A stretch of 64,000 nucleotides of DNA from Candidatus Parcubacteria bacterium (lineage in GTDB: Bacteria > Patescibacteriota > Patescibacteriia > Patescibacteriales > UBA12075): positions 1,235 to 65,234 of the forward strand of contig PKTK01000002.1 of assembly GCA_002869165.1 (NCBI GenBank), given 5' to 3'. Both the position numbers and the translations under genes were made by a program. This document shows, piece after piece, positions 1 through 64,000 of the stretch. Positions within the stretch are counted from its first letter, which is position 1, and the number at the start of each line of letters is the position of its first letter. Under the pieces are notes generated by a model that saw only the letters and a program-made list of their open reading frames with translations, was not told the origin of the DNA and did not search any database.

Positions 1-710
1 ATAACAGGATTTGGAGTAATGACATATGCATCAGTTGACCCAGAGTCTATGCCAAAATTAATCGACTGAAAAGCTGAAGAGCTTGCTCGGACACTACCAT
101 TTACATCTAATTTATATTGAGTAGAAGAATTCTCCAGTCCCAAATTTCCATTCTTGTCAATTCTTAAAAAAGAAGTGCCACTTGAAGATGAAATATTTAA
201 CAAATTATAGTCTCCTTCTGTGCCCCAAATTTCAAGTTTTGCTGGCACCTCAGGTCTATTTTGTGGATCAGTTGAAGTACCTATTCCAATATGTCCTCTA
301 TAAGCACTAACATAAAGTTTGTCTGTATTATTAGTCCTTAAAGCAAATGAAGCATTGTTTAAGGTTCCAACATAACCAGAAGAAATTGGACTGTTTAGCT
401 GTAAATTTGCCCCTAACACAGTTCGAGTGGAGCCTCCATCGTCTACTTCAATAATTGCCTCTTGATTTCCCGAAACGTGCAAATTATGTAAAGGATTGGT
501 AAGGCCTACCCCTACCCTGTTATTTGTCACATCTACATATAAAGTATTAGTGTCGATTGTGGTAGTTCCAGCAACGGTTAAGCTACCGTCTGTAGAAATA
601 TTAGTACCAATACTAGTAGCACTAGCTAAACCAGCTACAAATAATGTACATATTATACTAGCTAAAATAGTTTGGCTAGAAAAAACAAGTTTGGTTAGAA
701 TTTTTTTCAT
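1..710 (-). CDS. secreted repeat (tail-fibre-like) surface protein, N-terminal part; 3' end runs off the window
   Basis: ATG at 710-708 and an open frame down to position 1. N-terminus MKKILTKLVFSSQTILASIICTLFVAGLASA looks like a signal peptide. It is followed by recurring L.V.G / VGVG / IGIGT motifs. The listed + ORF 496..723 is its antisense shadow. Confidence 0.6.
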   Translation of the reverse strand, partial: MKKILTKLVFSSQTILASIICTLFVAGLASATSIGTNISTDGSLTVAGTTTIDTNTLYVDVTNNRVGVGLTNPLHNLHVSGNQEAIIEVDDGGSTRTVLGANLQLNSPISSGYVGTLNNASFALRTNNTDKLYVSAYRGHIGIGTSTDPQNRPEVPAKLEIWGTEGDYNLLNISSSSGTSFLRIDKNGNLGLENSSTQYKLDVNGSVRASSSAFQSINFGIDSGSTDAYVITPNPV

Positions 711-824
711 AATTAACATTTAATAATTTACTCAATTTATTATAACACAAAAAAAATTTACAAAAACTATCTCTATTTACTATTACTTGATTTATACTAT
801 AATTAATGGTAACATTATTTTTCC

Positions 825-893
825 CTCTCCTTGGGGACAAGGTGAATTGCAAAGCAAGAGAGGGTGCCCTGGGGTAGAGGGTTAGGGTGAAGT
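825..893. repeat. GC-rich hairpin island in an AT-rich spacer
   Basis: ccctctc ... gagaggg stem, then ggggtagagggttagggtgaag. Composition is sharply different from the flanks. Confidence 0.4.
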
Positions 894-986
894 TTAAATT
901 ATATTTTATTCATAATTAATTGTCATTGAATTATTTATCTACAAAAATTACAAAATTCCTAAATCTTAATTCTTAAATCTAAAAAA

Positions 987-2810
987 GTGTCACTTTTCAA
1001 AGTCCAATCCAAATATTCACCAACCGGTGATCAACCTCAAGCAATTGAGGCTCTTTCAAGTGGGCTCGAAAAAGGCTACCGGGAGCAGACACTGCTAGGT
1101 GTGACCGGATCAGGTAAAACTTTTACCATGGCCAATATCATTGCCAAGGCTAATAAACCAACTCTCATTATGTCACACAACAAGACTCTAGCAGCGCAAC
1201 TCTATAATGAATTTCGACAATTCTTTCCTGATGCGGCGGTTCACTACTTTGTTTCCTACTACGACTACTATCAACCAGAAGCCTATATCCCCCAATCAGA
1301 TACCTATATTGAAAAAGAAGCTACTATCAATGAAGAAATCGACAGACTTAGACACGCAGCCACTCAGAGTCTCATCAATCGCAAAGATGTCATTATCATT
1401 GCTTCGGTTTCTTGTATCTATGGTCTAGGTGAAAAAAAAGACTACGAAGATATGGGGCGCATCTTTAATGTTGGACAAAATATCAAAAGAAATGAACTTT
1501 TGCGCCAATTAGTTTCGATACAATACGAAAGAAATGACGTAGCTTTTTATCGTGGACAATTCAAAGTCCAAGGCGACACTATTGATATTCACCTATCAAC
1601 CGGTGAAGCTGTGGTAAGAATAGAAATGTTTGGCAACGAAATTGAAAATATCAAAATATACAATGTCAAACCAGATGCCAAAAAACCTGTCTGGGCAGCT
1701 GACCTAAACACAACAAATTACAATAATTTAAATGAAGTAAATATCTTACCAGCCAAACACTTCATGACACCAAAGGAACGCATGCAAAATGCCCTCACAA
1801 ACATCCGGAAGGAATTAACAAATAGACTAAAAGAATTAAAAAAAGCTGGCAAAGAAGTTGAAGCTTACAGATTGGAAAGAAAAACAAATTATGATCTAGA
1901 AATGATGGAGGAGCTTGGCTACTGCAATGGAATCGAGAATTATTCCCGCCACCTCTCAGGTAGGAACGAGGGAGAACCACCTTCAACTCTCATGGATTTC
2001 TTCCCAGAGGATTTCCTCATGTTCGTGGATGAATCACATGTGACTATCCCACAGATTCGTGGTATGCACGCTGGTGACCAAGCGCGTAAACAAAATCTAA
2101 TTGACTTTGGTTTTCGCTTGCCCTCAGCTAGAGATAATCGACCATTAAACTTTGATGAATGGAATAAAAAAATCAATCAAGTCATCTATGTTTCTGCAAC
2201 ACCTAGTGAATACGAGATCAAAAACTCATCCCAAGTAGCTGAACAAATCATCCGCCCGACAGGACTACTGGACCCTGAAGTTGAAGTCAGAAAAAATGAT
2301 GGTCAGATCCAGGACTTGATAAACGAAATCGAAAAACGAGTTGAAAAAAAGCAAAGGGTGCTTGTTACTACTCTAACCAAACGTATGGCCGAGGAGTTGG
2401 CTGAATACTTAGCCGAAGAACGAATCAAAGTTCAATATTTGCACTCAGAAATTGACACTCTAGAACGAGTGGAAATACTCAGAGACTTGCGCCAAGGAGA
2501 ATATGACGTCCTAGTTGGTATTAATTTACTCAGGGAAGTATTGGACCTACCAGAAGTTTCACTAGTTGCAATTTTAGATGCTGACATGGCTGGATTTCTT
2601 CGTAACGAAACCAGTCTCATGCAAACCATGGGCCGAGCAGCCCGTCACCAAGAAGGAAAGGTCATCATGTATGGCGACAAGGTAACTCCAGCTATGAGAT
2701 ACTCCATCAAGGAAACCCAGCGTAGAAGAAAAGTTCAAATAGCTTACAACAAAAAACACGGCATCACACCACGTTCTACTAAAGCAAAATTTCATGATAG
2801 TTTTATTTAG
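987..2810 (+). CDS. uvrB: excinuclease ABC subunit B, short form lacking the C-terminal UVR domain
   Basis: GTG start. Has PTGDQPQAI, Walker [15 protein letters not shown], helicase motifs and YNKKHGITP near the end. Stops at TAG only 13 codons after HGITP, directly at the TGTACA palindrome. Confidence 0.9.
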
Positions 2811-2840
2811 TGTACATTTTAATGTACATTAAAATGTACA
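2811..2840. repeat. perfect 30-bp palindrome TGTACA-TTTTAA-TGTACA-TTAAAA-TGTACA
   Basis: Read directly from the sequence. It equals its own reverse complement. A second near-identical copy lies at 33260-33289. Confidence 0.85.
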
Positions 2841-2852
2841 CTAAAATACCAA

Positions 2853-2884
2853 CAAAAAAACGGACTTTTTTAAGTCCGTTTTAT
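2853..2884. terminator. bidirectional intrinsic terminator between convergent uvrB and 2891..3682
   Basis: acggactt / aagtccgt stem flanked by an A-run and a T-run. Confidence 0.75.
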
Positions 2885-2890
2885 TATTCT

Positions 2891-3682
2891 TTACATCTTC
2901 ATTTTAATTAAATCTACCCTTTGCATAAGATAATAGGCAATTCTTTCAACGTCTTTCAAATTTTCCATAGCTCCAAACATGCGAAATTCAATTGTGCCAT
3001 GCACAGTCATACGAATCAACATCCAATTATCTTTTGGATTTCTTTCCCAGCCCTTCTTCTGGTAATAATTAAACATATGTTCAAGAGAAGGAAATACAGG
3101 TGGTTGGCAAACTTCATGTACCTTTCCATAAATTTCAAGCCTTCCTGGAGACATTTCTTCTGCTAGATTCAAAAGATGATTAAACTCTTTTCCCACAAAG
3201 GCATTATAGATATACAAAGCAGTTTTAAAATCAGGCATTCCCACATGAAACTGAGTGGCGATTATCCTCATAGCTGATAATGCTTTTTCTGGCTCCATGG
3301 TCTCGAATACATCATACCTGCCGGTTGGATCAGGATAAAGATTCAGAGGCATATCAGCTGGTGCAATCTGCATGTGAGACATCTTTAGTCCCAATACCCT
3401 GAGCTTGCTAGCAAGTCTTGATCTCTCATACTTCATTCCCACACCAAGATCAAACAACTCACAAGGACCAACCCTATATTCGAGCTGACATTCTGATGGC
3501 TCGTAGCTATACAGATTAAAATCATTCAAATAATCCAAGGCCATAAAAGACTTTGTGCTAAGCTTATCAGTTCTTGCGTCGACCAAGAAAACTTCATCTT
3601 CTATACCCATCAAATATGCTAATTTAGGTTCAAACTCAAATTTACTCTTAAAATCTTCAAAAGTCACTTCTCTCTCAAACAT
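2891..3682 (-). CDS. carboxylate-amine ligase, glutamate-cysteine ligase family 2 (YbdK-like), short
   Basis: LMGIEDEVFLVD, TQFHVGMPD and IRMTVHGTIEFRMFGA match the GIELE / HVHVG / DIRP..GTVEVRV blocks of YbdK-type GCS2 enzymes (alignment from memory). Confidence 0.55.
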   Translation of the reverse strand: MFEREVTFEDFKSKFEFEPKLAYLMGIEDEVFLVDARTDKLSTKSFMALDYLNDFNLYSYEPSECQLEYRVGPCELFDLGVGMKYERSRLASKLRVLGLKMSHMQIAPADMPLNLYPDPTGRYDVFETMEPEKALSAMRIIATQFHVGMPDFKTALYIYNAFVGKEFNHLLNLAEEMSPGRLEIYGKVHEVCQPPVFPSLEHMFNYYQKKGWERNPKDNWMLIRMTVHGTIEFRMFGAMENLKDVERIAYYLMQRVDLIKMKM

Positions 3683-3791
3683 TCTCTCCTCCTTTTATTT
3701 TTAAAAAAGAACTATTGTTTCAATAATTATAAAACTTACATGTTTTTCGTATTTATGTCAACTATTTTTATTGCGCCTATATATCCTTTCT

Positions 3792-3833
3792 ACAAACAAA
3801 AGACCTCAGACGTCCCTGGGACGTCGAAGGTCT
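3792..3833 (-). terminator. strong GC hairpin plus T-run on the minus strand; ends a possible non-coding transcript
   Basis: Minus strand reads agaccttcgacgtcccagggacgtctgaggtct followed by tttgtttgt. Confidence 0.45.
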
Positions 3834-3950
3834 AAATAGCACGAATAGTCCTACAAACAATTCTTGTTATTTCCACCTACTCCGTCTTATTGCGGGGGAC
3901 GGAATTTTAGCGGAGAGGAGGTGAATCTCGTGAAAAATAATTCCAACAAG

Positions 3951-4195
3951 ATCCCCTTCCCTGTCTGCCAGCAGTCAGGCCTCGCTTCGCTCGCCGGGGA
4001 TGACAAAAGAAGAACCCTCCTCACTGTCATTCCCGGCCGAAGCGAAGCGGAGGGGAAGGGAATCTAGGATTTTTCCGTAGAAACTAAACTGTCGCATGCA
4101 AACATTATAGATCTATAAGCACAAAAAAATAATATATTGTGAGTACCGCTTTATCCTGGATTCCCTTCCCTCGCTTCGCTCGCCGGGAATGACAA
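3951..4195. repeat. cluster of three half-copies of the GC-rich TGTCAT/ATGACA MITE-like element
   Basis: ...cttccc..tcgcttcgctcgccggggATGACAA ends at 4006. TGTCATtcccggccgaagcgaagcggaggggaagggaatc spans 4025-4064. Its inverted partner ggattcccttccctcgcttcgctcgccgggaATGACAA spans 4158-4195. The last two flank about 90 bp of AT-rich DNA. Confidence 0.7.
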
Positions 4196-4211
4196 GGGGT
4201 TTTTGCAAAAT

Positions 4212-4243
4212 AAAAAATCACCAATTTAGATCAGTGATTTTTT
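4212..4243 (-). terminator. intrinsic terminator of tyrS
   Basis: aatcac / gtgatt stem followed by a T-run on the minus strand, 12 nt after the TAA stop. Confidence 0.7.
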
Positions 4244-4254
4244 AAATATTCAAA

Positions 4255-5466
4255 TTATACTATTTTTCTAAAATGAAGTTTTCCTTTTTGCAGAACTCTT
4301 TCTTTGTCTTCTGGTTCTAACTCAAAGTTTTCATCTGTAATCTGTTCGCCATCCAATTTAACCCCACCCTGTTTTATCATTCTCCTAGCTTCTGATTTTG
4401 AAGCAACTAGCTCTGAGTCAAACAAAACATCGATCAAACCTTTCTTCTCTGTTAATTTATATTCTGGGATATCTGTAGGAATTTCTTTTTTCTGAACTGT
4501 TGATACAAATCTTTCCTGAGCTTCCTGAGCTGCCTCTTCACAATAATTGGCTTTTACTATTTCAAAAGCCAATTTCATTTTCATGTCTCTTGGATTGGTC
4601 TTGGGATCTTCCAATTGTTTGTATATTTCCTTCACTTCCTCAAAACTAACTTTGGTAGCTAGCTCGAAGCCAACTCCTATAACACCATCAGCCCAAGACA
4701 TCACCACTCCATACATATTTGCTGGATCCTGATCTAGAAACACTGCATTCCCCTCGCTCTTACCCATTTTCTTTCCTGAGTCATCAGCCAAAAGTTTCAT
4801 GGTCAAAACAAACTTTTCTTTCTTGCCTTCGGCTTTCATGAGGTCTCTGCCAGCCATCATATTGAACATCTGGTCATTACCACCGATTTCCAAATCTACA
4901 TCCATAGCCATAGAATCATAACCCTGAGCCAAAGGATACAAAAACTCATGCAAGTGAATTGGTTTTTCATCCTTGAGTCTTTGTTGAAACATGTCTCGCT
5001 GAATCATTTGCTGAACAGTGAAATTACTTGAAACTTCAATCAAATCTTTGAATGTTAACTTATCACTCCATTCACTATTATATTTAACAAGAGCTGGATT
5101 GTCACCATCAAATTTCAAATATCCATTGGCCTGATCTTTATAGCTTTTGGCATTTTCTAGCACTTCTTCACGAGTCAGCTTCTTTCTGGTCGCTGACTTA
5201 TCAGTTGGGTCACCAATCATGCCCGTAAAATCTCCAATCAAAAATATCACTTCGTGTCCAAGTTCCTGAAACTGAGCAAGTTTATTTATTTGAATAGCAT
5301 TACCAATATGAAGTGATGGAGCACTTGGATCAAAACCACAATACAAACGAATCCTATCTCCGCTCATTAATTTTTTCTTCAAATCTTCTTTATTTGGATA
5401 GATTTTTTCAACACCTCGTTCAAGTAAATCATCAATTTGTTTTTCATCTGTGATAACTTTGGTCAT
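4255..5466 (-). CDS. tyrS: tyrosine--tRNA ligase
   Basis: HIGH-type motif PSLHIGN, KMSKS-type KKMGKS, and a C-terminal S4 domain (SKSEARRMIKQGGVKLDG). Confidence 0.93.
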   Translation of the reverse strand: MTKVITDEKQIDDLLERGVEKIYPNKEDLKKKLMSGDRIRLYCGFDPSAPSLHIGNAIQINKLAQFQELGHEVIFLIGDFTGMIGDPTDKSATRKKLTREEVLENAKSYKDQANGYLKFDGDNPALVKYNSEWSDKLTFKDLIEVSSNFTVQQMIQRDMFQQRLKDEKPIHLHEFLYPLAQGYDSMAMDVDLEIGGNDQMFNMMAGRDLMKAEGKKEKFVLTMKLLADDSGKKMGKSEGNAVFLDQDPANMYGVVMSWADGVIGVGFELATKVSFEEVKEIYKQLEDPKTNPRDMKMKLAFEIVKANYCEEAAQEAQERFVSTVQKKEIPTDIPEYKLTEKKGLIDVLFDSELVASKSEARRMIKQGGVKLDGEQITDENFELEPEDKERVLQKGKLHFRKIV

Positions 5467-5542
5467 ATTTTTATTTATTGTTTTTATAAAATGTATTGTT
5501 ACTATAACTAATATTTAATATTTTTTCAAGTTTACTTAAAAC

Positions 5543-5565
5543 TGTCATAGCGAGCAAAGCGAAGC
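5543..5565. repeat. solo half-site of the TGTCAT MITE-like family
   Basis: tgtcatagcgagcaaagcgaagc resembles tgtcattcccggccgaagcgaagc at 4025. Confidence 0.4.
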
Positions 5566-5597
5566 AATAACAAATGAAAAAATTACATAAATGGATT

Positions 5598-7034
5598 TTA
5601 TTTCTTCCATCTCCTCTTCCGAAGTTCCCGATGATATTTTATTGCAAATCTATGAGCTTCATCCCTAACTCTTTTGACAATATGTAAAGCTGGGCTAGCT
5701 AGGGATAATTTCAAGGCTTCTTTTTCGCCTGGGAAAAATATCTTGTCAGGTGCGTTAGCCCCACGAAGACCGGATCCCTTGGAAACTGCTATTACCGGAA
5801 TATCCAAGTCATATTTTTTTAGTAATTTAACTGCTACATTGAGCTGTCCCTTACCACCATCAATAATAATCAAATCAGGAAGTGCCCACATCTTCACACC
5901 CCTGTCTGCCGACAGGCAGGCCTCCTCTTTTCCTCCAATTCGGTGAACAGGCGGGTACTCCCCTATCTTAGGGGAGATTTTTTTACTAGTATCTGTTTCT
6001 GGAACAGAGCGTTTCAATCTTCTATCCAAAATTTCTTTGAGCATAAATGTGTCGCTAGCTTGGCCTTCTGATAATTTTATTTTAAATTTTCGATATTCGT
6101 TTTTATCCGGTTCACCATCTCTAAAAACCACCATTGAACCAACTGCATCCCGTCCAAATATATTTGATATATCAAAACCTTCTATTCGTTCAGGAATTTT
6201 TGGTAGAGCTAATACTTTGGCTAGCTCTATAACATCAGTCGCATACTTATCAATCAAATTAATGATTTCCGTATGCTCAAGAACTTTGCGAATATTCATC
6301 ACCTCAAACTTCAAGAATTCAATTTTCTTTGCATTTAATTCATATTTTGAATCACGTGTGAGTGATTCATCCACCGCACCGAAGGTGCTTTGGGCAGACT
6401 CAAGCGATTTTATTTCCTTCTCCTTATATTTTAAAATAATATTTTTATTACCTTGTAAAAAAAGCACAATTTGACTAACTATCTTGTCGTATTCACTTTT
6501 AGTTTCTGGGTATTCACACATCCCTAAACACTTCCCTATTCTATGATATAGACAAACTTTCTTGGGTAGTCTAGCACAAGACCTATATGGCCAAATACGT
6601 CTAATTACTTTCAAAACTTCTTTTACGGCAATACCAGACACAAAAGGACCAAAATAAGTCCCAGCCTTGTCCAAAGTCCTAGTTGAATATACTCGAGGAA
6701 ATTCTTCTTCGGTCGAAACCTTAATATACTGATGACGCTTGTCATCGCGCATATCGATATTGAAAGGTGGTTGATGTTTTTTGATCAAATTTGCTTCAAG
6801 TAACAATGCCTCGATTTCTGTATCAACTTCAATCCATTTTATCTCGGCTATTTCTTTCATCATGGCTCGTTTGGCAGGAGTATGATTGGTAGACTCGCGC
6901 CAATAAGACAAAACTCGAGACTTTAAATCCACTGCTTTACCCACATACAAAATTTCACCTTTCTTGTTGAAATATTGATAAGAACCAGGTGTTTTGGGAA
7001 TATTTAATTTCTTTACTTTCTCAATGTTTAACAT
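5598..7034 (-). CDS. uvrC: excinuclease ABC subunit C, short form without the C-terminal HhH domain; carries two in-frame GC-rich repeat insertions
   Basis: GIY-YIG N-terminus (PGSYQYFNKKGEILYVGKA), Cys cluster, endonuclease V-like domain (IEGFDISN ... RDEAHRFAI). Inserts lie at 6351-6400 and 5899-5927. Confidence 0.9.
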   Translation of the reverse strand: MLNIEKVKKLNIPKTPGSYQYFNKKGEILYVGKAVDLKSRVLSYWRESTNHTPAKRAMMKEIAEIKWIEVDTEIEALLLEANLIKKHQPPFNIDMRDDKRHQYIKVSTEEEFPRVYSTRTLDKAGTYFGPFVSGIAVKEVLKVIRRIWPYRSCARLPKKVCLYHRIGKCLGMCEYPETKSEYDKIVSQIVLFLQGNKNIILKYKEKEIKSLESAQSTFGAVDESLTRDSKYELNAKKIEFLKFEVMNIRKVLEHTEIINLIDKYATDVIELAKVLALPKIPERIEGFDISNIFGRDAVGSMVVFRDGEPDKNEYRKFKIKLSEGQASDTFMLKEILDRRLKRSVPETDTSKKISPKIGEYPPVHRIGGKEEACLSADRGVKMWALPDLIIIDGGKGQLNVAVKLLKKYDLDIPVIAVSKGSGLRGANAPDKIFFPGEKEALKLSLASPALHIVKRVRDEAHRFAIKYHRELRKRRWKK

Positions 7035-7115
7035 ATAAAAATACTAACATAACAAAAATAAAAAACAACCCCAAGAATATACTTCGAGTTGCTCTTCATT
7101 GTAATTCAATAATTA

Positions 7116-7286
7116 CTACACAGTGATAGCTTGCACTGGACAAGCATCTTTGGCTTTTTCGGCGCATTCTGAATTTGGGTCTATTACTTCTGATTTTCCA
7201 TTTGCACCTAGTTTAAAACCTGCGGGACACATTGCTACACATGCTCCGCAACCAATACATTTATCAAGATCAACTTGTGATGGCAT
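7116..7286 (-). CDS. 4Fe-4S ferredoxin (56 aa)
   Basis: My own translation: MPSQVDLDKCIGCGACVAMCPAGFKLGANGKSEVIDPNSECAEKAKDACPVQAITV. It has CxxCxxCxxxCP plus a distal C...CP. It falls below the ORF-track size cut-off. Confidence 0.8.
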   Translation of the reverse strand: MPSQVDLDKCIGCGACVAMCPAGFKLGANGKSEVIDPNSECAEKAKDACPVQAITV

Positions 7287-7394
7287 AAATTTATGTTTTT
7301 AAATTATTAAATATGAATTAATTTTATCAATTTTATTCAAAGTTAGCAACTATTTTCTGTGGAAATATATATTTTTATTTAATTTTAGCCAATT

Positions 7395-9572
7395 TTACAC
7401 TTCGGTCTTTCTTTCCTTGATAGGTAAAACAAAGGTGAAAGTAGTTCCCTTGTCTTCTCCTTCACTTTCAGCCCAGATCTTACCATCATGATATTCTATC
7501 ATTTGTTTGGCTACTAATAGTCCAAGTCCGGTTCCTTCGGTATGCTCTAGTGAAGCTGTTGTGCCACGAGAAAATTTCTTGAACATATTTGGCATATCAT
7601 CTTTGGATATCCCAATACCATTATCTTTTACAGAAAATACAAGTGCATTGTCTTTTTCTTTCAGGGTCACTACTACTCTACCTTTGTTTGTGTACTTAAC
7701 AGCATTGTCTATCAAATTCATAACAACTTGTCTGATCTTTTCCTCGTCAATCATTACTTTTGACAATGGTATATTGGGTTTTTTGAATTCTAGTTTAATT
7801 CCCTTGTCCTCAGCATTTCTTTTAATCTCCCAAATCACAGACTCAATCATCTTTTCAAGCTGAATCTCGGTATAGGTAAACTTAAGACGGCCCGATTCGA
7901 TGCGTGAAATATTAAGCAGATTTTCAACCAAACTAATAAGTCGTTCATTGGACTCAAACACTTTCTCAAGTGAATCACGAGATATATCCGGAAATTCACC
8001 GAAGCTCCCTTCCAGCATCATAGAAATATATCCTTTGATAACTGTAAGTGGAGTACGAAGTTGATGAGATGCAATAGAAATAAACTCTGACTTGGCAGCG
8101 TCTAGTTTCTTCAAACGTTCATTAGCCAAACGCAAATCCTTGGTAGCTTTCTTCACTTCTGCCTCCATGCGTTCACCAAAAGACCTAGTCTCTTCATAAA
8201 GCATAGCATTTTCAATCGCAATAGCCGACTGCGCAGATATAATGCTCAAAACTTGCAGATCTTCATCATTATACATATCCCCTGATTCTTTTTGGCCAAG
8301 CACCAATAACCCAACTATCTTATTCTTTACAATCAAAGGACACATTACATCAACATGGAAAGACTCAAGCAATTCAATTGTTTCTTTAGTTTTTTTGTTA
8401 CTATAAAGTGCTTTAAATTCAGAAACAACGATTGGTTGGTTATTCTTTACAAACATTTCATTCATATACTCATTCTCAGGAAAATTTACCCTTCTACCAA
8501 TATTAAAATTTACATTATACTTGGTACTGAAATGTTTCTTATCTTCTTCGTAGGTCAAAACACCAAAAGACTTAACGTGCATAGCTCCATCAATAGCTTT
8601 ATGAATATACTCATAGATCTGATTAATATCCAAAGTAGAACGAAGTCTCTCAGAAATATTTGCAATCACTTTTGAACTATCATAAAGAGATGAGAAGAAA
8701 TACTTATTAGCCACTCGAAAAGACCATTTTCTTACGCTTGGATAAACAGAAATAGCAACAGCTATCAAAGCCAAATCGATAAACAAAGAATATCCACTTA
8801 AAAATATTGAATCATAATATTTTATAATAAATGCAGGGACTAGCAATATTATAATTGATCCGAGCAATACCGAATATCTTCTCATTACGAATTTAATATC
8901 CATTAAGCGATGTTTGATAATTGAGTACACGAAAACAACTGGATATAAAACCACAAAAACATGCCCATAAGGAAGAATATCTATGTCATACCACAAAAAG
9001 AAATTTGTAGCTCCTCCTCCGAAGCCTAAAACTGTCCCAAGTATTACATATTTAATTTGTTCTCTCTTTAGGTTATTAGATTTTCGATATGCACTTACCA
9101 ATAAAGTTAAAGCATAAAAAGTTAAGCCAAAAAAGAAAAAAAATAAATAAAAGGAATACAAAAACCCAGCTTTTGGCCAAAAACTAAAAACACCCTTATA
9201 AGGCTCCACTGTTTTTACCATATAAGGAGAAAATGATAAAAACTCAAAAGGAATAACTAATACATAACAAAAAATTAAAAACTTTTTTAATTTTTTATTT
9301 AACTCAAGCAAAGAAACAATCCAATGAAAATAAAAAATTGGGATCAAGGTAGATCCTATCCCCAAAAAACGAGCCCAAAAAAGAGCCGAAGAATAATCAT
9401 TATAAACACTCAGCCATCTCCAATAAGCAATCATCCAAATAAAGGTGGCAAGTGTAAGGAGAAACAAAGTTTGATTGACAATATTTCTTTTATTCTTGTT
9501 TATAACAAGAACACCAAAAAATAAAGCAATAATAGCTGCTAACAAAGAATAAATTGATAAAAAATGTTGCAT
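7395..9572 (-). CDS. membrane sensor histidine kinase (multi-TM N-terminus, GAF, HisKA, HATPase_c)
   Basis: H-box SHQLRTPLT, N/G boxes DNAVKYT, DNGIGI, GTGLGL, and about 7 N-terminal hydrophobic helices. Confidence 0.88.
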   Translation of the reverse strand: MQHFLSIYSLLAAIIALFFGVLVINKNKRNIVNQTLFLLTLATFIWMIAYWRWLSVYNDYSSALFWARFLGIGSTLIPIFYFHWIVSLLELNKKLKKFLIFCYVLVIPFEFLSFSPYMVKTVEPYKGVFSFWPKAGFLYSFYLFFFFFGLTFYALTLLVSAYRKSNNLKREQIKYVILGTVLGFGGGATNFFLWYDIDILPYGHVFVVLYPVVFVYSIIKHRLMDIKFVMRRYSVLLGSIIILLVPAFIIKYYDSIFLSGYSLFIDLALIAVAISVYPSVRKWSFRVANKYFFSSLYDSSKVIANISERLRSTLDINQIYEYIHKAIDGAMHVKSFGVLTYEEDKKHFSTKYNVNFNIGRRVNFPENEYMNEMFVKNNQPIVVSEFKALYSNKKTKETIELLESFHVDVMCPLIVKNKIVGLLVLGQKESGDMYNDEDLQVLSIISAQSAIAIENAMLYEETRSFGERMEAEVKKATKDLRLANERLKKLDAAKSEFISIASHQLRTPLTVIKGYISMMLEGSFGEFPDISRDSLEKVFESNERLISLVENLLNISRIESGRLKFTYTEIQLEKMIESVIWEIKRNAEDKGIKLEFKKPNIPLSKVMIDEEKIRQVVMNLIDNAVKYTNKGRVVVTLKEKDNALVFSVKDNGIGISKDDMPNMFKKFSRGTTASLEHTEGTGLGLLVAKQMIEYHDGKIWAESEGEDKGTTFTFVLPIKERKTEV

Positions 9573-9622
9573 ATGTAATTCTTTATAAATTAATTATAAC
9601 ATTTTTAAATATTTTTTTAAAA

Positions 9623-9660
9623 TAAAAAAGCGACTAAAATCTTTTAATGATTTTAGTCGC
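9623..9660 (-). terminator. intrinsic terminator after the methyltransferase gene
   Basis: gcgactaaaatc / gattttagtcgc 12-bp stem with a T-run on the minus strand. Confidence 0.75.
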
Positions 9661-9666
9661 CAAGAA

Positions 9667-10701
9667 TTATTTACGACATACTGCAACCTGATGTATGCCT
9701 AGTGGCTCCAGATAAATTTCTGATTTACCACGAGAAAAACCTGCGTCATCAACAAGGGTTTTCATTTCATCTACTGTTCTGTAAATCATATTCCAAAGGA
9801 GCACCCAATCCAGAAATATCTTTTCTTTATTGGGAATTATATTGCAGGTAAGAAAAACTCCTGAAGCAGGAAGACCATTTTTAATAGCCTTAAACAAACG
9901 AGTCGCCATTGCGTCATCAAGATAATCAAGAAATCCAACCATCTCAACAATGTTTGGTTTAAATGTTTTCAGGTAAGTGAAAGCTCTAGCATATGAAGTC
10001 TTCACAAATTGGAAACAATTAACAATTCCCGCTTCCGTTGCTGCCTTCTTGGCTGCATCCAATGAATCCTGATTTACATCAATTAGAACTACATGAACAT
10101 CTTTATCTGGACACTTTTTGATTGCGGCAATAACCGCGTCAGCAGATCCAGAGGCAATTGAGAGAATTCGGGGATTCTCTTGCTTGGAAATTTCTACGGC
10201 CAAAAGGCCAATTACCATCTTAAGACGATTAGTAACCGCCTGACGATTTTCCATTTTTCCTATCCACCATTTTGTTATGAACCCCTCAAAATTATTCCCC
10301 AAATTAGGGAAAACCCTTTCTTGGTAGTGATAAAAAAGCTCCAAAGAATCACAAGTAGTTGCACCCCACTTTGCCTGAGCATTCCATTTGGAAAAGCCGT
10401 CAACAAACAAAGAAGAGACATGTTTTTTGTTTCTTCCAAGCTTATAGACTGTATAAGGAAAGCCTCGTTTTCTACATTTTTCATTTCTTGTTATCATAAG
10501 AAAGACCAAAAACCCATTTTTGATCATTGCTATGCAGCTAACAAACAAAAGAGTTAACTGATAAAACATACCTGTTTTATTACATTCTCCATTAATTTGC
10601 CCCGCACAAACTTCCGTCAACTGAATTTCTGTTGTAATACTATTTTTCTTTCTTTTGACACACCCTTCATTTCCGATACTAGTAACAATATTAGTAGCCA
10701 T
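9667..10701 (-). CDS. class I SAM-dependent methyltransferase with a Cys-containing, partly hydrophobic N-terminal extension
   Basis: Motif I ILSIASGSADAV, followed by VVLIDVN and VEMVGFLDYL. GAGGG lies 6 nt upstream of the ATG at 10701. The true start could be an internal Met. Confidence 0.7.
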   Translation of the reverse strand: MATNIVTSIGNEGCVKRKKNSITTEIQLTEVCAGQINGECNKTGMFYQLTLLFVSCIAMIKNGFLVFLMITRNEKCRKRGFPYTVYKLGRNKKHVSSLFVDGFSKWNAQAKWGATTCDSLELFYHYQERVFPNLGNNFEGFITKWWIGKMENRQAVTNRLKMVIGLLAVEISKQENPRILSIASGSADAVIAAIKKCPDKDVHVVLIDVNQDSLDAAKKAATEAGIVNCFQFVKTSYARAFTYLKTFKPNIVEMVGFLDYLDDAMATRLFKAIKNGLPASGVFLTCNIIPNKEKIFLDWVLLWNMIYRTVDEMKTLVDDAGFSRGKSEIYLEPLGIHQVAVCRK

Positions 10702-10838
10702 TTTTTCCCTCGCAAAATAATTTAATTTTAAACATCATTTTTTGTTTTTTACTACAAATAAAAAAAGTAAAAATATCTTCTAGCTACTTTTTACCCATTT
10801 TACTTATAATAAAAAGTGTTATTCTTATTAACACTTTT

Positions 10839-10867
10839 ATACTATCACTTTTCAACAATTTTGTCAA
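10839..10867 (-). promoter_or_regulatory. sigma70-like promoter for the methyltransferase gene
   Basis: Minus strand reads TTGACA, a 17-nt spacer, then TAGTAT. Confidence 0.5.
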
Positions 10868-11050
10868 TAGATTTATTAAAAAATCCTAATAAACAACAAA
10901 AAAACAGCTATAATTAGCTGTTTTCTTTATCATATTTTAATTAATCTTACTTTAAATTTATTTTATTTCATTATACATAAAAATCCTCGATAATTATAAT
11001 TCAATAATGCACATGCAATCTATTGGTGTTTTCAATCCCCTGATTTTCAT

Positions 11051-11079
11051 AAAATAAAAAGAGCAGTAAAAACTGCTCT
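11051..11079 (-). terminator. intrinsic terminator ending the peptide-rSAM-GT operon
   Basis: agagcagt / actgctct stem followed by TTTTTATTTT on the minus strand, 5 nt after the GT stop. Confidence 0.75.
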
Positions 11080-11083
11080 TAAT

Positions 11084-12259
11084 TTAAAATAAACGATTAA
11101 TAAATCGACAAACATCATCTACTGGCTTATATGCTCTAGATTCAATTTCCTTTTTCCAATATAAAACATTTTCAGAACATTCACCATCTTCAATCTTTTT
11201 TATAGCGCTAATTAAAGTATCTGGGCTAATTTCTTCAGGAGTTAAAACTAAAGCGCATCCAATTTTTTCTACATTTCTTGCATTATACTCTCTTTCTGCA
11301 AAAGTAGGAATGATAATACTTGTAATACCATTTTTTAAAGCTGTCAAACAGGCTCCGTGACCACCGTGATGTATCATTATTTTACATTTTTTAATAATAT
11401 CAGATTCGGATACCCATTTTTCAATCTTCACATTTTCAGAAACATTAAAATCTGAATAACTAAACCCACCTACCGACACAACTGCCTTGTTCTGGATTTT
11501 TTGGAGAGCCGGGAGAACGTTAGTCATTATCAAATTACCAGAATCTCCTCCCAAATCCTTTGGTCTACCAGGATATACAAAAATCATATCCTTTTCACTT
11601 AAAGAAGAACTATAATCATCTCCTGAGATAATATCATTACCAAGCATTGGTCCCACATAGCAACTATCACTTTTAATAGAGAGAGGATCAACTTCTGGGA
11701 TACTAGGAATTACAGTGATATCTCCCAACTGAATATCCTCAACTTTCTCAATTGAATCTAGGCCATTACTTGATAAAATGCCATTTATACTTTCAGTTAC
11801 TTTTGGCAAAAAGTCTGGAGCTTTTTTCCAATAAACTATATATTTACTTTTACGATTCTGGTGAAAACACGACTGAACAACTGACAAGATAGGAATATTT
11901 AACACTTTGCCTGCCAACATTGCGCTAGTATTAAAATCTACAACCAAAACGTCTGGCTTTATAGTTTTTATAGCCTGAACATACGCCTTGTGCCTTGCAA
12001 AAACAAAATCTCTATCAGACCAATTAAAATCATACAATAACTGATCAAGTGTCCACCAGTCTTGTTTTGGCTCGCCCTTTTGGGGTATGCTAATTGGTGA
12101 GTGAACTTTATAGCCCGCTCTCTTCAAATGATCTACAATGCTTTTCCCACTTACATGAAAAACACTCTTAATGCCATTTTTTTTCAGTTGTTCAGCGACT
12201 GGAAGAGCCCTTATAACTGGCCCCCAACCTGCGCTTAACATGAAATAAACTTTTTTCAT
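11084..12259 (-). CDS. GT1-family (MGT/UDP-glycosyltransferase-like, GT-B) glycosyltransferase
   Basis: C-terminal donor-binding signature HHGGHGACLTALKNGITSIIIPTFAEREYNARNVEKIGCALVL. Its ATG overlaps the rSAM stop (ATGA, 12256-12259). Confidence 0.8.
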   Translation of the reverse strand: MKKVYFMLSAGWGPVIRALPVAEQLKKNGIKSVFHVSGKSIVDHLKRAGYKVHSPISIPQKGEPKQDWWTLDQLLYDFNWSDRDFVFARHKAYVQAIKTIKPDVLVVDFNTSAMLAGKVLNIPILSVVQSCFHQNRKSKYIVYWKKAPDFLPKVTESINGILSSNGLDSIEKVEDIQLGDITVIPSIPEVDPLSIKSDSCYVGPMLGNDIISGDDYSSSLSEKDMIFVYPGRPKDLGGDSGNLIMTNVLPALQKIQNKAVVSVGGFSYSDFNVSENVKIEKWVSESDIIKKCKIMIHHGGHGACLTALKNGITSIIIPTFAEREYNARNVEKIGCALVLTPEEISPDTLISAIKKIEDGECSENVLYWKKEIESRAYKPVDDVCRFINRLF

Positions 12260-13653
12260 ATTTCACTCCTATCATTAATAAATTTAACTCCATAATCACT
12301 TAGTATTGGTAATATCCTCTCAACAAACATCTTATACCTTTCACAAGATTGCTTGTCTTTTGAGTTAATATCTTTAGCTACTAAACGACATCCTACACCG
12401 CAAAATTCAAGCAAATCACAATAAAGACATTCGCTAATATTTTTGATTGGATTATTTTTCATGACTTGCATCTCTTTGCTTTGCCATATTTTTTCTATCC
12501 CAATATCAAAAACATTACCGAAGCTTTTATTCCAACTAGTACAAAACTGCACATTACCATTTGGCTCAACACTACACGCATTTTGCTTATAATCACACAT
12601 CACATTTTCACCAGAAAATATATATGCGGTTTTATCTACCAACATATTTGTGTTAAAAAAACTCTCGACATTTAAAAGCATTTCACTTCCTGCTTGTCTA
12701 TCAATAATATGCTTTCTTATAAGACCCACATATTCATCAAATAGACTTTCGCCACCTACAACCAAAAAATGATTGTCTTTTAAATTTCCAACCAGTCGAC
12801 CAGAAGTCAGTCTCCATCTATCAATTCGAAGACCTAGTAAATAATCATACCAAGCTGCCAAATCCCTAAAATTCTCAGAAGAAATTAAACTATTTACTGA
12901 TATTTTGTAACTAGCGCCTGTTTTCTCACGAATAGACACCATTTTTTTGATAAAACTTACAGTTTTATCAAAAGAACCTCTCCCTCTGTTTTTATCATGT
13001 AGTTCTCTATTGGGGCCATCTAAACTTATATAAAAAGTGGTGGAAATATTTTTATCAATAATAATCGCCACTACCTCTTCTACTATTTTAGACCATATTG
13101 TACCATTTGTGAATATTGCCCCTAATAACATTTCTTCTTTAACAATAGACTTCAATATGTTGGGGAGTGATTTTTCTAGCATAGGTTCGCCACCGCTAAT
13201 GGCTACATTGTACACACCAAAATTTGACAACTCTTTTATTAATCCAATCCACATATGACCATCAACAACTTTGCCAATATTTAGTTTTTCTCCCCTAAAA
13301 CAATGCCGACAAAAATTAGCTAAATTACATCTATTAGTAATATCTAGATGCACTTCTCTTAGCCATGGTTGCTGAGAACATAGTTTAACGGTTATTTCTC
13401 TGTGCTTTTTTATCGGAAGCATTTTAATTATTTCCTCGCTAATAAATAGATCCAAAAAACTCATCAAATCATCTATGTTAACATCAAATTTTTTAGCTAT
13501 TCTAGATACATTATTACTACCATTACAAGCTAATATTATATCTACAAATAAGCTATCTCTCAAAGGGATTATTCTAAACTTTTTTGTATCGACTATATAT
13601 TGATCTCCCTCTGCGCCCCTAATTACAAAACAATCCTTTACCCTTGGATACAC
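12256..13653 (-). CDS. radical SAM / SPASM-domain peptide maturase with an N-terminal RRE(PqqD)-like domain
   Basis: Cluster CNLANFCRHC (CX5CX2C), GGEP, and C-terminal Cys clusters CDYKQNACSVEPNGNVQFC and CLYCDLLEFCGVGC (SPASM). The N-terminal ~90 aa (IVDTKKFRIIPLRDSLFVDIILACNGSNNVSRIAKKFDVNIDDLMSFLDLFISEEII) looks like a winged-helix RRE. I place the start at GTG 13653, preceded by AAAGGAGG. The track start at 13686 lies inside the terminator hairpin. Confidence 0.8.
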   Translation of the reverse strand: MYPRVKDCFVIRGAEGDQYIVDTKKFRIIPLRDSLFVDIILACNGSNNVSRIAKKFDVNIDDLMSFLDLFISEEIIKMLPIKKHREITVKLCSQQPWLREVHLDITNRCNLANFCRHCFRGEKLNIGKVVDGHMWIGLIKELSNFGVYNVAISGGEPMLEKSLPNILKSIVKEEMLLGAIFTNGTIWSKIVEEVVAIIIDKNISTTFYISLDGPNRELHDKNRGRGSFDKTVSFIKKMVSIREKTGASYKISVNSLISSENFRDLAAWYDYLLGLRIDRWRLTSGRLVGNLKDNHFLVVGGESLFDEYVGLIRKHIIDRQAGSEMLLNVESFFNTNMLVDKTAYIFSGENVMCDYKQNACSVEPNGNVQFCTSWNKSFGNVFDIGIEKIWQSKEMQVMKNNPIKNISECLYCDLLEFCGVGCRLVAKDINSKDKQSCERYKMFVERILPILSDYGVKFINDRSEI

Positions 13654-13668
13654 TTTATTCCTCCTTTT

Positions 13669-13698
13669 AAAAAAGCCACACCTCAAAAAAGGTGTGGC
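13669..13698 (-). terminator. intrinsic (probably leaky) terminator between the peptide gene and the maturase gene
   Basis: Minus strand reads GCCACACC-ttttttga-GGTGTGGC followed by TTTTTT. It starts 8 nt after the peptide stop. Confidence 0.75.
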
Positions 13699-13706
13699 AA
13701 ATTTTG

Positions 13707-13814
13707 TTAATCCTGATCCATGTCCACTGAAGCATGTGTGCGTTTTTTTATTTTAATAACACGCAACTTAAAGTTTTTAAGCTTTTTGTTTTTTTCTGTT
13801 CTTTTCAAAATCAT
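13707..13814 (-). CDS. candidate RiPP precursor peptide (35 aa)
   Basis: My own translation: MILKRTEKNKKLKNFKLRVIKIKKRTHASVDMDQD, with TAA at 13709-13707. AAAGGAGG lies immediately upstream; the TTG two codons in has better SD spacing. The position and the downstream leaky terminator are typical of precursor genes. The core is uncertain (see the A7-tract finding). Confidence 0.5.
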   Translation of the reverse strand: MILKRTEKNKKLKNFKLRVIKIKKRTHASVDMDQD

Positions 13815-13898
13815 CACCTCCTTTTCTTAAGTCTGTGTTTGCTTATAATTATTTAATTATGCAAACTTTTATCTATAATGTTAATGACCATTGGCTGA

Positions 13899-13927
13899 AT
13901 ATTACACTATTATCAAACAAAAGTCAA
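13899..13927 (-). promoter_or_regulatory. sigma70-like promoter of the peptide-rSAM-GT operon
   Basis: Minus strand reads TTGACT, a 17-nt spacer, then TAATAT, about 85 nt upstream of the peptide ATG. Confidence 0.55.
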
Positions 13928-13989
13928 CCTATAACAGTGATAACATTTTTCAAAAAAACACCTATAATCAAATCATTATAAAATATAAA

Positions 13990-15351
13990 TTACCTTAAAT
14001 TCTCCTCAAAAAACTTATCCAATTCATCCATTTTCACCCTACTTTGCTCCATAGTATCCCTATCTCTTACAGTTACACTTCCCTCTTCCAGTCCATCAAA
14101 GTCTACTGTTACGCAGTATGGAGTACCGATCTCGTCTTGTCTGCGGTAGCGTTTGCCAATATTACCATTGTCATCAAATTCGCAAGTGAATTTCTTGCTC
14201 AATTCTCCTAATATTTCCTTGGCCTTGGCTACTAGGTCTGGTTTATTTTTTAGAAGTGGAAATACTGCTACCTTGATAGGAGCTATATTTTTTGGAAACT
14301 TCATTACTACTCTATCCTCTTCTTCTGTATAGGCAGCGGTCATTGCAACTAGAACCGATCTATCCAAACCAAAGGTTGGCTCAAGAACGTGTGGAACGTA
14401 TCTGCGATTATTGACCGCATCGAAATATTCAAGCTTTTGATTGGAAAACTTGGAATGTTGTGTGAGATCAAAGTCGGATCTATGAGCTAGACCAGTGATC
14501 TCACCCCAACCAAAAGAAAATTTATATTCTAAATCAACTGTTTTTTGTGAGTAATGAGAAAGTTTGTCTTTGGGGTGTTCGTATCTTCTTAGATTTTCCT
14601 TGTCTACCCCTATAGAAATCAAAAACTCTTCCTGTTTGTCCAGCCATTCATTGAAAAGTGGCTCCCATTTCATTTCTGGATCAATAAAATATTCAATCTC
14701 CATTTGCTCAAATTCCCGAATTCTAAAAATAAAATTCCTTGCTACAATTTCATTACGAAAAGCCTTGCCAATTTGTGCTATACCAAAAGGTACTTTTACC
14801 CTCATAGAATCTGTCACATTTTTAAAATCTACAAAAATAGCTCCAGCAGTTTCTGGTCGCAAATATACTGGTTCATTAATCCCGTTCATTTCGGTCTTGA
14901 ACATCATGTTTAGATTTCTGGCTTCAGTGAAATCCTTGCCTCCGCATTCGGGACACTTATATTCACCTGATTGAAGTATCTTGGTCATCTCATCAAGTTG
15001 TCCTTCTAGATCCTGACCAGTTAATTCCTCAACCAAATGATCTGCCCTAAATCTTTTTTTACATTTTTTACAATCAACCATCGCATCATTGAAACCATCG
15101 GTATGACCAGAGGCTTGCCAAAGCTTAGGATGAAGTAATATTGGTCCATCGATTCCTACCATGTCTGCTCGCTCTTTGACAAACATACTCCACCAAGCAT
15201 CTTTGATATTCTTTTTTAATTCAGCTCCATAAGGCCCATAAGAATAAGCATTGGCAAATCCTCCATAGATCTCACAAGCTGGAAAAATAAAACCACGTCG
15301 TTTAGAAAACGAAACGATTTTTTGCATGGTGTCTTGTTTTTTTTCGCTCAT
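13990..15351 (-). CDS. glyQS: glycine--tRNA ligase (dimeric class II type)
   Basis: MSEKKQDTMQKIVSFSKRRGFIFPACEIYGG..., plus a zinc-ribbon-like insert and a C-terminal anticodon-binding domain. The 73 extra N-terminal codons in the track are the translated T-box and MITE leader. Confidence 0.92.
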   Translation of the reverse strand: MSEKKQDTMQKIVSFSKRRGFIFPACEIYGGFANAYSYGPYGAELKKNIKDAWWSMFVKERADMVGIDGPILLHPKLWQASGHTDGFNDAMVDCKKCKKRFRADHLVEELTGQDLEGQLDEMTKILQSGEYKCPECGGKDFTEARNLNMMFKTEMNGINEPVYLRPETAGAIFVDFKNVTDSMRVKVPFGIAQIGKAFRNEIVARNFIFRIREFEQMEIEYFIDPEMKWEPLFNEWLDKQEEFLISIGVDKENLRRYEHPKDKLSHYSQKTVDLEYKFSFGWGEITGLAHRSDFDLTQHSKFSNQKLEYFDAVNNRRYVPHVLEPTFGLDRSVLVAMTAAYTEEEDRVVMKFPKNIAPIKVAVFPLLKNKPDLVAKAKEILGELSKKFTCEFDDNGNIGKRYRRQDEIGTPYCVTVDFDGLEEGSVTVRDRDTMEQSRVKMDELDKFFEENLR

Positions 15352-15361
15352 ATATCTTGCT

Positions 15362-15472
15362 TTGTCATTCTGGGGCTTCATAGCGGAGCGGAGAAGAACC
15401 CGGAATCCAGATACGTTATTGAATGGTGGATCCCGGGTTCCTTCCGTTTCACTCCAGGACCCAGGATGACAA
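15362..15472. mobile_element. 111-bp GC-rich palindromic MITE-like element (TTGTCAT...ATGACAA) in the glyQS leader
   Basis: Terminal inverted repeats ttgtcattctggg / cccaggatgacaa and inner arms gaagaacccggaatcca / tggatcccgggttccttc. It sits between the T-box terminator and the start codon. Confidence 0.7.
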
Positions 15473-15484
15473 ATAATAATTAAT

Positions 15485-15645
15485 AAAAAAACTCGTTCTA
15501 AGAATCTATTATAAAATAGATTGCTAGAACGAGATTTCTCGCGGTTCCATCTAGCTTCCCTGTCTATCAACAGGGCACCTTGATCTCTAGTAGCTTATCC
15601 ATCTGGAATAAGGGCGCCAATCTCCTCACATAACTACTTATTAAT
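15485..15645 (-). promoter_or_regulatory. T-box riboswitch leader of glyQS
   Basis: Minus strand reads AGCUAGAUGGAACCGCGAGA (T-box; the UGGA bulge fits the UCCA end of tRNA-Gly). GCUAGA can pair with UCUAGC of the terminator 5' arm to form the antiterminator. The terminator is CUCGUUCUAGCAAUCUAUU / AUAGAUUCUUAGAACGAG plus U7. GGC and GGU triplets occur in the stem I region. Confidence 0.8.
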
Positions 15646-15767
15646 TTTTCACCTAAATACTATTATACGGATTTTAGGCATTTTGTCAACTCACATATCT
15701 ATATAACTCAAAAATGACAATTTATTTAAAAAATGCTACAATTCTATTATATAAATAAAATAATTTT

Positions 15768-16334
15768 ATGGCTAATTTTGAACAACAACAACAAAATATC
15801 AAGGAGAAAATTACTAGCGACAAAGAAGCTTGGCAAAAAAATGAAAACAATGTTCTGACTGATTATATGAATAATTTCGCCAAAGAAACTAGCCCAAGTC
15901 TTGCTAATAGAATTTTTCAAAAATTAAAAGAAGAAAAAGCAAGTACAGGAAATATTACTGAAAAAAGCATATTAGATGAGGCTAAACTAATGTTCAACAA
16001 ATTAAATACACCTGACTCAAAAATGAGCGAAGAAGAGCTAATCAATATCATCATGAAGAAAAAATTTCCAGCTCCTGAAGATATGAATCAAAAAGAAATA
16101 CTGGACAAAGAGTTTACTGATATTGAAGCTACTTACAATGCATTGGTCAAAAATTCCAGCATCGAAGAATTGGAACTTCTAAGAAAAAGAATAGCTGAAC
16201 TAGATTCTGGACTCAAAAGCACACCAGAAATAAAAAAAGAGTCAATGAAACAGATCGTTCCCTTGGCTCAAATGGATAAGAATATTGAACAAAGACTAGA
16301 CAATCTAAAAGAGAACATCCAACAAGCTATCTAA
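15768..16334 (+). CDS. hypothetical coiled-coil protein
   Basis: Long ORF on the otherwise rarely used plus strand. Charged heptad-like composition. Followed by a bidirectional terminator. Confidence 0.55.
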   Translation: MANFEQQQQNIKEKITSDKEAWQKNENNVLTDYMNNFAKETSPSLANRIFQKLKEEKASTGNITEKSILDEAKLMFNKLNTPDSKMSEEELINIIMKKKFPAPEDMNQKEILDKEFTDIEATYNALVKNSSIEELELLRKRIAELDSGLKSTPEIKKESMKQIVPLAQMDKNIEQRLDNLKENIQQAI

Positions 16335-16342
16335 AATATTAT

Positions 16343-16375
16343 AAAAAAAGCATGATACAAATCATGCTTTTTTGT
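16343..16375. terminator. bidirectional terminator
   Basis: agcatgat / atcatgct stem between an A-run and a T-run. It overlaps the TGA stop of 16362..16760. Confidence 0.7.
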
Positions 16376-16760
16376 TTATTGCTAAACTAACAAGATGGTT
16401 AAAAACATACTCCAGTTTATTCTTGTACTTATAGCTTAATAGAGAATGGCAAAAAAAAGTCCAGATCTCTCGTTCCTTTGTTCCTTGCACGAAATAATCA
16501 TAAGGAGCGTGTTTAATTTTTAAAAAGTATAACTCTTCTTCTGGTAGAGAAGTATTAACAATGATAACGCCCTTGGTAGACTCTAGTTCTTTTTTTGATA
16601 AACACGGAAAATCAATATTTAAATTTTGAAAGGTTTTTTCTATTTTTTTCTTTTCCGCTTTATCAATTATTTTTTCTTCTAATAATTTTTTTAAAATTAT
16701 TTTTAAACTTAGACTTTTTAAAAGAGCTGGCTTTTTGTGTCCTGAAACACATGATTGCAT
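16362..16760 (-). CDS. hypothetical protein
   Basis: 132-aa ORF with a strong SD (AAAGGAGGTAAAAATTA-ATG). I recognise no family. Confidence 0.6.
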   Translation of the reverse strand: MQSCVSGHKKPALLKSLSLKIILKKLLEEKIIDKAEKKKIEKTFQNLNIDFPCLSKKELESTKGVIIVNTSLPEEELYFLKIKHAPYDYFVQGTKEREIWTFFCHSLLSYKYKNKLEYVFNHLVSLAINKKA

Positions 16761-16835
16761 TAATTTTTACCTCCTTTTATTTAATAAAATACTCTAACAA
16801 TTTATTAATATTTTGTCAAGGCCTATTTTCCCATA

Positions 16836-16873
16836 TAAAAACAGCCCCTGTTTTAAACAGAGGCTGTTTTTTG
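16836..16873. terminator. terminator after the M20 peptidase gene
   Basis: acagcc...ggctgt stem flanked by A and T runs. Confidence 0.55.
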
Positions 16874-17077
16874 TTTTTCCTTAATGAGTTCTAACTTGCT
16901 AAATCGTTAAAACACCACTATGATTTATCTTCAGATGAAAATAAATCAACAATACTGTTTTATTAAAAAAATCGGTCCTAAACATTATGTATTAATTATA
17001 TACATTTTTTTTGATTTTGACAAGTATTTTTTAGATATTTTTAATTTTTAATTTTTTTATTTAAAATTAGACAAAAA

Positions 17078-18160
17078 TTAAGTACAAATTTCCACCAAAA
17101 AGCTTATCATTTTTTGCATATGTGTAATTTTTATACTTTCTCTTATGCTATGTGGATTACTTCCCCCCTTGGAAATCACCACACTATTTAGGCCTTTTTT
17201 ATTAAAAATATTAGCATCACTAGCTGCATTATCAATAAATTTACTATTTATCCCAAGTTCTTTATTTACTAGCACTATTTCTTTGATAAGTGAATTAGTA
17301 CGTAAATGACGATAACCAGGACATTTCAAACTAGACTTAAAATAATACCTGGCTTTATGTTTTCTAGAAGATTTTTTAAAAGCTTTAGAGACTAAATCAA
17401 TTTGTCTTAAAGCACTATCCTGATTATATGCTCTAACTTCGCCTTTTATATAAACTTCTTCCGGAACCGTATTTATCCCAATACCTCCTTTTATTTCACC
17501 AATATTTAAAGTAGTTGTTTTATTGATTCTGCCTATTTTTAATTCACTTATAGCATCTCCTGTTACCTTGATAGCATTAACTCCTTTTTCTGGCACATCT
17601 CCTGCATGAGCAGATTTGCCTTTTATTTTGATTTCAAAATTATAAATAAAAGGAGACTTCATGATAATAGCTCCAGGAGGCATAGAATGATCCAAAACTA
17701 TTACATCTTTTGATCTAATCTTCTTATAGTTTAAATTAATTGAACCAGCAAAATACTTTTCTTCCCCACAAGTAAAGATAAGCTCAATTGGCCTATGTTT
17801 GATATTTTTAATCTTTAAATATTTTACAGCTTCAAGTATTTCAGTAATTGACGCCTTATCATCAGCACCAAGAATTGTTTCGCCCTTTGATCTAACAATA
17901 TCATTCTTCACTACTGGTTCTATTCCTCTTCCTGGCTCAACCGTGTCCATGTGAGCACAAAGTGCTAAAAACTCTCCATACCCATCCAATCTAGCAATGA
18001 CATTACCAAATTTATCTTGGCTTGCATCAACACCAATCCTTTTGAGATATCTCTTGATATAAAAAGCAACCTTAGTCTCTTCCCCGGAAACTGAGTCGAT
18101 TTTTATGAGATCAAAAAATGTGTCTTTTATTTGTTTTTTACTAGTCATATTTTTTCTCAT
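17078..18160 (-). CDS. M20-family metallopeptidase (PepT / tripeptidase-like)
   Basis: IDSVSGEE, CAHMDTV, GADDKA and TCGEE metal/catalytic blocks. Start is ambiguous (Met at 18196, 18160 or 18148). Confidence 0.8.
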   Translation of the reverse strand: MRKNMTSKKQIKDTFFDLIKIDSVSGEETKVAFYIKRYLKRIGVDASQDKFGNVIARLDGYGEFLALCAHMDTVEPGRGIEPVVKNDIVRSKGETILGADDKASITEILEAVKYLKIKNIKHRPIELIFTCGEEKYFAGSINLNYKKIRSKDVIVLDHSMPPGAIIMKSPFIYNFEIKIKGKSAHAGDVPEKGVNAIKVTGDAISELKIGRINKTTTLNIGEIKGGIGINTVPEEVYIKGEVRAYNQDSALRQIDLVSKAFKKSSRKHKARYYFKSSLKCPGYRHLRTNSLIKEIVLVNKELGINSKFIDNAASDANIFNKKGLNSVVISKGGSNPHSIRESIKITHMQKMISFLVEICT

Positions 18161-18248
18161 TAATATAATAATACTACAATTTATAAATATAAACAATAAA
18201 AAAACTCCGATAAAAAATTTACCAGAGTTTTATTTTAGAGAGATTTTT

Positions 18249-18446
18249 TTAATTTACTTCCAATTGAAGAATTGCTTTTGGGTGAGCATAAACCTTGGTC
18301 ATTTCATCAATCCAATTCCTTACTTTTTCCTCACTTACCCCCTCTTTAACAGCACCATCAGGACTTATGGACCCTAAATGAAATCTAAAAAAAGGTTTTT
18401 GTTCATCTCTGGAATATTGATCATAACCCCGTACCCTCATCCTCAT
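18249..18446 (-). CDS. small hypothetical protein (65 aa)
   Basis: Start at MRMRVRGYDQ..., preceded by AAGGAGGAG. Third gene of a tightly packed small-gene trio. Confidence 0.5.
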   Translation of the reverse strand: MRMRVRGYDQYSRDEQKPFFRFHLGSISPDGAVKEGVSEEKVRNWIDEMTKVYAHPKAILQLEVN

Positions 18447-18457
18447 TTCTCTCCTCC

Positions 18458-18691
18458 TTATTTTTTCCTCATTTTCCCTACACTCATGATTATCCCGCTT
18501 GCATGCCAAACCATATTTAACACATCTACAACATCCTCAGCTTCTCTATCTGATATCTCATCACTAAAAATACCATCTTCGTTAAATCTACCTCTTGAAT
18601 AAATCAATAGAACAATTCTTTGTGCATCATTGTGCTTTGAAAAATTTTTTATAAACTTTGTCTTTTGTTTAAAATCACAACTTTTTGTCAT
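18458..18691 (-). CDS. small hypothetical protein (77 aa)
   Basis: ATG at 18691 (MTKSCDFKQ...). Gaps to its neighbours are 11 nt and 21 nt. Confidence 0.45.
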   Translation of the reverse strand: MTKSCDFKQKTKFIKNFSKHNDAQRIVLLIYSRGRFNEDGIFSDEISDREAEDVVDVLNMVWHASGIIMSVGKMRKK

Positions 18692-18712
18692 TTCCAAAAT
18701 TTTTCTCCCTAT

Positions 18713-18883
18713 TTATTTTTTTCTTTTTTCATAGCTAAGCATGCCGCATTCATTACTGCATTTTTTATATATCTCTATATTTCCCTTACTTTCTTCTATT
18801 GTTTCAATAATATATCCTTGGCCACATTTTTTACAAACTCCCATTTTTTTTCTTAGATCACAAAACTCGTATGTTTCAGACAT
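18713..18883 (-). CDS. small zinc-ribbon protein (56 aa)
   Basis: My own translation: MSETYEFCDLRKKMGVCKKCGQGYIIETIEESKGNIEIYKKCSNECGMLSYEKRKK, with two CxxC-like pairs. SD is AGAGGAGAGATAA-ATG. Confidence 0.55.
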   Translation of the reverse strand: MSETYEFCDLRKKMGVCKKCGQGYIIETIEESKGNIEIYKKCSNECGMLSYEKRKK

Positions 18884-19126
18884 TTATCTCTCCTCTCTTT
18901 TCAATGAACAGAATAAAAAACCACTCTTTACACAAGAGCAGTCATCTTTTAATAAATTTGAATAAAACTAATCAAAAGAAGCCTGCTCTTTTAAGAGAAG
19001 CAGGTTGACCAGTAACAAAATTGAACTGAAAAACTTTTGACTATTCATATATAAATTTATTAAATGTTTGATAACCGGAAATTTATTAAAATAAATTTCC
19101 GGTCTTTTGTTTACGGAGAGTTTTAG

Positions 19127-19321
19127 CTAGTCTTGCGGACCGCCTAATTGAAAAGAAAAAAATTTCTTTTCTGCTTTTTTTATTTCAAGAAGCTTAGCCG
19201 CTAATCTCCTTTTCTCGAGTGGACAGGTTGCCTCATTCATTCTGGCAAGCAAACATTCACCATTCTTCACAATTCTGTCAAAACTCTCTACCTTTTCCCA
19301 AGTTCCAGCGCCTCCAACCAT
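19127..19321 (-). CDS. small hypothetical protein (64 aa)
   Basis: Start at MVGGAGTWEKV..., preceded by AAGGGGGAAAGT. A terminator-like hairpin follows at about 18975-19010. Confidence 0.5.
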   Translation of the reverse strand: MVGGAGTWEKVESFDRIVKNGECLLARMNEATCPLEKRRLAAKLLEIKKAEKKFFSFQLGGPQD

Positions 19322-19331
19322 ACTTTCCCCC

Positions 19332-19529
19332 TTAAAAAATGTTTGATTTTGCGATTGCTTTTTCAATACCTTTTTTTGTTGTCTTCAATCCGTATTTATA
19401 TTTTTTATAACCTTCAACGTCGCCAGATGCAATTGCCTTTTTAAGCTTAAACTCCAAGGCATTTTGTTGAATTGCTAAATGCCCCAAAACTCCATCACTT
19501 TCCCTACACAAATGACTACCTAATTCCAT
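19332..19529 (-). CDS. small hypothetical protein (65 aa)
   Basis: The ORF ends 10 nt before the next small gene. No recognisable family. Confidence 0.45.
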   Translation of the reverse strand: MELGSHLCRESDGVLGHLAIQQNALEFKLKKAIASGDVEGYKKYKYGLKTTKKGIEKAIAKSNIF

Positions 19530-19837
19530 TTTCTCTCCATTTTAAATGAACGTTTAAATTAAATAAACCGCCTTTTCCCTGGGCGGTTCTTCTTCTTACT
19601 ATTTTGATTTACCGCCCAATTTTATCCATTCTTAATCAGCACCACGTTAGTCATGCCAAAAATAGAAGATAGAGTTGTCCAATAAATATTTTTCATACTT
19701 ATTTAATATTAAAAAAATTTAATGTTTTTGTCAATGCAATATTTAATAGCTAAAATTAGTAAATATTTTTTTATATTTTTAACTATTATCTAATATTAGC
19801 TAGTTTTCCACAATAATAGAGATAACAGGCAAGATAT

Positions 19838-19864
19838 AAAAAAAGAGGCTTTCGCCTCTTTTTG
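19838..19864 (-). terminator. intrinsic terminator after ndk
   Basis: agaggc-tttc-gcctct stem followed by a T-run on the minus strand. Confidence 0.7.
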
Positions 19865-19903
19865 AAATACTATCACCTATTTTCTGTCATCTACTATTTA
19901 AAA

Positions 19904-20542
19904 CTATTCTTTAATCCCATCCAAATTAACATCATAAAGAATTTTTTCTTGAACGTGATTGTACTTAAGTACTTCATCTTTTTCAAACCAAATTTTAATT
20001 TCCTTTTCTGCTTCATCAACTGCACCAGATGCGTGAATCAAATTTCTAACACTTCTTTGATCAGTATCAGCCAAAGCATATGAATCAAGAGTAAAATCGC
20101 CTCTAATTGTTCCTACGTCAGCTAGAAGTGGCGCAGTTGCTCCAGTAATTTTTCTAACCAATTCTACTGCTGCATGCCCTTCCCAAATCATAGCTACTAC
20201 TGGCCCTGAACTTAAATACTTAGCATTTGACTTTAGAACTGCCCAGCCATTTTCTTTGTTTGTTTTGTATGGACTTTCCTCGCCTTTTTTTTCATATGCA
20301 GCCCGAGCTTTTCTGCCAACTTCCTCGATCCATTCATCTCCCCCAACTTCATAATAATGTTTAGTTGCCATGTCTTCATCTGGCATTACCATTTTCATTG
20401 CTACTAACTTTAGACCAACTCTTTCATATCTACGGATAATTTCACCGATCAATGATCTTTGAACTCCATCAGGTTTCACAATAACCAATGTTTTTTCGTT
20501 TTTCATAAGTAAATTAAAACCATTTGCCTTATATTCAAACAT
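19904..20542 (-). CDS. ndk: nucleoside-diphosphate kinase with an internal insertion
   Basis: KTLVIVKPDGVQRSLIGEII and the active-site region NLIHASG. The likely true start is Met13 (20506, MKNEKTLVIVKPDG). Confidence 0.8.
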   Translation of the reverse strand: MFEYKANGFNLLMKNEKTLVIVKPDGVQRSLIGEIIRRYERVGLKLVAMKMVMPDEDMATKHYYEVGGDEWIEEVGRKARAAYEKKGEESPYKTNKENGWAVLKSNAKYLSSGPVVAMIWEGHAAVELVRKITGATAPLLADVGTIRGDFTLDSYALADTDQRSVRNLIHASGAVDEAEKEIKIWFEKDEVLKYNHVQEKILYDVNLDGIKE

Positions 20543-20570
20543 AAAAACAAATGGAGATTAATAAAATTAA

Positions 20571-20939
20571 TTATTTTAAATATTTTGCTACATGTTCAGA
20601 AACTTTACTTGGGGTAAGGTTGGCCTTTACCAAGTAATCAGTAGCGCCAAATTTCTCTCCCTTTTCTTTATCCTCAGTGGTGCCAAGATTTGTAAGCATA
20701 ATGATTGGTGTTTCCTTAAAAGTGCTTTTTAGTCGTAATTCTTGCAACAAAGCAAAGCCATCCATCATGGGCATCATCACATCCAGAAGTATCAAATCAG
20801 GTTTTTCTATCACAGCTACTTCCAGGCCTTGCCCGCCATTATCTGCTGTAACAACAGCATAACCCTCCTGCTCCAATCTGGTTTTATACATACCAGAAAT
20901 CATTGCATCATCTTCGATTATTAATACTTTTTTTGCCAT
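20571..20939 (-). CDS. stand-alone response-regulator receiver protein (CheY-like)
   Basis: MAKKVLIIEDD, DLILLDVMMPMMDG, PIIMLTNLG and a K in KANLTP. No output domain. Confidence 0.85.
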   Translation of the reverse strand: MAKKVLIIEDDAMISGMYKTRLEQEGYAVVTADNGGQGLEVAVIEKPDLILLDVMMPMMDGFALLQELRLKSTFKETPIIMLTNLGTTEDKEKGEKFGATDYLVKANLTPSKVSEHVAKYLK

Positions 20940-21018
20940 ATTTTTTAGATTAAATATATTAAAACTACTTCTAGTATAGCAAAAAATAACCAAATTTCAA
21001 GACCCGAGTTAAAAATTA

Positions 21019-21900
21019 CTATTTTTCAGTAACCACACTGATATTCTCACCATTACTAGAAAAACTTATTGTTCCCTGTAAATCCGTTCTAAATGTTTCT
21101 ACATTTCCTCTCTCTAATCTAGATATTACAATATTTTTGGGGTGACCAAAATAATTATTAGCCCCTACTGAAATCACGGCATAATCAGCCTGAACTGCGT
21201 CCAAAAATTCGACTGTGTTTGAAGTATCAGAACCATGATGAGGAACTTTTAAAACATCTACATCTAAATTACTATAATTTTCTAAAATAGCTTCTTCTAT
21301 TTCTTCTTCAATATCGCCCGTAAAAAGAAAGGTTGTATCTTTGTAAGCAAGTTTAGCTACAATTGAAGTATTATTAAGATTTGAAGAATCAATATTTTCT
21401 TTTGAAAAAGGGTAAACAATCTCCAAAAACAAATCATCTCCCAAAATTATTTTTTGCGGATGATCAACTATCTCCAAAACAATTTCCTTTTCTTTAATCT
21501 TTTCTAAAAAAGAAATATATTCCGGACTATTATGAATAGCGCCAGTATACAAAACTTGCCCCACCTCATATTCATCCAATATAAAATTAAGTCCACCAAC
21601 ATGATCTGAGTGCGGATGAGTTAAAATGAGCAAATCAATATATTTATCAAATGGAGATATTATTTTCGATAGTTCTTCAAGTATTTTTTCACTCTCTCCT
21701 CCATCAATCAGAATTTCTTGTTTGTCTGGAGTTCTGATTAAACTTGCATCTCCTTGACCAACATCAATAAAATCTACCTCCAACAAACCTGTATCAGCTT
21801 TGGCAAAAAAAGCATAATTTTCAATAGTTCTAAAAACTGCTACTACAAATATTATAATAACAAAAAAAACAAAAGAAACTTTTATGAAATTCTTAAACAT
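21019..21900 (-). CDS. membrane-anchored MBL-fold hydrolase (ComEC C-terminal-domain-like)
   Basis: N-terminal TM helix, ILTHPHSDHVGG and VPHHGS motifs. Confidence 0.75.
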   Translation of the reverse strand: MFKNFIKVSFVFFVIIIFVVAVFRTIENYAFFAKADTGLLEVDFIDVGQGDASLIRTPDKQEILIDGGESEKILEELSKIISPFDKYIDLLILTHPHSDHVGGLNFILDEYEVGQVLYTGAIHNSPEYISFLEKIKEKEIVLEIVDHPQKIILGDDLFLEIVYPFSKENIDSSNLNNTSIVAKLAYKDTTFLFTGDIEEEIEEAILENYSNLDVDVLKVPHHGSDTSNTVEFLDAVQADYAVISVGANNYFGHPKNIVISRLERGNVETFRTDLQGTISFSSNGENISVVTEK

Positions 21901-21906
21901 CTTTTT

Positions 21907-22308
21907 TTATAAAATGTTTTGAGTGTAGTCTCTAAATAAAGTAATAAGATAATCAATGCTAGTAAAAAACACTAATAAAACCCCCAGTCCAACTAAGCCA
22001 GAGATAAAATTTGTTTTATGAACATTGGCTAGGTCACCGTTAGCACTTTCTAATTTATATTTTATTGCTCCGATGAAAATTTTAGAAATAGCAACGATAA
22101 AAGCAATAGAGGCTACAAAATAAATAAACAAAGTCGCCACACTGATCATCATATCCCAGTCAATACTGACAATTGATGTTGGGGCACTACTACGAGAATA
22201 GTCACGCCAAATCTCATCTAAATCAGAAGCATACAAAAAAGAATCTGGGAAAAACAATATTCCCAGAAATATAAATATAATAAAAATTTTTCTTAAATTT
22301 ATTTGCAT
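21907..22308 (-). CDS. small integral membrane protein
   Basis: Signal/TM segment plus two further hydrophobic helices. No family recognised. Confidence 0.5.
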   Translation of the reverse strand: MQINLRKIFIIFIFLGILFFPDSFLYASDLDEIWRDYSRSSAPTSIVSIDWDMMISVATLFIYFVASIAFIVAISKIFIGAIKYKLESANGDLANVHKTNFISGLVGLGVLLVFFTSIDYLITLFRDYTQNIL

Positions 22309-22310
22309 TT

Positions 22311-23336
22311 TTACAATACACCAATCTTTTTCAAAATTAATTCACTACGCTCTTTTTTTAGCTTATCTTCTTGTGCTTGAAGCATAGCTTCTTCAGAATC
22401 CTTGATATATTTATCAATATTTTCATCTAAATTATTATTATTTAATAAATATGCAATCTCTGTGTCATTTATATCATAAGCGCCCTTTCTTAAACCAGAC
22501 ATAATCTCTTTGTTTTGATTTTTTCTTTCTAGTAATAATCTAATTCTTTTCTGGGCCTTGGCTACAGATGCTCTTTTATCAGCAATTTCTAGCCAAATAT
22601 CTTTTAAATCACTTAAAATATTCGAACCAGCTTCTCTACCTACCATGCCTCCAATAGACAATTCTTTTAATACACTTATTGCTTCAGCCATGCTTGCCGT
22701 ACCAACATCCAAATTGACTTCCAGGTCATATTTATTCATGACAGAATGATCGTCTATAGCGTTGATCTCTGATTGAGTTTTCTTTAAAATTTTATTAAAA
22801 TCTTCAAAATCTCCTTTGTATATTGTTGTTACTTCATCTCCACCATGTCGACAAACATTTCTGATATTTGACTTCAATCTATCTGCAATTTTTTTAAGTA
22901 ACTCATCACCACTAGCATGATTTCCTCCTTCATTTGCAATGCTCAAAAATGAGATATCACCCATCATTATATGAATCTTTTCTGTTTCAATATTCTTAGA
23001 CTCGTCAAACAATATCCTTTCTAAATCTTCTCTTGTTTCTATACCGTTTTTTTTAATACCAAAGATTCTTTCAATTTCTTTGTTTGCTATAGAAAAAAGC
23101 TCACCTCTTCTTTTTAGTCCAGTTAATTCATCATATTTAGCTTTATACAATTCTTTTTCTCTGCTTTCGTTAACATATTCTAAATCAATTCCATCAGCAA
23201 TAAAATCTTCCCTAAGCTTATCATATTCCTCTTTACTTAATTTATCTTTTAAGTTCTTGCCTTGTTCTTCATCAAAAAAATTTCCCAATTGTTCTTCGGG
23301 ACTAAAAACTTCCTTGTTGAAATTTTCAATGCTCAT
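22311..23336 (-). CDS. degenerate GGDEF-domain protein (GGDEV)
   Basis: DELTGLKRRGELF, GDISFLSIANEGGNHASGDELL and RHGGDEV follow the order of diguanylate-cyclase motifs. Confidence 0.6.
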   Translation of the reverse strand: MSIENFNKEVFSPEEQLGNFFDEEQGKNLKDKLSKEEYDKLREDFIADGIDLEYVNESREKELYKAKYDELTGLKRRGELFSIANKEIERIFGIKKNGIETREDLERILFDESKNIETEKIHIMMGDISFLSIANEGGNHASGDELLKKIADRLKSNIRNVCRHGGDEVTTIYKGDFEDFNKILKKTQSEINAIDDHSVMNKYDLEVNLDVGTASMAEAISVLKELSIGGMVGREAGSNILSDLKDIWLEIADKRASVAKAQKRIRLLLERKNQNKEIMSGLRKGAYDINDTEIAYLLNNNNLDENIDKYIKDSEEAMLQAQEDKLKKERSELILKKIGVL

Positions 23337-23345
23337 TAACTTATA

Positions 23346-23822
23346 TTATGAATGAATCTTTTGAATAAATTCCTTAATCTGCTCTTCGTATGCTTCTTTC
23401 TTAACCTGTAAGGTAGATAAATGTAAATTAGCCATAGATTTCTTTCCCAATTTCTCCTCCATCATACCAAAAATGTTCTCTTGTTTTGGCGGTTCTGCAC
23501 CTTGGGTAATAATTAATGCAACTTCGCCCATATTTTCTTTTTGTTTTTCAATAAAAGTACTTATTGGCACAGAAGGACGCCAAGCCCAAACAGGTGTAGC
23601 CAAAACACACAAGTCATAATCAGCTGGACTTTTATCAAATTCTTCCAACTCGGTCAAAGCTCCTCTCATAGCATCACTCCCGGCAGTCATATAACCTTTT
23701 ATTCCTGTTCGATTTTTTTTATCTTTAATCTCTAAAATATCAGCTGATAATTTTTCAGCTATTTTTTCTGCAATTTTTTTTGTTGTTTGTGTTCGAGAAT
23801 AGTAAATAATTAAAGTTCTCAT
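23346..23822 (-). CDS. flavodoxin-family protein
   Basis: MRTLIIYYSRTQTTKKIAEKIAEKL, an FMN-binding loop-type N-terminus; about 160 aa. Confidence 0.7.
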   Translation of the reverse strand: MRTLIIYYSRTQTTKKIAEKIAEKLSADILEIKDKKNRTGIKGYMTAGSDAMRGALTELEEFDKSPADYDLCVLATPVWAWRPSVPISTFIEKQKENMGEVALIITQGAEPPKQENIFGMMEEKLGKKSMANLHLSTLQVKKEAYEEQIKEFIQKIHS

Positions 23823-23840
23823 ATAATTAATTTAATAATA

Positions 23841-25634
23841 TTAATCTTTTCTGAACTTCAGTCCCAAATCCTTTAATTGCTTTTCATCTACTTTAGCTGG
23901 ACTATCCATCATCAAGTCCTTGCCTTTACCATCCTTAGGAAAAGCGTAAATATCTCTAATTGATTCGTAATCATTTAAAACCATCAAAATTCTATCAATC
24001 CCTGGAGCATTCCCGCCATGTGGTGGTGCGCCATATTCAAAGGCTCTGATCATAGCGCCAAACTTCTCATCTACTTCTTCTTTTTTATAACCAGCAATCT
24101 CAAAAGCCTTATACATGATACGTGGGTCATGATTTCTGATTGCTCCTGAACTAGCTTCAAAACCGTTAACAACTAGATCAAATTGAAAAGCCTTAATTTC
24201 TAATGGACTTTCAGTCTCCAAAGCTTCTAGGCCTCCTTGAGGCATAGAGAATGGATTGTGCCCAAAGTCAATTCTCCCGTCTTCAATTTCAGAATAATCA
24301 AACATTGGAAAATCAACTATCCAGCACCAAGCAGCTTTAGTAGTATCTTTTAATCCAAGACGGGCGCCACATTCATTTCTAACAGCTCCCAAGGCATCAC
24401 ATACTGTACGCCACTTGTCTGCTCCAAAGAAAATAATATCACCTTTTTCTGCCTTTGTCTCTTTTATTATTTTAGCACATATTTCGTCTCCCAAAAACTT
24501 AACAATTGGAGACTGCAAACTACCGTCATCTTTGAGTACAATATAAGCGAGTCCCTTCGCACCATTTTCAAAAGCCAGATTAGTTAATTCATCTATATCT
24601 TTTCTGGTGAATTTTTCACCACCAGCTACACGCATAGCATGAACTACATGACCTTCTTTTTCTGCCATGTCAGCAAATACTTTAAAACCACTCCCCTTCA
24701 CTAGTTCAGTTACTGAAACTATCTCCATGTCAAAACGCAAATCAGGTTTATCTGTGCCATATTTATTCATTGATTCCAAATATGGAATTTGTTTGAATCG
24801 ACCGTCTTTTTCCAATCCAACTATTTCCTTATCACTCATTTCCTTGGTCAAACCAATCATCAAAGGCTCCATAAGACGAAAAATATCATCTTGCTCCACA
24901 AAGCTCATTTCCATATCCAATTGATAAAATTCTCCGTAATGCCTATCCATTCTTGAATCTTCATCACGAAAACATGGTGCAATCTGAAAATACTTATCCA
25001 TACCACCGACCATCAAAAGTTGTTTGAATTGTTGCGGGGCTTGAGGAAGAGCAAAGAAAGATCCCGGATACATGCGAGAAGGGATTAAAAAGTCTCTAGC
25101 TCCTTCAGGTGAAGAATTTGCTAATATCGGGGTTTGAATTTCTGTAAAATCATTATCATGAAAATATTTTCTCAGATACTTGATCATCTTATCTTTTTGC
25201 TCAAGCATTTTTTGAATTTTTTCTCGACGCAAATCAATAAATCTATATTTTAATCTTATAGTCTCGTTGGCTTCATGAGCTTTTTCTTCGTCAAGTTCAA
25301 AAGGAGGAGTTTTGGATGTATTTAAAACACTGAGTTTGGAAATTTCTACCTCAATTTCTCCTGATTTTAATTTTTTATTCACCATGTCGTCTGGTCTGGC
25401 AATTACTTTACCAGTAACCTGAATAACCCACTCACTTCGCAAAACATCAGCTTGCTTATGAGCTTCTTTGTCCACCTCAGGGTCAAAAGTCACTTGGGTA
25501 AGTCCATACCTATCACGCAGATCAATAAAAATAATCCCTCCATGATCACGCCTACGATGTACCCAACCACACAATGTAACTTCATCACCGATATTAGCTT
25601 TGTTTAATTCGCCATTAGTATGTGTTCTTAACAT
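23841..25634 (-). CDS. aspS: aspartate--tRNA ligase
   Basis: MLRTHTNGEL...GWVHRRRDHGGIIFIDLRDRYG, class II motifs FRDED and GGNAPGIDR. The upstream in-frame Met codons (25652, 25694) lie inside the MITE. Confidence 0.92.
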   Translation of the reverse strand: MLRTHTNGELNKANIGDEVTLCGWVHRRRDHGGIIFIDLRDRYGLTQVTFDPEVDKEAHKQADVLRSEWVIQVTGKVIARPDDMVNKKLKSGEIEVEISKLSVLNTSKTPPFELDEEKAHEANETIRLKYRFIDLRREKIQKMLEQKDKMIKYLRKYFHDNDFTEIQTPILANSSPEGARDFLIPSRMYPGSFFALPQAPQQFKQLLMVGGMDKYFQIAPCFRDEDSRMDRHYGEFYQLDMEMSFVEQDDIFRLMEPLMIGLTKEMSDKEIVGLEKDGRFKQIPYLESMNKYGTDKPDLRFDMEIVSVTELVKGSGFKVFADMAEKEGHVVHAMRVAGGEKFTRKDIDELTNLAFENGAKGLAYIVLKDDGSLQSPIVKFLGDEICAKIIKETKAEKGDIIFFGADKWRTVCDALGAVRNECGARLGLKDTTKAAWCWIVDFPMFDYSEIEDGRIDFGHNPFSMPQGGLEALETESPLEIKAFQFDLVVNGFEASSGAIRNHDPRIMYKAFEIAGYKKEEVDEKFGAMIRAFEYGAPPHGGNAPGIDRILMVLNDYESIRDIYAFPKDGKGKDLMMDSPAKVDEKQLKDLGLKFRKD

Positions 25635-25645
25635 AAAAGATTTTT

Positions 25646-25739
25646 TTGTCATCTCGAACGGAGTGAGAGATCCCTTAAACATGAAATAGTTCACGGCTAA
25701 GGGATTTCTCCTTCCGCTTCGCTACACTCGAAATGACAA
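25646..25739. mobile_element. 94-bp GC-rich MITE-like element (TTGTCAT...ATGACAA) in the aspS leader
   Basis: ttgtcatctcgaacggagtgagagatccc ... gggatttctccttccgcttcgctacactcgaaatgacaa. Same family and relative position as the glyQS copy. Confidence 0.7.
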
Positions 25740-25751
25740 AATTTAATTAAT

Positions 25752-25965
25752 AAAAAAATTCGTCCTAGTTTCAGTATTAATAAATACTGAAACTAGGACG
25801 AATTTTCTTCGCGGTACCACCTAGATTCTCTGTTTTTTAACAAAGCTCTCAAACTGCTATAACGGGCTTACCCGGCAGGTTCTAGTCACTTTTTATTCAA
25901 GCTTTCTTCCTGCTCCTTCCTCAAGTGTTGGCTTGAGTCAAATGGATTTAAATATTTAATTGTAT
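25752..25965 (-). promoter_or_regulatory. T-box riboswitch leader of aspS
   Basis: Minus strand reads AAUCUAGGUGGUACCGCGAAG, a near-consensus T-box. CUAGG can pair with CCUAG of the terminator arm. The terminator has 21-nt arms (25758-25778 / 25784-25804) plus U7. A GAC triplet lies in the candidate specifier region. Confidence 0.85.
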
Positions 25966-26002
25966 TGCTATTATAAATAAAAAAAATCAAAATGTCAATA
26001 AA

Positions 26003-26710
26003 TTAAATTTTAATATCAAAATTATACAAAAATAATTCTTCTACTATTCTCTTGAAATTTTTATCTGATATATTTTTGCTAATATTAGTAATATTTTTAA
26101 AATCACTTTTTATAATGTTTTTTATGCCTTTTATATCATTTTCCGATATAGCAAATACTTGTTTATGGTTTTTTAAGCATTTTTCACATATTATTCCTCC
26201 AGCTTCTGCAGAAAAATAAAATCGTAATTCTTCTTTGGCGCAATCAAGGCATTTATTTAAATATGGCTCATAACCTAAAAATGTTGCCAGCTTCAAAGCA
26301 AATTTATAAAATTCCAATTCAACATCATCAATTTTATTTACAAATTCCAAAAATTCTTTTAACAAGTTATAAAGATTTTTATCTATTTCATGTTCTCTAA
26401 TAATTTTTTTAAACAACCTAACTGCTCGACCACTTTCTCCTAGCTTATCTAAGTCTTCTTTAATATTTACAAATGAATCCAAAGAAACAGCTGAAGTAAG
26501 GTACTGATAATTCTTACCCTTTACCACCATCATCTTGAGCATATTCAAAGGTTCTATATGACCAGCTAGCTTTGACTTGGGTTTTTTAGCGCCTCTAGCT
26601 ACCAAGCTCAATCGACCCTTTTCCTCGCTAAATACCAAAACCTTAACATCAAATTCTCTAAAAGTTTCTCTATCTAGAATTATTGCTTTTGTGAAATATG
26701 TTTCTTCCAT
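26003..26710 (-). CDS. recO: DNA repair protein RecO
   Basis: OB-fold N-terminus (AIILDRETFREFDVKVLVFSEEKGRLSLVARGAKKPKSK) and a C-terminal CxxC...CxxC zinc motif. Confidence 0.85.
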   Translation of the reverse strand: MEETYFTKAIILDRETFREFDVKVLVFSEEKGRLSLVARGAKKPKSKLAGHIEPLNMLKMMVVKGKNYQYLTSAVSLDSFVNIKEDLDKLGESGRAVRLFKKIIREHEIDKNLYNLLKEFLEFVNKIDDVELEFYKFALKLATFLGYEPYLNKCLDCAKEELRFYFSAEAGGIICEKCLKNHKQVFAISENDIKGIKNIIKSDFKNITNISKNISDKNFKRIVEELFLYNFDIKI

Positions 26711-26713
26711 AAT

Positions 26714-27127
26714 TTAAAACAATGGTTCATCAGTTTCTGCTCCATCAAAAAAATCTTGCAAAATAAGCATGGCAGCTATTTCATCCCGATTAGCTTTGGT
26801 TTTTTTATCCCCTGGCAATGAATCAGCGTGTTTGCTTGATAATCTTTCATCTATTTTCTTAATAGGCACATCAACTCTTTCTTCAAGTTCTCGAACAAAA
26901 GCAATATAATCTTTATCTAAATCACTATAAACATCAGCCATTTTCAAAGGTTTTCCTATGACCACAACATCAATCTCCTCATATTCAATCTCTGACAATA
27001 CGTCATTTATATCTCCAACTGTTTTATAAGGTGAAGCTATCTTGGTTGAAGAATCCCCAATTGCTAGACCAATTCGCTTTCCTCCCCAATCAATCCCTAA
27101 ATAAGTTTTAATACTACTGTCTTCCAT
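26714..27127 (-). CDS. ruvX: Holliday-junction resolvase-like nuclease YqgF/RuvX
   Basis: YLGIDWGGKRIGLAIGD start motif; about 137 aa. Confidence 0.85.
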   Translation of the reverse strand: MEDSSIKTYLGIDWGGKRIGLAIGDSSTKIASPYKTVGDINDVLSEIEYEEIDVVVIGKPLKMADVYSDLDKDYIAFVRELEERVDVPIKKIDERLSSKHADSLPGDKKTKANRDEIAAMLILQDFFDGAETDEPLF

Positions 27128-27130
27128 GTT

Positions 27131-27961
27131 TTATTTTGTTAATATTATATTCCCCTCTCGTGTGACAGCTACGCTATGTTCAAAATGTGCGCTAACAGAA
27201 CCATCAACTGTTTTGAAAGCAAAAGTTTTTTTATCTTCTTTTACTTTGAAGTTACCAGTAGTGGTCATAGGCTCAATAGCCAAGACCATACCTGGCTCTA
27301 AAGTAACATTTTCAATTTCAGCGCCAAAAATATAATTAGGCACATGAGGCTCCTCATGAAGTGAATGCCCTACTCCATGTCCAACTAAATCTCTAACCAC
27401 TGAAAATCCATTAGCCTCTACATGAGTCTGTACGGCTTTTGCTATATCACGCAAAGTATTACCTGGTTTAACTTGATCGATTGCCAAATCCAAAGATTCT
27501 TTAGTTACCTTAAGAAGTTTTCTAAGCTCTGTACTTATCTTGCCTACTGGAACAGTTCTAGACATATCAGTATAATACCCTCCTAGCTTAGAATAAGGAT
27601 TTTTAGGCCAATATTCTGGAATATCAGTCTTGCCATCATGCAACGGATATTCTATAACAAAATCAATACTAACAATATCTCCTGAATTAAGCTCCCTAGA
27701 AGGTAAAGCTGGGGCATGAACTACTTCATCATTAACAGCTGTAATTATAGCGGTCGGAAAAACTAAGCCCCCGCCCATAGGAAAATTCTTTTGCGCTGGT
27801 CTAGCACCTGCTTCCTTTATAAGCTTGCAAGCCAATGTTTCTAAATCACCAGTGAATACTCCAGGTTTTACTGCCTCACAAAGATTATCCATGATAGAAC
27901 GTAAAACCTTGCCACTTTCTCGCAACACCTCTATTTCTTGTTTTGTTTTTTTTATTATCAT
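27131..27961 (-). CDS. map: type I methionine aminopeptidase
   Basis: Metal ligand blocks DIVSIDF, GHGVGHSLHEEP, LAIEPM and EHSVAVT. Confidence 0.9.
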   Translation of the reverse strand: MIIKKTKQEIEVLRESGKVLRSIMDNLCEAVKPGVFTGDLETLACKLIKEAGARPAQKNFPMGGGLVFPTAIITAVNDEVVHAPALPSRELNSGDIVSIDFVIEYPLHDGKTDIPEYWPKNPYSKLGGYYTDMSRTVPVGKISTELRKLLKVTKESLDLAIDQVKPGNTLRDIAKAVQTHVEANGFSVVRDLVGHGVGHSLHEEPHVPNYIFGAEIENVTLEPGMVLAIEPMTTTGNFKVKEDKKTFAFKTVDGSVSAHFEHSVAVTREGNIILTK

Positions 27962-28094
27962 AGTTACTTTAATTTCTAAAATATAAATTTTAAATCCTAA
28001 ATAAATCCAAAATTCCTAATTTTTTAAATATTTGAGAATTTTAATTTGATATTTGTTTAGGATTTATTATTTAGTATTTAGGTTTTCATTGGTA

Positions 28095-29075
28095 TTATCC
28101 TCTCATCACAATAAATACCATATACAAAAAATAACAAATTAGCAAGTTCACTCCTTCAAATTTATCTAAAATGTTCTTTTTGCCAATAAAAATAAACAAG
28201 GTCAAAATCATGGTAGTAACAAACAACATTATAAAATCAACATTCAATCTGGTAGCAAAGTTAATGGGACTAACTACAGAACTAAGACCTAAAACCCACA
28301 AAAGATTAAATATATTAGATCCAACCACATTACCAACTGCTATATCAGTATTACCTTTCTTAGCTGCTACAATAGAAGCGGCTAGCTCAGGCAAAGAGGT
28401 GCCAAGCGCTACGATTGTTAAACCAATCAATGCTTCACTTAATCCGAGTTCTGATGAAATTGAAATCGCACTATTAACAATCCACCTCCCACCAACAGTT
28501 AAACCAATCAAACCTAAAGTTATCAATACAACAGAGTGAAAAGTTTTTAAAACAGGGATTTCTTCTTTAATATTACCGACCGTCTTCTGAAATATGTTTT
28601 CTTTTTCTCTGCTGATACCAAAGGTATAAAAAATAAAGATACTAAAAAATAATATCAATATAAGACCATCTATTCTAGTTAGACCGTTTGGTTCAACCCC
28701 GTCAATCAAAAAATCATTTACTAAAATTGCTACAGCCAAAATAGATAAAAGCAGAAAAGGAATTTCCTTGGTAATTGTAGTTTTTTTTACAAGCAAAGGC
28801 GCAAACATGGCAGAAGCTCCTAAAATAAGCAAAGAATTAGAAATGTTTGATCCAATAATATTGCCCAAGGCGATTCCGGCACTGTGTTGCATGCTAGCCA
28901 AAATTGAAACAACTAATTCAGGAGTAGAAGTACCAAAAGCAACTACCGTCAAACCAATAAAAAATGATGATAAACCAAACTTTTTTGCAATCGAAGAAGA
29001 GCCTTCTACTAAAATATCGGCTCCTTTGATTAAAAATATAAATCCAATTATTAAAAGTAAGACATCTACTAACAT
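28095..29075 (-). CDS. Ca2+/Na+ antiporter (CaCA/YrbG family)
   Basis: Duplicated alpha-repeats GLTVVAFGTSTPEL and GLTIVALGTSLPEL; about 10 TM segments. Confidence 0.85.
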   Translation of the reverse strand: MLVDVLLLIIGFIFLIKGADILVEGSSSIAKKFGLSSFFIGLTVVAFGTSTPELVVSILASMQHSAGIALGNIIGSNISNSLLILGASAMFAPLLVKKTTITKEIPFLLLSILAVAILVNDFLIDGVEPNGLTRIDGLILILFFSIFIFYTFGISREKENIFQKTVGNIKEEIPVLKTFHSVVLITLGLIGLTVGGRWIVNSAISISSELGLSEALIGLTIVALGTSLPELAASIVAAKKGNTDIAVGNVVGSNIFNLLWVLGLSSVVSPINFATRLNVDFIMLFVTTMILTLFIFIGKKNILDKFEGVNLLICYFLYMVFIVMRG

Positions 29076-29078
29076 ATA

Positions 29079-29690
29079 CTATAATCCTCCTATACGAGGG
29101 TGGTTACTTGAATTAACTCTATTATCATTAAAAGCTCCTGGTCCTGCTTTGCTTATACTCTGTTCTCCACCTATGGTTAAGCCTCTAGAATTTGGTTTAG
29201 AATCATTTTTTTTGGAAGCTAAATCACCATGAGCACCTGCCTTAAAGCCTTGATTAGCTGATTTTATGTCCAAGCTACCAGAATCTTTCCCACCCAAAAC
29301 CCCTGTCTGTTTATACAACTTATCTTTAGGACTTTGAAATTGTTGCTTCGCCACTCTTTTAAAGCCTGATAAAAAAGAATTTTTTTTCTTTGGTTTTGCT
29401 TTAGTCGTCTCAGCACTTTCATTTGAACTCTCGCCACCATAAAGCTTTTTCATAACAGGCATAAACTTTTTTATGTCATTATATTTTACCTTTTTTTTCG
29501 TAAGGTAAAGCTTAAATTTTTTATCATTTTTTTCTTTATTATTTATTGCCGAAAATCTGGAAATATCTTCCCCCCAATCCACAGATTCACCATTTGCCTT
29601 TATATTTTCAATCTTTTTCAATTTTCTCTTGCTAAGAAATTTTTTGTTCTTATGATATCCTTTTGGTATTATGAAATCATTGTTTGTCAT
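29079..29690 (-). CDS. hypothetical Lys-rich protein
   Basis: ORF packed 3 nt from the downstream gene. Low-complexity and basic. Confidence 0.45.
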   Translation of the reverse strand: MTNNDFIIPKGYHKNKKFLSKRKLKKIENIKANGESVDWGEDISRFSAINNKEKNDKKFKLYLTKKKVKYNDIKKFMPVMKKLYGGESSNESAETTKAKPKKKNSFLSGFKRVAKQQFQSPKDKLYKQTGVLGGKDSGSLDIKSANQGFKAGAHGDLASKKNDSKPNSRGLTIGGEQSISKAGPGAFNDNRVNSSNHPRIGGL

Positions 29691-29794
29691 ATATTTAAAT
29701 TAGCTCTTCTTCATCTTTTTTCATTGTATCGTTTAAACATAAGTATGAGATAGCGCTGATCTTCTTTGGTTGATTCTTTTTTATTAAATAATTT

Positions 29795-30115
29795 TTATTG
29801 CTGTTCTTCTTCAGATAATGCCTCTAATAATTTCTCCTTGTCTTCACTTTTTGTTTCTTTATCACTTACCATATCTTCAAAGATTTTCATAATAGCTTTT
29901 CGTTTCTCCCATTGATTACCTTTAACATCAGCTTGCTCAAGAATTTTTTCCAGTTGAGAAATAGTTTTTCCCCCATGAACTGCTTTCAAAATATATTCCT
30001 TGGTTTCTTTTTGGTTCAGGTCTTTGGTTTCGCCATTTTTATCCTTGATTCTAATAGGCTTGAACTCGCTTTTTGAAATTTCCTCCACTGTTTTTGCAAA
30101 AATTTTAAAACTCAT
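29795..30115 (-). CDS. hypothetical protein
   Basis: Starts 1 nt after the permease stop. Charged, helical composition. Confidence 0.5.
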   Translation of the reverse strand: MSFKIFAKTVEEISKSEFKPIRIKDKNGETKDLNQKETKEYILKAVHGGKTISQLEKILEQADVKGNQWEKRKAIMKIFEDMVSDKETKSEDKEKLLEALSEEEQQ

Positions 30116-30116
30116 A

Positions 30117-31322
30117 TTATTTATATCTTAATGCTTCCAAACAATTGATACGAGCAGCTCTTCTAGCTGGATAAAACCCAGTCATGAAACCAACAATTGT
30201 TGAAAAACTCATTATTAATAAAATAAACCAAATCGGTGTATAAAACATATCAATCTTATCACCACCCAAAGCTCCTGCTAGCATGTTTACACCATAATTA
30301 AAGACTTCACCGCCAAGCATACCAATAATAATCCCACCCATACCACCAAGAAAACCGATAATAACTGATTCAGCTAAAAACATATTCCAGATATCAATAC
30401 TAGTAGCTCCCAAAGCTTTCATAATACCAATTTCCTGGGTACGTTCAAGTAGAGCAATAGTCATAGTATTAAACATACCAATAGCTGATACGATTAAGGC
30501 CACAATTCCAAACGAAGCCAATACTATTTGAATAACTTTAAATATTTGATTAGCTTGCTCAATAATATCTGACAAAGCTGATACAGTAAAACCTTTTTCC
30601 ATAATATCATTTCTTACTAAATCTAAATTGTCTTCAATGTCTACTTTTACTTTTAGCTGCGAAAAATTATCCACTTCCATTTCATCAATTACTGATAAGG
30701 GCATATAAACATAATTTGAATTATCCTCTTCGACTATACCCACAACTTCAAAAGAATAATCCAAAGTCATAGAATTACGAACAATTTCTTCGTTTTCATC
30801 ATTACTTGGTAAAAAAAGCACAAAATTAATTTGCTTCTCAAACACATCTTCATAACTTAAATTGAAAAGTTGCAAAGCCGAGGAAGAAATAATAATTTTA
30901 TTTTTATCACCAGCTTCATCGGTATAAAACTCTCCTTCTTCCAAGACCGTACCATCTAATGAAAAATATTCATTATTAGTAAAGTTAGCCACCAATTCAG
31001 AAGATATATCATCAATGTTCATCTGTGCTTGCATAGTGTAAAGAGGACTAACCTTTTCCACTCCCTGCATGTTATTAATTTCATTGATAGAATCTCTATC
31101 AAGTTTAAGCCCCTCAAGATCGCCAGTTGTAACATCCAAGCTAAGCAAAGCTTCTGAGGTGGTTATACTATTTAATATAAAAACCTGTAAACCATAGCCA
31201 AGCGATACCAAAAACAAAATTGCACCGATTCCCACAGATATACCCAAAATAGTCAAGATAGTTCTTGAACGATTGGTTCTAAACATTCTAGTTGCTAATC
31301 TAAAAACGTCTACGACTAACAT
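30117..31322 (-). CDS. ABC transporter permease, FtsX/MacB type
   Basis: N-terminal TM helix, large periplasmic domain, and a C-terminal FtsX-type 3-TM bundle (IGIMKALGA). Confidence 0.85.
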   Translation of the reverse strand: MLVVDVFRLATRMFRTNRSRTILTILGISVGIGAILFLVSLGYGLQVFILNSITTSEALLSLDVTTGDLEGLKLDRDSINEINNMQGVEKVSPLYTMQAQMNIDDISSELVANFTNNEYFSLDGTVLEEGEFYTDEAGDKNKIIISSSALQLFNLSYEDVFEKQINFVLFLPSNDENEEIVRNSMTLDYSFEVVGIVEEDNSNYVYMPLSVIDEMEVDNFSQLKVKVDIEDNLDLVRNDIMEKGFTVSALSDIIEQANQIFKVIQIVLASFGIVALIVSAIGMFNTMTIALLERTQEIGIMKALGATSIDIWNMFLAESVIIGFLGGMGGIIIGMLGGEVFNYGVNMLAGALGGDKIDMFYTPIWFILLIMSFSTIVGFMTGFYPARRAARINCLEALRYK

Positions 31323-31415
31323 TTTGCTAATATTAAATTAATTATTATGATTTTCGGCTGTATCTTTCTGAGTATTTTCTTCAGTTTGCGACTTAGTGAT
31401 ATTTTCAGGATTTGA

Positions 31416-33134
31416 TTATTCTTTCTTTGTTAAAGCATCACCAAAAATCTCTTTTTTTTGCTCTTCATGTTTTTTCAAATCTTCGTCAACTTTTCTTACC
31501 TCTGTGCCAAGTTGTTCTTGCATTTGATTGAGTATTTCTCCTGGACTTGGTGCATTTCTACTTTCTTCTTCTGCCTTCTTTCTGGCTTCTTCTTCTCTTT
31601 GTTTTTCTTGCTCTTGTTTAACTTTTTTTTGCATGGCTTGATTTACACTCACTACTCCAAAACCAAGTATCAAAATAAGTTCTAATTCTTCAGTAAAGGC
31701 TTTGGCGGTTTTTGAATTAAGTCCTACTCCGCTTTGATTAAAAGATGTATCCAGATAGTCATTAAAGGCCCGCTTGTCCATAGTATTCATAAGTCTTTGT
31801 TTTATTGCATGAAATATTCTTTCGTGTTGTTTTTCGTTGAGCTTTTTATAATGCTCATCGTAACAAACTCGATACAAATATGATTGTACTTTATCAGCCT
31901 TTTCATCAAAAGTCACTTTTGGATGCTTGCCATTCTCGTCCTTTCTCTGTCTAGCTTTTTGATATACAAAATAGGCCATTTTTACTACGTCATTTATTCG
32001 ATCTACAACATTCTGGGCAGTTCTCCTATCCATACCCACTCCCCCAAATTTTGCTGGTCTATCTAATACTTCATAGAATTCTCTCTCAGAAATAGAGCCT
32101 AGCAACCTGCGTTGCAAAATATCTTCAAATATTTTAACCTCATCCATGCTCAGATTAGAGGAAAAATGATTTACAAAAACCTTAGCCTTGTATGGCATGA
32201 TCAAAATATTGATCTGCTCTGGACTCATACCCTGATATGCTCTCATTAATTCGTTTATTTGATTAGCAGCTGACTTTGGTTTTAGTATCTTTTTTTTATG
32301 ATGTTTATCATGATTAACAACTTCTCTGGTTATTATTCCATCCTTCATATAGAGAATACGATCAGCCACGTCCAAATATTCAGGATTATGTGTCACTAAA
32401 ATAACTGTCTTTTTCTCTTTCTCATTCAATTCACCCAATATCTTGAGTACCATTTTTGCAGAAACTGAATCCAAATTACCGACAGGTTCATCAGCCAAAA
32501 CTATCTGCGGATTATTTACTATTGCCCTAGCAATACCGATGCGTTGCTGTTGACCACCGGATAGCTCGGTTGGTATCTTGTAAGCATGTTCCAAAATCCC
32601 AAAACGCTCAAGTAAATTCTTGGCCCATCTATTTCTACGACCTCGAGAAACATTAACAAACATTTGCGGTAAGGCCACATTATCAAGCACAGATAAGGAA
32701 GTAATTAAATTATAGGCCTGATAAATCATGCCGATTTCATTTCGGTGATAAATAGCAAAGTCCTTACCACTCAATCTGGTTAGATCATGTCCCAAAACAG
32801 AAATGGTTCCTGAGTCTGGTGTTTCCAAACCAGCGATCACATTTAGGAGAGTAGATTTACCACAACCAGAAGGTCCAAAAACGATAATAAATTCATCTGG
32901 ATATATATCCAGACTAATATCTATCAAAGCGTGAAACTCATTATCCTTTCCTCGATTGTAAATAAAGTCAAGATTTTGTGCTCTAATTATTGGTTCATCA
33001 CCTGTATTCTTCGAATTAGTCCCAGCTTTTTCGATTGCTTCAGGATTATGCGGTGCGCTAATATCAATAGGCTCAGCCACTTGAGTAGCTGTTTCCGAGC
33101 TTCCACTGTTTTGTTCCAAATTTTCTTCTGGCAT
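31416..33134 (-). CDS. ABC transporter ATP-binding protein with a ~300-aa C-terminal extension
   Basis: Walker A GPSGCGKST, signature LSGGQQQR, Walker B LADEPVGNLD, then a long helical charged tail. Confidence 0.88.
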   Translation of the reverse strand: MPEENLEQNSGSSETATQVAEPIDISAPHNPEAIEKAGTNSKNTGDEPIIRAQNLDFIYNRGKDNEFHALIDISLDIYPDEFIIVFGPSGCGKSTLLNVIAGLETPDSGTISVLGHDLTRLSGKDFAIYHRNEIGMIYQAYNLITSLSVLDNVALPQMFVNVSRGRRNRWAKNLLERFGILEHAYKIPTELSGGQQQRIGIARAIVNNPQIVLADEPVGNLDSVSAKMVLKILGELNEKEKKTVILVTHNPEYLDVADRILYMKDGIITREVVNHDKHHKKKILKPKSAANQINELMRAYQGMSPEQINILIMPYKAKVFVNHFSSNLSMDEVKIFEDILQRRLLGSISEREFYEVLDRPAKFGGVGMDRRTAQNVVDRINDVVKMAYFVYQKARQRKDENGKHPKVTFDEKADKVQSYLYRVCYDEHYKKLNEKQHERIFHAIKQRLMNTMDKRAFNDYLDTSFNQSGVGLNSKTAKAFTEELELILILGFGVVSVNQAMQKKVKQEQEKQREEEARKKAEEESRNAPSPGEILNQMQEQLGTEVRKVDEDLKKHEEQKKEIFGDALTKKE

Positions 33135-33259
33135 TAATTTACCTAAAAATAGTAAAAAATAACAAAATAAATTTTTGTTAATACTCTAATATTATAACAT
33201 ATTTATACAAAAAAATAAAAAAACAAATATTTTTACGTATATGTTTAAACATAATCATA

Positions 33260-33289
33260 TGTACATTAAAATATACATTTTAATGTACA
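33260..33289. repeat. 30-bp near-palindrome TGTACA-TTAAAA-TATACA-TTTTAA-TGTACA
   Basis: Second copy of the TGTACA triple-box seen at 2811-2840. It lies 126 bp upstream of the ABC ATPase start. Confidence 0.8.
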
Positions 33290-33419
33290 CACTAGACCAG
33301 TCAAATAGTTTTAAATTATAACAAAACAGCAATTACACATACTTGCTGTTTTTGACAAAATTATTATTTATTATATTTTTGCATTACAAAAGTTTTACTC
33401 TTTCTTATTTACTAGAGAC

Positions 33420-33535
33420 AAAAAGACGCGTCAAAATATCAAAATGCAATTCCCCGTATAACCCTGCCTCTATGTGAGCAACAAAGTAAGTAGCCTGCCC
33501 GAGGCTAAACTCCACCGACGTAAGCACTCCAGTTT
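33420..33535. ncRNA. GC-rich island, possible structured RNA of unknown class
   Basis: Sits in a 565-bp ORF-free spacer. Contains the gacgcgtc palindrome, the tagcct-gcccg-aggcta hairpin and the 11-mer TAAACTCCACC identical to a conserved RNase P RNA segment. No P4 GAGGAAAGTCC was found. Confidence 0.25.
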
Positions 33536-33699
33536 TTTTGACCAGAGAAATTTATCTATTCATCAGAGGAACTAATTGTAAATTAAAAAGAAAAAATTAA
33601 AATATCATTTTAACCAGCCTATATAACTTACGTTATAGTTATGGGAAATTATTAATATACTTTTTTAAAATATTTTGTAAAGTAATAGTAACGTATTTT

Positions 33700-34248
33700 T
33701 TATATAAGTCCTCGAATAATAGTTGAAAACCACTCACTGACTTTAATAAATGTATGATAAAAAAAGAAACCAATAATCAGATGCGAAAAAGCCCACAAAA
33801 TACCACTAAAAATATTCCAAAAAAGAAATTTTTTTTCATCCATCTTGAATATTCCAGCTACAAAAGGAATAATAGGTCTAAGTAATCCGATAAAGCGCCC
33901 CCAAAAAACACTTTTGGTACCGTGTTTATAAAAAAAGTCCTTACCATATGCTAGTTTACTTTCATTAACTAAAAAAAATCTACTATTCTTGTTCGTAAAG
34001 GCACCTATACGACCCAGATAATAGCTAGTATAGTCTCCAGCAATTGCGCCAAGAGTTGCAAAGAAAAACAAATCACCAAAATCAAAAAAGCCTTTGGCTG
34101 ACAAATATCCAGAAAGTATCAAACTAATACTTCCTGGAACAAACAATCCAATTACTACAAAAGACTCTCCGTAACTCAAGAGAAAAATAAGCCAATAAAA
34201 CAGTAAATGAAGTTGAATATAAAAATCAACTAATGCTTGTGACGCCAT
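33700..34248 (-). CDS. DedA-family (VTT domain) membrane protein
   Basis: GESFVVIGLFVPGS and GRFIGLLRPIIPFVAG motifs. Overlaps the upstream gene by 19 nt. Confidence 0.75.
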   Translation of the reverse strand: MASQALVDFYIQLHLLFYWLIFLLSYGESFVVIGLFVPGSISLILSGYLSAKGFFDFGDLFFFATLGAIAGDYTSYYLGRIGAFTNKNSRFFLVNESKLAYGKDFFYKHGTKSVFWGRFIGLLRPIIPFVAGIFKMDEKKFLFWNIFSGILWAFSHLIIGFFFYHTFIKVSEWFSTIIRGLI

Positions 34249-35672
34249 AAATATTTACGATTATTAATTCGCAAACTATGATTAAAAAAATATTTTAACT
34301 CATAATAAGCAATTAAAATATAAGCAGTAAAAACATCAAAATACATCCACCATCTCAAAAAATCTCCTCTAATGGCTCCGTATTTTTCTTCCTTAATGGT
34401 TTGATAATAAGCAAATCTTTTTGACCCAAAACCGTTACCATGCCTACTAGCATAATAATTCATGGCAACCTCTATCCTATATCTATATTTAAATACTGTT
34501 GGTATTGCCTCCCACAACTCCCTGTTTACAGCCCTTTCTCCAGAGTTTAGCGCAAATATTTTAAACATTTTCTGAAACACATTATTGCGAAGACCTATAT
34601 ACATGTCATATTTCTTATTAAGCACTGGTTCGACAATTGAGGTGACTATTTCAGTATTAAGCTTTTTCAAATCAGCATCACAAAAAAATATTATATTTGC
34701 ATCAGTTTCCTCAACTCCTCTTTGCATAGATATGGCTTTGCCACTATTAACCTGATTCCTAATATAATTTATTTCAGAAAATGACTTGGCAATCTCACCA
34801 GTTCTGTCTGATGAACTGTCATCTACCACGATAATTTCATCTAGAATCTCAGTTTTTGATAAAACTGACAAAACATCAGCTATGTGCTTTTCTTCATTGT
34901 AAGCTGGAACAACTGCGGCTACCTTTTGGATGTTATTATTCATGCTTGACTCTTCAAAAAACTTAGCAACTGCAGAAAATAGCATTCTCTCATTGTCAAT
35001 GTTAAAAATATTATGGTAATTTTCAGTATAAAGCAGTATCTTGTGTTTGCTTTTTATTTTTTTCTCAAGTAGTCTTACAGACTTATGACTACCAACCTTG
35101 TCATGAATGGAATGAAGAGAAAAAATCGGAGCAGTAATATCTGGTAAAGATCTTTTTAATCTTTTCTTTCCTTCATTAACCAATCTAAGGCCGTTAACAT
35201 GCATTTGGTCATAATCAAGACTATCTTTTATTTTTTCATAATATTCAGGCTCGAATACCTTTGGCCAATATTTTTTATATTTAACTACATGAATCAAACC
35301 AGGAATATTCATGGGAAATTTTAACTTGGTTGGTAAATTGACGCTCAAAACACCATCAACCTGACACTCGCTAGCCAGTAGCAAAGACAATATTGCACCC
35401 CAAGACAAACCACCAATCACAATTCTCTGGTATTTTTTTCTATCCTCTTTTAATATATTTTTAAATTGTCGAACAAAATCATCAAAACTAATATTATCTA
35501 ACTTCTCTATTCCTCCGCCATGCCCAACTAACAAGGGAATTTTTACATCAACTTTATAGTTTTCATGAAGATATTTGGGAAAACCATTAAAATCAGATGG
35601 TGAACCAGTGTAACCGTGAATCAATAAATAAAGAGTTTTATAATTTTTAGTAAAATAAATCGCTTTTTTCAT
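34230..35672 (-). CDS. fusion protein: alpha/beta hydrolase (N-terminal) and GT2 glycosyltransferase (C-terminal)
   Basis: HGYTGSP and nucleophile elbow GGLSWGA, then VVPAYNEE, VVDDSSSD and FCDADL (GT-A DxD). Confidence 0.75.
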   Translation of the reverse strand: MKKAIYFTKNYKTLYLLIHGYTGSPSDFNGFPKYLHENYKVDVKIPLLVGHGGGIEKLDNISFDDFVRQFKNILKEDRKKYQRIVIGGLSWGAILSLLLASECQVDGVLSVNLPTKLKFPMNIPGLIHVVKYKKYWPKVFEPEYYEKIKDSLDYDQMHVNGLRLVNEGKKRLKRSLPDITAPIFSLHSIHDKVGSHKSVRLLEKKIKSKHKILLYTENYHNIFNIDNERMLFSAVAKFFEESSMNNNIQKVAAVVPAYNEEKHIADVLSVLSKTEILDEIIVVDDSSSDRTGEIAKSFSEINYIRNQVNSGKAISMQRGVEETDANIIFFCDADLKKLNTEIVTSIVEPVLNKKYDMYIGLRNNVFQKMFKIFALNSGERAVNRELWEAIPTVFKYRYRIEVAMNYYASRHGNGFGSKRFAYYQTIKEEKYGAIRGDFLRWWMYFDVFTAYILIAYYELKYFFNHSLRINNRKYLWRHKH

Positions 35673-35933
35673 AATATTAGTTTATAAAATTATAATATAT
35701 TTATAATACTATGCTAAAATTAAATTTTAATTAACACTAAATAAAAATCTTTTATAAACTTAATGCATTTTTTATATTTATTTTTTATAAATTAAAATAA
35801 TAAAAAGGCTTTTTATTTTTTAAAAAACCTTTTATTTGTTTTATTATTTTCCTAGTTATTTTGTTGCATTTTCTATAATTGTAATAATAAATCAAGTGTA
35901 ATGTATACATTAACGAATAAATGAATTAAAACA

Positions 35934-35964
35934 AGAAAAAAAATAAAGGTTCATATGAACCTTT
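35934..35964 (-). terminator. terminator after secY (end of the ribosomal super-operon)
   Basis: aaaggttcatatgaaccttt palindrome followed by a T-run on the minus strand. Confidence 0.65.
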
Positions 35965-35990
35965 ATTTATATTTGAAATTTTTTTCATTA

Positions 35991-37265
35991 CTATTGTTCG
36001 TATTCTCTCATTGACAGCTGAGCTTCAATCTGCTTAACTGTTTCAATTACCACAGCTACCACAATTAGTAGTGAGGTGCCACCAATAGCTAGCGATTGCA
36101 TGCCTGTGAAATATCTCATGATTAATGGTAGTACGGCAATTATACCTAAAAACATAGCACCTACGAAAATAATCTTATGGGTAGTATTTGCTAAATATTC
36201 AGCAGTATGTCGACCTGGTCGGATACCTGGAATAAAACCGCCTTGCTTTTGCAAATTTTCAGCAATTTGATCAGGGTGGAAAACAACCTCTGTATAAAAA
36301 TATGTAAATGCAAATACAAGTAAGAAGTACATAACACCGTAAGCTAGTTGATTTTCAAAAAATGCAATCACCCAAGTAGCTGATGATGCTATCCAGGCAG
36401 TCTTAGCTCCAACAAAGAATTGAGCAATCATTGGAGGAAAAATAACCACTGAAATAGCAAAGATGATTGGAATAACTCCAGCCATATTTACTCTAAGTGG
36501 TAAATGTGAAGTTGTTCCACCATACATTCTATTTCCTCTGATTTGTTTAGCGTATTGAACTGGGATGTTTCTTTGCCCTTCAGTAATTATAACTACACCA
36601 ATGATAGTTATTAAAGCAATTGCTATAAATCCAATTATAGTCATTAAATCCTGAGGATTGTAGCCGGCAATAATTTGTTGAACTGCTCCAGGAAGACCCG
36701 CAATAATACCAGCAAATATTAACAATGAAATACCATTTCCTACTTTTCTTTCAGTAATCAATTCACCAATCCACATTAAAAATACAGTACCAGTAGTAAT
36801 AATAATAATTATAGAAACAAATTCAAAAATATTGATCTCACCCAAAATTCCAGTTGAAGATCTTTGAAGTAAAGTAATCATACCAAATGACTGCATGGCT
36901 GCCATTGGCACTGTTAACCATCGAGTCCACATGTTTATTTTTTGTCTACCTGATTCTTCCTTTTGCATTTCTTCAAGTGCTGGCACAATCATACCAAGTA
37001 ATTGAAAGATAATGGAGGCTGTAATATATGGAGCAATACCCATCATCACAATTGAAAAATTCTCCATACTTCCACCCGAAAACATGTTTAGTAATCCTAA
37101 AACTTGATTTTTACCAAAAAAATCCTGTAAAGCGCTTGTGTCTACGCCAGGTACAGGAATATGAGCAGCAAATCTGAAAATAACCAACATGGCCAACACA
37201 AAAAGTAGGTTATTTCTTAGGTCACGAGCTTTCCAGATTTGGATTAATTTGTTATATAAAGCCAT
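35991..37265 (-). CDS. secY: preprotein translocase subunit SecY
   Basis: 10-TM protein with typical SecY blocks (GIAPYITASIIFQLL, GGTSLLI). Confidence 0.95.
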   Translation of the reverse strand: MALYNKLIQIWKARDLRNNLLFVLAMLVIFRFAAHIPVPGVDTSALQDFFGKNQVLGLLNMFSGGSMENFSIVMMGIAPYITASIIFQLLGMIVPALEEMQKEESGRQKINMWTRWLTVPMAAMQSFGMITLLQRSSTGILGEINIFEFVSIIIIITTGTVFLMWIGELITERKVGNGISLLIFAGIIAGLPGAVQQIIAGYNPQDLMTIIGFIAIALITIIGVVIITEGQRNIPVQYAKQIRGNRMYGGTTSHLPLRVNMAGVIPIIFAISVVIFPPMIAQFFVGAKTAWIASSATWVIAFFENQLAYGVMYFLLVFAFTYFYTEVVFHPDQIAENLQKQGGFIPGIRPGRHTAEYLANTTHKIIFVGAMFLGIIAVLPLIMRYFTGMQSLAIGGTSLLIVVAVVIETVKQIEAQLSMREYEQ

Positions 37266-37307
37266 TTGTTTTTTTAAATAATATACTTCAATTATAGCAC
37301 AAAATGA

Positions 37308-37748
37308 TTATTTTAGCTCTGAACTTGCACTTTTTGCTGCTTCTTTGGCAGTTTCAGAGAATTTAACATTCTTAAATTGAAGGCCTTTCAAGGTTAATTT
37401 TCCTTGTCCTAAAATCTTTACATCTTTATTTTTATCATCAATTAGACCTTTAGCAAGTAGAGTGGTAGGGCTCACAATATCATTATCTTTAAAACTACTG
37501 CTAATTACATTCAAGTTTACAACTTGATTTTTGTCTTTCAAGGACTTAAAACCACGTTTTTTTGGAGGTCGAAGCAAAACTTGTTTCATACCTAAACGCT
37601 TCAAGTTTGAAACACCTGATCTTGCCTTTTGTCCTTTAAGACCTTTGCCACTATATGTGCCTGTTCCACTTGCATTACCGCGACCAATTCTCTTTCTGGT
37701 TTTTCCTGAACCTGCACCTGGCTTTATTGTATGTAGTGATATTGTCAT
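37308..37748 (-). CDS. rplO: 50S ribosomal protein L15
   Basis: KRIGRGNASGTGTYSGKGLKGQKARSG. Confidence 0.93.
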   Translation of the reverse strand: MTISLHTIKPGAGSGKTRKRIGRGNASGTGTYSGKGLKGQKARSGVSNLKRLGMKQVLLRPPKKRGFKSLKDKNQVVNLNVISSSFKDNDIVSPTTLLAKGLIDDKNKDVKILGQGKLTLKGLQFKNVKFSETAKEAAKSASSELK

Positions 37749-37757
37749 ATATTTTAT

Positions 37758-37857
37758 TTGTCATTTCGTAAGGAGTGAAACGACTAGAGAAATCTCTTGA
37801 ACATCATCAGTATTAAAACCGTCTAAGAGATCTATTCGCTTCGCTACGAGATGACAA
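37758..37857. mobile_element. 100-bp MITE-like element (TTGTCAT...ATGACAA) in the rpsE-rplO spacer, where rpmD normally sits
   Basis: ttgtcatttcgtaaggagtgaaacg ... ttcgcttcgctacgagatgacaa. Same family as 15362-15472 and 25646-25739. Confidence 0.7.
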
Positions 37858-37872
37858 GCAATTTGTAATCTT

Positions 37873-38607
37873 CTATTTTTTAATTTCTTTTTTTGGAGCT
37901 ACCTTCTTGGCAACTTTTTTCTCTTCTTCCTTAACTTCCTTTTTGTCTACTACTTTCTTGGTATTTTTTGGTTTCTTTACTTCTACTTTCTTTAATAAAT
38001 CAAGAGCTTCCATCAAACATTTAGCAATAGTAACTTTGTTGTTTGTGCCCAAATTCTTACTAGTAACATTGTTAAGGCCAACTAATTCAAGCATAGTTCT
38101 TATAGCACCACCAGCAATAACACCTTTACCAAGTCTTGCCGGTTTTAGTAATACCTTGCCAGCACCATATTTATGATAAATCTCATGTGGAATAGTCCCA
38201 TTTACAATTGAGATCTCAATCATAGCCTTTTTAGCATTATTAACAGCTTTATTTACAGCTACTGCTACATCCGCACCTTTGGCCATACCTAGGCCAATCT
38301 TTCCTTTTTTGTCACCAATAGCGACAGTAGCACGAAAACGCATACGTTTTCCACCAGCCATAACCCTGGTAACTCTTGCTATATCAATAACTCTTTGTTC
38401 GTATTCATCTCTTCTTTCTTGAGTTCTTCTTTGATTTTTCTTTTTCGCTGCACCCTTTTCTTGTCTTTTTCTAGCATACACTGACTCACCGATAGCTTTT
38501 TTAGTCTTATCAGTTTTTGCCTCAGCTTTAACTGGAGCTGCACTTTTGTCAGTTTTTGCTTCAGCTTTTTTAGCTTCAATCTTGTTTTTTTCTTCTGCCT
38601 TTGCCAT
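37873..38607 (-). CDS. rpsE: 30S ribosomal protein S5 with Lys/Ala/Glu-rich N- and C-terminal extensions
   Basis: Core VTRVMAGGKRMRFRATVAIGDKKGKIGLGMAKG; 244 aa. Confidence 0.93.
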   Translation of the reverse strand: MAKAEEKNKIEAKKAEAKTDKSAAPVKAEAKTDKTKKAIGESVYARKRQEKGAAKKKNQRRTQERRDEYEQRVIDIARVTRVMAGGKRMRFRATVAIGDKKGKIGLGMAKGADVAVAVNKAVNNAKKAMIEISIVNGTIPHEIYHKYGAGKVLLKPARLGKGVIAGGAIRTMLELVGLNNVTSKNLGTNNKVTIAKCLMEALDLLKKVEVKKPKNTKKVVDKKEVKEEEKKVAKKVAPKKEIKK

Positions 38608-38625
38608 AAAAAATATTTAAAAATT

Positions 38626-38982
38626 TTAGAATTTAAGTCCACCTTCACGAGCGCCCTCTGCTACAGCTTTAACTCGTCCGTGATAAATATATGAACCTCT
38701 GTCAAAAATTACTTCGCTCACTTTTTTAGCTTGAGCTTTTTTTGCTATTTCCTTTCCTACCTCTGTAGCAATCTCAGTTTTATTAGCTTTTTTATTTTTA
38801 ATATCTCTAGAATGTACACTAGCTAATGTTTCGCCTTTTTCATCATTTATCAATTGAACATAAATAGAAGTGTTAGTTCTACACACATTCAATCTTGGTC
38901 TTTTAGCTGTACCAAAAATCTGAGATCTTGTTCGATTCTTTCTTCTTAGTTTTCTTCTGTTTTTAGCTATTATTTTATTCAT
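38626..38982 (-). CDS. rplR: 50S ribosomal protein L18
   Basis: RPRLNVCRTNTSIYVQLIND...FDRGSYIYHGRVKA. Confidence 0.93.
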   Translation of the reverse strand: MNKIIAKNRRKLRRKNRTRSQIFGTAKRPRLNVCRTNTSIYVQLINDEKGETLASVHSRDIKNKKANKTEIATEVGKEIAKKAQAKKVSEVIFDRGSYIYHGRVKAVAEGAREGGLKF

Positions 38983-39000
38983 ATATTATAATTTATTTTA

Positions 39001-39546
39001 CTATTCACCTTTTCCAGCAGTCTTACCTTCTTTTCTTTGAATGATTTCATCAATATATTTAATACCTTTTCCTTTGTAAGGCTCTGGTTTTCTTAATTTT
39101 CTAATTCTAGCAGCTGTTTCACCAACTAATTGTTTGTCGAAACCTGAAATAGTAATAATATTTCCTTCTACTGCTGCTGTAATTCCCTCAGGAAGTTCAA
39201 ATTCAACTGGATGAGAAAAACCTAAATTAAGATTCAATTTCTTTCCGCTAGCTGCAACTCTATAACCAACTCCATTTACTTCAAGTTTTTTTTCATAACC
39301 CTCTGTAACACCAGTAATCATGTTGTTTACTAATGATCTATAAAGACCCCAAAATGATCTCTCTTTTTTATTGTCTGGTTTAGCCACACTCACAGAAACC
39401 TCTTTTTCTGTTACTTCAACTTTTACCAAATCGCTTAACTTTTGTTTTAGTTCGCCTTTTGGTCCTTTTACAGTAATAAAAGTCTTGTCGATTTTTACAT
39501 CAACTCCTGCTGGTATTTCAATTGGTAATTTTCCTAAACGTGACAT
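39001..39546 (-). CDS. rplF: 50S ribosomal protein L6
   Basis: MSRLGKLPIEIPAGV...VKGPKGEL. Confidence 0.93.
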   Translation of the reverse strand: MSRLGKLPIEIPAGVDVKIDKTFITVKGPKGELKQKLSDLVKVEVTEKEVSVSVAKPDNKKERSFWGLYRSLVNNMITGVTEGYEKKLEVNGVGYRVAASGKKLNLNLGFSHPVEFELPEGITAAVEGNIITISGFDKQLVGETAARIRKLRKPEPYKGKGIKYIDEIIQRKEGKTAGKGE

Positions 39547-39647
39547 TTTATTTTAGTGGGAAACTTGGAATTCTTGAGATCCTTGGGATTCTTGAAAAAC
39601 TGTCTCAAAATTCCTAAGATCTCAACACTCTTAAGCATCCTAATTAT
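39547..39647. repeat. operon-spacer hairpin element, family C (CTTGGGAT / CTTAAG words)
   Basis: ttgagatccttgggattcttgaaa faces tctcaaaattcctaagatctcaa. Homologous to 42256-42363. Confidence 0.65.
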
Positions 39648-40061
39648 TTAATATACTTCACAAAGAACTTCCCCTCCCAAGCCTTTCTTTCTGGCTTCTT
39701 TATTGGTCATTAAACCTTGTGGAGTTGAAATAACTGCGATTCCCAAATTATTCAAAACTTTTGGAAGATTTTCCTTATTTACGTAAATACGTAAACCTGG
39801 TTTAGAAATTCTTCTTATTCTAGTAATAGCAGACTTTCCGCTTTTTTTGTATTTTAGGGTAATCTTTAATTCTTTGAAACTTGTTTTTGACTTACCTCTA
39901 GGTGCTGATTCTTCTACGCTCACCTCTTGAACCCAGCCTTCCTTAGCTAAAATTTTTGCAAGTTCATGCTTAACTTTGCTCATAGGTAAAACAACATCAA
40001 ACTTATTAACAGCTGAAGCGTTTCTTATTCTTGTTAGCATGTCTGCGATTGGATCAGTCAT
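39648..40061 (-). CDS. rpsH: 30S ribosomal protein S8
   Basis: MTDPIADMLTRIRNA. Confidence 0.95.
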   Translation of the reverse strand: MTDPIADMLTRIRNASAVNKFDVVLPMSKVKHELAKILAKEGWVQEVSVEESAPRGKSKTSFKELKITLKYKKSGKSAITRIRRISKPGLRIYVNKENLPKVLNNLGIAVISTPQGLMTNKEARKKGLGGEVLCEVY

Positions 40062-40185
40062 AATATTATTATTTAATCATAGTGCAAATCTACAAACGAA
40101 ATGCAAATCTACAAATTTATACTATCTACATTTAAAAATTATTTTCATGTGCCCCATTTATGGCGGAGCTCCGCAAAGCGGATAA
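40062..40185. repeat. operon-spacer element related to family B
   Basis: After the upstream stop (minus strand): CCGC-tttg-CGG mini-hairpin, CCGCCATAAATGGGGC, then repeated GTAGATTTGCA words. Confidence 0.55.
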
Positions 40186-40371
40186 CTACCAGCTAGATCT
40201 AGTTACTCCTGGCAAATCACCATTTTCCGCAAGTTCTCTAAAACAAATACGGCACAGGTCAAAATCTCTCATATATCCATGATTTCTGCCACATCTCCAA
40301 CATCTTCTTACTATTCTAGTTGAATATTTTGGTTTTCTTTTCGCTTTTGCGATTAATGCTTTTCTAGCCAT
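40186..40371 (-). CDS. rpsN: 30S ribosomal protein S14, zinc-binding short type
   Basis: 61 aa, CWRCGR...CRIC. Confidence 0.93.
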
Positions 40372-40382
40372 GTATTTAAAAA

Positions 40383-40934
40383 TTATTTTTTATCTTCTTC
40401 TTTCTTAAATGGAAATCCCATTAGATCAAACAGTTCTTTTCCTTCTTCTTTGGTTTTTGCACTAGTTACTATAGTAACTTCTAGGCCAAAAACATTATCA
40501 ATTTCATCAGCTTGAATTTCAGGAAAAGCAGTATGCTCCTTGAATCCAATATTTAAATTACCACATTTATCAATATTCTTTGCATCAATTCCTCTAAAAT
40601 CTCTAACTCTTGGGAATGTTACATTAACCAATCTTTCCAAAAAGTCATACATCCTTTCTCTTCTAAGTATCACTGAAGCTCCAACTACCATTCCTTCTCT
40701 GATTTTAAAAGCTGAAATTGATTTTTTAGCTTTAGTTAAAACTGGTTTTTGACCTGAAATTCTAGTTAAAGCATTTACCACATTCTCAATATAAGCTTTT
40801 TCCTTACTGTGTCTACCCATCCCTACATTAATTACTACTTTTTCAACTTTAGGTATTTCAAGAACATTAGAGTAAGCGAACTTCTCTTTTAGTTTCTTGG
40901 TTATTTCTTTTTTGTATAAATCTTTTAATTTCAT
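40383..40934 (-). CDS. rplE: 50S ribosomal protein L5
   Basis: LKDLYKKEI...NVGMG...FPEI. Confidence 0.93.
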
Positions 40935-41043
40935 AATTGTTTTATAATCCTAATACTACAAATGATATCCGAATACTACAAATCTATTTTCTTAAACATT
41001 CGGATATGCCCCGTTTGTAGTTGGGGCTCGCTGAAGGCGATAA
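40935..41043. repeat. operon-spacer element, family B (ATATCCGAAT ... ATTCGGATAT)
   Basis: About 80 percent identical by eye to 43915-44024. Minus strand: mini-hairpin TCGC-cttca-GCGA, GCCCCAACTACAAACGGGGC, then a 10-bp inverted repeat ATATCCGAAT/ATTCGGATAT. Confidence 0.75.
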
Positions 41044-41364
41044 CTAATCTACTACTTGATCACATTTCTTACAAACTCTGAATTTTTTCTTACCTTTAGA
41101 TCCTTCGTTTGTTTGGTGACCTATTCTAGTTGGTTTTGAACATTTAGGACAAACCAACATCACATTTGAAATATTCATTGCAGCCGGGAATTCAATTCTT
41201 TGCCCTTTTTCACCTTGTCTTCTTGGTCTCATGTGCTTAATAGACAAATTCAAACCTTCCACGCTAACACGGTTTCTATCTGTGAAAATTTGCAAAACCT
41301 TGCCTGTTTTTCCTTGGTCTTTACCAGCTAAAATTATTACTTTGTCACCTTTCTTAATATTCAT
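41044..41364 (-). CDS. rplX: 50S ribosomal protein L24 (with C-terminal zinc-ribbon-like CPKC...CKKC)
   Basis: IKKGDKVIILAGKDQGKTGKV KOW motif. Confidence 0.92.
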   Translation of the reverse strand: MNIKKGDKVIILAGKDQGKTGKVLQIFTDRNRVSVEGLNLSIKHMRPRRQGEKGQRIEFPAAMNISNVMLVCPKCSKPTRIGHQTNEGSKGKKKFRVCKKCDQVVD

Positions 41365-41368
41365 AGTT

Positions 41369-41517
41369 CTACGAATTACGAATCCGTTACGAATTTACGA
41401 ATCCGCTTATTTAATCTCTTTGATTATTTTATAACTAATTTTTATTTTGGCCTTTAATACTCCTCAATACATTTATTAAAATTATTCGTAAATTCGTACA
41501 GTTTCGTATTTTTGTAG
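41369..41517. repeat. operon-spacer long hairpin element, family A (TACGAAT words)
   Basis: 34-nt arms at 41369-41402 and 41484-41517 (15 bp perfect TACGAATTTACGAAT/ATTCGTAAATTCGTA) with an 81-nt loop. Paralog at 43077-43226. Confidence 0.8.
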
Positions 41518-41526
41518 CCTATTTTT

Positions 41527-41898
41527 TTACAATACTTCTGGAGCCAAACTTGCAATCTTGAAAAAGCCTGCTCTTCTCACTTCTCTGGCGATTGGGCCAA
41601 AAATACGAGTTGCTTTTGGTTCCTTTTTCTCTTTATCAATAATTACACAAGCATTTTCATCAAATCTTAAATATGTGCCATCCTTTCTTCTAATTTCTTT
41701 TTTGGTTCTTACTACTACAGCATGCAAAACGTCACCTTTTTTAATAGCTGTATGTGGGGTCGCTTGCTTAACAGTTACTGTGATTATTTCACCCACTCCA
41801 GCATATCTTTTCTTATATCCACCCAAAACCCTGATACACTGTACTTTACGTGCTCCTGAATTGTCCGCTACTTTAATTTTTGATTCTACTTGTATCAT
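41527..41898 (-). CDS. rplN: 50S ribosomal protein L14
   Basis: [27 protein letters not shown]. Confidence 0.95.
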
Positions 41899-41961
41899 AT
41901 AAATTAGTTTAAAGTTGAAAGTAAAAAACTTTTTAACTTTATAAACTTTTTAACTTTCTGC

Positions 41962-42255
41962 TTATTTAATTACTCTCCATCTTTTATTCTTGCTCATTGG
42001 GCGACATTCAGTAAATGTTACTTTATCACCTTCTTTAAACTCATTTTTTTCATCATGGCATTTATATTTCTTGGAAACTGTATATCTTTTTTTGTATTTT
42101 GGATGCACCACAACTCTGTCTACTCTAACAACAACTGTTTTATCCATTTTGTCAGACACAACAACACCGTGAAATTTCTTTCTGATAACTTCCTTTTGTT
42201 TGTGCTCAACTTTTTTTGGAGTTGCTTTCTTGGTTGTTTTTTTCTTCTCTGCCAT
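41962..42255 (-). CDS. rpsQ: 30S ribosomal protein S17
   Basis: [28 protein letters not shown]. Confidence 0.93.
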
Positions 42256-42363
42256 TTTTTTATATGTGACTTTCGGAACCCTTGGGATCCTTGGGACTTT
42301 TGAAATTATATCTCAAGAGTCCTAAGGATCTCAACAATCCTAATGGTCTTATCTTAATTTAAA
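42256..42363. repeat. operon-spacer hairpin element, family C
   Basis: cttgggatccttgggacttttgaaa faces tctcaagagtcctaaggatctcaa. Confidence 0.65.
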
Positions 42364-42594
42364 CTATTTATTTTCTTTATTTTCTACTTTAGTTTCAGTT
42401 TTCACTTCTTTCTTGTTTGCATTTAAAAGTGTCATAATCTGAGCTACGGTTACCTTGATCTTTCTAATCTCTCTTACATCTTTAAGTTGTTTATTCGCAT
42501 CCTTAAATCTAAGATCTCTTAGCTTGTCACGAGACTCAGCCAAAATCCTATGTAATTCTGTTTCAGTTTTCTTTTTTAATTCTTTAATATCCAT
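42364..42594 (-). CDS. rpmC: 50S ribosomal protein L29
   Basis: Start at MDIKELKKKTETEL (Met11 of the track ORF). Confidence 0.88.
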   Translation of the reverse strand: MDIKELKKKTETELHRILAESRDKLRDLRFKDANKQLKDVREIRKIKVTVAQIMTLLNANKKEVKTETKVENKENK

Positions 42595-42662
42595 ATACAA
42601 TATATTTATTCGTATGTGCGACATCCTTTAGTTAAAATAATAGTGTCGCGCTTCAAAAATAA

Positions 42663-43067
42663 TTATTTTTTGACAACTTTACACTTCACTGGAAGTTTGT
42701 AAGCGGCTAATCTCATTGCCTCTACAGCCATCTTTTCTTCAACACCATCCATTTCAAACATGATCATGCCAGGTTTTACTACTGCTACATAGTGATCAAC
42801 AGCACCTTTACCTTTACCCATAGGCATTTCACCACCTTTGGCTGTTACCGGTTTGTCGGGAAAAATTCTGATCCATATTTTACCACCACGCTTCGTATAT
42901 CTAGTCATAACTCTTCTAGCAGCTTCAATTTGACGTGATGAAACCCAGCAAGGCTCCATAGTTTTTAGTGCATATTGACCAAAGCTAATGGTAAGCTTTC
43001 TAGAAGCTTTTCCGCCTCTTCTGCCTTTATGTGATTTTCTGTATTTAGTTTTCTTTGGCATTAACAT
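42663..43067 (-). CDS. rplP: 50S ribosomal protein L16
   Basis: [16 protein letters not shown]. Confidence 0.95.
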
Positions 43068-43076
43068 ATTTGTCTC

Positions 43077-43226
43077 CTACGAATTACGAATCCTTTGCGA
43101 ATTTACGAATCCATCTATTTAATCTATTTGATTATTTTATAAACTATTTATTTTAAATTGCTAGAAAATACTTCCAGGTACTACGCAAATTTATTCGTAA
43201 ATTCGTACCGATTCGTATTTTCGTAG
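43077..43226. repeat. operon-spacer long hairpin element, family A (paralog of 41369-41517)
   Basis: 34-nt arms at 43077-43110 and 43193-43226 with an 82-nt loop. The loop shares ttataaaataatcaaa.agattaaata with the other copy. The right arm abuts the TAG stop of rpsC. Confidence 0.8.
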
Positions 43227-43227
43227 C

Positions 43228-43914
43228 CTATTTTTTCTTTCCGATTACTTCTCCTTTTTTATCGTCTGTTTTTTCAAATTTATCACCTTTATAAATCCAA
43301 ACTTTGATTCCGATCACACCGTAAGTGGTATTAGCAATACCTCTGGCATAGTCAATATCAGCTCTTAGAGTATGAAGTGGAATCTTGCCACTGGTCAACA
43401 TTTCTGATCTGGCAATTTCAGCACCATTCAATCTTCCTGATACAATCACTTTCACTCCTAAGGCGCCAGCTCTTTCTACTCTAGACATAGTTTGCTTCAT
43501 TACTCTTCTAAATGGCATACGCTTTTCTAGATCTAAAGCCATAAGTTGTACGTTAATCTGTGCGCTCAAGTTAGGTCTATCGAATTCGTAAATATTTAGA
43601 TTTATATTGCCTGGTTTATAATTTTTTAAAAATTTAGTATGAACTTTTTTCTTTAAATCATCAGCACCTGAACCACCTCTACCAATAATAATTCCTGGTT
43701 TTGCTGTATAGATTCCTACATTAACTTTTTTAGCATCTCTTTCAACCTCTACCCTGTCGACACCAGCTTCTCTTAATTCTTTCATTAAAAACCTTCTCAT
43801 AGCAACGTCTTGCTGAACGTTCTTGCTATAGTCTTTTCCGCTGGCATACCATTTTGATGGCCATGCTTTACTTACACCGATTCTAAAAATTTTTGGATTA
43901 ATCTTTTTTCCCAT
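43228..43914 (-). CDS. rpsC: 30S ribosomal protein S3
   Basis: [15 protein letters not shown] domain, [10 protein letters not shown]. Confidence 0.95.
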
Positions 43915-44024
43915 ATTTTTATAATACGAATACTACTAATTATATCCGAATACTACGAACCTTTTTTATAAATCAATTCGGATATGCCCTGTTCGTAGTT
44001 AGGGCTTCCCGAAGGAAACATCAT
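43915..44024. repeat. operon-spacer element, family B (paralog of 40935-41043)
   Basis: Minus strand: TTCC-UUCG-GGAA tetraloop hairpin right after the rplV stop, GCCCTAACTACGAACAGGGC, then the ATATCCGAAT/ATTCGGATAT inverted repeat. Confidence 0.75.
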
Positions 44025-44600
44025 TTAACCGCTTTTTCTTCTGAAAACTTTTGACCCAAATCCCTTAGTGCTAGTTCCTTCGATCTTGGTATTTTTACCT
44101 TTTCCTTCTCCTCTTGGATCAACTATTTTTTTTCCTTTTTCTTCAGTATTTTTTTTATCTTTTTCTTTCTTGGTTTTAAGCTTAGCGTCTCCTTCTTCTT
44201 TTGCCTTAGCTCCCAATGAAATTGGGGCTTCAATTGTTTGTTTCTTTGCTTCCTTTGCGCCTGAATCAACTAGCTCGCCTAAAATTAAATTTATATGTGA
44301 AGTTCTCTTTCTAATAGGAGTGGCTCTTCCTCTTGCTCTTGGCATCCATCTTTTCATGGTTACACCTTCATCAACTTTGATTTCTTTCACGAATAAATTA
44401 GTTTCATTAAGTTCATATGTATTTACAGCATTAGCAATTCCTGACTTAATAAGCTTAGCAACTACTTCTGTTGCTTTCTTATTCATAAACTTTAATTGAT
44501 TCAAAGCATCATCAACTTTTGCACCACGAACCACATCCACAACCAATCGTGCTTTTCTTGGTGAAATTCTTACATTTTTTACGCTTGCTTTAACTTCCAT
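44025..44600 (-). CDS. rplV: 50S ribosomal protein L22 with a Lys-rich C-terminal extension
   Basis: RISPRKARLVVDVVRG core; 191 aa. Confidence 0.92.
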   Translation of the reverse strand: MEVKASVKNVRISPRKARLVVDVVRGAKVDDALNQLKFMNKKATEVVAKLIKSGIANAVNTYELNETNLFVKEIKVDEGVTMKRWMPRARGRATPIRKRTSHINLILGELVDSGAKEAKKQTIEAPISLGAKAKEEGDAKLKTKKEKDKKNTEEKGKKIVDPRGEGKGKNTKIEGTSTKGFGSKVFRRKSG

Positions 44601-44709
44601 GATATTTTAGTTAGATTCTTAGGCTTCTTAAGGCCCTTTGGATTATTGAAAATCTTTTTTTCAAAAATCCCAAGAGTCTTAAAAGTCTTAAGGGTCTTTT
44701 TATAATTAC
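44601..44709. repeat. operon-spacer hairpin element, family C-like
   Basis: gattcttaggcttcttaaggccctttggatt faces aatcccaagagtcttaaaagtcttaagggtc. Confidence 0.6.
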
Positions 44710-44985
44710 TTATTTTTGAGTCTTGGCCATTTTACCGCCATGACTTACAAATTTTCTAGTGTGAGCAAACTCACCAAATTTATGTCCTACCATATTCTCT
44801 ACAACCGTAACATTTATATGTTGTCTGCCGTTGTGTACACCAAAAGTAAACCCAACCATCTCTGGAGTTACAGTACATGATCTATCCCAAACCTTAATAA
44901 CTGTTTTGTCATTAGGCTGCATATTCTTTACTTTATTTAGTAACCTTTCGTTTACGTAAGGTCCTTTCTTTAAACTTCTTGGCAT
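44710..44985 (-). CDS. rpsS: 30S ribosomal protein S19
   Basis: [11 protein letters not shown]...GHKFGEF. Confidence 0.95.
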
Positions 44986-45000
44986 AATATTATTTCTAAA

Positions 45001-45158
45001 CTAATACGCGAATTAATTACTAATTTACGAATTCTATTTCTATAGCTTCTATCCCTTTATTTTATTTTTTAATAACCTGCTTTATCTTACGAATTTACTA
45101 ACTCTATCAAAGGAAATATTTAATAGTATTAGTAAATTCGTAAGCAATTAGTTATTAG
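45001..45158. repeat. operon-spacer hairpin element, family A-like (TACGAAT / TACTAAT words)
   Basis: Perfect 16-bp pairing between cttacgaatttactaa (45086-45101) and ttagtaaattcgtaag (45129-45144). The outer arms 45001-45032 / 45127-45158 are imperfect. Confidence 0.7.
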
Positions 45159-45166
45159 TTTAGGAT

Positions 45167-46012
45167 TTATCTTTTTTTCTTACTTGATTTTCTTCTAATA
45201 ATCAGTTTATCACTTGGACGATTTTTCTTTCTGGTCTTAACTCCTAGAGCTGGTTTACCCCATGGAGTTTTTGGATGTTTCAAACCGATAGGTTGGTTAC
45301 CTTCACCACCACCATGTGGGTGATCGACTGGATTCATAGCTGTACCACGAACCACTGGTCTCCAGCCTAACTTTCTTTTTCTGCCGGCACTTCCTAGTTT
45401 AATATGTCTTTTATCAGGATTACTTGCTTGACCAACAGTACACATACATTCTTTTTTGATCAATCTAATTTCTCCTGAAGGCATTTTTATTTGTGCGTAT
45501 TTATCTTCTACACCCATCACTTGAACACTGTTTCCTGCTCCTCTAGCAATCTTTGCTCCAAAACCTGGCTCAAGTTCTACATTATAGATATCAACTCCAG
45601 CAATTAAAAATTTTACTGGTAAAGCATTTCCTGCTTTGATCTCAATCTTTTTTCTTGAGCTTAAAATTGTTTCACCAACTTTTAAACCTATTGGTGAAAT
45701 AATATATCTTTTTTCACCATCAGCATAATGAAGTAATGCTATTCTAGCACCTCTGTTTGGATCATATTCGATAGAAGCAACTTTAGCTGGAATGTCATAT
45801 TTATCTCTTTTGAAATCAATTATTCTAAGAGCTCTTTTCACTCCTCCGCCTCTATGTCTAATTGTAATTCTTCCTTGAGAGTTTCTTCCGCTGATTTTCT
45901 TTTTGGCTTTTACCAATCTTTTTTCCGGTGTTGTTTTTGTAATATCTACAAAATCATCAAATCTTGCTTGACGTCTTCCCGGGGTTGTAGGTTTTACTCT
46001 TTTAACTGCCAT
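45167..46012 (-). CDS. rplB: 50S ribosomal protein L2
   Basis: [21 protein letters not shown]. Confidence 0.96.
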
Positions 46013-46098
46013 TGTATTTATAATTTTTGCGATAATGTATTAACAATCTCATTCTCCGCAAATAATTTTTAATTCTTAATTATTAATTCTTAATTGAA

Positions 46099-46560
46099 TT
46101 AAACTCCCTCGTAAATATTAATGGTTTTACCTTTTGGTAATGTTACTACCGCTTTTTTCCAGTCTTTCCTTTTACCCATAGTTCTACCATATCTTACTTT
46201 TTTACCTAGAACAGTCACAATATTTACTGCAACTGGTCTGATGCCGTATACTTCTAAAACTGACTCGGCTATTTCAATTTTGTTAGCTTTTTTACTTACT
46301 GCAAAAACATATTTATGCTCCGCGCTCAAACTTGCTGCCTTTTCTGTGATCAATGGCTTAACCAATACTTTGTAAGCTTTTGTTTTTGAGCTGTTTTTTT
46401 CACCTTTCTTAATCACCTTTTTGTCATCCTTGTACAAGTCTTTGGTGGCTACTTTCTTGGTTTCTTCTTTCTTAGCTTCTTTTTTAGTAGCAGGTTTAGC
46501 TTTGCTTTGAGTTTTTGGCTCTTTTACGTCTTCTTTTGTATCTTTTTTAAACAAACCCAT
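46099..46560 (-). CDS. rplW: 50S ribosomal protein L23 with a Lys-rich N-terminal extension
   Basis: Core YKVLVKPLITEKA...YVFAVSKKANKIEI; 153 aa. Confidence 0.9.
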   Translation of the reverse strand: MGLFKKDTKEDVKEPKTQSKAKPATKKEAKKEETKKVATKDLYKDDKKVIKKGEKNSSKTKAYKVLVKPLITEKAASLSAEHKYVFAVSKKANKIEIAESVLEVYGIRPVAVNIVTVLGKKVRYGRTMGKRKDWKKAVVTLPKGKTINIYEGV

Positions 46561-46574
46561 ATGTTATTTTGCAA

Positions 46575-47237
46575 TTATTTTGTATAAATTTCTTGAATAC
46601 TGTCAACTGATTTCTCTGAAATAATTAGTACATTATATTTTAACAAATCAAGAATATTAATATTTTCTAAATTAATATATTTTACGCCTTCCAAATTTCT
46701 TAAAGAATATTTTGCCTTATCGTCCTTTTCTTCGTTAACTACTAGGAAACTTCTTTTTGGTTGCTTCTCTTCTTTTTTGTTAGTGATTTTTTCAAAGTTT
46801 TTAATAACTTCCAAAGCTTCTTTGGTTTTAAAATTCTCAATCTTCAAATCTTCAACAATCATTAAATTATCATTTTTAACAAAATCTGAAAGCACCATTG
46901 AAATTGCACTTCTTTTCATTTTTCTGTTAATATCTTTTTTAAAATTTCTTTCTTTAGTTGGTCCAAAAGTAATACCACCACCAATCCAAATAGGACTTCT
47001 GTTTGAGCCAACCCTAGCTCTACCTGTTCCTTTCTGTCTCCATGGTTTTCTGCCACCACCTCTTACTTCTGCTCTGCTTTTAGTATGAGCCAAAACCTGT
47101 CTTTCGTTTGAACTTTGAGCTACCATAGCTTGATGAACCAATGATTCATTAACTTCCATACCAAAAACTTTTTCATCAAGGTTTTTATCCTTAACTGCCT
47201 CTGCTTTTTGATTGTATACTTTAACTTTGATTGACAT
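46575..47237 (-). CDS. rplD: 50S ribosomal protein L4
   Basis: AHTKSRAEVRGGGRKPWRQKGTGRAR. Confidence 0.94.
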   Translation of the reverse strand: MSIKVKVYNQKAEAVKDKNLDEKVFGMEVNESLVHQAMVAQSSNERQVLAHTKSRAEVRGGGRKPWRQKGTGRARVGSNRSPIWIGGGITFGPTKERNFKKDINRKMKRSAISMVLSDFVKNDNLMIVEDLKIENFKTKEALEVIKNFEKITNKKEEKQPKRSFLVVNEEKDDKAKYSLRNLEGVKYINLENINILDLLKYNVLIISEKSVDSIQEIYTK

Positions 47238-47304
47238 GTATTTAATTGTTAAATTGCTTTATTGTTAAATTATTAACAATATAGTCATTTAACTTTTTGA
47301 CAAT

Positions 47305-48147
47305 TTATTTAGACTCTTCTTTCTTAGCATCTACTTTTTCTTTTGCTTCTATTACTTCTTTTTCCACTTCTTTAGGAGTGGTAGCCTCTTTTGCATCACG
47401 GGTAAGTGATTCATCCGCCGCACCAGAGGTGCTTTGGGCGGACTTATCTTTCTCTGCAATAGTCTCTTCTTTCTTTACTTCTTCTTTCTTTTCTTGTTTA
47501 GTGATTTTTAGTTCTCCTTCACCAGCAATTAACACAAGTCCATTTCTAGCACCAGGAATACCACCTTTAATATATAAAATATTATTTTCTTGATCTACTT
47601 GAACAATCTCTAATGTTCTCATAGTTACTTTGTCACCACCAGTTCTTCCACCCATTCTTGTGCCTTTGAACACGTGAGCTGGTCCAGTAGCGCCAATAGA
47701 ACCCGGCATTCTTGATTGATCTTTATTACCGTGTTGTTCGTTTGTTCCTTTGAAGCCATGTCTTTTAACAACACCTTGAAAACCTTTTCCTTTTGAAGTT
47801 CCGGTAATTTGAATCTTGTCACCAGCTTCAAAAGTATCAACTTTCACAACATTTCCTAATTCTATATCAGTATTAACCTCCTCTACTCTGAATTCTCTTA
47901 AATTATGTAACGTTGTTTTGTTATCTATGTTAACACCAGCTTTTTTCAAATGCATCTTTTGTGGCTTGTTTATATTCTTTGTCTTTCTCTCACCAAAGCC
48001 AAGTTGAACAGCATTATAACCATCTTTTTCCTCAGTCTTTAGTTGGGTAATTCGACATGGACCTGCTAAAACTTTAGTAACAGCAATCACTTGATCACCT
48101 TGCCAAATTTGAGTCATTTCTTGTTTTTTCCCTATGATAAATTTCAT
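47305..48147 (-). CDS. rplC: 50S ribosomal protein L3 with a C-terminal extension containing an in-frame repeat unit
   Basis: FKGTSKGKGFQGVVKRHGF core. The tail carries SAQSTSGAADESLTRDA, encoded by 47395-47444. Confidence 0.93.
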   Translation of the reverse strand: MKFIIGKKQEMTQIWQGDQVIAVTKVLAGPCRITQLKTEEKDGYNAVQLGFGERKTKNINKPQKMHLKKAGVNIDNKTTLHNLREFRVEEVNTDIELGNVVKVDTFEAGDKIQITGTSKGKGFQGVVKRHGFKGTNEQHGNKDQSRMPGSIGATGPAHVFKGTRMGGRTGGDKVTMRTLEIVQVDQENNILYIKGGIPGARNGLVLIAGEGELKITKQEKKEEVKKEETIAEKDKSAQSTSGAADESLTRDAKEATTPKEVEKEVIEAKEKVDAKKEESK

Positions 48148-48403
48148 AAAATTCTTTTAGAAAGGCTAGTTTTTAAAAACAAAAAACTGGAACCTTTAGG
48201 ACCCAGCCGACAATACAAAAGCCATATTTATGACTCTATTCTAAATATTTATTTAGATTAATATGAATGTCGATTATCTCCTAGTAAAAATTATTCTTTC
48301 CTTAAGCACTTTCGTTGTTAAACGAGTTACCAAAGACCAAAATAATTCCTTATTTTAATGATACTAGTATATACTATTTTCAAAAATAAATCAAGTCCCC
48401 TAG

Positions 48404-48525
48404 CTAATTACTAATCATTTACAAATTTACTAATATTTTTACCTAATATTAGTTAATTTAAAAACAAAATCTGTAGTGAACAAAATTAATCAGAATTAGT
48501 AAATTCGTAATTAATTAGTAATTAG
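48404..48525. repeat. operon-spacer long hairpin element, family A-like
   Basis: 31-nt arms ctaattactaatcatttacaaatttactaat (48404-48434) and attagtaaattcgtaattaattagtaattag (48495-48525), inside the 386-bp rpsJ-rplC spacer. Confidence 0.7.
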
Positions 48526-48533
48526 TTTAGTTT

Positions 48534-48887
48534 CTACATTTTAATTTCCACATCAACTCCTGCTGGAAGACTAAGGTTGGTTAGTTCTTCAACGGTTTTT
48601 GCTGTTGGTTCAACAATATCAACTAATCTCTTATGAGTTCTCATCTCATATTGATCTTTAGCTGATTTGTGAACAAATGTAGAACGATTTACTGTATATT
48701 TCTTCTTCTCTGTTGGAAGCGGAATAGGACCAAAAACTTGAGCACAGCTTCTTTGAGCAGTGTCAATAATAGTTTTTGTTGATTGATCAATAATCTTGTG
48801 ATCAAAAGCTTTGATTTTGATACGAATCTTTTGACCAACTGTTCCACTTTCATTTTTTTCTTCTTTTTTTGCTTTTTTCTCTACCAT
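48534..48887 (-). CDS. rpsJ: 30S ribosomal protein S10 (short Lys/Glu-rich N-terminal extension)
   Basis: [16 protein letters not shown]...[12 protein letters not shown]. Confidence 0.94.
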
Positions 48888-48939
48888 TTGAATAATTATA
48901 ATGCGAACCTACAAACAATTTGTAGATCAGAATAATATT

Positions 48940-48983
48940 TAATAAATAAGCACAACAAAGTCGCTCAAACAAAGTGAGCGACT
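48940..48983 (-). terminator. terminator-like hairpin after tuf
   Basis: agtcgctca / tgagcgact stem followed by a moderately T-rich tract on the minus strand. Confidence 0.45.
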
Positions 48984-48991
48984 CTATGTGA

Positions 48992-50179
48992 TTATTTCAA
49001 AATCTTTGTTACAACACCAGCGCCAACTGTTCTTCCGCCTTCACGAATAGCAAATCTTTGCTTTTCTTCCAAAGCAATTGGAGCAATTAGTTTAACTGTC
49101 AATGGAACAGTATCACCAGGCATAACCATTTCAGTTCCTTCGGCTAATTCTACTTCACCAGTAACATCTGTTGTTCTGATATAAAATTGTGGTTTATAAC
49201 CTTTGAAAAATGGTTTGTGACGACCACCTTCTTCTTTGCTTAGTACATATACCTCAGTCTCGAACTCAGTATGAGGAGTAACGGTTCCTGGTTTTGCTAG
49301 AACCTGACCTCTCTCAACGTCAGTTTTCTTCATACCACGAAGAAGAACACCTGCATTATCACCACACATACCTTCATCAAGTTGTTTGTTAAACATCTCG
49401 ATTCCAGTTACTACTGTTTTTTGAGTATCTTTCAAACCAACAATTTCGATTTCTTCATTTAATTTAACAACACCTCTTTCAATTCTTCCTGTTACAACAG
49501 TACCACGTCCTTCAATTGAAAATACATCTTCAATAGGAAGTAAGAATGGTTGGTCAACGTCTCTTTCTGGTTCTGGAATAGAAGAATCAAGAGCATCCAT
49601 CAACTCCATAATAGCATCTCCAGCTTCTGTATCTGGAGCTTCAAGAGCTTTTAGAGCTGAACCTCTGATGATTTTAATATTATCACCATCAAATTCGTAC
49701 TTTTTAAGTAGATCTCTTACTTCTTCTTCAACAAGATCAATAAGTTCTTTGTCCTCAACCATGTCACATTTATTTAAAAATACAACCATGTTAGGCACAC
49801 CAACTTGTCTTGCTAATAGAATGTGCTCTCTTGTTTGAGGCATAGGACCATCAGTAGCAGCTACTACCAAAATAGCACCATCCATTTGTGCAGCACCAGT
49901 GATCATATTTTTAACATAATCAGCGTGGCCTGGACAGTCAACGTGAGCATAGTGTCTATTGTCTGTTTCGTACTCAACATGAGCTGTAGCAATAGTAATA
50001 CCACGTTCTTTTTCTTCATGAGCTGCGTCAATTTGGTCAAGCTCCTTATTGGAAGCTGTTTTACCTTTTGCGATTAACACCTTTAGAATTGCAGCGGTTA
50101 AAGTAGTTTTACCGTGATCTACGTGACCAATAGTACCTACGTTAACATGCGGTTTATTTCTTTCAAATTTTTCTGCCAT
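48992..50179 (-). CDS. tuf: elongation factor Tu
   Basis: [19 protein letters not shown], full length 395 aa. Confidence 0.97.
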
Positions 50180-50312
50180 GTTTTTTAGCCTGTACGACCC
50201 TTAAGTCATCTATAGTTTGACTCAAGGTTTCTACCCCTTTAAAAAGGGAACCAGTCGTATTTTTTTAAATTAATTATTAAATTTAGTTTATAATAAGCTT
50301 ATTAAACTACTA

Positions 50313-50864
50313 TTAATCTTCAACTTCTTCCAAATAATACCTGTCCTCTTCTATTATCTCTTCAGCGTTCTTTTTTCTATCACCTGGAATTGCCCAGTTC
50401 TTTTTCTTCTTATTTTTTTTAATAAATTGTTCTTTTTCTCTTGCTATAGTTGAAAAACTGTGCCAATCATTATCTTCTTCATCTCCCTCCTCCTCTTCAT
50501 CATCGAATAATTCTTCTAATTCAATATCATCATACTCCTTAGACATATATGGATCATCTAAATCACCATAATAATCATCATCTGACAAATTTTTAACTTC
50601 ATTTTCTGCTATTATTTTATCTAAGCTTAGCTGATTTTCATCTATTTCTTGGTCACTTTTCCAAATTGCAATATCGCGATTTATTTTATCAGCCAACTCC
50701 TCTTCTGTCAAGCCTCTCACCGGAGACCTTCCCACCACTATCTTCTCATATTCATCTACACTCATAACAACAAATGGATCATTTTGTCCACTTTGATCAA
50801 AAGCTATAATTCTATCACCTGTCTTCCTTGATAAATCTATTAATTTTTGCAATTTATTATCCAT
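50313..50864 (-). CDS. hypothetical acidic protein inserted between fusA and tuf
   Basis: 183 aa with a D/E-rich centre. The N-terminal PFVVMSVDEYEKI faintly resembles Phd/YefM-type antitoxin N-termini (weak). Confidence 0.5.
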   Translation of the reverse strand: MDNKLQKLIDLSRKTGDRIIAFDQSGQNDPFVVMSVDEYEKIVVGRSPVRGLTEEELADKINRDIAIWKSDQEIDENQLSLDKIIAENEVKNLSDDDYYGDLDDPYMSKEYDDIELEELFDDEEEEGDEEDNDWHSFSTIAREKEQFIKKNKKKKNWAIPGDRKKNAEEIIEEDRYYLEEVED

Positions 50865-50899
50865 GTGTGTGATTTATTTATTATATAGTGAATATTGGC

Positions 50900-50993
50900 C
50901 TACGAAAATACAAATCAATACGAATTTACAAATCGGATAATTACGAACATTATAAAATTATTCGTAAATTTGTATTAATTTGTATTTTCGCAG
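50900..50993. repeat. operon-spacer hairpin element, family A-like (TACGAAA / TACAAAT words)
   Basis: 33-nt arms at 50900-50932 and 50961-50993. I count 29 of 33 positions complementary. Confidence 0.7.
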
Positions 50994-51015
50994 ACTTTTC
51001 CGTAAAAAAATCCGG

Positions 51016-53091
51016 TTATTTCTTCTCTGCAGTAATTTTTTCAGCAATATTTTTTGGTACTTCTGAATAATGTAAAAATTCCATAGTATAATTTGCTCTA
51101 CCTTGAGACATACTTCGTAGCTGTGTAGCGTAACCAAACATTTCAGATAATGGAACACTGGCATTTACCACCTTTGCATTTGCTCTATCTTCCATTTGTC
51201 CAATTTGACCACGTTTCGAATTCAAGTCTCCAACAATACTTCCCATATATTCTTCAGGGGTAACAACTTCAACTTTCATGATTGGTTCAAGTAGAACTGC
51301 ATTTGCTTTTCTACAAGCTTCTTTAAAACCAAAGATTGCTGCCATTTTAAAAGCTGATTCAGAAGAGTCAACTTCATGATATGAACCATCATATACTGCA
51401 ACTTTAACATCTACCATAGGAAAACCAGCAATAACACCAGAATCCATAGCCTCTTTAATACCTTTTTCTATCGCTGGAACATAATCAGCTGGAACAACAC
51501 CACCTTTGATCTCGTTTAAAAATTCAAAGCCAGCACCTTCTTCTTGTGGTTAAACTCTAAGCCAACAATGACCGTATTGTCCCCTGCCCCCTGATTGCTT
51601 GATGTATTTACCTTCTGCTTCAGCTGTTTGTCTGATTGTTTCTCTGTATGATACTTGAGGCTGACCGATATTAGCTTCTACCTTAAACTCTCTTTTCATA
51701 CGATCAATAATAACATCCAAATGAAGTTCTCCCATACCTGAAATCAAAGTTTGATTTGTTTCCTCATCAGTTTCTACTCTAAATGTTGGGTCTTCTTCAG
51801 CAAGTTTTTGCAAAGCAAGTCCCATTTTTTCTTGGTCTGCTTTTGTTTTAGGTTCAACCGCAATCTTAATAACAGGCTCTGGAAAAGTAATTGACTCCAT
51901 CAAAAGCTTTCTTGATTCATCACAAAGAGTATTACCAGTCACTGTTCCTTTTAGACCAATTACAGCAGCAATATCACCTGCATACACTTCACTAACTTCC
52001 TCTCTGTGATTGGCATGCATTCTTACAAGTCTTCCAATTCTTTCTTTGTTTCCACTTGAAGTGTTGTATACATATGAACCAGATTTTAATACTCCAGAAT
52101 AAACTCTCACAAAACAAAGTTTACCAACAAATGGATCAGTGGCAATCTTAAAAGCAAGTCCAGCAAAAGCTTCATTATCACTTGCTTTAACTGGGATCTC
52201 TTTTGTCTCATCATTTATATCCAAACCAACTAGCTCTTTTACGTCTAGTGGAGATGGAAGATAGGCAATCACAGCATCAAGCGCATGTTGTACGCCGATA
52301 TTCTTAAGAGCAGATCCTGCCATAACTGGAAAAAGTTGAGTTGCTAATACTCCCTTTCTGATAGCTCCTTTTAATTCTTCTACAGTAATTTCCTGTCCAT
52401 CAAGATATTTTTCGGTCAAAGCATCGTCAACTTCTACCACTCTTTCAATCATTTCATTTCTTAATTCTTCACATTTTGCTTTAATGTCTTCAGGAATGTC
52501 AATTTCTACTATTTGCTCACCATGCATTCCTTCAAATTTGTAAGCCTTCATAAGAATAAGATCAACAATACCACTTAGGTTGTCTTCAGCGCCAATTGGA
52601 AATTGGATAGCTACAGCGTTTGGATTCAATCTATCTCTGATTGATTTAAGTGACATATCAAAATCACCACCTAGCTTATCCATCTTATTTACAAAACAAA
52701 GTCTAGGAACATTATATTTATCAGCTTGTCTCCAAACTGTTTCAGACTGAGGTTCAACACCAGCAGCACCATCAAATACTGCTACCGCACCATCAAGCAC
52801 ACGTAAAGAACGCTCTACTTCTACAGTAAAGTCAACGTGACCTGGAGTATCAATAATATTTAAACGATGATCTTTCCAAAAGGCTGTAGTAGCAGCTGAA
52901 GTGATAGTAATACCTCTTTCTTTTTCCTGCTCCATCCAATCCATATCAGACTCACCATCATGAGTTTCTCCAATTTTATGTTTTTTACCAGTGTAAAAAA
53001 GTACCCGTTCAGTAAATGTGGTCTTCCCCGCATCAATGTGAGCCATGATACCTATATTTCTGGTTTTTTCAAGTGAATATTCTCTAGACAT
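51016..53091 (-). pseudogene. fusA: elongation factor G interrupted by a single in-frame TAA (51550-51552); otherwise full length and colinear
   Basis: [18 protein letters not shown], ...[46 protein letters not shown]... Both track ORFs (51550..53091 and 51016..51447) are in the same frame (105-nt offset). The 'pseudogene' call is only the literal code-11 reading. Confidence 0.85.
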
Positions 53092-53194
53092 ACTTATTTT
53101 AATTTTTTAATTTTTAATTTTCAATTTTGTAAACAATTTTCAATGTTTCAATTTTGAAATTTAAAAAACTTATTCTATTAATTTATATAAATTT

Positions 53195-53716
53195 TTATTC
53201 GTTTTCTTCTTCGAATTTTACAAATCTTTCAATTAAGTCGGTGCCTTCTTCGTCAGTTACTGCTACATAGCCCTCTTTGGTACTACTAAATTCGAAGTAT
53301 AGGGTTACAGAATATTTATTATCTCTTACCTTAACTTCTTCTCCCACTAAAGGAGTTTTGTCGCTCTTTCTTAATTCAACAAACACACTTTCCTTTTCTT
53401 GATCAACTGTTCCTTCTATTTTAAGTGGACTACTAACAACACTATCTTCTTCAATGTTAATAGTTAATGACTTGTTTACTGTTTCGCTGTTTTCTCCATC
53501 AATGATCTTATCAATGACTTCTTGATCTTGTTTTGTCTGCAAATTAATATCTTCAATCGCCTGCTTTGCTCCTTCATAATCTTCAGTTAACTCAACTGGA
53601 GTTTTTTTTGAAAAAAAAGAGCCACCATAGACAAGGAATGCTATTAGTAATACTACTACTAATAACCCTATCAGTGCGGCATAACCTTTTTTGTTATCTA
53701 AAAGTGTAAACATCAT
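53195..53716 (-). CDS. membrane-anchored hypothetical protein inserted between rpsG and fusA
   Basis: N-terminal TM helix (AALIGLLVVVLLIAFLVYGG), then a beta-rich ectodomain. Confidence 0.55.
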   Translation of the reverse strand: MMFTLLDNKKGYAALIGLLVVVLLIAFLVYGGSFFSKKTPVELTEDYEGAKQAIEDINLQTKQDQEVIDKIIDGENSETVNKSLTINIEEDSVVSSPLKIEGTVDQEKESVFVELRKSDKTPLVGEEVKVRDNKYSVTLYFEFSSTKEGYVAVTDEEGTDLIERFVKFEEENE

Positions 53717-53791
53717 ATTAGCTTTTAGGTATTAGCTTTTAGCTTTTAGGGCTTTCCTACAAGCTAGAAGCTAAAAGCTAGTAGCTAGGAT
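53717..53791. repeat. operon-spacer inverted word repeat (TAGCTTTTAG words)
   Basis: tagcttttaggtattagcttttagcttttagg faces ctacaagctagaagctaaaagctagtagcta. Confidence 0.55.
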
Positions 53792-54259
53792 CTACCTAGC
53801 AAAGTGAGCAAATGCTTTATTTGATTCAGCCATTTTATGTACCATTTCTTTCTTTCTTACAGCATTTCCTTCTCCGGTTGAAGCAGCGGTAATTTCTGAA
53901 GCTAAACGTTCAGCCATTGATTTTCCTTTCTTATCTCTAGCTGCTTCGATAAGCCAACGACACCCAAGAGTAAATCTTCTCTCACCTCTAACTTGGTAAG
54001 GAATTTGATAGTTAGCTCCACCGATTCTTCTACCTCTAACTTCTAGTAACGGAGAAACTTTCTTAAGTGCTTTATTAAAAACGTGTCTTGGATCTTGTTT
54101 GGTTTGTTTCTTGATAATATCAAAAGCTGAATACACAATTCCTTGAGCAATCCCTTTTTTACCATCAACCATGATATAATTTATAAATTTTGAAATATCA
54201 GTATCATTATATCTGATATCTCCTTCGATTTTTCTTTTTGGAGCTCTTTTTCCCCTCAT
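53792..54259 (-). CDS. rpsG: 30S ribosomal protein S7
   Basis: MRGKRAPKR...VEVRGRRIGGANYQIP. Confidence 0.95.
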   Translation of the reverse strand: MRGKRAPKRKIEGDIRYNDTDISKFINYIMVDGKKGIAQGIVYSAFDIIKKQTKQDPRHVFNKALKKVSPLLEVRGRRIGGANYQIPYQVRGERRFTLGCRWLIEAARDKKGKSMAERLASEITAASTGEGNAVRKKEMVHKMAESNKAFAHFAR

Positions 54260-54431
54260 AATGTTTTCTTCAACTTAGCCGGAGCATTCTTAACGCAATC
54301 ACCTGACACTAAGCTTACTCATTATTTTTCTTAAACTTTTTAATTTCTAATTTTATAATTTTCTATGTTTACAAATTTATTTATTTGTGTAATTTAAAAT
54401 TGTTTACAAATTATAAATTACTACTTATAAA

Positions 54432-54860
54432 TTAATTTGCTGTTGCTTTTTCTTTCTTTGCTCCATACATACTTCTAGAATTCTTTCTGTCAGCCACGCC
54501 TTGAGTGTCATAAACACCTCTTACTACTTTATATCTTACACCTGGAAGATCAGCTGTTCTACCTGCTTTAAGCATCACAATAGAGTGTTCTTGTAAATTA
54601 TGCCCTACACCTGGGATATAAGCGGTTACTTCCATTCCATTTGAAAGTCTAACTCTTGCAATTTTTCGAAGAGCTGAGTTAGGTTTCTTTGGAGTAGTTG
54701 TAGTCACCTTCAAACAAACCCCTCTTTTAAAAGGTGCTCCTTTTCTTAGTGTTGTTCTTTTTCTGTGTAAGGTATCTAGGGTAGTTTGCAATGCAGCGTA
54801 TTTAACTTTCTTTTTCTTGGAAACGCGCCCTTTTCTTACCAATTGGTTAATAGTATGCAT
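54432..54860 (-). CDS. rpsL: 30S ribosomal protein S12
   Basis: [10 protein letters not shown]...[10 protein letters not shown]...GHNLQEHS. Confidence 0.96.
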
Positions 54861-54950
54861 AATTATTTTAGTATTATATTTCAGTTTAAAAAATACTGAA
54901 TTAAATTTATTAATAAAACAAACCCGTTAAAACCGGGTAAATGCTTTTTT

Positions 54951-54979
54951 AATTTAGCAAAATACAAGAAATAAGTCAA
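54951..54979 (-). promoter_or_regulatory. candidate sigma70-like promoter of the ribosomal super-operon
   Basis: Minus strand reads TTGACT, a 17-nt spacer, then TAAATT, about 90 nt upstream of rpsL. Confidence 0.4.
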
Positions 54980-54995
54980 GAGCCATAACAAATTT

Positions 54996-55028
54996 TTAAT
55001 TTATAATTTATAATTTATAATTTATAAA
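54996..55028. repeat. short tandem heptamer repeat (TTATAAT x3-4)
   Basis: Read directly: ttataat ttataat ttataat ttataaa. Confidence 0.6.
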
Positions 55029-55123
55029 ATAAAAAATAATATTTTATCCTAAAATTAGCTATTTTTAGACAAAACACACCTAATCAACTTTAAAAATATT
55101 TATTTTAGTATTAAACTAAAAAT

Positions 55124-55321
55124 ATGCGTTTTATAATTCTTACAATTTTACTTTTTCTTTTCCTGGGAACGAACTTTCTTTCACTGATCTTTAATACTTC
55201 GGTTAGCGCTACTGAATTTAAACCAAGCGATTTTAAGAATGAATTAAGTGACTTTTCTATATCAATTGGCGAAAACCGAGAAGATGGACGATATATAAAA
55301 TTTAAATACGAGTATAAATAA
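55124..55321 (+). CDS. small secreted hypothetical protein
   Basis: 65 aa with a signal-peptide-like N-terminus (MRFIILTILLFLFLGTNFLSLIFNTSVSA). A terminator hairpin follows directly. Confidence 0.5.
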   Translation: MRFIILTILLFLFLGTNFLSLIFNTSVSATEFKPSDFKNELSDFSISIGENREDGRYIKFKYEYK

Positions 55322-55361
55322 AAACAGAGCCTAGCCCTGTTTTTATTTTTATATAAAAATC

Positions 55362-55973
55362 TTAAGTAATTCCTGTTATTAACGAAAATAAAATATAAAT
55401 TATTGGTAGTATCAATCTAAATCCTACTGCAATAAAGATAAATACCAAAAACATGCCGTATTGTTCAAATATTAGTAATTTTTCCTGAATACTTATTGGT
55501 AAAAATGGCATAATGACCTTTGAGCCATCAAGTGGTGGAATTGGTACCAAATTAAATACCATTAGCAATAAATTAACAAAAACAATTATTTGCATCATGT
55601 AGACCATGTCTGTATTCGCAAAAGGAACGAATCTAATCAGTAACCCAATAATTATAGCAACAGCTAAATTAGCCATAGGACCAGCCACAGCCACCTTAGC
55701 ACCTCCATACTTTTTATCACGTAAATTATACGGATTAAAAGGAACTGGTTTTGCCCAGCCAAACACAAAAGGAGCGCCTGTAGTAATTAAAATGAAAGGT
55801 AATAAAATAGAACCAATTGGATAAATATGCGGAATTGGATTTAAAGTCAATCTACCTAAGTCTTTTGCGGTAGTATCGCCCAACCTATCAGCCATCCAGC
55901 CATGCATATATTCATGAATGATCGCTGAAAAGATCAATACAATTACCTGAAATATTGCTATATTCATTGTCAT
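55362..55973 (-). CDS. site-2 protease family (M50) zinc metalloprotease
   Basis: HEYMHG (HExxH) in a TM helix and a later PIPPLDGS motif. Confidence 0.8.
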   Translation of the reverse strand: MTMNIAIFQVIVLIFSAIIHEYMHGWMADRLGDTTAKDLGRLTLNPIPHIYPIGSILLPFILITTGAPFVFGWAKPVPFNPYNLRDKKYGGAKVAVAGPMANLAVAIIIGLLIRFVPFANTDMVYMMQIIVFVNLLLMVFNLVPIPPLDGSKVIMPFLPISIQEKLLIFEQYGMFLVFIFIAVGFRLILPIIYILFSLITGIT

Positions 55974-56111
55974 AATTTTATCTTTTCTTCCTAGTCTTGC
56001 ATTTATTACGCAAACATGTTATGGTTAATTTCGAAATAAATATATTATCTAAATAGGTGCAAAAGGTCATCTTTTTATTTTTTTTATAAAACCTAAGCAC
56101 TAAAAAATATT

Positions 56112-56288
56112 ATGTATAAACAATGTGAAATTTGCGGAAGAAGTTCTACTAAAGGTGCAGCCAGGTCTCATTCTAACGTAAGAACAAATAAACGTCAAAA
56201 TATCAACTTGCAAAGCAAAACCGTAAAAGGTGGCAAAATGCAAGTATGTACAAAGTGTTTAAAAACTGCAAAAAAACTTGCTAACTAA
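56112..56288 (+). CDS. rpmB: 50S ribosomal protein L28
   Basis: My own translation: MYKQCEICGRSSTKGAARSHSNVRTNKRQNINLQSKTVKGGKMQVCTKCLKTAKKLAN (58 aa). Below the ORF-track cut-off. Two terminator hairpins follow (56290-56322, 56333-56364). Confidence 0.85.
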   Translation: MYKQCEICGRSSTKGAARSHSNVRTNKRQNINLQSKTVKGGKMQVCTKCLKTAKKLAN

Positions 56289-56470
56289 AATCCCCTTTCA
56301 AGTTGCAAGGGGACCAGTTTTAAAATCTATCAAATATTCCTTTCTAAAAAGGAATATTTTTTATTTACAAACTCATTAACAAAAAAATAAGTAGAATCAA
56401 AAGCACGCTTAAAATTATCAAGATCTTTAAGAATGTTAAACCTGGTTTTTCAGGATTAATAAACATAAAC

Positions 56471-56857
56471 TTAAACCATCCCTAGTTTCTTTTTAACTAA
56501 TGCAACCACATCTTCAAGTCTCCAATCGGTTTTTACCAAAAAATCAAACACGCCATAGCTAGCAACTTCAGAAACAGAATCAGGGTCACTTAAATTAGTT
56601 AACATAATTATTGGCACTTCTTTGCCCCAGGTGCTACTTTCTCTAATTTTTTTAGTTGCACTAATACCATCTAATTTTGGCATTAAAATATCAAACATCA
56701 AAATATCTGGTTTTTCTTTCAAAGCGATTTTCAAACCTTCTTCACCGTCAGGAGCGTTAAATGTCTCAAAATCACTCTTTTTAAATTTTTCAACCAAGGC
56801 TTCACGCATGGCTGTTTCATCCTCTACAATTAAAATTGTTTTTTTGCCTTCTGACAT
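56471..56857 (-). CDS. stand-alone response-regulator receiver protein
   Basis: TILIVEDE, DILMFDILMPKLDG, PIIMLTN. Confidence 0.85.
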   Translation of the reverse strand: MSEGKKTILIVEDETAMREALVEKFKKSDFETFNAPDGEEGLKIALKEKPDILMFDILMPKLDGISATKKIRESSTWGKEVPIIMLTNLSDPDSVSEVASYGVFDFLVKTDWRLEDVVALVKKKLGMV

Positions 56858-56920
56858 ATTATTTATAATTAAGATATTTTATTATTATAGTAAATGTAAT
56901 CAAAATATCCCTGTTTATTT

Positions 56921-58066
56921 TTATTCTATACTATTTAGTTTTTTTGTGCCAATCTTTCTTTTCATACCTTGCAAAGGAATTGTTATAAAGAAAGTTGTAC
57001 CTTGATTTTGCTTATCTATTGGAACATTAGACTGTTTCTTGGGATCAAGTAAAAGATCAAAGCTGGGTGACTGAAACCATATCCTACCTCCACTTTTTTC
57101 AATAATCGCTTTTGTAATATAAAGACCCAATCCTGTACCAACTGACTCCATTCTCTTTACATTATCTGCTCTAAACATCTTAGTAAAGACATTTGGTTGT
57201 TGTTCTCTTGGTATGCCACAACCATTATCTGATATCTTTATCAATACATCTTTTTCTGTTTTTCTAAGCACTATCTGAACTGTACCACCTTCAGGGGTGT
57301 ACTTGACAGAATTGGAAATAAGATTCTCAAAAAACATTTTGGTTAAGCGCCTATCAAGATTGATCAGTGGAATATCATCATAAAGTCTTTCAATGTGTAG
57401 CTTCTTTTCTTTGATTTCTTCAGTAAATTTTTCCAGAGCTTTATCAGCTCTTTCAGTGATATCAGTTGGCTCAGGTTCAATCGAAAAGGTACCAACATCT
57501 ATTCTTGATACATCCAACAAAGCATTCACCAGATCAATCAATCTTTCGTTACTTTCATAAGCTTCGGTTAAATATTTATGTTGCTCCTCGTTCATTTCAC
57601 CAGCGTCTCCTGCCAAAACAAAATCAATATACCATTTTATGATTGATAACGGTGTCCTCAACTGATGACTAGCCAAAGCAACAAAATCCGTTTTTGCTTG
57701 GGACAGTTCTTTGTGTTTGGATACGTCTTGAGCAATTCCGGTATTTAGACGTGACATAAGTTCATTAACAGCGTGTGCTAGTTGACCAATTTCATCTTTA
57801 GTGCCAGTTTTTAGATTTTCTGAAAAATTACCAGCTGCCATCTCTTCTATCTTAAATACGACATTTGCAAGTCTTTTGGAGAACCACCTACTTATTGTAT
57901 AAGCAAAAATAAAAGCAACTGTTAAAAGTATATAAGCAAGAATAAACAAATATGCCCAATCTATCTCTGTTAAAAACTTTACTAAAAAAATTACTATCAA
58001 AGTAAAAATAAAAAAGACCACCAATATCTTATCAGACAAATTTATACTCCTTGTTTTTATTTTCAT
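56921..58066 (-). CDS. HAMP-domain sensor histidine kinase
   Basis: Two TM segments, HAMP, H-box SHQLRTPLS, DNGCGI, GTGLGL. Confidence 0.88.
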   Translation of the reverse strand: MKIKTRSINLSDKILVVFFIFTLIVIFLVKFLTEIDWAYLFILAYILLTVAFIFAYTISRWFSKRLANVVFKIEEMAAGNFSENLKTGTKDEIGQLAHAVNELMSRLNTGIAQDVSKHKELSQAKTDFVALASHQLRTPLSIIKWYIDFVLAGDAGEMNEEQHKYLTEAYESNERLIDLVNALLDVSRIDVGTFSIEPEPTDITERADKALEKFTEEIKEKKLHIERLYDDIPLINLDRRLTKMFFENLISNSVKYTPEGGTVQIVLRKTEKDVLIKISDNGCGIPREQQPNVFTKMFRADNVKRMESVGTGLGLYITKAIIEKSGGRIWFQSPSFDLLLDPKKQSNVPIDKQNQGTTFFITIPLQGMKRKIGTKKLNSIE

Positions 58067-58344
58067 TTATTAAATATAGCTAATTTTAGGAAAATTTAAC
58101 CTAAAAATTACAAAAAACTTTGGTTTTTTGCCAAGCCATATGTTTATTAATAATATACACTTATTTTACAATAATTTACAATTTTTGTAAAACTTTAGTT
58201 ATCAACAAATAAAAAAAAAAATACATTGACAAATTTAAATAAATATGATATAATTTTAAGTTAAAATTAAAGACTTGAGTTATTTGTATTACTAGTATAT
58301 AATCTCTATTATTAGCAAAAACAAATAACATAACTAAAAAAACA

Positions 58345-60135
58345 ATGAAAAACATTTTTAAAAATCTATTAAAAAACAAAACTTCTAGAAATATCATACT
58401 GCTAGTTTTGATTGTCGGTCTGGTTTTTTCAGGAGTTTCTTTGGCTGTTAAAAATAATGAAAGCCAGGAAGAAAACAAGGAATTTATCAAAACTGTATCT
58501 ACTCAGATTATTAATGGCGATGAAGCGAATAAGAGCCAAATAGAAACTGTTGGTGTAGTTGAAGCCCAATCTAGTATTGATGTAATTTCCACCATTTCAG
58601 GAACTCTTAAAGGTTTGTACTTTAATGTAGGGGATGAAGTTTATCAAAACCAATCTCTTGCTCAATTATACAGTTCAACTGCATTAACAAGTTTAAACAA
58701 TGCTCAAACAAACTTAAATAATATTCAGAGTTCACTTACTACCACTCAAAGAATAACTGACGAATCTATCAGGCAAACAGAGATTGGTGTAGAACAAGCA
58801 AATATTGGCCTAGAAAATGCCAAAAAATCTATCCAAGTTGCTGAACTAGGTCTTAAAACAGCTCAGGATAATTTAAACAATGCTATAAAAATAAAGGAAA
58901 AGTCTTTAAAAGATCAAAAAAATAAAGCTGTAATAAACTTTAATGCATATGTTAATACTATATTTAGTGCCCGTGACCAAGTAGCACTACTTATCAATGC
59001 GAACACCTCTGAATTATTGAGTTCTAATCTTTGAGCAAAAAATCCCGAAACTATTTCTGAAACTAAATCAGCTTATGCTTTAGTTAATAAAAAATATAGC
59101 GAACTAAAAAATATCTCTCCTAGCCTGGAAACAATTGAAAGCAATTTACAAGATAGTGTAGATGGACTTAGTTTAAGTGAAAACATGCTAAACAAAGCTA
59201 TTAATCTTTTAGATAACACTGTAAGTGGTGGATCTTATTATGAATCTACACTTGCTAGTCAAAAAAGTTCTTTTACTCTACTTCGTGCCAATGTAATTAC
59301 GGCATTAAACGGAGCCAAAACAGAACTTGAGGCCTTATCAACTGTTGATCTAGCAAATTCTACAGATATCACAGCCTTAAACAATGCTGTAAGTGCTGCA
59401 GAAGCTCAATTATAAATTGCTATTACAGCCAAAGATAATGCAGAAATTGCTGTTAAAAACGCTAAACAAGCGGTTGAAAGCGCTAAAGTTGCTCAAAGCC
59501 AACAACTCTTAAGCGTAGAAACTCAGGTTGATAGTGCAAGAGGTCAATACAATCTAAGTAGCGCTCAAACTGCTGACTTGAATATCAAGGCTCCAATTAA
59601 AGGTACTATCACTGAAAAATACGTTGAATTAGGTACTGAGGTAAGTATTGGTCAAAAAATTGCACAAATTTCTCAATTAAACAACATGAAAATTGTTGTT
59701 AATGTTTCCAGCGAGGATATTTACAGAATTCAACTAGGCCAAACTGTGATGATTGAAAATAACCTTGAAGGGATTATTTCTTCTATAAATCCTTCCGCTG
59801 ATCCCGTTACCAAAAAAGTAAAGGCTGAAATTATTTTTAATAACGAAAATAAAGAATTGATTCAAGGAACATTTGTAAATGTTTCAATTCCAGTTGAAAA
59901 AATAGAAAAAAGTAAAAGCGACTCAGTTTTCATTCCCTTGCGAGCTGTAACAATTACTGCAAACGAAAAATATGTTTATGTTAATGAGAATGGCTTTGCC
60001 AAAAAAATACTTGTAGAATTTGGGAAAACAGAAAACGCTTTAGTTGAGATCACCAGTGGTCTTACAAGTGGTGATGAATTGATAACTGACGGAGGCAAGC
60101 TACTTGAAGATGGAGATGAGATTATAATTAAATAA
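58345..60135 (+). pseudogene. RND/ABC efflux periplasmic adaptor (HlyD/MFP family) with in-frame TGA (59032-59034) and TAA (59413-59415)
   Basis: The three track ORFs (58345, 59185, 59578) share one frame. N-terminal TM anchor, long coiled-coil hairpin, and C-terminal barrel (IKAPIKGTITEKYVELG ... DGDEIIIK). The sequence stays coiled-coil-like across both stops. Confidence 0.8.
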
Positions 60136-60240
60136 GATTCTAGAGACCCTTGATATCTTTGGGATATTTGAGAATCTGCTTACTTACAGATCTTAATTTC
60201 CCAAAAAACAAGACTCATAATAATCGTACTCAAATATTAT
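60136..60240. repeat. spacer element with family C-like vocabulary between the adaptor and RND genes
   Basis: agagacccttgatatctttgggatatttgagaatc ... cagatcttaatttccc. Confidence 0.4.
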
Positions 60241-63200
60241 ATGAAAACTACTAACCACCCGGGAGATAAAAAACCGGATATACTTTCAAAGGAAGAATAC
60301 TAAAAAAATCTAAACGAAAAATTAGACAAAGGACTAAAGAAGACAGAAAAATCTGTGATTGGTTTTTTTATCCGAAATTTTCGTTTTACATATCTATTAC
60401 TCCTAACCATGATTTTTCTTGGGACATATTCTCTTATGACTCTTCCTAAAGAGTCTGAACCAGAGATCGAAGTTCCTTTTGGTGTGGTGACTACAATATA
60501 TCCAGGAGCAAATCCTACTGATGTTGAAGAACTTATTACCAATAAGATAGAAAAGGAAATAAATAATCTAGACAACTTAAAGATATATACTTCTAGCTCA
60601 GGGGCTGGTTTTTCCTCTATCTTTGTAGAATTTGAAGCTGAAGCTGACTTGCAAGAATCTTTTAGAAAACTAAGAGAAGCTGTTGATAGAGCTGAGCCAG
60701 AACTACCTAGTGATGTTGAAAATCCACAAGTATCTGAAATTAATTTCAATGACTTTCCAATTGTAACCTATTCTTTGGTTGGCGACTATACAGATGTGGA
60801 ATTAAAAGATTACGCGAATATTATCAAAGATGAGCTCGAAACAATATCTGATGTTTCAGAAGTTGATATTTTAGGTGCTCTTGAACAAGAATTTCAAATT
60901 ATTGTAAATGAGAAAAAACTTAATTCATACAAGCTAAATTTATCAAGTCTAAGCCAAGCTATCAGTTCTGCAAATTTTTCCTTACCAGCTGGAGATATTG
61001 ATGTTGATGGCTTTACTTATGGCATTAGAGTAAAAGGGCGTTTTACAAGTATCGAAGATCTTGAATCAATTGTAGTGACATCTCTTGATGGAACTCCTAT
61101 TCTTCTGTCTGATGTAGCACAAATCAGTGATTCATTCAAAGAAAGGAATACAATTTCAAAAATTGGTTTTTCTGATACACCATCAAAAAATACAATTTCT
61201 TTACAAATCAGAAAAAAAACTGGTGGAAATATCTTGAAGATCGTTGACAATGCCAATCAAAAGATTGATGAAATCCAAAATAGTAATTTAATTCCAACTG
61301 ATCTAGAAATCCTAAAAACCAACGATAATTCAATTTTTATCAAAGATGATATTAAAACTCTCGGTACTAGTGGTATTCAAACTGTTATTCTTATTACCTT
61401 GATTCTTCTTATGGTGCTTAGTTTGCAAGGTGCTATCATCACAGCTCTAGCTGTACCATTTGCTTTTCTAACTGCATTTATCTTTTTAAATCTACAAGGC
61501 ATGACCTTAAACTCAATGGTGCTTTTTTCACTAGTACTATCTCTTGGTCTTATGGTTGATAATGCAATTGTAATTATTGAGGGTGTTAATGAATATATAT
61601 CCAAGCACAAAAAGAATTCCTATGAAGCTGCTATGCTTTCAGTGTGGAATTTTAAGTGGGCAATCACCGCTGGAACCTTAACTACAGTATCTGCATTTTT
61701 ACCCATGCTTCTTGTTTCAGGAATCATGGGCCAGTACATTGCTACCCTACCTAAAACTATTACCGTTACTTTACTCTCTAGTTTATTTGTAGCGTTAGTT
61801 ATCATTCCTACTTTAGTAACTAGATTTTTGAAAGTAAAAGTAAATGGAAATGCTAAACATAGAGATAAAAAAAGACATCTATTTATAGAAAATAAAATTT
61901 CAAAGCTACATATTAAATATGAAGCAATACTAAGAAATATTTTGCCATATAAGAAAAAAAGGAGAAGAATCATTGCTATATCATGGATTGTTTTTTTCTT
62001 GGCTGTATCTGTTCCAATAAGTGGTCTTATGAAAATTGAAATGTTTGGTGACATGGACCTTGATTATTTCTATGTAAATATCGAAACTCCTGTAGGGACT
62101 AGTCTAGAAGCTACTGAAAGGATAGTGGCTAGCACAGAAGAAATTGTTAGAAATATTCCCGAACTTGATAACTATGTGTTGAATGTTGGGGCATCTGCTG
62201 CTTCTGGTTTTGCTGGAGATACTGGTGCTACCGCTACTCACCTAGCAGGCGTTACCGTAAATCTAGTTGACCCTAGTGAAAGAGATAGAAAAAGTTATGA
62301 AATTGCGGATTCTCTTCGTGATCAGTTTGCTTCTATTCAAGGAGCTAAATTTTCAGTAACAGAGCTTACTGCTGGACCTCCAACTGGAGATCCAATTGAA
62401 GTTAGAATATCCGGAGATGATTCTAGTACCATTGCAGACATTACCGCTCAAGTTCTTGACTGGATGAATAATAAAGAAGGTGTAATAAATGCGGAAGACA
62501 ATCTAGAAAATTCAGCTGGAGAATTTACTTTTGAAATAAATAAACAAAAAGCCAACTACTACGGGTTAAATACTTTATCAATCGCCTCAGCTCTACGAAG
62601 CGCTAAATATGGAGCTTCGGCTGGAACTGTAAATGTTAATGGTGAAGATGTTGATATTACAGTAAAATACGATGATTCAGAATTCCAAACTATCAACGAC
62701 CTGAATGAAATATTACTTACAACCGCCACTGGAGAAAGTATTCCTTTAAAAGAAGTTGCCTCGGTTACATTAGAACCTGCTCTACTTTCCATTAGCCATA
62801 GAGATGGTGATGAAACAGCCATTGTAAGCGCCGACACTGAAGCTGGCGCAAATTTACAAGACATCTTAGCTGATTTTGATGAATACCAAAGTAAAATAGA
62901 CCTACCAGAAGGTTATTCTATTTCTGTTGGTGGAGAAGTTGAGGACATACAACAATCATTTACATAAATATTCTTATCAATGATTTTATCTGTTGTATTG
63001 ATTGCAGTTATCTTGGTCTTACAGTTTAACTCATTCAAACAACCATTCCTAATTCTATTTACTGTACCGCTTTCGTTTGTCGGTGTAATATTTGGTTTAA
63101 ATTTACTACTTATGCCGTTTTCATTCCTAGCCTTTATTGGTATAGTTTCTTTATCAGGAATTGTAGTAAATGACTCAATCGTATTAGTTGACAGAATAAA

Positions 63201-63456
63201 TAAAAATATCGATAATGGTATGGAATTTATTGACGCAATTGTTGAAGGTGGCATCTCTCGTATGCAACCGATATTCCTAACATCTCTAACAACCATTGCT
63301 GGTATATTTCCATTGATATACGCTAATGAATTTTGGAGAGGTTTTTCTATAACTGTAACCTTTGGTCTAATATTTTCAACATTTCTAATGTTATTTATGA
63401 TTCCAATATATTATGTTAGTATGTGTAGAAAGGACAAGTGCCAAACATTAAAATAA
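60241..63456 (+). pseudogene. RND (AcrB/HAE-type) efflux permease with in-frame TAA at 62965-62967 and possibly at 60301-60303
   Basis: ORFs 60355..62967 and 62980..63456 are in one frame. The protein is colinear across the stop (...[49 protein letters not shown]). The ATG at 60241 is in frame with GTG 60355, so the 5' end is uncertain. Confidence 0.8.
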
Positions 63457-63469
63457 TAAGGAGGAAAAA

Positions 63470-63799
63470 TTGGAAAAATGTACTGAAGGGAAAATATTAA
63501 ATATTTCCCGAATACCTGTTGACGCCGAATTATATACCATAGTTACTATCGTAAAAGAAGAGTTAAATAAGTTTATAATTCCCACCGACATAAGGCATAT
63601 CAATAGATTCAACTTAAAAATAGGTGATGAGATCAGTATAAAGTTCAACACCGAAGTCTTTTTGAACATTTTACGTTGTGAAAAACATACAATAAAGGAA
63701 CTCGCCACCTATGGAAAAGATGGGTACGAGCCACACGTTGATTTTACAAGTGAGCAGGAAAAGTATTACTACATTCATTTCCTGCATAAAAAAAACTAA
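63470..63799 (+). CDS. hypothetical protein
   Basis: TTG start 5 nt after AAGGAGG; 109 aa; terminator at 63805-63850. Confidence 0.5.
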   Translation: MEKCTEGKILNISRIPVDAELYTIVTIVKEELNKFIIPTDIRHINRFNLKIGDEISIKFNTEVFLNILRCEKHTIKELATYGKDGYEPHVDFTSEQEKYYYIHFLHKKN

Positions 63800-63852
63800 A
63801 ACTAAACCCGCTAGTTTTCCAATCAGAATCCTAGCGGGTTCTTTTTATTTTA

Positions 63853-63898
63853 AAAATGGGTATTAATAGGGTATTAATACCCTATTAATACCCATTTT
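63853..63898. repeat. perfect 46-bp palindrome (GGGTATTAATA x2 and its complement)
   Basis: aaaatgggtattaatagggtattaataccctattaatacccatttt equals its own reverse complement. Confidence 0.85.
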
Positions 63899-63929
63899 GA
63901 ATGTTTTAATTTATTTGTTTCTTGTATCC

Positions 63930-64000
63930 TTGTCACTTTCGTGCCACTCCCCGTGTCATTCTGCCTGCCCCGTCTATTCGCGGGAAACGAAGTTAAAAAA
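63930..64000. repeat. GC-rich TGTCAC/TGTCAT repeat-like sequence at the window edge
   Basis: ttgtcactttcgtgcc...gtgtcattctgcctgccccgtctattcgcgggaaacgaag resembles the MITE termini. Truncated by the window end. Confidence 0.35.

Follow-up and report, generated by a model that had tools for sequence, protein, structure and literature searches.

The window, a 64,000-nucleotide stretch from an uncultured candidate-phyla-radiation (CPR) bacterium that is Falkowbacteria-like, carries the ribosomal-protein (rp) genes from rpsL to secY on its minus strand. Of the 26 junctions in this cluster, 20 measure 60-386 nt; junctions of other operons in the window measure 2-28 nt, and the elements are concentrated in the rp cluster. 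For an rp operon, spacers of this length are abnormal, and the lengths given in a preliminary description of the region agree with ours except at rplP-rpmC, where counting from the first ATG gives 38 nt and an rpmC start at MDIKEL gives 68 nt. Nearly all gaps between the rp genes are confirmed to hold hairpin-forming words of 7-9 bases in opposite orientations.

37758-37857, minus: hairpin of the rpsE-rplO spacer (37749-37872), 37 pairs, dG -33.1, z -3.3 (minus) and -5.0 (plus); just beyond the range covered by the preliminary description (39547-54431)
39559-39640, minus: family B word hairpin, rpsH-rplF, CTTAAGA/TTGAGAT/CTTAGGA against TCCCAAG/TCTCAAG, 32 pairs, dG -30.0, z -4.9
40083-40182, minus: family C1 composite, rpsN-rpsH, two small G+C hairpins, then two copies of TTTGTAGATTTGCA; whole fold no better than shuffles (z -1.4)
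40941-41040, minus: family C2 composite, rplX-rplE, in the order CGC..GCG, CCCC-ACTACAAAC-GGGG, ATATCCGAAT/ATTCGGATAT, two copies of ATTTGTAGTATTMGGAT; z -4.1
41369-41517, minus: family A1 word hairpin, rplN-rplX, CTAC-TACGAAn words and ATTCGTA words with an AT-rich loop of ~70-80 nt, 40 pairs, dG -32.7, z -5.6
41917-41958, minus: weak AAAGTT-word hairpin, rpsQ-rplN, TRF period 8, z -0.7
42268-42348, minus: family B2 word hairpin, rpmC-rpsQ, one mismatch about every 8 nt, 32 pairs, dG -34.0, z -5.4 (plus strand -6.4)
43077-43226, minus: family A2 word hairpin, rpsC-rplP, 51 pairs, dG -41.3, z -5.8
43927-44019, minus: family C3 composite, rplV-rpsC, loop word ACTACGAAC complementary to the downstream GTTCGTAGT, z -0.9 by MFE
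44613-44697, minus: family B3 word hairpin (CTTAAGAC/CTTGGGAT), rpsS-rplV, 32 pairs, z -3.8 (plus strand -6.1)
44996-45163, minus: family A3 nested word hairpin (TACGAAT/TACTAAT), rplB-rpsS, 55 pairs, dG -41.4, z -4.7
46022-46095, minus: rplW-rplB spacer, TAAGAAT/TAATTCT tandem words at 46063-95 (TRF) and a small hairpin at 46022-67
47248-47293, minus: TTAACAAT-word hairpin, rplC-rplD, 18 pairs, z -4.3
48400-48530, minus: family A4 word hairpin (TACGAAT/TACTAAT), in the first third of the gap between rpsJ and rplC; a promoter-like site and a conserved leader lie in the rest (48148-48399)
48906-48990, minus: tuf-rpsJ spacer, small CTACAAA/TTTGTAG hairpin at 48906-48928 and, by terminator scan, a terminator-like G+C hairpin followed by a U-rich stretch at 48951-48990, z -7.2
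50898-50995, minus: family A5 word hairpin (TACAAAT/TACGAAT), fusA-orf183, 40 pairs, dG -44.2, z -7.1
53111-53167, minus: TTGAAAA/ATTTTCA word array with a weak hairpin, orf173-fusA, TRF period 7, 8.7 copies, z -1.4/-3.8
53719-53787, minus: TAGCTTT/AAAGCTA heptamer-word hairpin, rpsG-orf173, 25 pairs, dG -27.3, z -4.8, TRF period 7 in both arms
54277-54425, minus: rpsL-rpsG spacer, TTTGTAAA/TTACAAA words (TRF), fold not significant (z -0.2)
27962-28094, minus: word hairpin (CCTAAAT/ATTTAGG) outside the rp cluster, z -3.2/-3.9
60136-60240, plus: family-B-like word hairpin (CTTGATATC/TTTGGGAT/TTTGAGA) outside the rp cluster

Architecture and reproducibility of the elements

Each spacer was folded on both strands and compared with 60 dinucleotide shuffles. 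The mRNA strand reached z <= -3 in 13 of the 19 listed spacers tested (range -3 to -7), and 11 of these 13 did so on both strands. Two folds are borderline, 39547-39647 with z -2.8 on the plus strand and 50180-50312 with z about -3.2 on either strand; those of 40062-40185, 41899-41961, 43915-44024, 46013-46098, 53092-53194 and 54260-54431 are not significant against shuffles. The preliminary description of most spacers as hairpin-forming repeats of short tandem words holds, TRF returns 7-9-nt arrays, and the description was also right to place word-type spacers outside the operon (27962-28094, 60136-60240 and 954-984).

The arms are inverted tandem words of 7-9 nt (TACRAAT, CTTRGGA/TTGAGA, TAGCTTT and others), and an element, 45-170 bp overall, consists of one array of a word and, after it, one array of its complement. 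Autocorrelation peaks at lag 8 (0.357 versus a baseline of ~0.30), two word types dominate the window, and TACGAAT occurs 26 times against 6.2±2.5 expected, 19 of them within rp spacers. In a set of 148 hairpin arms, taken from the window and from 80 relatives, 52 arms repeat best at a period of 7 nt, against 13.6 expected, and 29 at 9 nt, against 14 expected. The hairpins, 25-55 bp long, have a pre-miRNA-like geometry, with periodic mismatches because the 7-8-nt cores are conserved and the linker bases vary. Pairing between the arms falls from 70% in the best register to 56% after a slip of one word and to 29% out of phase, and the periodicity runs one unit past the paired arms.

Copies of the elements resemble each other within the cluster: C2 shares 84% identity with 43915-44024 across 90 nt, and A1 and A2 are 91% identical over aligned blocks that include much of the loop. 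The four assemblies JGI 3300007102, Logan SRR5894289, ENA ERZ794998 and ERZ794999 match at 99.5-99.9% identity with zero indels. Unlike in typical slippage-prone repeats, word number does not vary among them; the family B hairpin at 39559-39640 differs by two neighbouring substitutions in strain ERZ794998, and C3 is 100% identical in the ENA contig L081, an independent contig that breaks off where A2 begins. Short-read assemblies break at the repeats, as might be expected if chimeric palindromes had arisen during library preparation or assembly. The fact that the same spacers recur without indel in independent assemblies of four datasets, and the same architecture in dozens of unrelated MAGs, however, makes such an artefact scarcely credible.

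Position relative to start codons and transcription signals

The hairpins lie at a median of 8 nt from the upstream stop versus 13.5 nt before the downstream start and are nearer the stop in 93 versus 51 cases (p = 2e-4); the tail between hairpin and start codon is 42% A, and Shine-Dalgarno motifs are found in 15 of 399 spacers. The earlier proposal that the hairpins bracket the intercistronic regions agrees with this placement, but the accompanying suggestion that they could bury start regions fits it less well, the starts being free more often than buried. Two individual cases were described correctly: A1 ends 4 nt before the ATG of rplX, which has no Shine-Dalgarno motif, and the TAG stop of rpsC (43228-43230) lies inside a repeat block common to A1 and A2 that, by alignment, begins upstream of the A2 hairpin.

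Neither promoter-like nor terminator-like sites are enriched in the spacers, so the elements appear to be transcribed within the polycistronic rp mRNA, which would carry long imperfect stem-loops able to pair in several registers. No Rfam family was found for the spacer elements. A role of the hairpins in mRNA processing or stability is possible, and their concentration in the rp cluster of the window could reflect selection for function.

Turnover among relatives and competing explanations

In relatives at 82-89% identity, either the operon is compact or the matching junctions carry unrelated arrays of words, and the state of the operon ranges from fully compact to fully expanded. Related genomes with compact spacers lacking conserved structure, which the preliminary description had named as evidence against its proposal, are thus present. 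The small hairpin at 46022-67 is conserved, with compensatory change, in L001, L006, L020, L030 and L082/83, whereas the word hairpins are not conserved; that at 27962-28094 has word-level matches in L038, L044 and L067. One clade has 110 distinct words in 193 arrays. Elements occupy 53 of 365 junctions in the rp operons of relatives versus 113 of 1006 elsewhere, including some between convergent genes. Some arrays are purely direct and form no hairpin, and the compact sister genome shows seeds (L030/L032). The elements are palindromes at the level of DNA, and relatives do not conserve them.

The hairpins may have been kept as RNase III sites, as 3'-5' exonuclease barriers, or as insulators that uncouple adjacent cistrons and shield untranslated RNA from Rho; any folding sequence would suffice for this, and the words would therefore be free to vary. 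The strong concentration in the most highly expressed operon of the window, with other operons compact, is consistent with such a role, as are the sparing of the A-rich start region by hairpins that otherwise occupy the spacer, the pre-miRNA-like geometry and the stability among strains; stability or coupling roles were proposed for the STRR hairpins of cyanobacteria (PMC2670836). We nevertheless consider it unlikely, since the mismatches have no RNA-strand bias (G.U 336 versus A.C 295), the antisense strand folds equally well, close relatives lack the hairpins, the elements of relatives are equally frequent outside rp operons, and direct-only arrays exist. With positions and sequences unconserved and G.U not in excess, a conserved RNA function is without support.

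The same architecture, the TACGAAT word included, occurs in intercistronic spacers of other CPR genomes and of Acidobacteriota, where one genome has 3 nt between ilvB and ilvN and three relatives have three different arrays at this junction, two of them running on in phase from the gene end. TACGAAT builds hairpins both in CPR and in Acidobacteria-like contigs of 60-67% G+C, with an intrinsic polarity of 36:3, and its family has recurrent CTAC...GTAG ends; TACGAAT tandems of viral contigs form hairpins in 0 of 63 cases. A phylum-spanning family of fixed polarity with recurrent ends, together with paralogous copies of 84-91% identity at different junctions, the two copies in L181 and the coincidence with assembly break points, would suit non-autonomous MITE-, REPIN- or foldback-like elements that spread within and between genomes, their arm words serving as sites for a transposase supplied in trans. 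This is quite improbable: target-site duplications were seen neither at 47 elements nor at the filled-versus-empty ilvB-ilvN site, a Pfam scan of 17 ORFs without obvious housekeeping identity gave no transposase, RAYT or Nop domain, the 110 words of one clade would call for 110 specificities, and the viral tandems lack hairpins. Words continuous with gene ends, the empty orthologous site and the number of words per clade speak against transposed MITEs. Of the roles first offered, selfish insertions tolerated between essential genes come nearest to what is observed.

Ribbon-helix-helix-type proteins such as omega, MetJ and ParG act on 7-8-bp repeats, direct and inverted. The words might likewise form binding-site arrays for a protein that recognises a particular word, acting on DNA (polymerising on 7-8-bp repeats as these do) or on RNA (S1-, Csp- or CsrA-like), with arm pairing secondary. 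Conserved cores with variable linkers, arms that pair nearly as well after a slip of one word, and the recurrence of a few word types of fixed polarity within one genome and across phyla agree with this. An equivalent proposal has been made for TAACTGA repeats (PMC4679880). It is, however, highly doubtful, as the diversity of words is too great for one factor, the elements have no linked candidate gene, and fast replacement of words at orthologous sites is hard to square with a regulon.

Proposed origin and known heptamer repeats

We propose that the elements are probably best read as STRR-like palindromic tandem repeats with fast turnover that grow in place and are tolerated in the rp operon. 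An array would nucleate beside a gene end, often on the stop-codon side, and grow by replication slippage, with fold-back or strand-switch copying adding the inverted half; occasionally it would be copied into a nearby spacer, and on the time scale of species divergence arrays would disappear or give way to others. Growth in place is favoured by the purely direct arrays and the seeds in the sister genome, by the differing arrays at the ilvB-ilvN junction and by the periodicity beyond the paired arms. The 91% identity between the aligned blocks of A1 and A2, much of the loop among them, requires the copying step between spacers. Plain slippage from random seeds does not account for TACGAAT in both CPR and Acidobacteria-like contigs with its polarity, nor for the dominance of two word types in the window, and the stable word number among nearly identical assemblies counts against growth in place.

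The lineage would initiate translation on short leaders rich in A and U, with no Shine-Dalgarno pairing. A hairpin that pairs within itself would stop the added RNA from base-pairing with start regions nearby, and selection would need only to keep ~10-15 A-rich nt free ahead of each start codon; the elements may thus be tolerated because they fold on themselves and leave ~13 A-rich nt before the start. Possible side effects are protection of upstream cistrons from 3'-5' exonucleases, cleavage of the hairpins by RNase III and shielding of naked RNA from Rho.

The preliminary description knew of no account of such a system, but intergenic heptamer repeats that form intercistronic hairpins or lie in r-protein operons have been described: the STRR hairpins of cyanobacteria, the GGGAATC inverted pairs of Xanthomonas and the TAACTGA repeats of Beggiatoaceae (PMC2670836, PMC4692102, PMC4679880), the last of which are sited inside r-protein operons (PMC4679880). 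The CPR spacers match these repeats, and the rp operon analysed here is an extreme case of a poorly understood class of intergenic heptamer repeats shared with cyanobacteria, Xanthomonas and Beggiatoa.

Word hairpins in the ribosomal-protein operon

The window has a G+C content of 33% and carries its ribosomal genes on the minus strand. The closest relatives of its L2 protein come from MAGs of Patescibacteria (CPR) that bear the label Falkowbacteria or Parcubacteria (best identity 83%). One JGI, one Logan and two ENA assemblies contain the same organism (99.5-99.9% identity), and the word arrays described below do not vary among them. Credible genes hold no in-frame TGA, hence the code is the standard one, and the alternative code (UGA recoding) hinted at by ORF statistics was rejected. 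The in-frame TAA in fusA (51550-51552) comes down to one G>T change (51552) relative to three public assemblies of this organism. These have an uninterrupted fusA of 691 aa, and relatives carry Glu where the window has the stop; being a lone difference found in this window only, it marks neither recoding nor a pseudogene. Such sparse transversions occur about once per kb in the window and alter none of the hairpins; rplN also carries a window-specific base difference.

A preliminary description had reported hairpin-forming repeats in nearly every spacer of the S10-spc-str (rp) operon. The spacer lengths given there were borne out by a table of junctions: 20 of the 26 junctions from rpsL to secY are 60-386 nt long, the gaps between co-oriented genes elsewhere in the window being 2-28 nt. 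Every spacer was folded on both strands and compared with 60 dinucleotide-preserving shuffles. On the mRNA strand, 13 of the 19 previously listed spacers tested had a folding energy score (z) of -3 or below (lowest -7.2), while the remaining 6 did not fold better than chance. Folding is largely symmetrical between strands, as the opposite strand also reached z <= -3 in 11 of those 13 spacers and was borderline in the other two. The arms show an autocorrelation peak at lag 8, i.e., they consist of short tandem words; the TRF arrays of the window have periods of 7-9, and TRF periods overall range from 6 to 19 nt only. All word arrays of the window are confined to spacers. TACGAAT occurs 26 times against 6.2±2.5 expected, with 19 copies in the rp spacers and none in other intergenic DNA. 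Two details of the description also hold: the hairpin ahead of rplX ends 4 nt before the start codon, which lacks a Shine-Dalgarno motif, and the TAG stop codon of rpsC lies inside a repeat block common to 41369-41517 and 43077-43226. After the folding, periodicity and detail checks, the finding must be regarded as real and well described.

Repeat elements and a separate small hairpin in the rp operon (minus-strand genes)
Family A: words CTAC/TACGAAT/TACTAAT/TACAAAT; five copies; AT-rich loop of up to about 80 nt in some
A1: 41369-41517, rplN-rplX spacer
A2: 43077-43226, rpsC-rplP spacer
Family B: words CTTAAGA/CTTRGGA/TTGAGAT; three copies and one outside the operon; short loop, a mismatch about every 8 nt
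Family C: composite of two small G+C hairpins and 17-18-nt words containing CTACRAA; three copies
C2: 40941..41040, rplX-rplE spacer
C3: 43927..44019, rplV-rpsC spacer
Single elements: words TAGCTTT, TTAACAAT, TTGAAAA, AAAGTT
Small hairpin GCGGAGAAUGAG...CAUUAUCGC: 46022-46067, rplW-rplB spacer; conserved in the relatives' loci L001, L006, L020, L030 and L082/83

A1 and A2 are 91% identical over aligned blocks, much of the loop included, and C2 and C3 are 84% identical, which implies that at least some elements were copied between spacers. Pairs at 84-91% identity, all of them within the operon, are the only near-identical dispersed copies in the window. Unlike the word hairpins, the small hairpin of the rplW-rplB spacer, which shows a compensatory G-C to A-U change in L001, is a candidate conserved rplB leader. 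Two further spacers have contents of their own. That following tuf holds a terminator-like hairpin. The rpsJ-rplC gap (48148-48399), which is long (150-700 nt) in all relatives, contains a promoter-like sequence, TTGATT-17-TATACT (48394-48366), as well as a segment that is conserved in the relatives' loci L002 and L020; these features suggest that rpsJ may belong to the tuf transcript and that rplC may have a promoter and leader of its own.

Other features of the window are recorded here as separate observations. Two ORFs of the str operon have no Pfam match, one between fusA and tuf (50313-50864, 183 aa) and one, membrane-like, between rpsG and fusA (53195-53716, 173 aa); the fusA-tuf gap is of gene size in nearly all 80 relatives. 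A 12-nt tandem word, ATGTACATTAAA, with the palindrome TGTACA, constitutes another repeat family at two intergenic sites far apart (2806-2847 and 33259-33289). T-box-like leaders (GGTGGTACCGCG followed by a terminator), below Rfam gathering scores, lie upstream of glycyl- and aspartyl-tRNA-synthetase-like genes (15382-15767 and 25683-26002). In the 1.7 kb of 18161-19903 the standard code gives no credible ORF; the ORFs present are short and contain TGA.

Variation among relatives and spacing of the hairpins

We fetched 80 loci around rplB from relatives (L001-L080) and tabulated every rp junction. The operons range from fully compact (L042, L057, L070 and also L082/L083, the S3 of which is 82% identical to that of the window) to as expanded as the operon of the window. 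Expanded relatives show the same architecture built from other words (TTAGTTAA, TTTCCGAT, TTTCGATTGACGAT and others), with 110 distinct words in 193 arrays. Over 148 hairpin arms of the window and the 80 relatives, the best tandem period is 7 nt in 52 arms (13.6 expected), 9 nt in 29 and 8 nt in 17. The elements themselves are not conserved: orthologous spacers of relatives cannot be aligned, and homology of the window elements to sequences of relatives was rejected, the matches being at word level only. Even between genomes with 87-89% DNA identity, arrays of 80-150 nt are present in one and absent from the other at orthologous junctions; some of these arrays are purely direct, and a possible seed is visible in the compact partner. 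Nor are hairpins in relatives specific to rp operons, as they occupy 53 of 365 other co-oriented junctions and 113 of 1006 rp junctions.

A set of 150 hairpins with at least 18 Watson-Crick pairs, from the window and relatives, was used to ask about RNA and DNA. Their arms contain 336 G.U and 295 A.C mismatches; since an A.C mismatch corresponds to a G.U pair on the antisense strand, these numbers give no clear sign that the transcribed strand is under selection. Arm pairing amounts to 70% in the best register, is still 56% when slipped by one word and drops to 29% out of phase, which means that arm complementarity is mostly a property of the words. The spacing, on the other hand, is asymmetric: the median distance is 8 nt from the upstream stop codon to the hairpin and 13.5 nt from the hairpin to the downstream start codon (93 vs 51, p = 2e-4), hence a direction-dependent constraint exists. 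The unpaired tail between hairpin and start codon is 42% A, the 15 nt just before the start codons of rp genes in the window and L001-L080 are 81% A/T, and Shine-Dalgarno-like motifs are almost absent from the rp spacers of the same set (15 of 399). Stop-codon polarity as a general design of the arms, which came into view because (TACGAATT)n is open and its complement closed in three frames, was rejected on a count of 424 vs 422 stop triplets.

The spacers are not enriched in promoter-like sites nor in terminator-like sites (8 vs 7.6 expected), of which only the tuf-distal hairpin qualifies by its G+C-rich stem and U tract. Rfam covariance models gave 0 matches at gathering thresholds; the only hits at E <= 1 were sub-threshold miRNA-precursor look-alikes, a resemblance to generic long hairpins.

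TACGAAT hairpins beyond the clade and a proposed origin of the elements

Metagenome contigs were scanned for two tandem TACGAAT words, which yielded at least 120 loci. Among the matches listed, 47 of 120 have the word within an inverted repeat of 18 or more Watson-Crick pairs, on contigs of 29 to 67% G+C, and the arms of the listed examples are runs of nnTACGAAT / ATTCGTAnn. In 29 of the 47 the flanking ORFs were examined; most of these elements take up the entire spacer between two housekeeping genes, co-oriented or convergent. TACGAAT forms the 5' arm of 36 elements and the reverse that of only 3 (again among the matches listed), and since a palindrome is identical on either strand, this bias is an intrinsic polarity. 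No special abundance was found in viral contigs, where 63 TACGAAT tandems compare with 113 and 66 for permuted control words, and none of the 63 forms a hairpin. A 77-bp inverted repeat of P. gingivalis, which surfaced in the literature for the word, was considered as a relative and is unrelated. In another CPR contig (L108, 7971-9055) rpsL is directly followed by rplE, an unusual r-protein order, with a TACGAAT hairpin between the two.

One of the contigs belongs to Vicinamibacterales (Acidobacteriota) and carries a TACGAAT hairpin between ilvB and ilvN. This junction is 3 nt long in one related genome, holds an 83-nt TACGAAT hairpin whose first word overlaps the stop codon in another, a 70-nt direct CTTCGAA array resembling the gene end in two assemblies with the same ilvB protein, and 109 nt of G+C-rich hairpins in a further genome. 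The ilvN-ilvC junction varies among related genomes in the same manner. Orthologous sites may thus be empty or differently filled, and intercistronic junctions are hot spots, filled independently by different lineages. The G+C-rich TACGAAT contigs also carry other word arrays and hairpins (e.g., AAATCCC/GGATTTG, TTTGGGA). As a separate observation, Acidobacteria-like contigs of 58-67% G+C hold many other intercistronic arrays and hairpins, of AAATCCC/GGATTTG, ACCTACTGA x9, CACCGAG/CTCGGTG and ACGAAGA/CTTCGTG.

Sites of intercistronic arrays in Acidobacteria-like contigs (contig coordinates)
L118: 785-865
L195: 1688-1771 and 6898-6964
L454: 3833-3942
L455: 3794-3971

The best-supported reading is that the elements are palindromic tandem repeats with quick turnover. 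We propose that arrays grow in place at gene ends by slippage and fold-back, with occasional copying into adjacent spacers. The elements would be tolerated because translation of the rp genes begins on short A-rich leaders and does without Shine-Dalgarno pairing; self-folding would make each insert inert, while selection would keep the last 10-15 nt before the start codon free. Transcription would run through the elements, which may influence mRNA decay, undergo RNase III cleavage and involve Rho.

It seems rather improbable that the elements instead form a coherent cross-phylum class with a limited vocabulary of fixed polarity (TACGAAT, GGGAT-type words and a few others), recognised by a conserved host factor or spread horizontally by transposase-independent copying, and homing to intercistronic junctions as insulators or processing sites, a role whose setting would be bacteria without Shine-Dalgarno translation. 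What keeps this possibility alive is that TACGAAT recurs with one polarity in different phyla, that the elements are restricted to the rp cluster within the window, that whole elements have been copied and that they are completely stable among strains. One word of fixed polarity in several phyla offers a concrete handle to separate a mutational from a factor-driven origin.

Whichever way the palindromic repeats arise, they matter for the view of CPR genomes, which are among the smallest and most streamlined known. Several CPR lineages nevertheless hold about 2 kb of non-conserved palindromic repeats in their most essential operon, hence S10-spc-str need not be compact where Shine-Dalgarno pairing and tight coupling can be dispensed with. 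In practice, word elements break short-read assemblies and can mislead the prediction of operons and gene starts in MAGs.

Comparison with known repeat classes

REP, BIME and REPIN elements resemble the window elements in being intergenic, hairpin-forming and often intercistronic, REPINs being inverted doublets, and the conserved GTAG head of REPs is superficially like the CTAC...GTAG ends of family A. However, a REP unit is an imperfect palindrome of 20-40 nt, whereas the arms in the window are runs of 7-9-nt words differing between spacers; a REP family has one sequence per RAYT in hundreds of copies, whereas the words of the window vary from spacer to spacer. No RAYT (Y1 transposase) gene was seen in the window. 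The Correia elements of Neisseria and the ERIC/IRU MITEs of Yersinia are palindromic inserts of ~100-150 bp between co-transcribed genes, which fold in the mRNA and are either cleaved by RNase III or change the stability of flanking segments. Each of them is one conserved family, flanked by target-site duplications, and its terminal inverted repeats have no internal periodicity; the window elements, in contrast, have periodic arms, many unrelated words and no such duplications. None was found at A1 or A2, none at the filled vs empty ilvB-ilvN site, and none was visible at the 47 metagenomic elements (among the matches listed); a Pfam scan of 17 window ORFs found no transposase or autonomous element. 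On target-site duplications and unit structure the elements qualify neither as MITEs nor as REPs. Long inverted arms of short tandem subrepeats are also known from the foldback (FB) transposons of Drosophila, which are kilobase-sized and associated with a transposase-bearing form; FB elements being eukaryotic, the analogy is architectural only.

The TIGR arrays of TIGR-Tas systems, like the window elements, are short-period palindromic repeats in CPR genomes, where they are frequent (PMC12045711). Their unit of ~36 nt consists of an edge repeat, a 9-nt spacer, a loop repeat and a 9-nt spacer, with UG/CCA box motifs, and the arrays adjoin a tas gene with a Nop domain (PMC12045711). The window has no ~36-nt units, no such box motifs and no Nop domain or tas gene, which rules out a TIGR array.

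Heptamer-type repeats have been noticed since the 1980s and, to our knowledge, never explained. Many bacteria have an excess of heptameric repeats, for which slippage tied to the polymerase footprint was suggested as the cause (PMC4692102). Cyanobacterial STRRs are tandem 7-nt units in intergenic or intercistronic position, one of which forms a hairpin between hupS and hupL with a proposed role in transcript stability or translational coupling (PMC2670836); an STRR-extended helix is reported for RNase P RNA (Vioque 1997). As in the window, STRRs are heptamers of which some form hairpins inside an operon, but their words (CCCCAGT and the like) belong to cyanobacteria and those of the window (TACGAAT, CTTRGGA) to another phylum. 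Unlike STRRs, the window elements fill nearly every junction of one operon, with several word families together and periods of 7-9 nt.

Xanthomonas genomes each hold 70-75 convergent inverted GGGAATC pairs capable of forming stem-loops or cruciforms (Rehm et al. 2015, PMC4692102). The GGGAATC/GGGGAYT arrays are intergenic, differ in length and sequence between close species, may originate by polymerase slippage and, in Nostoc (GGGGAYT), include one array inside an operon, pecE-pecF (PMC4692102). Xanthomonas and Nostoc use one dominant G-rich word with G-quadruplex potential, whereas the window has many A/T-rich words without it, and GGGAWTC is not enriched there (7 vs 8.7 expected). Xcc and Xac have 83-90% of sites in common, while the window elements show no positional conservation at comparable divergence.

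Marine Beggiatoaceae, cyanobacteria and Bacteroidetes have TAACTGA repeats in spacers that contain no ribosome-binding site; several of these repeats are internal to r-protein operons (fusA, L3, S4, S1, pnp), and they cross phyla without an evident transfer mechanism (MacGregor 2015, PMC4679880). This spread parallels that of TACGAAT in CPR and Acidobacteria. TAACTGA occurs in 169 direct sets vs one inverted, immediately upstream of starts, whereas the window has inverted hairpin pairs about 13 nt off the start; in the window TAACTGA is not enriched (9 vs 11.7 expected).

The window elements consist of ~7-nt head-to-tail units, are intergenic, form convergent pairs and vary between close relatives, as the heptamer class does. 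They use none of the published words TAACTGA and GGGAATC/GGGGAYT, which makes them a different member, not a different kind, of heptamer-type repeats. The statement of the preliminary description that it knew of no such system therefore has to be given up in view of these precedents (PMC2670836, PMC4692102, PMC4679880), and the finding is neither unprecedented nor demonstrably functional. The range of heptamer-type repeats now includes CPR and Acidobacteria. The case of the window is of the same kind as the STRR, GGGAATC and TAACTGA repeats; it occurs in a new phylum, in the inverted (hairpin) form, with many words and at saturating density in one operon.

Follow-up and report, generated by a model that had tools for sequence, protein, structure and literature searches.

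Palindromic repeats resembling miniature mobile DNA at the gene junctions of a patescibacterial ribosomal-protein operon

Known palindromic repeats and the setting of the locus

HUH Y1 transposases recognise the ends of IS200/IS605 elements and of their miniature derivatives (PATEs) in the form of hairpins in single-strand DNA. Correia elements have a duplicated TA target and repeats of ~26 bp that include a conserved core; they also contain an IHF site and are able to give rise to promoters. REP, BIME and REPIN sequences are GTAG-tagged palindromic repeats mobilised by RAYT transposases (Di Nocera et al. 2013, PMC3733652; Bertels and Rainey 2011, PMC3116915). RAYT is a Y1 HUH transposase whose gene is flanked by the repeats, and the defining feature of RAYT-linked REPs is a single stem-loop of 6-13 bp that bears an unpaired GTAG (or CGTC) at one of its ends. 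TIGR arrays are made of 36-nt units in tandem that contain box C/D-like motifs and two spacers, and a Tas (Nop-domain) gene lies beside them.

We analyzed a 64-kb stretch of DNA (hereafter, the window) from a genome of 30-36% G+C, whose affinity is that of a Falkowbacteria-like Patescibacterium. Palindromic hairpins occur at at least 10 junctions of its minus-strand S10/spc operon, and nearly every junction is affected. Gene identities at L14/L24, S3/L16, L24/L5 and L22/S3 come from Pfam labels on other assemblies of the same genome. The same spacers are present in three independent assemblies of this genome, which differ there by scattered SNPs only, and this agreement excludes an assembly artefact. 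The elements are built of short units (CTACRAAT or YACGAAT), ~8-10 nt apart, in inverted arrays, with CUACGAAU as a hairpin loop sequence. With moderate confidence, we interpret families A, B and C and the A-like hairpins described below as non-autonomous palindromic repeats, REP/REPIN- or MITE-like, in families spread across Patescibacteria. Since such repeat families are common to many related genomes, the elements look like miniature mobile DNA, of a previously undescribed kind, rather than gene-specific regulators.

Repeat families in the window

An earlier note on this DNA had described two pairs of paralogous spacer elements, families A and B, and we found all four at the coordinates and junctions it gave, among genes on the minus strand. 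A1 (41369-41517, minus strand, L14/L24; 67.4 bits with model R3) has 34-nt arms composed of TACGAAT units, a loop of 81 nt and the termini CTAC...GTAG, and A2 (43077-43226, minus strand, S3/L16; R3, 71.2 bits) has a loop of 82 nt. The identical geometry ascribed to the pair thus stands as to lengths (34+81+34 and 34+82+34 nt), but the arms are less perfect than had been implied: gapless Watson-Crick pairing covers 23/34 positions, the inner 14-15 bp being perfectly paired and the outer part pairing only via a 1-nt bulge. The loop block reported as shared, TTATAAAATAATCAAA.AGATTAAATA, is indeed identical at 26/27 positions. A third copy, A3 (50900-50993, minus strand; R3, 94.8 bits), lies between fusA and an unknown 183-aa ORF and combines the same arms with a 26-nt loop, 30/34 Watson-Crick pairs and three G-U pairs. 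With up to two mismatches allowed, the arm core TACGAATTTACGAAT gave 12 matches against 0.21 expected, all of them at 41.3-51.0 kb. The 183-aa ORF and a second unknown ORF of the str operon (173 aa) are unrelated to each other, and their sequences do not suggest nucleic-acid enzymes; one resembles a membrane-anchored domain protein and the other has, by eye, a Phd/YefM-like N-terminus.

Family B comprises B1 (40935-41043, minus strand, L24/L5; 138 bits with model R1, 70.3 bits with model R2) and B2 (43915-44024, minus strand, L22/S3; R1, 135.5 bits; R2, 63.8 bits), each carrying a two-hairpin module on the minus strand (at 40992-41046, stop codon included, and at 43970-44024). The structural details previously listed for the pair were all recovered: a hairpin directly 3' of the stop codon (UCGC-cuuca-GCGA and UUCC-uucg-GGAA), the motif GCCCY-AACUACRAAC-RGGGC (two matches of GCCCY..RGGGC vs. 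0.00 expected), and a perfect 10-bp inverted repeat, ATATCCGAAT/ATTCGGATAT. In B1, the module is succeeded by this inverted repeat together with a pair of TTTGTAGTATTMGGAT direct repeats that resemble a degenerate inverted module with the ending ..AAAAC. B3 (40062-40185, minus strand, S14/S8) is a diverged third copy (R1, 37 bits; R2, 57.5 bits, E = 6e-12), with its module at 40135-40188 (minus strand) and two TTTGTAGATTTGCA repeats after it; in most relatives, the S14/S8 junction lacks the element and has plain AT-rich sequence instead. The plain AT-rich spacers of most relatives and the antisense position of the module elsewhere led us to reject an autoregulatory leader of the S8 type at L24/L5 or S14/S8.

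The asserted paralogy of both pairs survived formal alignment. In global alignments, A1 and A2 were identical in 121/153 columns (79%; z = 16 vs. shuffles) and B1 and B2 in 87/113 columns (77%; z = 13), while cross-family controls gave z = -1.7 and 0.4. Pattern counts in the window were likewise far above those of dinucleotide shuffles. A low G+C content might suggest that AT-rich, low-complexity spacers resemble each other by chance, or through misassembly, but the z scores, controls, counts and concordant assemblies refute this, and we give it practically no credence.

The two pairs are real but understate the pattern: the window and related genomes both contain more copies, with several families, nearly every junction and many Patescibacteria involved. 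Besides A3 and B3, the window holds a family C on its minus strand: C1 (39547-39647, S8/L6), an imperfect hairpin of ~30 bp made of YTTRRGA units; C2 (42256-42363, L29/S17; folding z = -6.5), 72% identical to C1 (z = 10); and C3 (44601-44709, S19/L22), 62% identical to C2 (z = 6). Two A-like hairpins, also on the minus strand, are a nested one of TACGAAT/TACTAAT units at L2/S19 (44986-45166; R3, 29.9 bits at 45077-45158) and one of TTAGTAA/TACGAAT units in the 5' part of the S10/L3 spacer (48401-48528; R3, 27 bits). A long imperfect hairpin at S5/L15 (37749-37872, minus strand; -33.1 kcal/mol, folding z = -5.1) has a repeat partner at 25699-25740. The S5/L15 junction is the place where CPR genomes lack L30.

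TACGAA is enriched 17-fold in the operon spacers, which is in line with multiplied repeat copies. That some 10 of the 12 unit-built hairpins of the window lie within translation operons speaks against a mobile repeat. So do the low number of copies per family in the window (2-3) and the ~20% divergence of paralogs, from which we see no sign of current activity there.

In relatives, family A arms are 27-30/34 identical (loci L006, L087, L146 and L061). L146 has an ortholog of A2 at S3/L16, next to an L16 gene product 81% identical, with the same termini and boundaries and the same right flank (GTAG, then GAGA..ATG) but with a different loop and compensated inner-arm changes; A1 is thus the later copy. 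In L061, from a Moraniibacteriota MAG, the 34-nt A arms are ~82% conserved although S3 identity is as low as 49%. These comparisons bear on whether the elements could have arisen in place, by replication slippage and intramolecular template switching on tandem units, with convergence accounting for the similarity between junctions. Arms made of short tandem units, the many distinct families with few copies each per genome, and the greater likeness of arms within one element than of orthologous arms would all fit such an origin. However, the non-repetitive loop and spacer sequence common to A1/A2 and to B1/B2 (the 26/27 block, 77-79% overall) goes beyond convergence and largely refutes local origin for families A and B; arms 82% conserved between classes and a 47-nt module identical at 10 loci also count against it, and we regard it as very improbable. 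The spread by duplication proposed earlier is supported by this long shared non-arm sequence, by the additional copies found within and beyond the window, by the A2 ortholog of L146, and by the B module that L018 has and L019 lacks (see below).

The two-hairpin module and the level of constraint

The module corresponds to the first ~50 nt of family B: an RGTTAT head, hairpin 1, hairpin 2 with the loop NNCUACRAAU, and then ACAUNCGAAU. A census of genome fragments and metagenome contigs gave 87 matches (19 in genome loci of relatives and 68 in 60 metagenome contigs), flanked by diverse housekeeping genes, and the 47-nt core was identical in 10 loci. Copies occurred as dispersed singles, as an inverted pair (L002, 306-449, upstream of rpsL), as tandem arrays (L125, L128, L139 and L140) and as variants with complementary stem changes, i.e., in the forms that characterise REPs and REPINs. 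Across copies, 98.7% of stem cells were paired, compared to 15-65% in slid controls; double compensatory changes affected 6/9 pairs, the covariation score was reached by 0/500 shuffles, and G-U pairs made up 3/474 paired cells. The hairpins are kept through compensatory changes.

The earlier note had suggested selection on the fold. For the two small B hairpins, compensatory covariation bears this out, but the constraint is probably not at the level of mRNA, since G-U pairs are nearly absent, the module occurs in both orientations within ribosomal-protein operons (~9 sense, ~7 antisense), and A1, A2, B1 and B2 have equal sense and antisense folding energies.

These observations also weigh on the possibility that the hairpins are selected intercistronic RNA elements, i.e., processing, stabilising or translation-uncoupling sites in polycistronic mRNA, their repeat nature being secondary; a target of RNase III or another endonuclease, for example, could confer cistron-specific stability or a near-leaderless 5' end. 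Such a role would fit the hairpin at nearly every junction of the operon, and the expanded ribosomal-protein spacers with unrelated hairpin sequences found in many independent lineages. The same junctions (S3/L16, S14/S8, L16/L29 and S10/L3) are occupied repeatedly, in several lineages, which could reflect selection for intercistronic hairpins. In 24/77 copies, the reverse-complement module ends 2 nt before a start codon, and in L126 it ends exactly at the tmRNA 5' end. Folding, too, was slightly better in the sense than in the antisense strand among relatives overall (59 vs. 32 spacers, p = 0.004), which does not favor a mobile repeat, and A3, with its three G-U pairs, had a sense fold of -44.2 vs. 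an antisense fold of -35.3 kcal/mol. On the other hand, the asymmetric conserved loop and tail stand in both orientations within operons, the scarcity of G-U pairs and the strand-neutral folding of the other four elements speak against an RNA element, spacers of 3-30 nt suffice for close relatives, and elements inserted into very short spacers would abut the genes on both sides in any case. Long stems were as dense outside operons (0.73 per kb spacer) as inside (0.81), and operon-specific enrichment across relatives was rejected because it was absent per kb of spacer. On balance, an RNA role of this kind is possible but rather doubtful.

CTACRAAT recurs in the hairpin-2 loop, the module tail and the family A arms. 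Together with units repeated about once per helical turn and mirrored on both arms, arms of 3-5 units at a spacing of 8-10 nt, and conservation of the unit sequence across distant lineages, this is what site arrays for a sequence-specific DNA-binding host protein might look like, and that protein could be a nucleoid-associated protein or a regulator, with a part in organising or controlling the translation gene cluster, which is highly transcribed. We consider this improbable: no candidate protein was identified, unrelated units (TTAGTTAA, CGATTTCC and ATTTACAA) take the same positions in different genomes, and the covariation of the stems demonstrates a constraint on the formation of the hairpin as such, whereas a double-strand site needs no hairpin.

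Gain, loss and comparison with known elements

Relatives with S3 74-83% identical (83% being the nearest S3 among those found) have spacers of 3-30 nt at the same junctions, which points to gain in this lineage. The copies have multiplied within the genome and now occupy formerly tiny intercistronic spacers, so that each element nearly spans the distance from stop codon to next start codon. A module present in L018 is absent from L019, with flanks 98% identical, as expected of a recent gain or loss. This difference is a 74-nt-for-19-nt replacement rather than a clean insertion, and the smpB-ssrA junction carries the module in at least three different genomes; both facts run counter to a mobile repeat. 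Target-site duplications, for which the earlier note had proposed to check the element boundaries, were found neither at the flanks of A1, A2 and the L146, L061, L006 and L087 copies nor between the filled L018 and empty L019 sites, and no conserved target motif was found next to copies, only an AT-rich flank. No transposase or HUH protein, RAYT included, was detected among the ORFs of the window, no transposase or RAYT among the 25 Pfam families most frequent in the 148 ORFs around module copies, and no parent insertion sequence in ~1.7 Mb of loci, judged by ORF context around copies.

The resemblance to REPs extends to small extragenic palindromes arranged as singles, tandem clusters and inverted dimers, the last of which lie 20-100 bp apart in REPs and can fold into a longer hairpin, as with the inverted pair in L002. 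Sub-families differing by complementary stem changes, a location chiefly in the gaps of unidirectional or convergent gene pairs and shortly after coding regions, frequent co-transcription, the lack of target duplication, and a conserved GTAG/CTAC tetranucleotide are further points in common. Unlike in REPs, however, two hairpins stand side by side in the module, between a GTTAT head and a conserved AU-rich tail, and its CTAC lies inside the hairpin-2 loop, with no unpaired terminal tag. Family A termini (5'-CTAC...GTAG-3') are opposite in polarity to a GTAG-out REP dimer, and the arms are AT-rich arrays of 7-nt units instead of one G+C-rich stem. Whereas G-T pairs were frequent in GTAG REPs, they are rare here, no RAYT was found (in the window or among the 25 commonest families near copies), and the hosts are Patescibacteria, outside the phyla listed for GTAG REPs.

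Family A resembles a MITE in its inverted terminal repeats, the 34-nt arms being conserved in other genomes, but differs in lacking target-site duplications. The Correia elements of Neisseria and other bacterial MITEs (ERIC/IRU, RUP, BOX; PMC2649163, PMC2229807) are likewise 100-160 bp long with terminal inverted repeats, intergenic and intra-operon in position, co-transcribed, polymorphic between related strains, and able to fold into long RNA hairpins open to binding or cleavage by RNase III. In contrast to Correia elements, those described here show no TA duplication, far fewer copies per family, arms with internal unit periodicity, and no apparent sequence similarity to the Correia consensus. 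A consensus scan found 41 promoter-like sites vs. 51 expected, below chance, and in the 3' part of the module no -10 box could be seen by eye at a suitable distance from the ATG that it abuts; a promoter role was therefore rejected. Features in common with IS200/IS605 elements and PATEs (PMC6006769) are structure-conserved sub-terminal hairpins, absence of target duplication and strand-specific asymmetric ends, whereas here no conserved tetra- or pentanucleotide target adjoins the GTTAT end, the module has no orientation bias within operons co-oriented with replication, and no TnpA or TnpB gene was seen among window ORFs or the 25 commonest families of ORFs near module copies.

Rfam 15 covariance models gave no match at gathering score in the window and, at E <= 1 in the window and module-rich loci, only sub-threshold miRNA-precursor look-alikes; no Rfam entry or published description of the two-hairpin module was found. 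TIGR arrays were rejected because the units described here measure ~52-55 nt and contain neither variable spacer pairs nor box C/D motifs, and because copies are mostly solitary with no associated gene found. Integron attC and dif-like sites have the polarity RYYYAAC...GTTRRRY, opposite to GTTAT...ATAAC, and were likewise rejected, as was phage association (one match in 2.9 million viral contigs).

If the elements are mobile repeats, as we favor, the structural constraint would act on DNA, as single-stranded hairpins or cruciforms, rather than on operon mRNA, and the reader of these structures may be a hairpin-binding recombinase or transposase, or a host protein reading the CTACGAAT units. 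The elements would be co-transcribed with the operon, with RNA hairpins of 15-35 bp as a by-product that may break the translational coupling of adjacent cistrons or serve as targets for double-strand RNases. It seems quite unlikely that the CTACGAAT-bearing hairpins are instead recognition sites of a Patescibacteria-specific nucleic-acid-binding enzyme, domesticated as genome-wide RNA punctuation of compact operons rather than junk; in that case, the enzyme would cleave transcripts at the base of hairpin 1, rather as Cas6 does with CRISPR repeats, yielding near-leaderless cistrons and the mature tmRNA 5' end.

The genomes of Patescibacteria are considered extremely streamlined, no bacterial gene arrays are more compact and conserved than ribosomal-protein operons, and many genes of these organisms have no Shine-Dalgarno sequence. 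Palindromic repeats occupying nearly all junctions of such an operon, from families common to classes of the radiation, indicate activity of small mobile or structured DNA in these organisms, which tolerate it even within the transcript that they express most highly. As a well-defined covarying motif, the two-hairpin module offers a handle for finding the enzyme that recognises it, a means of improving gene-start and operon annotation in CPR MAGs, and a strain-level marker. If the hairpins are processing sites, they would show how these organisms manage polycistronic expression.

Paralogous hairpin elements in the ribosomal-protein spacers

The window has a G+C content of 30–36% and carries on its minus strand the gene order S12-S7-ORF-fusA-ORF-tuf-S10-L3-L4-L23-L2-S19-L22-S3-L16-L29-S17-L14-L24-L5-S14-S8-L6-L18-S5-L15-SecY, from which L30 is absent; genes were identified from the window's ORFs and from the Pfam labels that other assemblies of this genome carry. 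By its S3 protein, the host falls among Patescibacteria MAGs labeled Falkowbacteria or Parcubacteria, the closest species representative being 79% identical and the closest protein overall 83%. Three independent assemblies of this genome (JGI 3300007102, ENA ERZ794999, and Logan SRR5894289) have equal spacer lengths and differ by 7–17 SNPs per 12–20 kb; the spacers are therefore real.

An earlier note had described two pairs of paralogous elements in these spacers, and all four lie where it placed them: A1 (41369–41517, L14/L24) and A2 (43077–43226, S3/L16) of family A, and B1 (40935–41043, L24/L5) and B2 (43915–44024, L22/S3) of family B. Paralogy was borne out, with 79% identity over 153 columns for A1 versus A2 (z = 16 against shuffles) and 77% over 113 columns for B1 versus B2 (z = 13), and control alignments of A versus B and of A versus a third family, C, scored at shuffle level. 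The shared geometry of family A also held (34/81/34 and 34/82/34 nt, loop block 26/27 identical), but its arms, which carry TTACGAATTACGAAT, are imperfect: 23/34 gapless positions form Watson–Crick pairs, and the inner 14–15 bp are perfect. The features previously read from family B, namely a small hairpin following the stop codon, GCCCY-AACUACRAAC-RGGGC, and a 10-bp ATATCCGAAT/ATTCGGATAT repeat, occur in both B1 and B2, between which compensatory pair differences are already present.

The two pairs stand, but further copies and families had been overlooked. In A3 (50900–50993), arms as in A1 and A2 enclose a loop of 26 nt, and the family A model gives it 94.8 bits; B3 (40062–40185), in the S14/S8 spacer, is a diverged family B copy; family C has three copies in the window; and A-like hairpins occur at the L2/S19 and S10/L3 junctions. 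Nearly all junctions longer than 60 nt fold to a long hairpin (z −3 to −7). The 12 matches to the A arm core (expected, 0.21) fall without exception in the stretch from 41.3 to 51.0 kb, and TACGAA is the top enriched hexamer of the operon spacers (17-fold). Within the operon, neither promoter-like nor terminator-like sites exceed chance expectation. Two more unit-built hairpins were seen outside the S10/spc cluster, at 53717–53791 (TAGCTTTTAGC units, junction of S7 and an ORF) and at 27962–28094 (TAAATCCTAAA units, between methionine aminopeptidase-like and Na/Ca exchanger genes).

Copies in related genomes and metagenomes

A model built from B1 and B2 detected in other genomes a common ~50-nt 5' part of family B, here called the module, which runs from RGTTAT through hairpin 1 (4–6 bp, loop CUUCG) and hairpin 2 (five G+C-rich bp, loop NNCUACRAAU) to ACAUNCGAAU. 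In a nine-sequence seed, 98.7% of stem cells were paired and double changes occurred in six of nine pairs; the covariation score was matched by 0/500 shuffles, and slid controls were 15–54% paired. The derived module model yielded 19 copies in genome loci, the window's three among them, and an exact-pattern scan of metagenome contigs gave 68 model matches on 60 contigs. Covariation was unchanged in the metagenome copies, in which hairpin 1, left out of the search pattern, was compensatory in 4/4 pairs. We judge the original interpretation to be right: The elements spread by duplication, and their fold is constrained.

An identical 47-nt core was found at 10 loci from several samples, beside module copies lay diverse housekeeping genes, and viral contigs gave just one match. 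Several contigs carry head-to-tail arrays. At L002, a related locus, two modules in inverted orientation lie 33 nt apart immediately upstream of rpsL and form a REPIN-like doublet. Two further loci with 98% identical flanks differ in having (L018) or lacking (L019) a module upstream of a gene, a 74-nt segment standing in place of 19 nt. In B1 and B2, the module tail pairs with a downstream ATTCGGATAT. Their 3' half (ATTCGGATAT-c-ATTTGTAG...), with ..AAAAC as its last bases ahead of the ATG, can be aligned by eye with the right-hand, inverted member of the L002 pair if the G+C stems of the latter are left out; family B may thus consist of one module joined to a second, inverted and degenerate one. 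A perfect 14–16-nt palindrome, (T)CCCGAGTACTCGGG(A), is nested in or beside module copies in several genomes (L087, 10741–10842; L138, 354–418; L128, ~1050–1100), which suggests that these repeats were assembled in a mosaic or nested fashion.

Among 77 distinct copies, the GTTAT end adjoins the start codon of an antisense gene in 24, a T-run in 17, and a stop codon in 12, and at one locus (L126) it adjoins the tmRNA 5' end exactly. In operon contexts, the opposite module end also lies 0–13 nt from the neighboring gene, and compact relatives indicate that the spacers originally measured only a few nucleotides. A processing or promoter signal was at first considered as the reason for abutment; insertion into tiny spacers would, however, be expected to give the same picture. 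The 5' flank of the module showed no conserved target beyond its AT-rich character. At the smpB-ssrA junction (L097, L099/L136, and L126), three or more distinct genomes have the spacer between smpB and tmRNA filled by an antisense module whose compensating stems differ from one genome to another; this may reflect either an insertion hot spot or retained function.

Family A also extends beyond the window. On the 2.4-kb contig L146, which encodes an L16 81% identical to the window's, the S3/L16 spacer carries an element with the termini and right flank of A2 (CTACGAATTACGAATC...GATTCGTAATTCGTAG, then GAGA..ATG), an 18-nt loop, and inner-arm differences from A2 that are present on both arms. A2 therefore predates the split from L146; A1, which has the 81-nt loop of A2, hence arose later as a copy within the genome. 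A search with the family A model recovered TTACGAATTACGAATC..TACRAATTTACRAAT arms in ribosomal-protein spacers of L006 (S8/L6), L087 and L061 (S10/L3), L012 (S19/L22), and others, identical to the window's at 27–30 of 34 positions, even in L061, a Moraniibacteriota MAG, though its S3 is only 49% identical. Arm conservation so far above that of the surrounding proteins implies either that the arms spread horizontally or that their sequence is specifically and strongly recognized. CTACRAAT is common to the family A arms and the hairpin-2 loop, with a CGAAT form in the module tail, and this recurrence links families A and B.

Spacer lengths are patchy among 80 related loci: Some Patescibacteria have 3–30-nt spacers all along the operon, and others have many junctions of 80–250 nt filled by hairpins, with arms built as arrays of different short units (e.g., TTAGTTAA, CGATTTCC, and ATTTACAA). 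The nearest relatives (S3 82–83% identical) have 27–77 nt at L22/S3 and 29–67 nt at S3/L16, and one relative, known from an ERR4592246 contig with an 83% identical S3, has 122 and 146 nt, respectively. The window's elements are therefore lineage-specific gains rather than ancestral leaders.

Possible leaders and other features of the window

In every Patescibacteria locus, the S10/L3 spacer (window 48148–48400, minus strand) measures 146–390 nt. It includes a conserved AACTC-[covarying hairpin]-GAAAGT element and then, 12–35 nt upstream of rplC, a terminator-like hairpin (CTGGTTT..ACCAGTTTT). In the window, it folds at −87.4 kcal/mol in sense versus −61.8 in antisense, with 18 versus 4 G-U pairs, and Rfam gave no match at E ≤ 1; it looks like an undescribed attenuator-type leader of the L3-L4 operon. 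Upstream of the aspartyl-tRNA synthetase gene lies a structured 308-nt leader (25695–26002, minus strand; z = −5.3) whose 3' part is a perfect 27-bp hairpin plus T-run (25752–25809). It may be T-box-like or another attenuator, and had no Rfam match at gathering score.

In fusA, an in-frame TAA (51550–51552, minus strand; ..HCWLRV*PQEEG..) leaves ORFs of 513 and 143 aa. In the JGI annotation of this genome, EF-G is called as a single protein of 691 aa; the stop is probably a single-base error or population variant in this sequence copy. Flanking fusA inside the str operon are ORFs of 183 and 173 aa (50313–50864 and 53195–53716, minus strand), which are not related to one another and had no Pfam match. 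By eye, one has a Phd/YefM-like N terminus and acidic tail and the other an N-terminal membrane anchor; L087/L088 have a 177-aa ORF of comparable size at the corresponding fusA/tuf site. A small unannotated ferredoxin-like ORF (7035–7394, minus strand) has two CxxCxxC motifs (MPSQVDLDKCIGCGACVAMCPAGF...), and a 60-aa ORF cutoff counts this region as intergenic. Cumulative GC skew reaches its minimum at ~58000–60400, where gene orientation changes from minus to plus, consistent with a replication origin near 58–60 kb.

DNA-level constraint and known repeat systems

G-U pairs occupy 3 of 474 module cells, and inside ribosomal-protein operons antisense copies (L003, two; L087, L029, L006, L146, and L002) are about as frequent as sense copies (window, three; L006, three; L087, two; and L002). 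Together with the diverse flanks, the identical 47-nt core, the doublet, the arrays, and the L018/L019 difference, this is evidence for a DNA-level repeat-like element, not an mRNA motif. The main rival explanation, selection of the elements as intercistronic RNA punctuation, seems to us unlikely: Sense and antisense RNAs of A1, A2, B1, and B2 fold equally well, and long stems per kilobase of spacer number 0.73 outside the operon versus 0.81 inside, although non-operon structure in this window is mostly that of ordinary terminators. Across relatives, the sense strand does fold modestly better (59 spacers vs. 32, p = 0.004) and A3 has three G-U pairs, so some RNA-level selection is possible.

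The elements had no Rfam family match, and the literature searched yielded no published account of comparable elements in Patescibacteria. No transposase-like protein was found in the 64-kb window, and none was prominent near module copies among the 25 commonest Pfam families of 148 ORFs. In organization (singles, dimers, clusters, complementary stem variants, and location downstream of genes), the elements resemble GTAG-tagged REPs (PMC3733652), but they lack the defining terminal GTAG tag, and polarity is reversed in family A. They share terminal repeats and cotranscription with MITEs such as Correia elements, but a check of element boundaries, as the earlier note had proposed, found no target-site duplication. 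We consider it probable that these are non-autonomous palindromic repeat families new to the phylum, which would be constrained as DNA hairpins by a putative recognizing enzyme and carried passively within the operon transcript.

Follow-up and report, generated by a model that had tools for sequence, protein, structure and literature searches.

fusA carries one in-frame stop codon within a str-type operon

The window, by which we mean the whole 64-kb stretch of DNA analysed here, contains a str-type operon whose gene order places the elongation factor G (EF-G) gene, fusA, at its canonical location (rpsL-rpsG-fusA-tuf; Table 1). Two short open reading frames without Pfam hits are intercalated in this operon, one with a hydrophobic N-terminus and one that is very acidic, and both are also found in sister contigs from other assemblies. 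In translation, fusA runs for 513 codons to a TAA (TTA on the plus strand) and continues in frame for 177 codons more, up to its natural TAA terminator. Using Pfam, we detected GTP_EFTU, GTP_EFTU_D2/EF-G_D2, EFG_III, and positions 1-37 of EFG_IV in the part upstream of the stop, while the downstream part matched positions 39-121 of the 121-position EFG_IV profile as well as EFG_C. Because the profile resumes at position 39 after ending at 37, the stop takes the place of exactly one residue, midway through domain IV, without an insertion or deletion. The GTPase domain and domains II, III, IV, and V were thus colinear in Pfam, and with glutamate restored at the stop, the protein aligned end to end (1-689) with Staphylococcus aureus EF-G (2xex). 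These results bear out the preliminary description of this DNA, which had reported a single in-frame TAA in an otherwise colinear, full-length fusA with all G-domain motifs and an intact C-terminus.

As had also been claimed, TAA is the usual terminator in this DNA, ending 54 of the 72 genes in the window, compared to 16 ending in TAG and 2 in TGA. Reassignment of TAA to a sense codon was rejected on this basis, and also because the in-frame stops described below are a mixture of TAA and TGA that is confined to G:C>T:A sites private to the window. The scarcity of TGA as a terminator (2 of 72 genes) is a general property of the window, as is a strong negative GC skew through most of its length; almost all genes are encoded on the minus strand. 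Five small genes (56-77 aa) form a run at about 18249..19529 on the minus strand (11014..12294 of L005), between ndk and an M28/M20 peptidase gene. The run has no Pfam hits, is present in both the Logan and JGI contigs introduced below, and may represent a small-protein cassette.

Table 1. Coordinates of genes, open reading frames, and base changes in the window.
Feature	Position	Strand	Remarks
UvrB-like ORF	987..2810	plus	607 aa, GTG start; somewhat short for family
UvrC-like ORF	5598..7034	minus	478 aa; somewhat short for family
ABC-transporter ATPase S573*	31416..31418	minus	TCA>TAA; window-private
rplN Q18K	41847		window-private missense
rpsJ G48C	48746		window-private missense
str-type operon	48992..54860	minus	rpsL, rpsG, 173-aa ORF, fusA, 183-aa ORF, tuf; then rpsJ
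tuf	48992..50179	minus	
tuf P54H	50019		window-private missense; EF-Tu DxAPEEKxRGITI segment
183-aa ORF	50313..50864	minus	between fusA and tuf; very acidic; no Pfam hits
fusA (EF-G)	51016..53091	minus	691 codons, stop at codon 514
In-frame TAA, fusA codon 514	51550..51552	minus	GAA (Glu514) in sister assemblies
173-aa ORF	53195..53716	minus	between rpsG and fusA; hydrophobic N-terminus; no Pfam hits
rpsG	53792..54259	minus	
rpsL	54432..54860	minus	
rpsL P2H	54856		window-private missense
rpmB S2Y	56116		window-private missense
RND membrane-fusion protein G230*	59032..59034	plus	gene 58345..60135; GGA>TGA; window-private
RND membrane-fusion protein S357*	59413..59415	plus	second stop in this gene; TCA>TAA; window-private
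AcrB-like RND pump E21*	60301..60303	plus	gene 60241..63456; GAA>TAA; window-private
AcrB-like RND pump F704 vs V	62350		G>T common to window and JGI contig, absent in ENA contig
AcrB-like RND pump E909*	62965..62967	plus	GAA>TAA; common to window and JGI contig

Sister assemblies carry an uninterrupted fusA

A large protein collection was searched with the EF-G query in which the stop had been masked, and this search returned two full-length EF-G proteins of 691 aa with about 100% identity. One is encoded in ENA assembly ERZ794999 (contig NODE_58, 151 kb, with a coverage of 24 according to the contig name) and the other in JGI 3300007102 (contig Ga0102541_1248654, 65 kb). The ENA protein is identical to the window EF-G at each of the 690 other residues, with glutamate at position 514; the JGI protein also has Glu514. 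At the nucleotide level, ENA fusA differs from the window at one of 2,076 positions, window 51552, where the change from GAA to TAA is C>A on the plus strand and G>T in the gene. The preliminary description had placed the stop where glutamate is usual, one G>T step away, and both assemblies of this strain that cover fusA do read GAA at codon 514 and lack the stop. Among the 120 closest homologues, the nearest of which are named Parcubacteria or Falkowbacteria in public records, 108 have glutamate in this column and none is interrupted. An exact look-up of the 513-aa truncated EF-G found no record in any indexed public assembly, and exact-pattern scans around the stop site in genome and metagenome contigs, with and without N at the variable base, returned no matches. 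Most likely, the organism's fusA is intact and the TAA represents a GAA in which G was read as T, as these sequence comparisons suggest.

Changes private to the window are dominated by G:C>T:A

We compared the window with the JGI contig over positions 9904..63091, with a Logan contig (SRR5894289_1234) over 9904..37784, and with the ENA contig over 41016..63091. All three were collinear with the window without gaps, at 99.89-99.94% identity; the ENA locus, for example, aligned without gaps over 22,076 bp with 19 differences. Judged by their sequences, the window, ENA, JGI, and Logan contigs are the same strain assembled four times. Differences were polarised by majority against the three sister assemblies over 49,957 bp, in which there were no indels. 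This left 38 substitutions private to the window, 34 of which were G>T or C>A, an excess over other classes that has a binomial probability of about 1e-28 under a uniform spectrum. Since only four window-private changes belong to any other class, true divergence among the assemblies is nearly nil. The G:C>T:A changes amount to about 0.7 per kb in the window contig, or 0.2% of G/C sites.

The same class of change was present to different extents in the other assemblies. In the JGI contig, 12 of 14 private changes were G>T or C>A, which corresponds to about a third of the window rate; these include fusA L230I and two rpsG missense changes (for example, at window-equivalent positions 52404, 53806, and 54011). 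The Logan contig had a single private change, which was not of this class. By majority rule the ENA contig had two private changes, but effectively none: both sites appear better read as G>T changes common to the window and the JGI contig, at 62350 and 62965, that the ENA contig lacks. As independent random errors, two such shared changes would coincide with P=5e-4, which suggests either that these assemblies have material or data in common or that some changes are real variants. A separate site, window 37568, is C in the window (Pro61 of a Ribosomal_L27A-family (uL15) protein) and A (Thr) in both the JGI and Logan contigs, and it is the only such site. If the window is ancestral there, it would be a C>A change common to two other assemblies.

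The changes strike many genes and show no trace of selection

Besides fusA, genes for an ABC-transporter ATPase, an RND membrane-fusion protein, and an AcrB-like RND pump acquire stops through this class of change (Table 1), and all three appear split in the window's list of open reading frames and are intact in the ENA contig. At pump codon 909, where the window and the JGI contig share a stop, the ENA contig has GAA and encodes a 1071-aa product. Either a truncated pump allele is really circulating, or the window and the JGI assembly share material or reads. The missense changes in tuf, rpsL, rpsJ, rpmB, and rplN are all of the G:C>T:A class. Position 54 of EF-Tu is proline in both solved EF-Tu sequences shown in the alignment, and some of the changes, such as EF-Tu P54H and rpsL P2H, strike residues that selection would be expected to protect. 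Exact look-ups of the window proteins at 2891..3682, 4255..5466, 9667..10701, and 11084..12259 gave no match; the latter two carry window-private missense changes. The UvrB-like and UvrC-like reading frames lie within 1..9903, outside the region compared with sister assemblies, and may be truncated by the same errors.

To describe the outcome of unselected change, all possible G>T and C>A changes were enumerated at the 16,347 G/C sites of the compared region. Neutral hits would be 10.8% nonsense, 71.9% missense, 7.6% synonymous, and 9.6% intergenic, so that 34 random changes are expected to divide as 3.7, 24.5, 2.6, and 3.3, respectively. The observed split was 5 nonsense, 20 missense, 5 synonymous, and 4 intergenic, which is indistinguishable from an unfiltered process (chi-square p=0.29), while five or more nonsense changes under a tenfold purging of nonsense would have a probability of 3e-5. 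Of the codons that one G:C>T:A step turns into a stop, GAA is the commonest, with GAA>TAA accounting for 47% of these targets, so a stop in place of GAA is the expected kind of casualty.

Sequence context and proposed origin of the changes

We then considered the bases around the mutated guanines. The base 3' of the mutated G was a purine in 32 of 34 cases, compared to a background of 53% (p=1.6e-7), and was G in 14 of 34 compared to a background of 19%. There was no asymmetry between G>T and C>A per plus-strand site (p=0.38); such an asymmetry might have spoken for an origin in vivo. The lesion 8-oxoguanine (8-oxoG) has a bias for G on its 3' side that has been explained by chemical predisposition, while the in vivo human signatures 18 and 36 lack this 3'-G bias (reviewed in PMC6974700). 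Oxidation while libraries are prepared is known to give rise to false G>T and C>A calls, and the artefacts induced by shearing occur at low allele fraction and mostly as CCG>CAG (Costello et al. 2013, PMC3616734). Only 2 of the 34 window changes fall in this CCG>CAG context.

Guanine oxidation fits the combination of a G:C>T:A spectrum with a 3' purine. Oxidised guanine pairs with A when copied, so that G is read as T; most likely, the damage occurred in the template DNA or in the library and was then fixed in the consensus, for instance through a low effective number of templates, amplification, or low coverage. The single-base difference, the intact allele in sister assemblies, the spectrum, and the lack of a selection filter are observed; the technical route from damaged bases to consensus is the part of the explanation that we infer. 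The changes stand in the consensus of an assembled contig that spans 64 kb or more, whereas the published artefact is of low fraction, and such a bottleneck would be needed to reconcile the two. The rarity of the CCG>CAG context and the two G>T changes that the window has in common with the JGI contig also count against an artefact. On balance, the spectrum, the indifference to coding consequence, and the undamaged sister sequences make it very probable that the fusA stop is a consensus artefact of the oxidative-damage type or, failing that, no more than an unselected lesion of the DNA that was sampled.

Alternative explanations

The same changes could instead be real G:C>T:A mutations that arose in vivo, in a lineage that was deficient in GO repair, oxidatively stressed, or dying, leaving a non-functional fusA allele that had not been purged. 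A G:C>T:A spectrum is also that of mutY or mutM deficiency, and the changes sit in the consensus rather than at low frequency. Two further G>T changes occur in both the window and the JGI contig, a pattern that inheritance would produce. However, the 34 changes bear no trace of purifying selection. With 0.2% of G/C sites affected, a genome of 1 Mb would harbour such changes by the hundred, also in essential genes that are typically single-copy (fusA, tuf, rpsL), and about 11% would be nonsense. Such a load is hard to square with a clone abundant enough to yield a contig that spans 64 kb or more. The ancestral, undamaged sequence is the one found in the ENA and Logan assemblies, and the 3'-G bias is nearer to raw 8-oxoG lesion maps than to repair-filtered human signatures (PMC6974700). 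We therefore regard mutation in vivo as unlikely. A more elaborate version, in which a small-genome bacterium without effective 8-oxoG repair maintains populations with a large unpurged transversion load that includes fusA nonsense alleles, and in which several genome copies in each cell or low-level UAA read-through could make this load bearable for a time, seems to us very unlikely.

The remaining explanations concern fusA itself. Of the options that the preliminary description had listed, the evidence supports an artefact or variant and speaks against a decaying copy, read-through, and expression as two polypeptides. In some bacteria EF-G is present as a pair of paralogues (PDB has entries under the names EF-G 1 and EF-G 2, for example), and the window copy could be a recently inactivated one that is backed by a second fusA elsewhere in the genome. 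This copy, however, sits in a canonical str operon, its stop belongs to a window-wide class of change that also strikes other genes, and no second EF-G lies within the 64-kb window. A pseudogene would be recognised by several disabling lesions or by relaxed constraint relative to functional orthologues, and fusA, which differs from the intact allele at one nucleotide in 2,076 and has no indels, shows neither of these signs of decay; inactivation with a backup copy is highly improbable.

Decoding of the TAA by programmed site-specific read-through, by a suppressor tRNA, or by reassignment has in its favour that the stop is in frame within an essential gene and that the next base is C, which makes for relatively weak termination in E. 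coli. Conservation of the stop, however, already fails within the strain: the sister assemblies have GAA, and 120 of 120 closest homologues are uninterrupted. The flanks match the GAA allele base for base, leaving no dedicated signal, and any RNA fold there would not be particular to the stop. A suppressor tRNA, for which the preliminary description had proposed a search, was not found in the 64-kb window, where ARAGORN detected no tRNA gene at all. Read-through would be expected to leave a conserved stop together with a cis signal or a suppressor tRNA, and neither was seen in the homologues or the window; other genes, moreover, bear TAA and TGA stops from the same process. We accordingly give special decoding of this codon almost no credence. 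The idea that EF-G is made as two polypeptides that assemble on the ribosome draws on the length and shared frame of the two reading frames. Against it, domain IV itself would be cut, between profile positions 37 and 39 of 121; the earliest in-frame start available is an ATG (51447) that lies 34 codons past the stop, which would cost part of domain IV; and no relative has a split EF-G. The chance that EF-G is made in two pieces is negligible.

Implications and comparison with known systems

As a biological feature, the fusA stop is most likely not real. The main value of these results is as a quality flag for the window contig and, to a lesser degree, for the JGI contig Ga0102541_1248654. G:C>T:A errors of this kind make intact genes look like pseudogenes, split others, and introduce spurious amino-acid variants, with ribosomal proteins and elongation factors among those affected, and in-frame stops or odd substitutions in this assembly should be compared with the clean ENA or Logan versions before they are interpreted. 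If the changes were real, they would suggest that an uncultured bacterium with a small genome is in an oxidative mutator state that goes unrepaired, which the present evidence does not support.

Compared with the canonical EF-G of str operons, as in S. aureus (2xex) and Thermus thermophilus (1dar), the window protein with its glutamate restored has the same five domains and aligns from end to end, and its gene likewise stands between rpsG and tuf. What sets the window apart from the canonical operon is one nonsense codon and the two short, unannotated intercalated reading frames that are also present in sister contigs. Programmed recoding, such as the prfB +1 frameshift or stop read-through, similarly places a stop in frame within a translation-machinery gene, but programmed sites are conserved across relatives and bear signals, whereas the fusA stop is absent elsewhere in the strain and has no such signal. 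Bacterial mutators of the GO system (mutY, mutM, mutT) resemble the window in the dominance of G:C>T:A; real lineages of this kind nonetheless keep purifying selection in essential genes, of which none was seen in the window. The 8-oxoG artefacts of library preparation (Costello et al. 2013, PMC3616734) were published as changes of low allele fraction that cluster in CCG>CAG, while the window changes stand in the consensus and affect G followed by a purine. Like the window changes, these artefacts are almost exclusively G>T/C>A and blind to coding consequence, and here too the effect is specific to the sample, being pronounced in the window, milder in the JGI contig, and absent from the ENA and Logan contigs.

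Follow-up and report, generated by a model that had tools for sequence, protein, structure and literature searches.

In-frame stop codons in an efflux gene pair of a Candidatus Parcubacteria contig as probable oxidative-damage-type base errors in one deposited assembly

The efflux gene pair and its in-frame stops

The window, the whole stretch of DNA analysed here, comprises 64,000 nt of a contig (65,380 bp; proteins PLX27482-PLX27547) from a GenBank MAG of Candidatus Parcubacteria bacterium, a member of the CPR. It carries on its forward strand two adjoining genes, one for a membrane-fusion (adaptor, MFP) protein (58345..60135; Pfam HlyD_D23 and HlyD_3) and one for an RND (AcrB-type) transporter (60241..63456; Pfam ACR_tran). 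When the in-frame stops in these genes are masked, the HlyD domains of the adaptor are found (HlyD_D23, 8e-18) and ACR_tran covers the RND protein from end to end (residues 40-1060, 648 bits, 4e-194). A full-length AcrB/ACR_tran domain encoded beside an HlyD-type adaptor gene identifies the two as an RND efflux pump pair, and the pair is syntenic at 12 or more orthologous CPR loci.

Two stops interrupt the window copy of the adaptor gene, a TGA at 59032..59034 (G230*) and a TAA at 59413..59415 (S357*), and two further TAA codons lie in the RND gene, at 60301..60303 (E21*) and 62965..62967 (E909*), all of them on the forward strand. A first-pass annotation had reported these four stops from the sequence, with a single reading frame kept throughout each gene, and both observations hold. 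The GenBank annotation presents the resulting fragments as separate hypothetical proteins (PLX27543, PLX27544, PLX27546 and PLX27547). Alignment to orthologues, which had been proposed as a check, places the TGA at an adaptor position that is mostly Gly and E909* at a Glu found in 12/12 RND orthologues; E21* falls in a poorly conserved N-terminal tail. The orthologues used for residue conservation in both proteins came from scans of metagenomes and GTDB genomes with the RND protein, in which the best segments were 51-69% identical, one additional match was weak (27%), and no near-identical genome was found; these matches place the organism near Falkowbacteria/Parcubacteria.

Stops elsewhere in the window

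Two genes on the reverse strand are affected as well. In the essential gene fusA (EF-G, 691 aa; 51016..53091), which sits in the str operon, a TAA at 51550-51552 (E514*) truncates what is otherwise a canonical EF-G, alignable over its full length: stop aside, residues 1-689 align with S. aureus EF-G 2xex at 979 bits. In an ABC ATPase gene (31338..33134; 598 aa elsewhere) a TAA at 31416-31418 (S573*) leaves the truncated product deposited as PLX27511. The earlier count of four to five nonsense codons, fusA included, was thus correct for the codons that it listed and short in its total, which is six, S573* having been missed.

Other assemblies of the same organism

Three further public assemblies of the same organism, from ENA, Logan and JGI, span the window at >99.8% identity. 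The ENA contig (ERZ794999, coverage 24) and the Logan contigs (SRR5894289) are identical to one another over 27 kb. The JGI contig (Ga0102541_1248654) has the same length as the GenBank contig, 65,380 bp, and its positions 1235-65234 are collinear with the window with zero indels over all 64,000 bases, which bears out the initial observation that frameshifts are absent.

At the six stops of the window, in the order in which they are described above, ENA and Logan have GGA, TCA, GAA, GAA, GAA and TCA, so that sense codons stand at 6/6 sites, and in these assemblies the four stop-bearing genes are whole, at 596, 1071, 691 and 598 aa respectively. The adaptor gene is unbroken in the JGI contig also, and the TAA at RND position 909 is shared with that contig. 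The stop-creating changes in the window include G>T at 59032 and at 60301 and C>A at 59414. The first-pass annotation had taken each stop that it knew to derive from GGA or GAA by a G-to-T change; this is correct for four of those five and fails at 59413, where the other assemblies have TCA and the change is of the same class on the other strand.

Substitution spectrum and distribution

Derived differences of the window were polarised against the ENA/Logan consensus. There are 51 in 64 kb, of which 25 are G>T, 22 C>A and 4 of other kinds, and the placement of 47/51 in the single class G:C>T:A is far beyond chance. A similar spectrum is seen among the 16 changes private to the JGI contig (14/16 G>T or C>A), and none of 67 variants is present in ENA ERZ794999 or Logan SRR5894289. 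The GenBank and JGI versions of the contig differ at 63 sites. Four derived sites of the window recur in the JGI contig, one recurs in ERZ794998, and at sites 33372 and 55823 all four allele combinations occur among the assemblies (a four-gamete conflict), which is expected of a mosaic consensus and not of a clonal lineage. The density of changes, ~0.8/kb, is even over the window (variance-to-mean ratio 0.59 in 4-kb bins), and this uniformity rules out a clustering of changes around the efflux genes. Missense changes also occur in EF-Tu, S10, S12, L14, SecY, TyrRS, UvrB and UvrC.

Sequence context, strand and coding effect

The changed G is followed on its 3' side by a purine at 55/61 sites in the full window (46/52 in the first analysis, p=5e-6), and the highest change rates are found in CGA and CGG. 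The oxoG artefact, in which 8-oxoguanine that forms while DNA is extracted or sheared causes C>A/G>T errors, has CCG>CAG as its hallmark context (Costello et al., 2013; PMC3616734). The context of the changes in the window matches that of this published artefact and of guanine oxidation, which favours the 5' G of GG or GA.

The changed G lies on the forward strand at 34/61 sites, compared with ~22-23 expected after correction for context (p ~0.002-0.003), an asymmetry of ~2.1-fold. A pure library artefact should show strand symmetry, and symmetry is not observed here. Purifying selection was considered as the source of the asymmetry and rejected, since even total loss of non-synonymous hits would yield at most 1.66-fold.

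Against a neutral expectation for the window that takes strand and context into account, 5.8 synonymous, 28.6 missense, 7.5 nonsense and 5.1 intergenic changes were expected and 7, 29, 6 and 5 were observed (p=0.90). The effects of the changes fit unselected hits, and purifying selection is likewise rejected as the source of the mild synonymous excess. No depletion of missense changes is detectable in ribosomal proteins or EF-Tu.

Origin of the stops

One possibility raised in the first-pass annotation was that the stops are tolerated by read-through; with this or with recoding (UGA as Gly, as in code 25, or UAA by a suppressor) the genes would be translated whole. The constancy of frame within each gene and the unbroken protein character across the stops are consistent with such a process, as is the position of the TGA in place of a Gly codon, the meaning of UGA in the code 25 of Gracilibacteria and Absconditabacteria, which like the present host belong to the CPR. 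In the organism's other assemblies, however, these sites code for Gly, Ser and Glu, which leaves no stop to be read through. UAA would have to bear two meanings, Glu and Ser, while TAA terminates nearly all genes in the window, and we know of no bacterial code in which TAA has a sense meaning. The TGA is the only one in frame in 64 kb, and with GGA standing at its site elsewhere both code 4 and code 25 were rejected. The window contains no tRNA genes, and no suppressor tRNAs or structured RNAs were found within its 64 kb. Moreover, one G>T process accounts for 29 missense and 7 synonymous changes besides the stops, which are a random subset of its products, and translation of the genes through their stops is highly improbable. 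Hardly any credence can be given, either, to ordinary pseudogene decay of the efflux operon, which would account for several stops in two adjoining non-essential genes. Decay of this kind would leave indels and substitutions of all types, confined to dispensable genes, whereas the 64 kb are without indels, one substitution class dominates, and the hits fall at equal density on fusA, on the gene for the ABC ATPase and on housekeeping loci, among them tuf, secY and those for ribosomal proteins; the efflux genes are themselves unbroken in the sister assemblies.

Real mutation merits more consideration. Mutators lacking mutY or mutM produce a G:C>T:A spectrum, and the changes could be in vivo mutations or unrepaired lesions of a sub-population deficient in the GO system (mutM, mutY, mutT), in which case the efflux genes would be true, recently formed pseudogenes. 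The predominance of G:C>T:A transversions is that of a mutY/mutM mutator, the derived sites shared with the JGI contig and with ERZ794998 are in keeping with this reading, and the twofold strand asymmetry is beyond the reach of selection and of a kind that replication- or transcription-linked processes can generate. A mutator lineage should nevertheless be represented by a single heritable, viable haplotype from which lethal changes have been purged. The nonsense changes instead occur at the neutral rate, fusA E514* among them, missense changes in ribosomal proteins and EF-Tu show no detectable depletion, and the conflict between sites 33372 and 55823 is at odds with descent in one lineage. 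The variants are moreover missing from the population's other assemblies, that of ENA at 24x and that of Logan, and the JGI version of the contig, equal in length, has a largely different variant set. We consider a repair-deficient lineage unlikely. It is a doubtful proposition, too, that a CPR (Parcubacteria) population without effective 8-oxoG repair bears a real load of G>T lesions or mutations, doubled where the G belongs to the C-rich strand (on which most genes have their template, and which is probably the leading-strand template), and that the MAG has captured this load as a mosaic of variants; if true, this would provide a direct view of oxidative mutational asymmetry in an uncultured bacterium with a reduced genome.

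The reading that we prefer, to which we assign a probability of about 0.82, is that the stops are consensus-level G>T (C>A) errors of oxidative-damage type in one deposited assembly and do not belong to the genes of the organism. The oxidative-damage signature, the other possibility put forward in the first-pass annotation, thereby gains strong support from the sense codons of the sister assemblies, the 47/51 changes in one class, the guanine-oxidation context and the unselected effect classes. Substitution class, context, sister codons and fit to unselected hits are established; the chemistry of the lesion and its route into the consensus we infer. Guanine would be oxidised to 8-oxoG, which would pair with A during amplification or sequencing and give rise to G>T or C>A errors that land irrespective of their effect on coding, at ~0.8/kb. 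In an AT-rich genome, damage that prefers a G before A or G would frequently strike GAA, GGA and TCA codons (the last through TGA on the opposite strand), and therefore about one change in six would create a stop. The errors may have reached the consensus through a low-complexity library or an amplified low-input one, or at a consensus or polishing step applied to damaged reads.

Likeness to the published oxoG artefact extends to the almost exclusive G:C>T:A class, the 5' C and 3' purine around the changed G, the absence of the changes from other datasets and the lack of any sign of selection. In the published cases, by contrast, the allele fraction in reads is below ~20% (PMC3616734), whereas the changes in the window are fixed in the deposited consensus; in the window a 3' A is also favoured as much as a 3' G, and the strands are unequal. 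Further points weigh against errors of this origin. A 65-kb contig implies, by our estimate, coverage of roughly 10x or more, at which random damage present at low fraction should lose the consensus except in an amplified or low-complexity library. Because derived sites are shared with the JGI contig and with ERZ794998, either the assemblies have reads in common or the DNA pool itself contains the variants.

Consequences for use of the assembly

This is a data-quality result and adds no new biology of efflux pumps or of translation. On the preferred reading, a public MAG contig would carry ~0.8 G>T errors/kb, amounting in the 64 kb to about 30 spurious missense changes and to six false nonsense codons, which give the look of 'pseudogenes' and one of which lies in fusA. 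Users of the genome would be misled on gene loss, alternative genetic codes, dN/dS and metabolic reduction in the CPR. A cheap and general check is to compare sister assemblies and then to ask which substitutions occur, in which sequence context, and whether their effect classes depart from neutral expectation.

A literature search found no mention of the accession numbers. Five proteins of the window have no exact-protein database match because each contains a window-specific change. Both uvrB and uvrC are present in the ~70 kb of the genome seen.

In-frame stops and their sense counterparts

The MFP adaptor gene (58345-60135, + strand) and the adjoining RND gene (60241-63456, +) are each read in a single frame through two stops, as the first-pass annotation had described. 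With the stops masked, the RND protein matches Pfam ACR_tran over residues 40-1060 (648 bits) and the adaptor contains HlyD barrel-sandwich domains; RND orthologues, 51-69% identical in their best segments and with an adaptor gene adjoining, are found in MAGs of Falkowbacteria, Parcubacteria and other Patescibacteria. Searching the window for stops that interrupt a long open frame likewise recovered the fusA stop at 51550-51552 (-), at residue 514 of an EF-G alignable with that of S. aureus (2xex) over residues 1-689 (979 bits). By exact-sequence matching, the window's proteins, fragments included, are GenBank PLX27482-PLX27547 (locus tag C0583_) from a 65,380-bp contig of the MAG 'Candidatus Parcubacteria bacterium', and the fragments of the broken genes were deposited as separate hypothetical proteins (PLX27543, PLX27544, PLX27546 and PLX27547).

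Intact neighbour genes traced this organism in four further public assemblies: JGI IMG 3300007102 (contig Ga0102541_1248654, 65,380 bp), ENA ERZ794999 (NODE_58, 151 kb, coverage 24), the Logan contigs of SRR5894289, and low-coverage contigs of ERZ794998. The ERZ794999 and Logan sequences show no differences in 27 kb of overlap and were therefore both taken as the reference state; they carry none of the variants, and their gene calls give an adaptor of 596 aa, an RND protein of 1071 aa and an EF-G of 691 aa. Compared with these sister assemblies, the window has six stops: G230* (59032, GGA>TGA) and S357* (59414, TCA>TAA, codon from 59413) in the adaptor and E21* (60301, GAA>TAA) and E909* (62965, GAA>TAA, likewise in the JGI contig) in the RND protein, all on the + strand, together with E514* in EF-G (51552, GAA>TAA, -) and S573* in an ABC ATPase (31417, TCA>TAA, codon 31416-31418, gene 31338-33134, -). 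The last removes the final 26 residues, and its 572-aa product is annotated in GenBank (PLX27511); it had been missed earlier, while every stop then listed is present. The ancestral codons proposed at that time, GGA and GAA, hold for every stop but the one at 59413, which derives from TCA. The reference codons agree with conservation, since RND position 909 is Glu in 12/12 orthologues and MFP position 230 is predominantly Gly.

The ERZ794998 contigs, aligned to window 38438-41361 and 54273-60521, differ by transitions within the ribosomal protein operon and appear to stem from a second, slightly different strain; one of them ends in a stretch of mismatches.

Spectrum, context and coding effects

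Positions 1235-65234 of the JGI contig are collinear with the window with 0 indels, in keeping with the absence of frameshifts noted from the sequence, and 63 sites differ between these equal-length versions, almost all G/T or C/A. Taken with the lack of any of the variants in two other assemblies, this suggests that it is the reads or libraries that vary, and not the organisms. Across the 64 kb, 51 changes are derived in the window (25 G>T, 22 C>A, 4 other), all six stops among them, and 16 are private to JGI (9 G>T, 5 C>A, 2 other); four derived sites (2539, 33372, 62350 and 62965) are common to both. The four window-specific differences outside the G>T and C>A class, 12077 T>C, 13461 C>T, 37568 T>G (L15 T61P) and 44124 A>T, may represent genuine SNPs or errors of another sort.

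The changes are evenly distributed (variance-to-mean ratio 0.59 in 4-kb bins). One-electron oxidation is known to strike preferentially the 5' guanine of a GG or GA step, a preference that the changes share. A purine lies 3' of the changed G in 46/52 cases in the first analysis, well above expectation (p=5e-6), and in 55/61 across the whole window, with the highest per-site rates at CGA and CGG. This matches the published context of the 8-oxoguanine (oxoG) library-preparation artefact, whose hallmark CCG>CAG is C-G-G on the G strand, a context attributed to the oxidation potential of guanine within it (PMC3616734).

Every possible G>T/C>A change in the reconstructed reference sequence was scored for coding effect, and 10.7% (unweighted) are nonsense. 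Weighted by observed 3' context and strand, neutrality predicts that the 47 such window changes comprise 5.8 synonymous and 28.6 missense changes, with 7.5 nonsense and 5.1 intergenic; 7, 29, 6 and 5 were observed (fit p=0.90). The number of stops is thus that of unselected changes in an AT-rich genome rich in GAA, GGA and TCA codons. The missense changes include EF-Tu P54H, S12 P2H, S10 G48C, L14 Q18K, SecY L275I, TyrRS G309C, UvrB G518V and UvrC D203Y. A haplotype with the str-operon EF-G cut at 514 would presumably be non-viable, although a second fusA copy may lie outside the 64 kb.

Origin of the stops

The best explanation is that the stops are consensus-level oxidative-damage errors in this deposit, with the JGI version touched by errors of this class to a lesser extent; of the two explanations offered by the first-pass annotation, the G-to-T signature as from oxidative damage is upheld by the 47 of 51 window-derived changes that are G>T or C>A and by the oxoG-like context preference. 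Tolerated read-through or recoding, the other, is excluded by the sense codons in other assemblies of the same organism, and UAA would need to mean both Glu and Ser. Ordinary pseudogene decay is likewise excluded, as indels are absent, one substitution class prevails and the uniformly spread changes reach essential genes. Errors of this kind could have entered a 65-kb consensus if the library was of low complexity or amplified from low input, or if damaged reads went into a polishing step. The alleles at 33372 (derived state shared by window and JGI) pair among the assemblies with those at 55823 (shared by window and ERZ794998) in every one of the four possible ways, as is expected of a mosaic consensus and not of a clonal tree.

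Strand tells in the other direction. Of the 61 events, 34 have their changed G on the C-rich + strand, where an expectation corrected for dinucleotides or trinucleotides gives about 22-23 (p about 0.002-0.003). A simple library artefact does not account for this excess, since a pure artefact should be symmetric. Selection was rejected as its source: loss of all non-synonymous changes would give at most a ~1.66-fold asymmetry, and most observed changes are non-synonymous. The asymmetry leaves perhaps one chance in ten for real strand-biased lesions or mutations in vivo. The shared derived sites likewise do not fit: they mean that the assemblies are not independent, and reflect either common reads or variants present in the DNA pool.

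On the oxidative-damage reading, the stops are genuine in the deposited sequence yet no real biological feature, and they hold nothing new for biology; their value is modest, as a quality warning on the deposit and a recipe for spotting such a pattern.

Other features of the window

The window is ~32% GC; its genes are almost all encoded by the minus strand, and TAA is the stop codon of nearly every one; tRNA genes and Rfam matches were absent from the 64 kb. Two hypothetical genes (183 aa and 173 aa) lacking Pfam matches, at 50313-50873 (-) between S7 and fusA and at 53195-53731 (-) between fusA and tuf, interrupt an otherwise canonical S12-S7-EF-G-EF-Tu-S10 cluster, which is unusual there. 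Five small genes in a row (18249-19529, -; 56-77 aa), flanked by ndk and an M20/M28 peptidase gene, have no Pfam matches and no mutual similarity by BLASTP. At 9667-13653 (-), a radical-SAM/SPASM gene shares 4 bases with a GT28-type glycosyltransferase gene, followed by a methyltransferase-like gene, and the three may form a small modification cluster. A near-perfect palindrome (gggtattaatagggtattaataccctattaataccc, 63850-63898), just downstream of a terminator-like hairpin, lies near the common end of the JGI, NCBI and ENA contigs and probably causes the assembly break.
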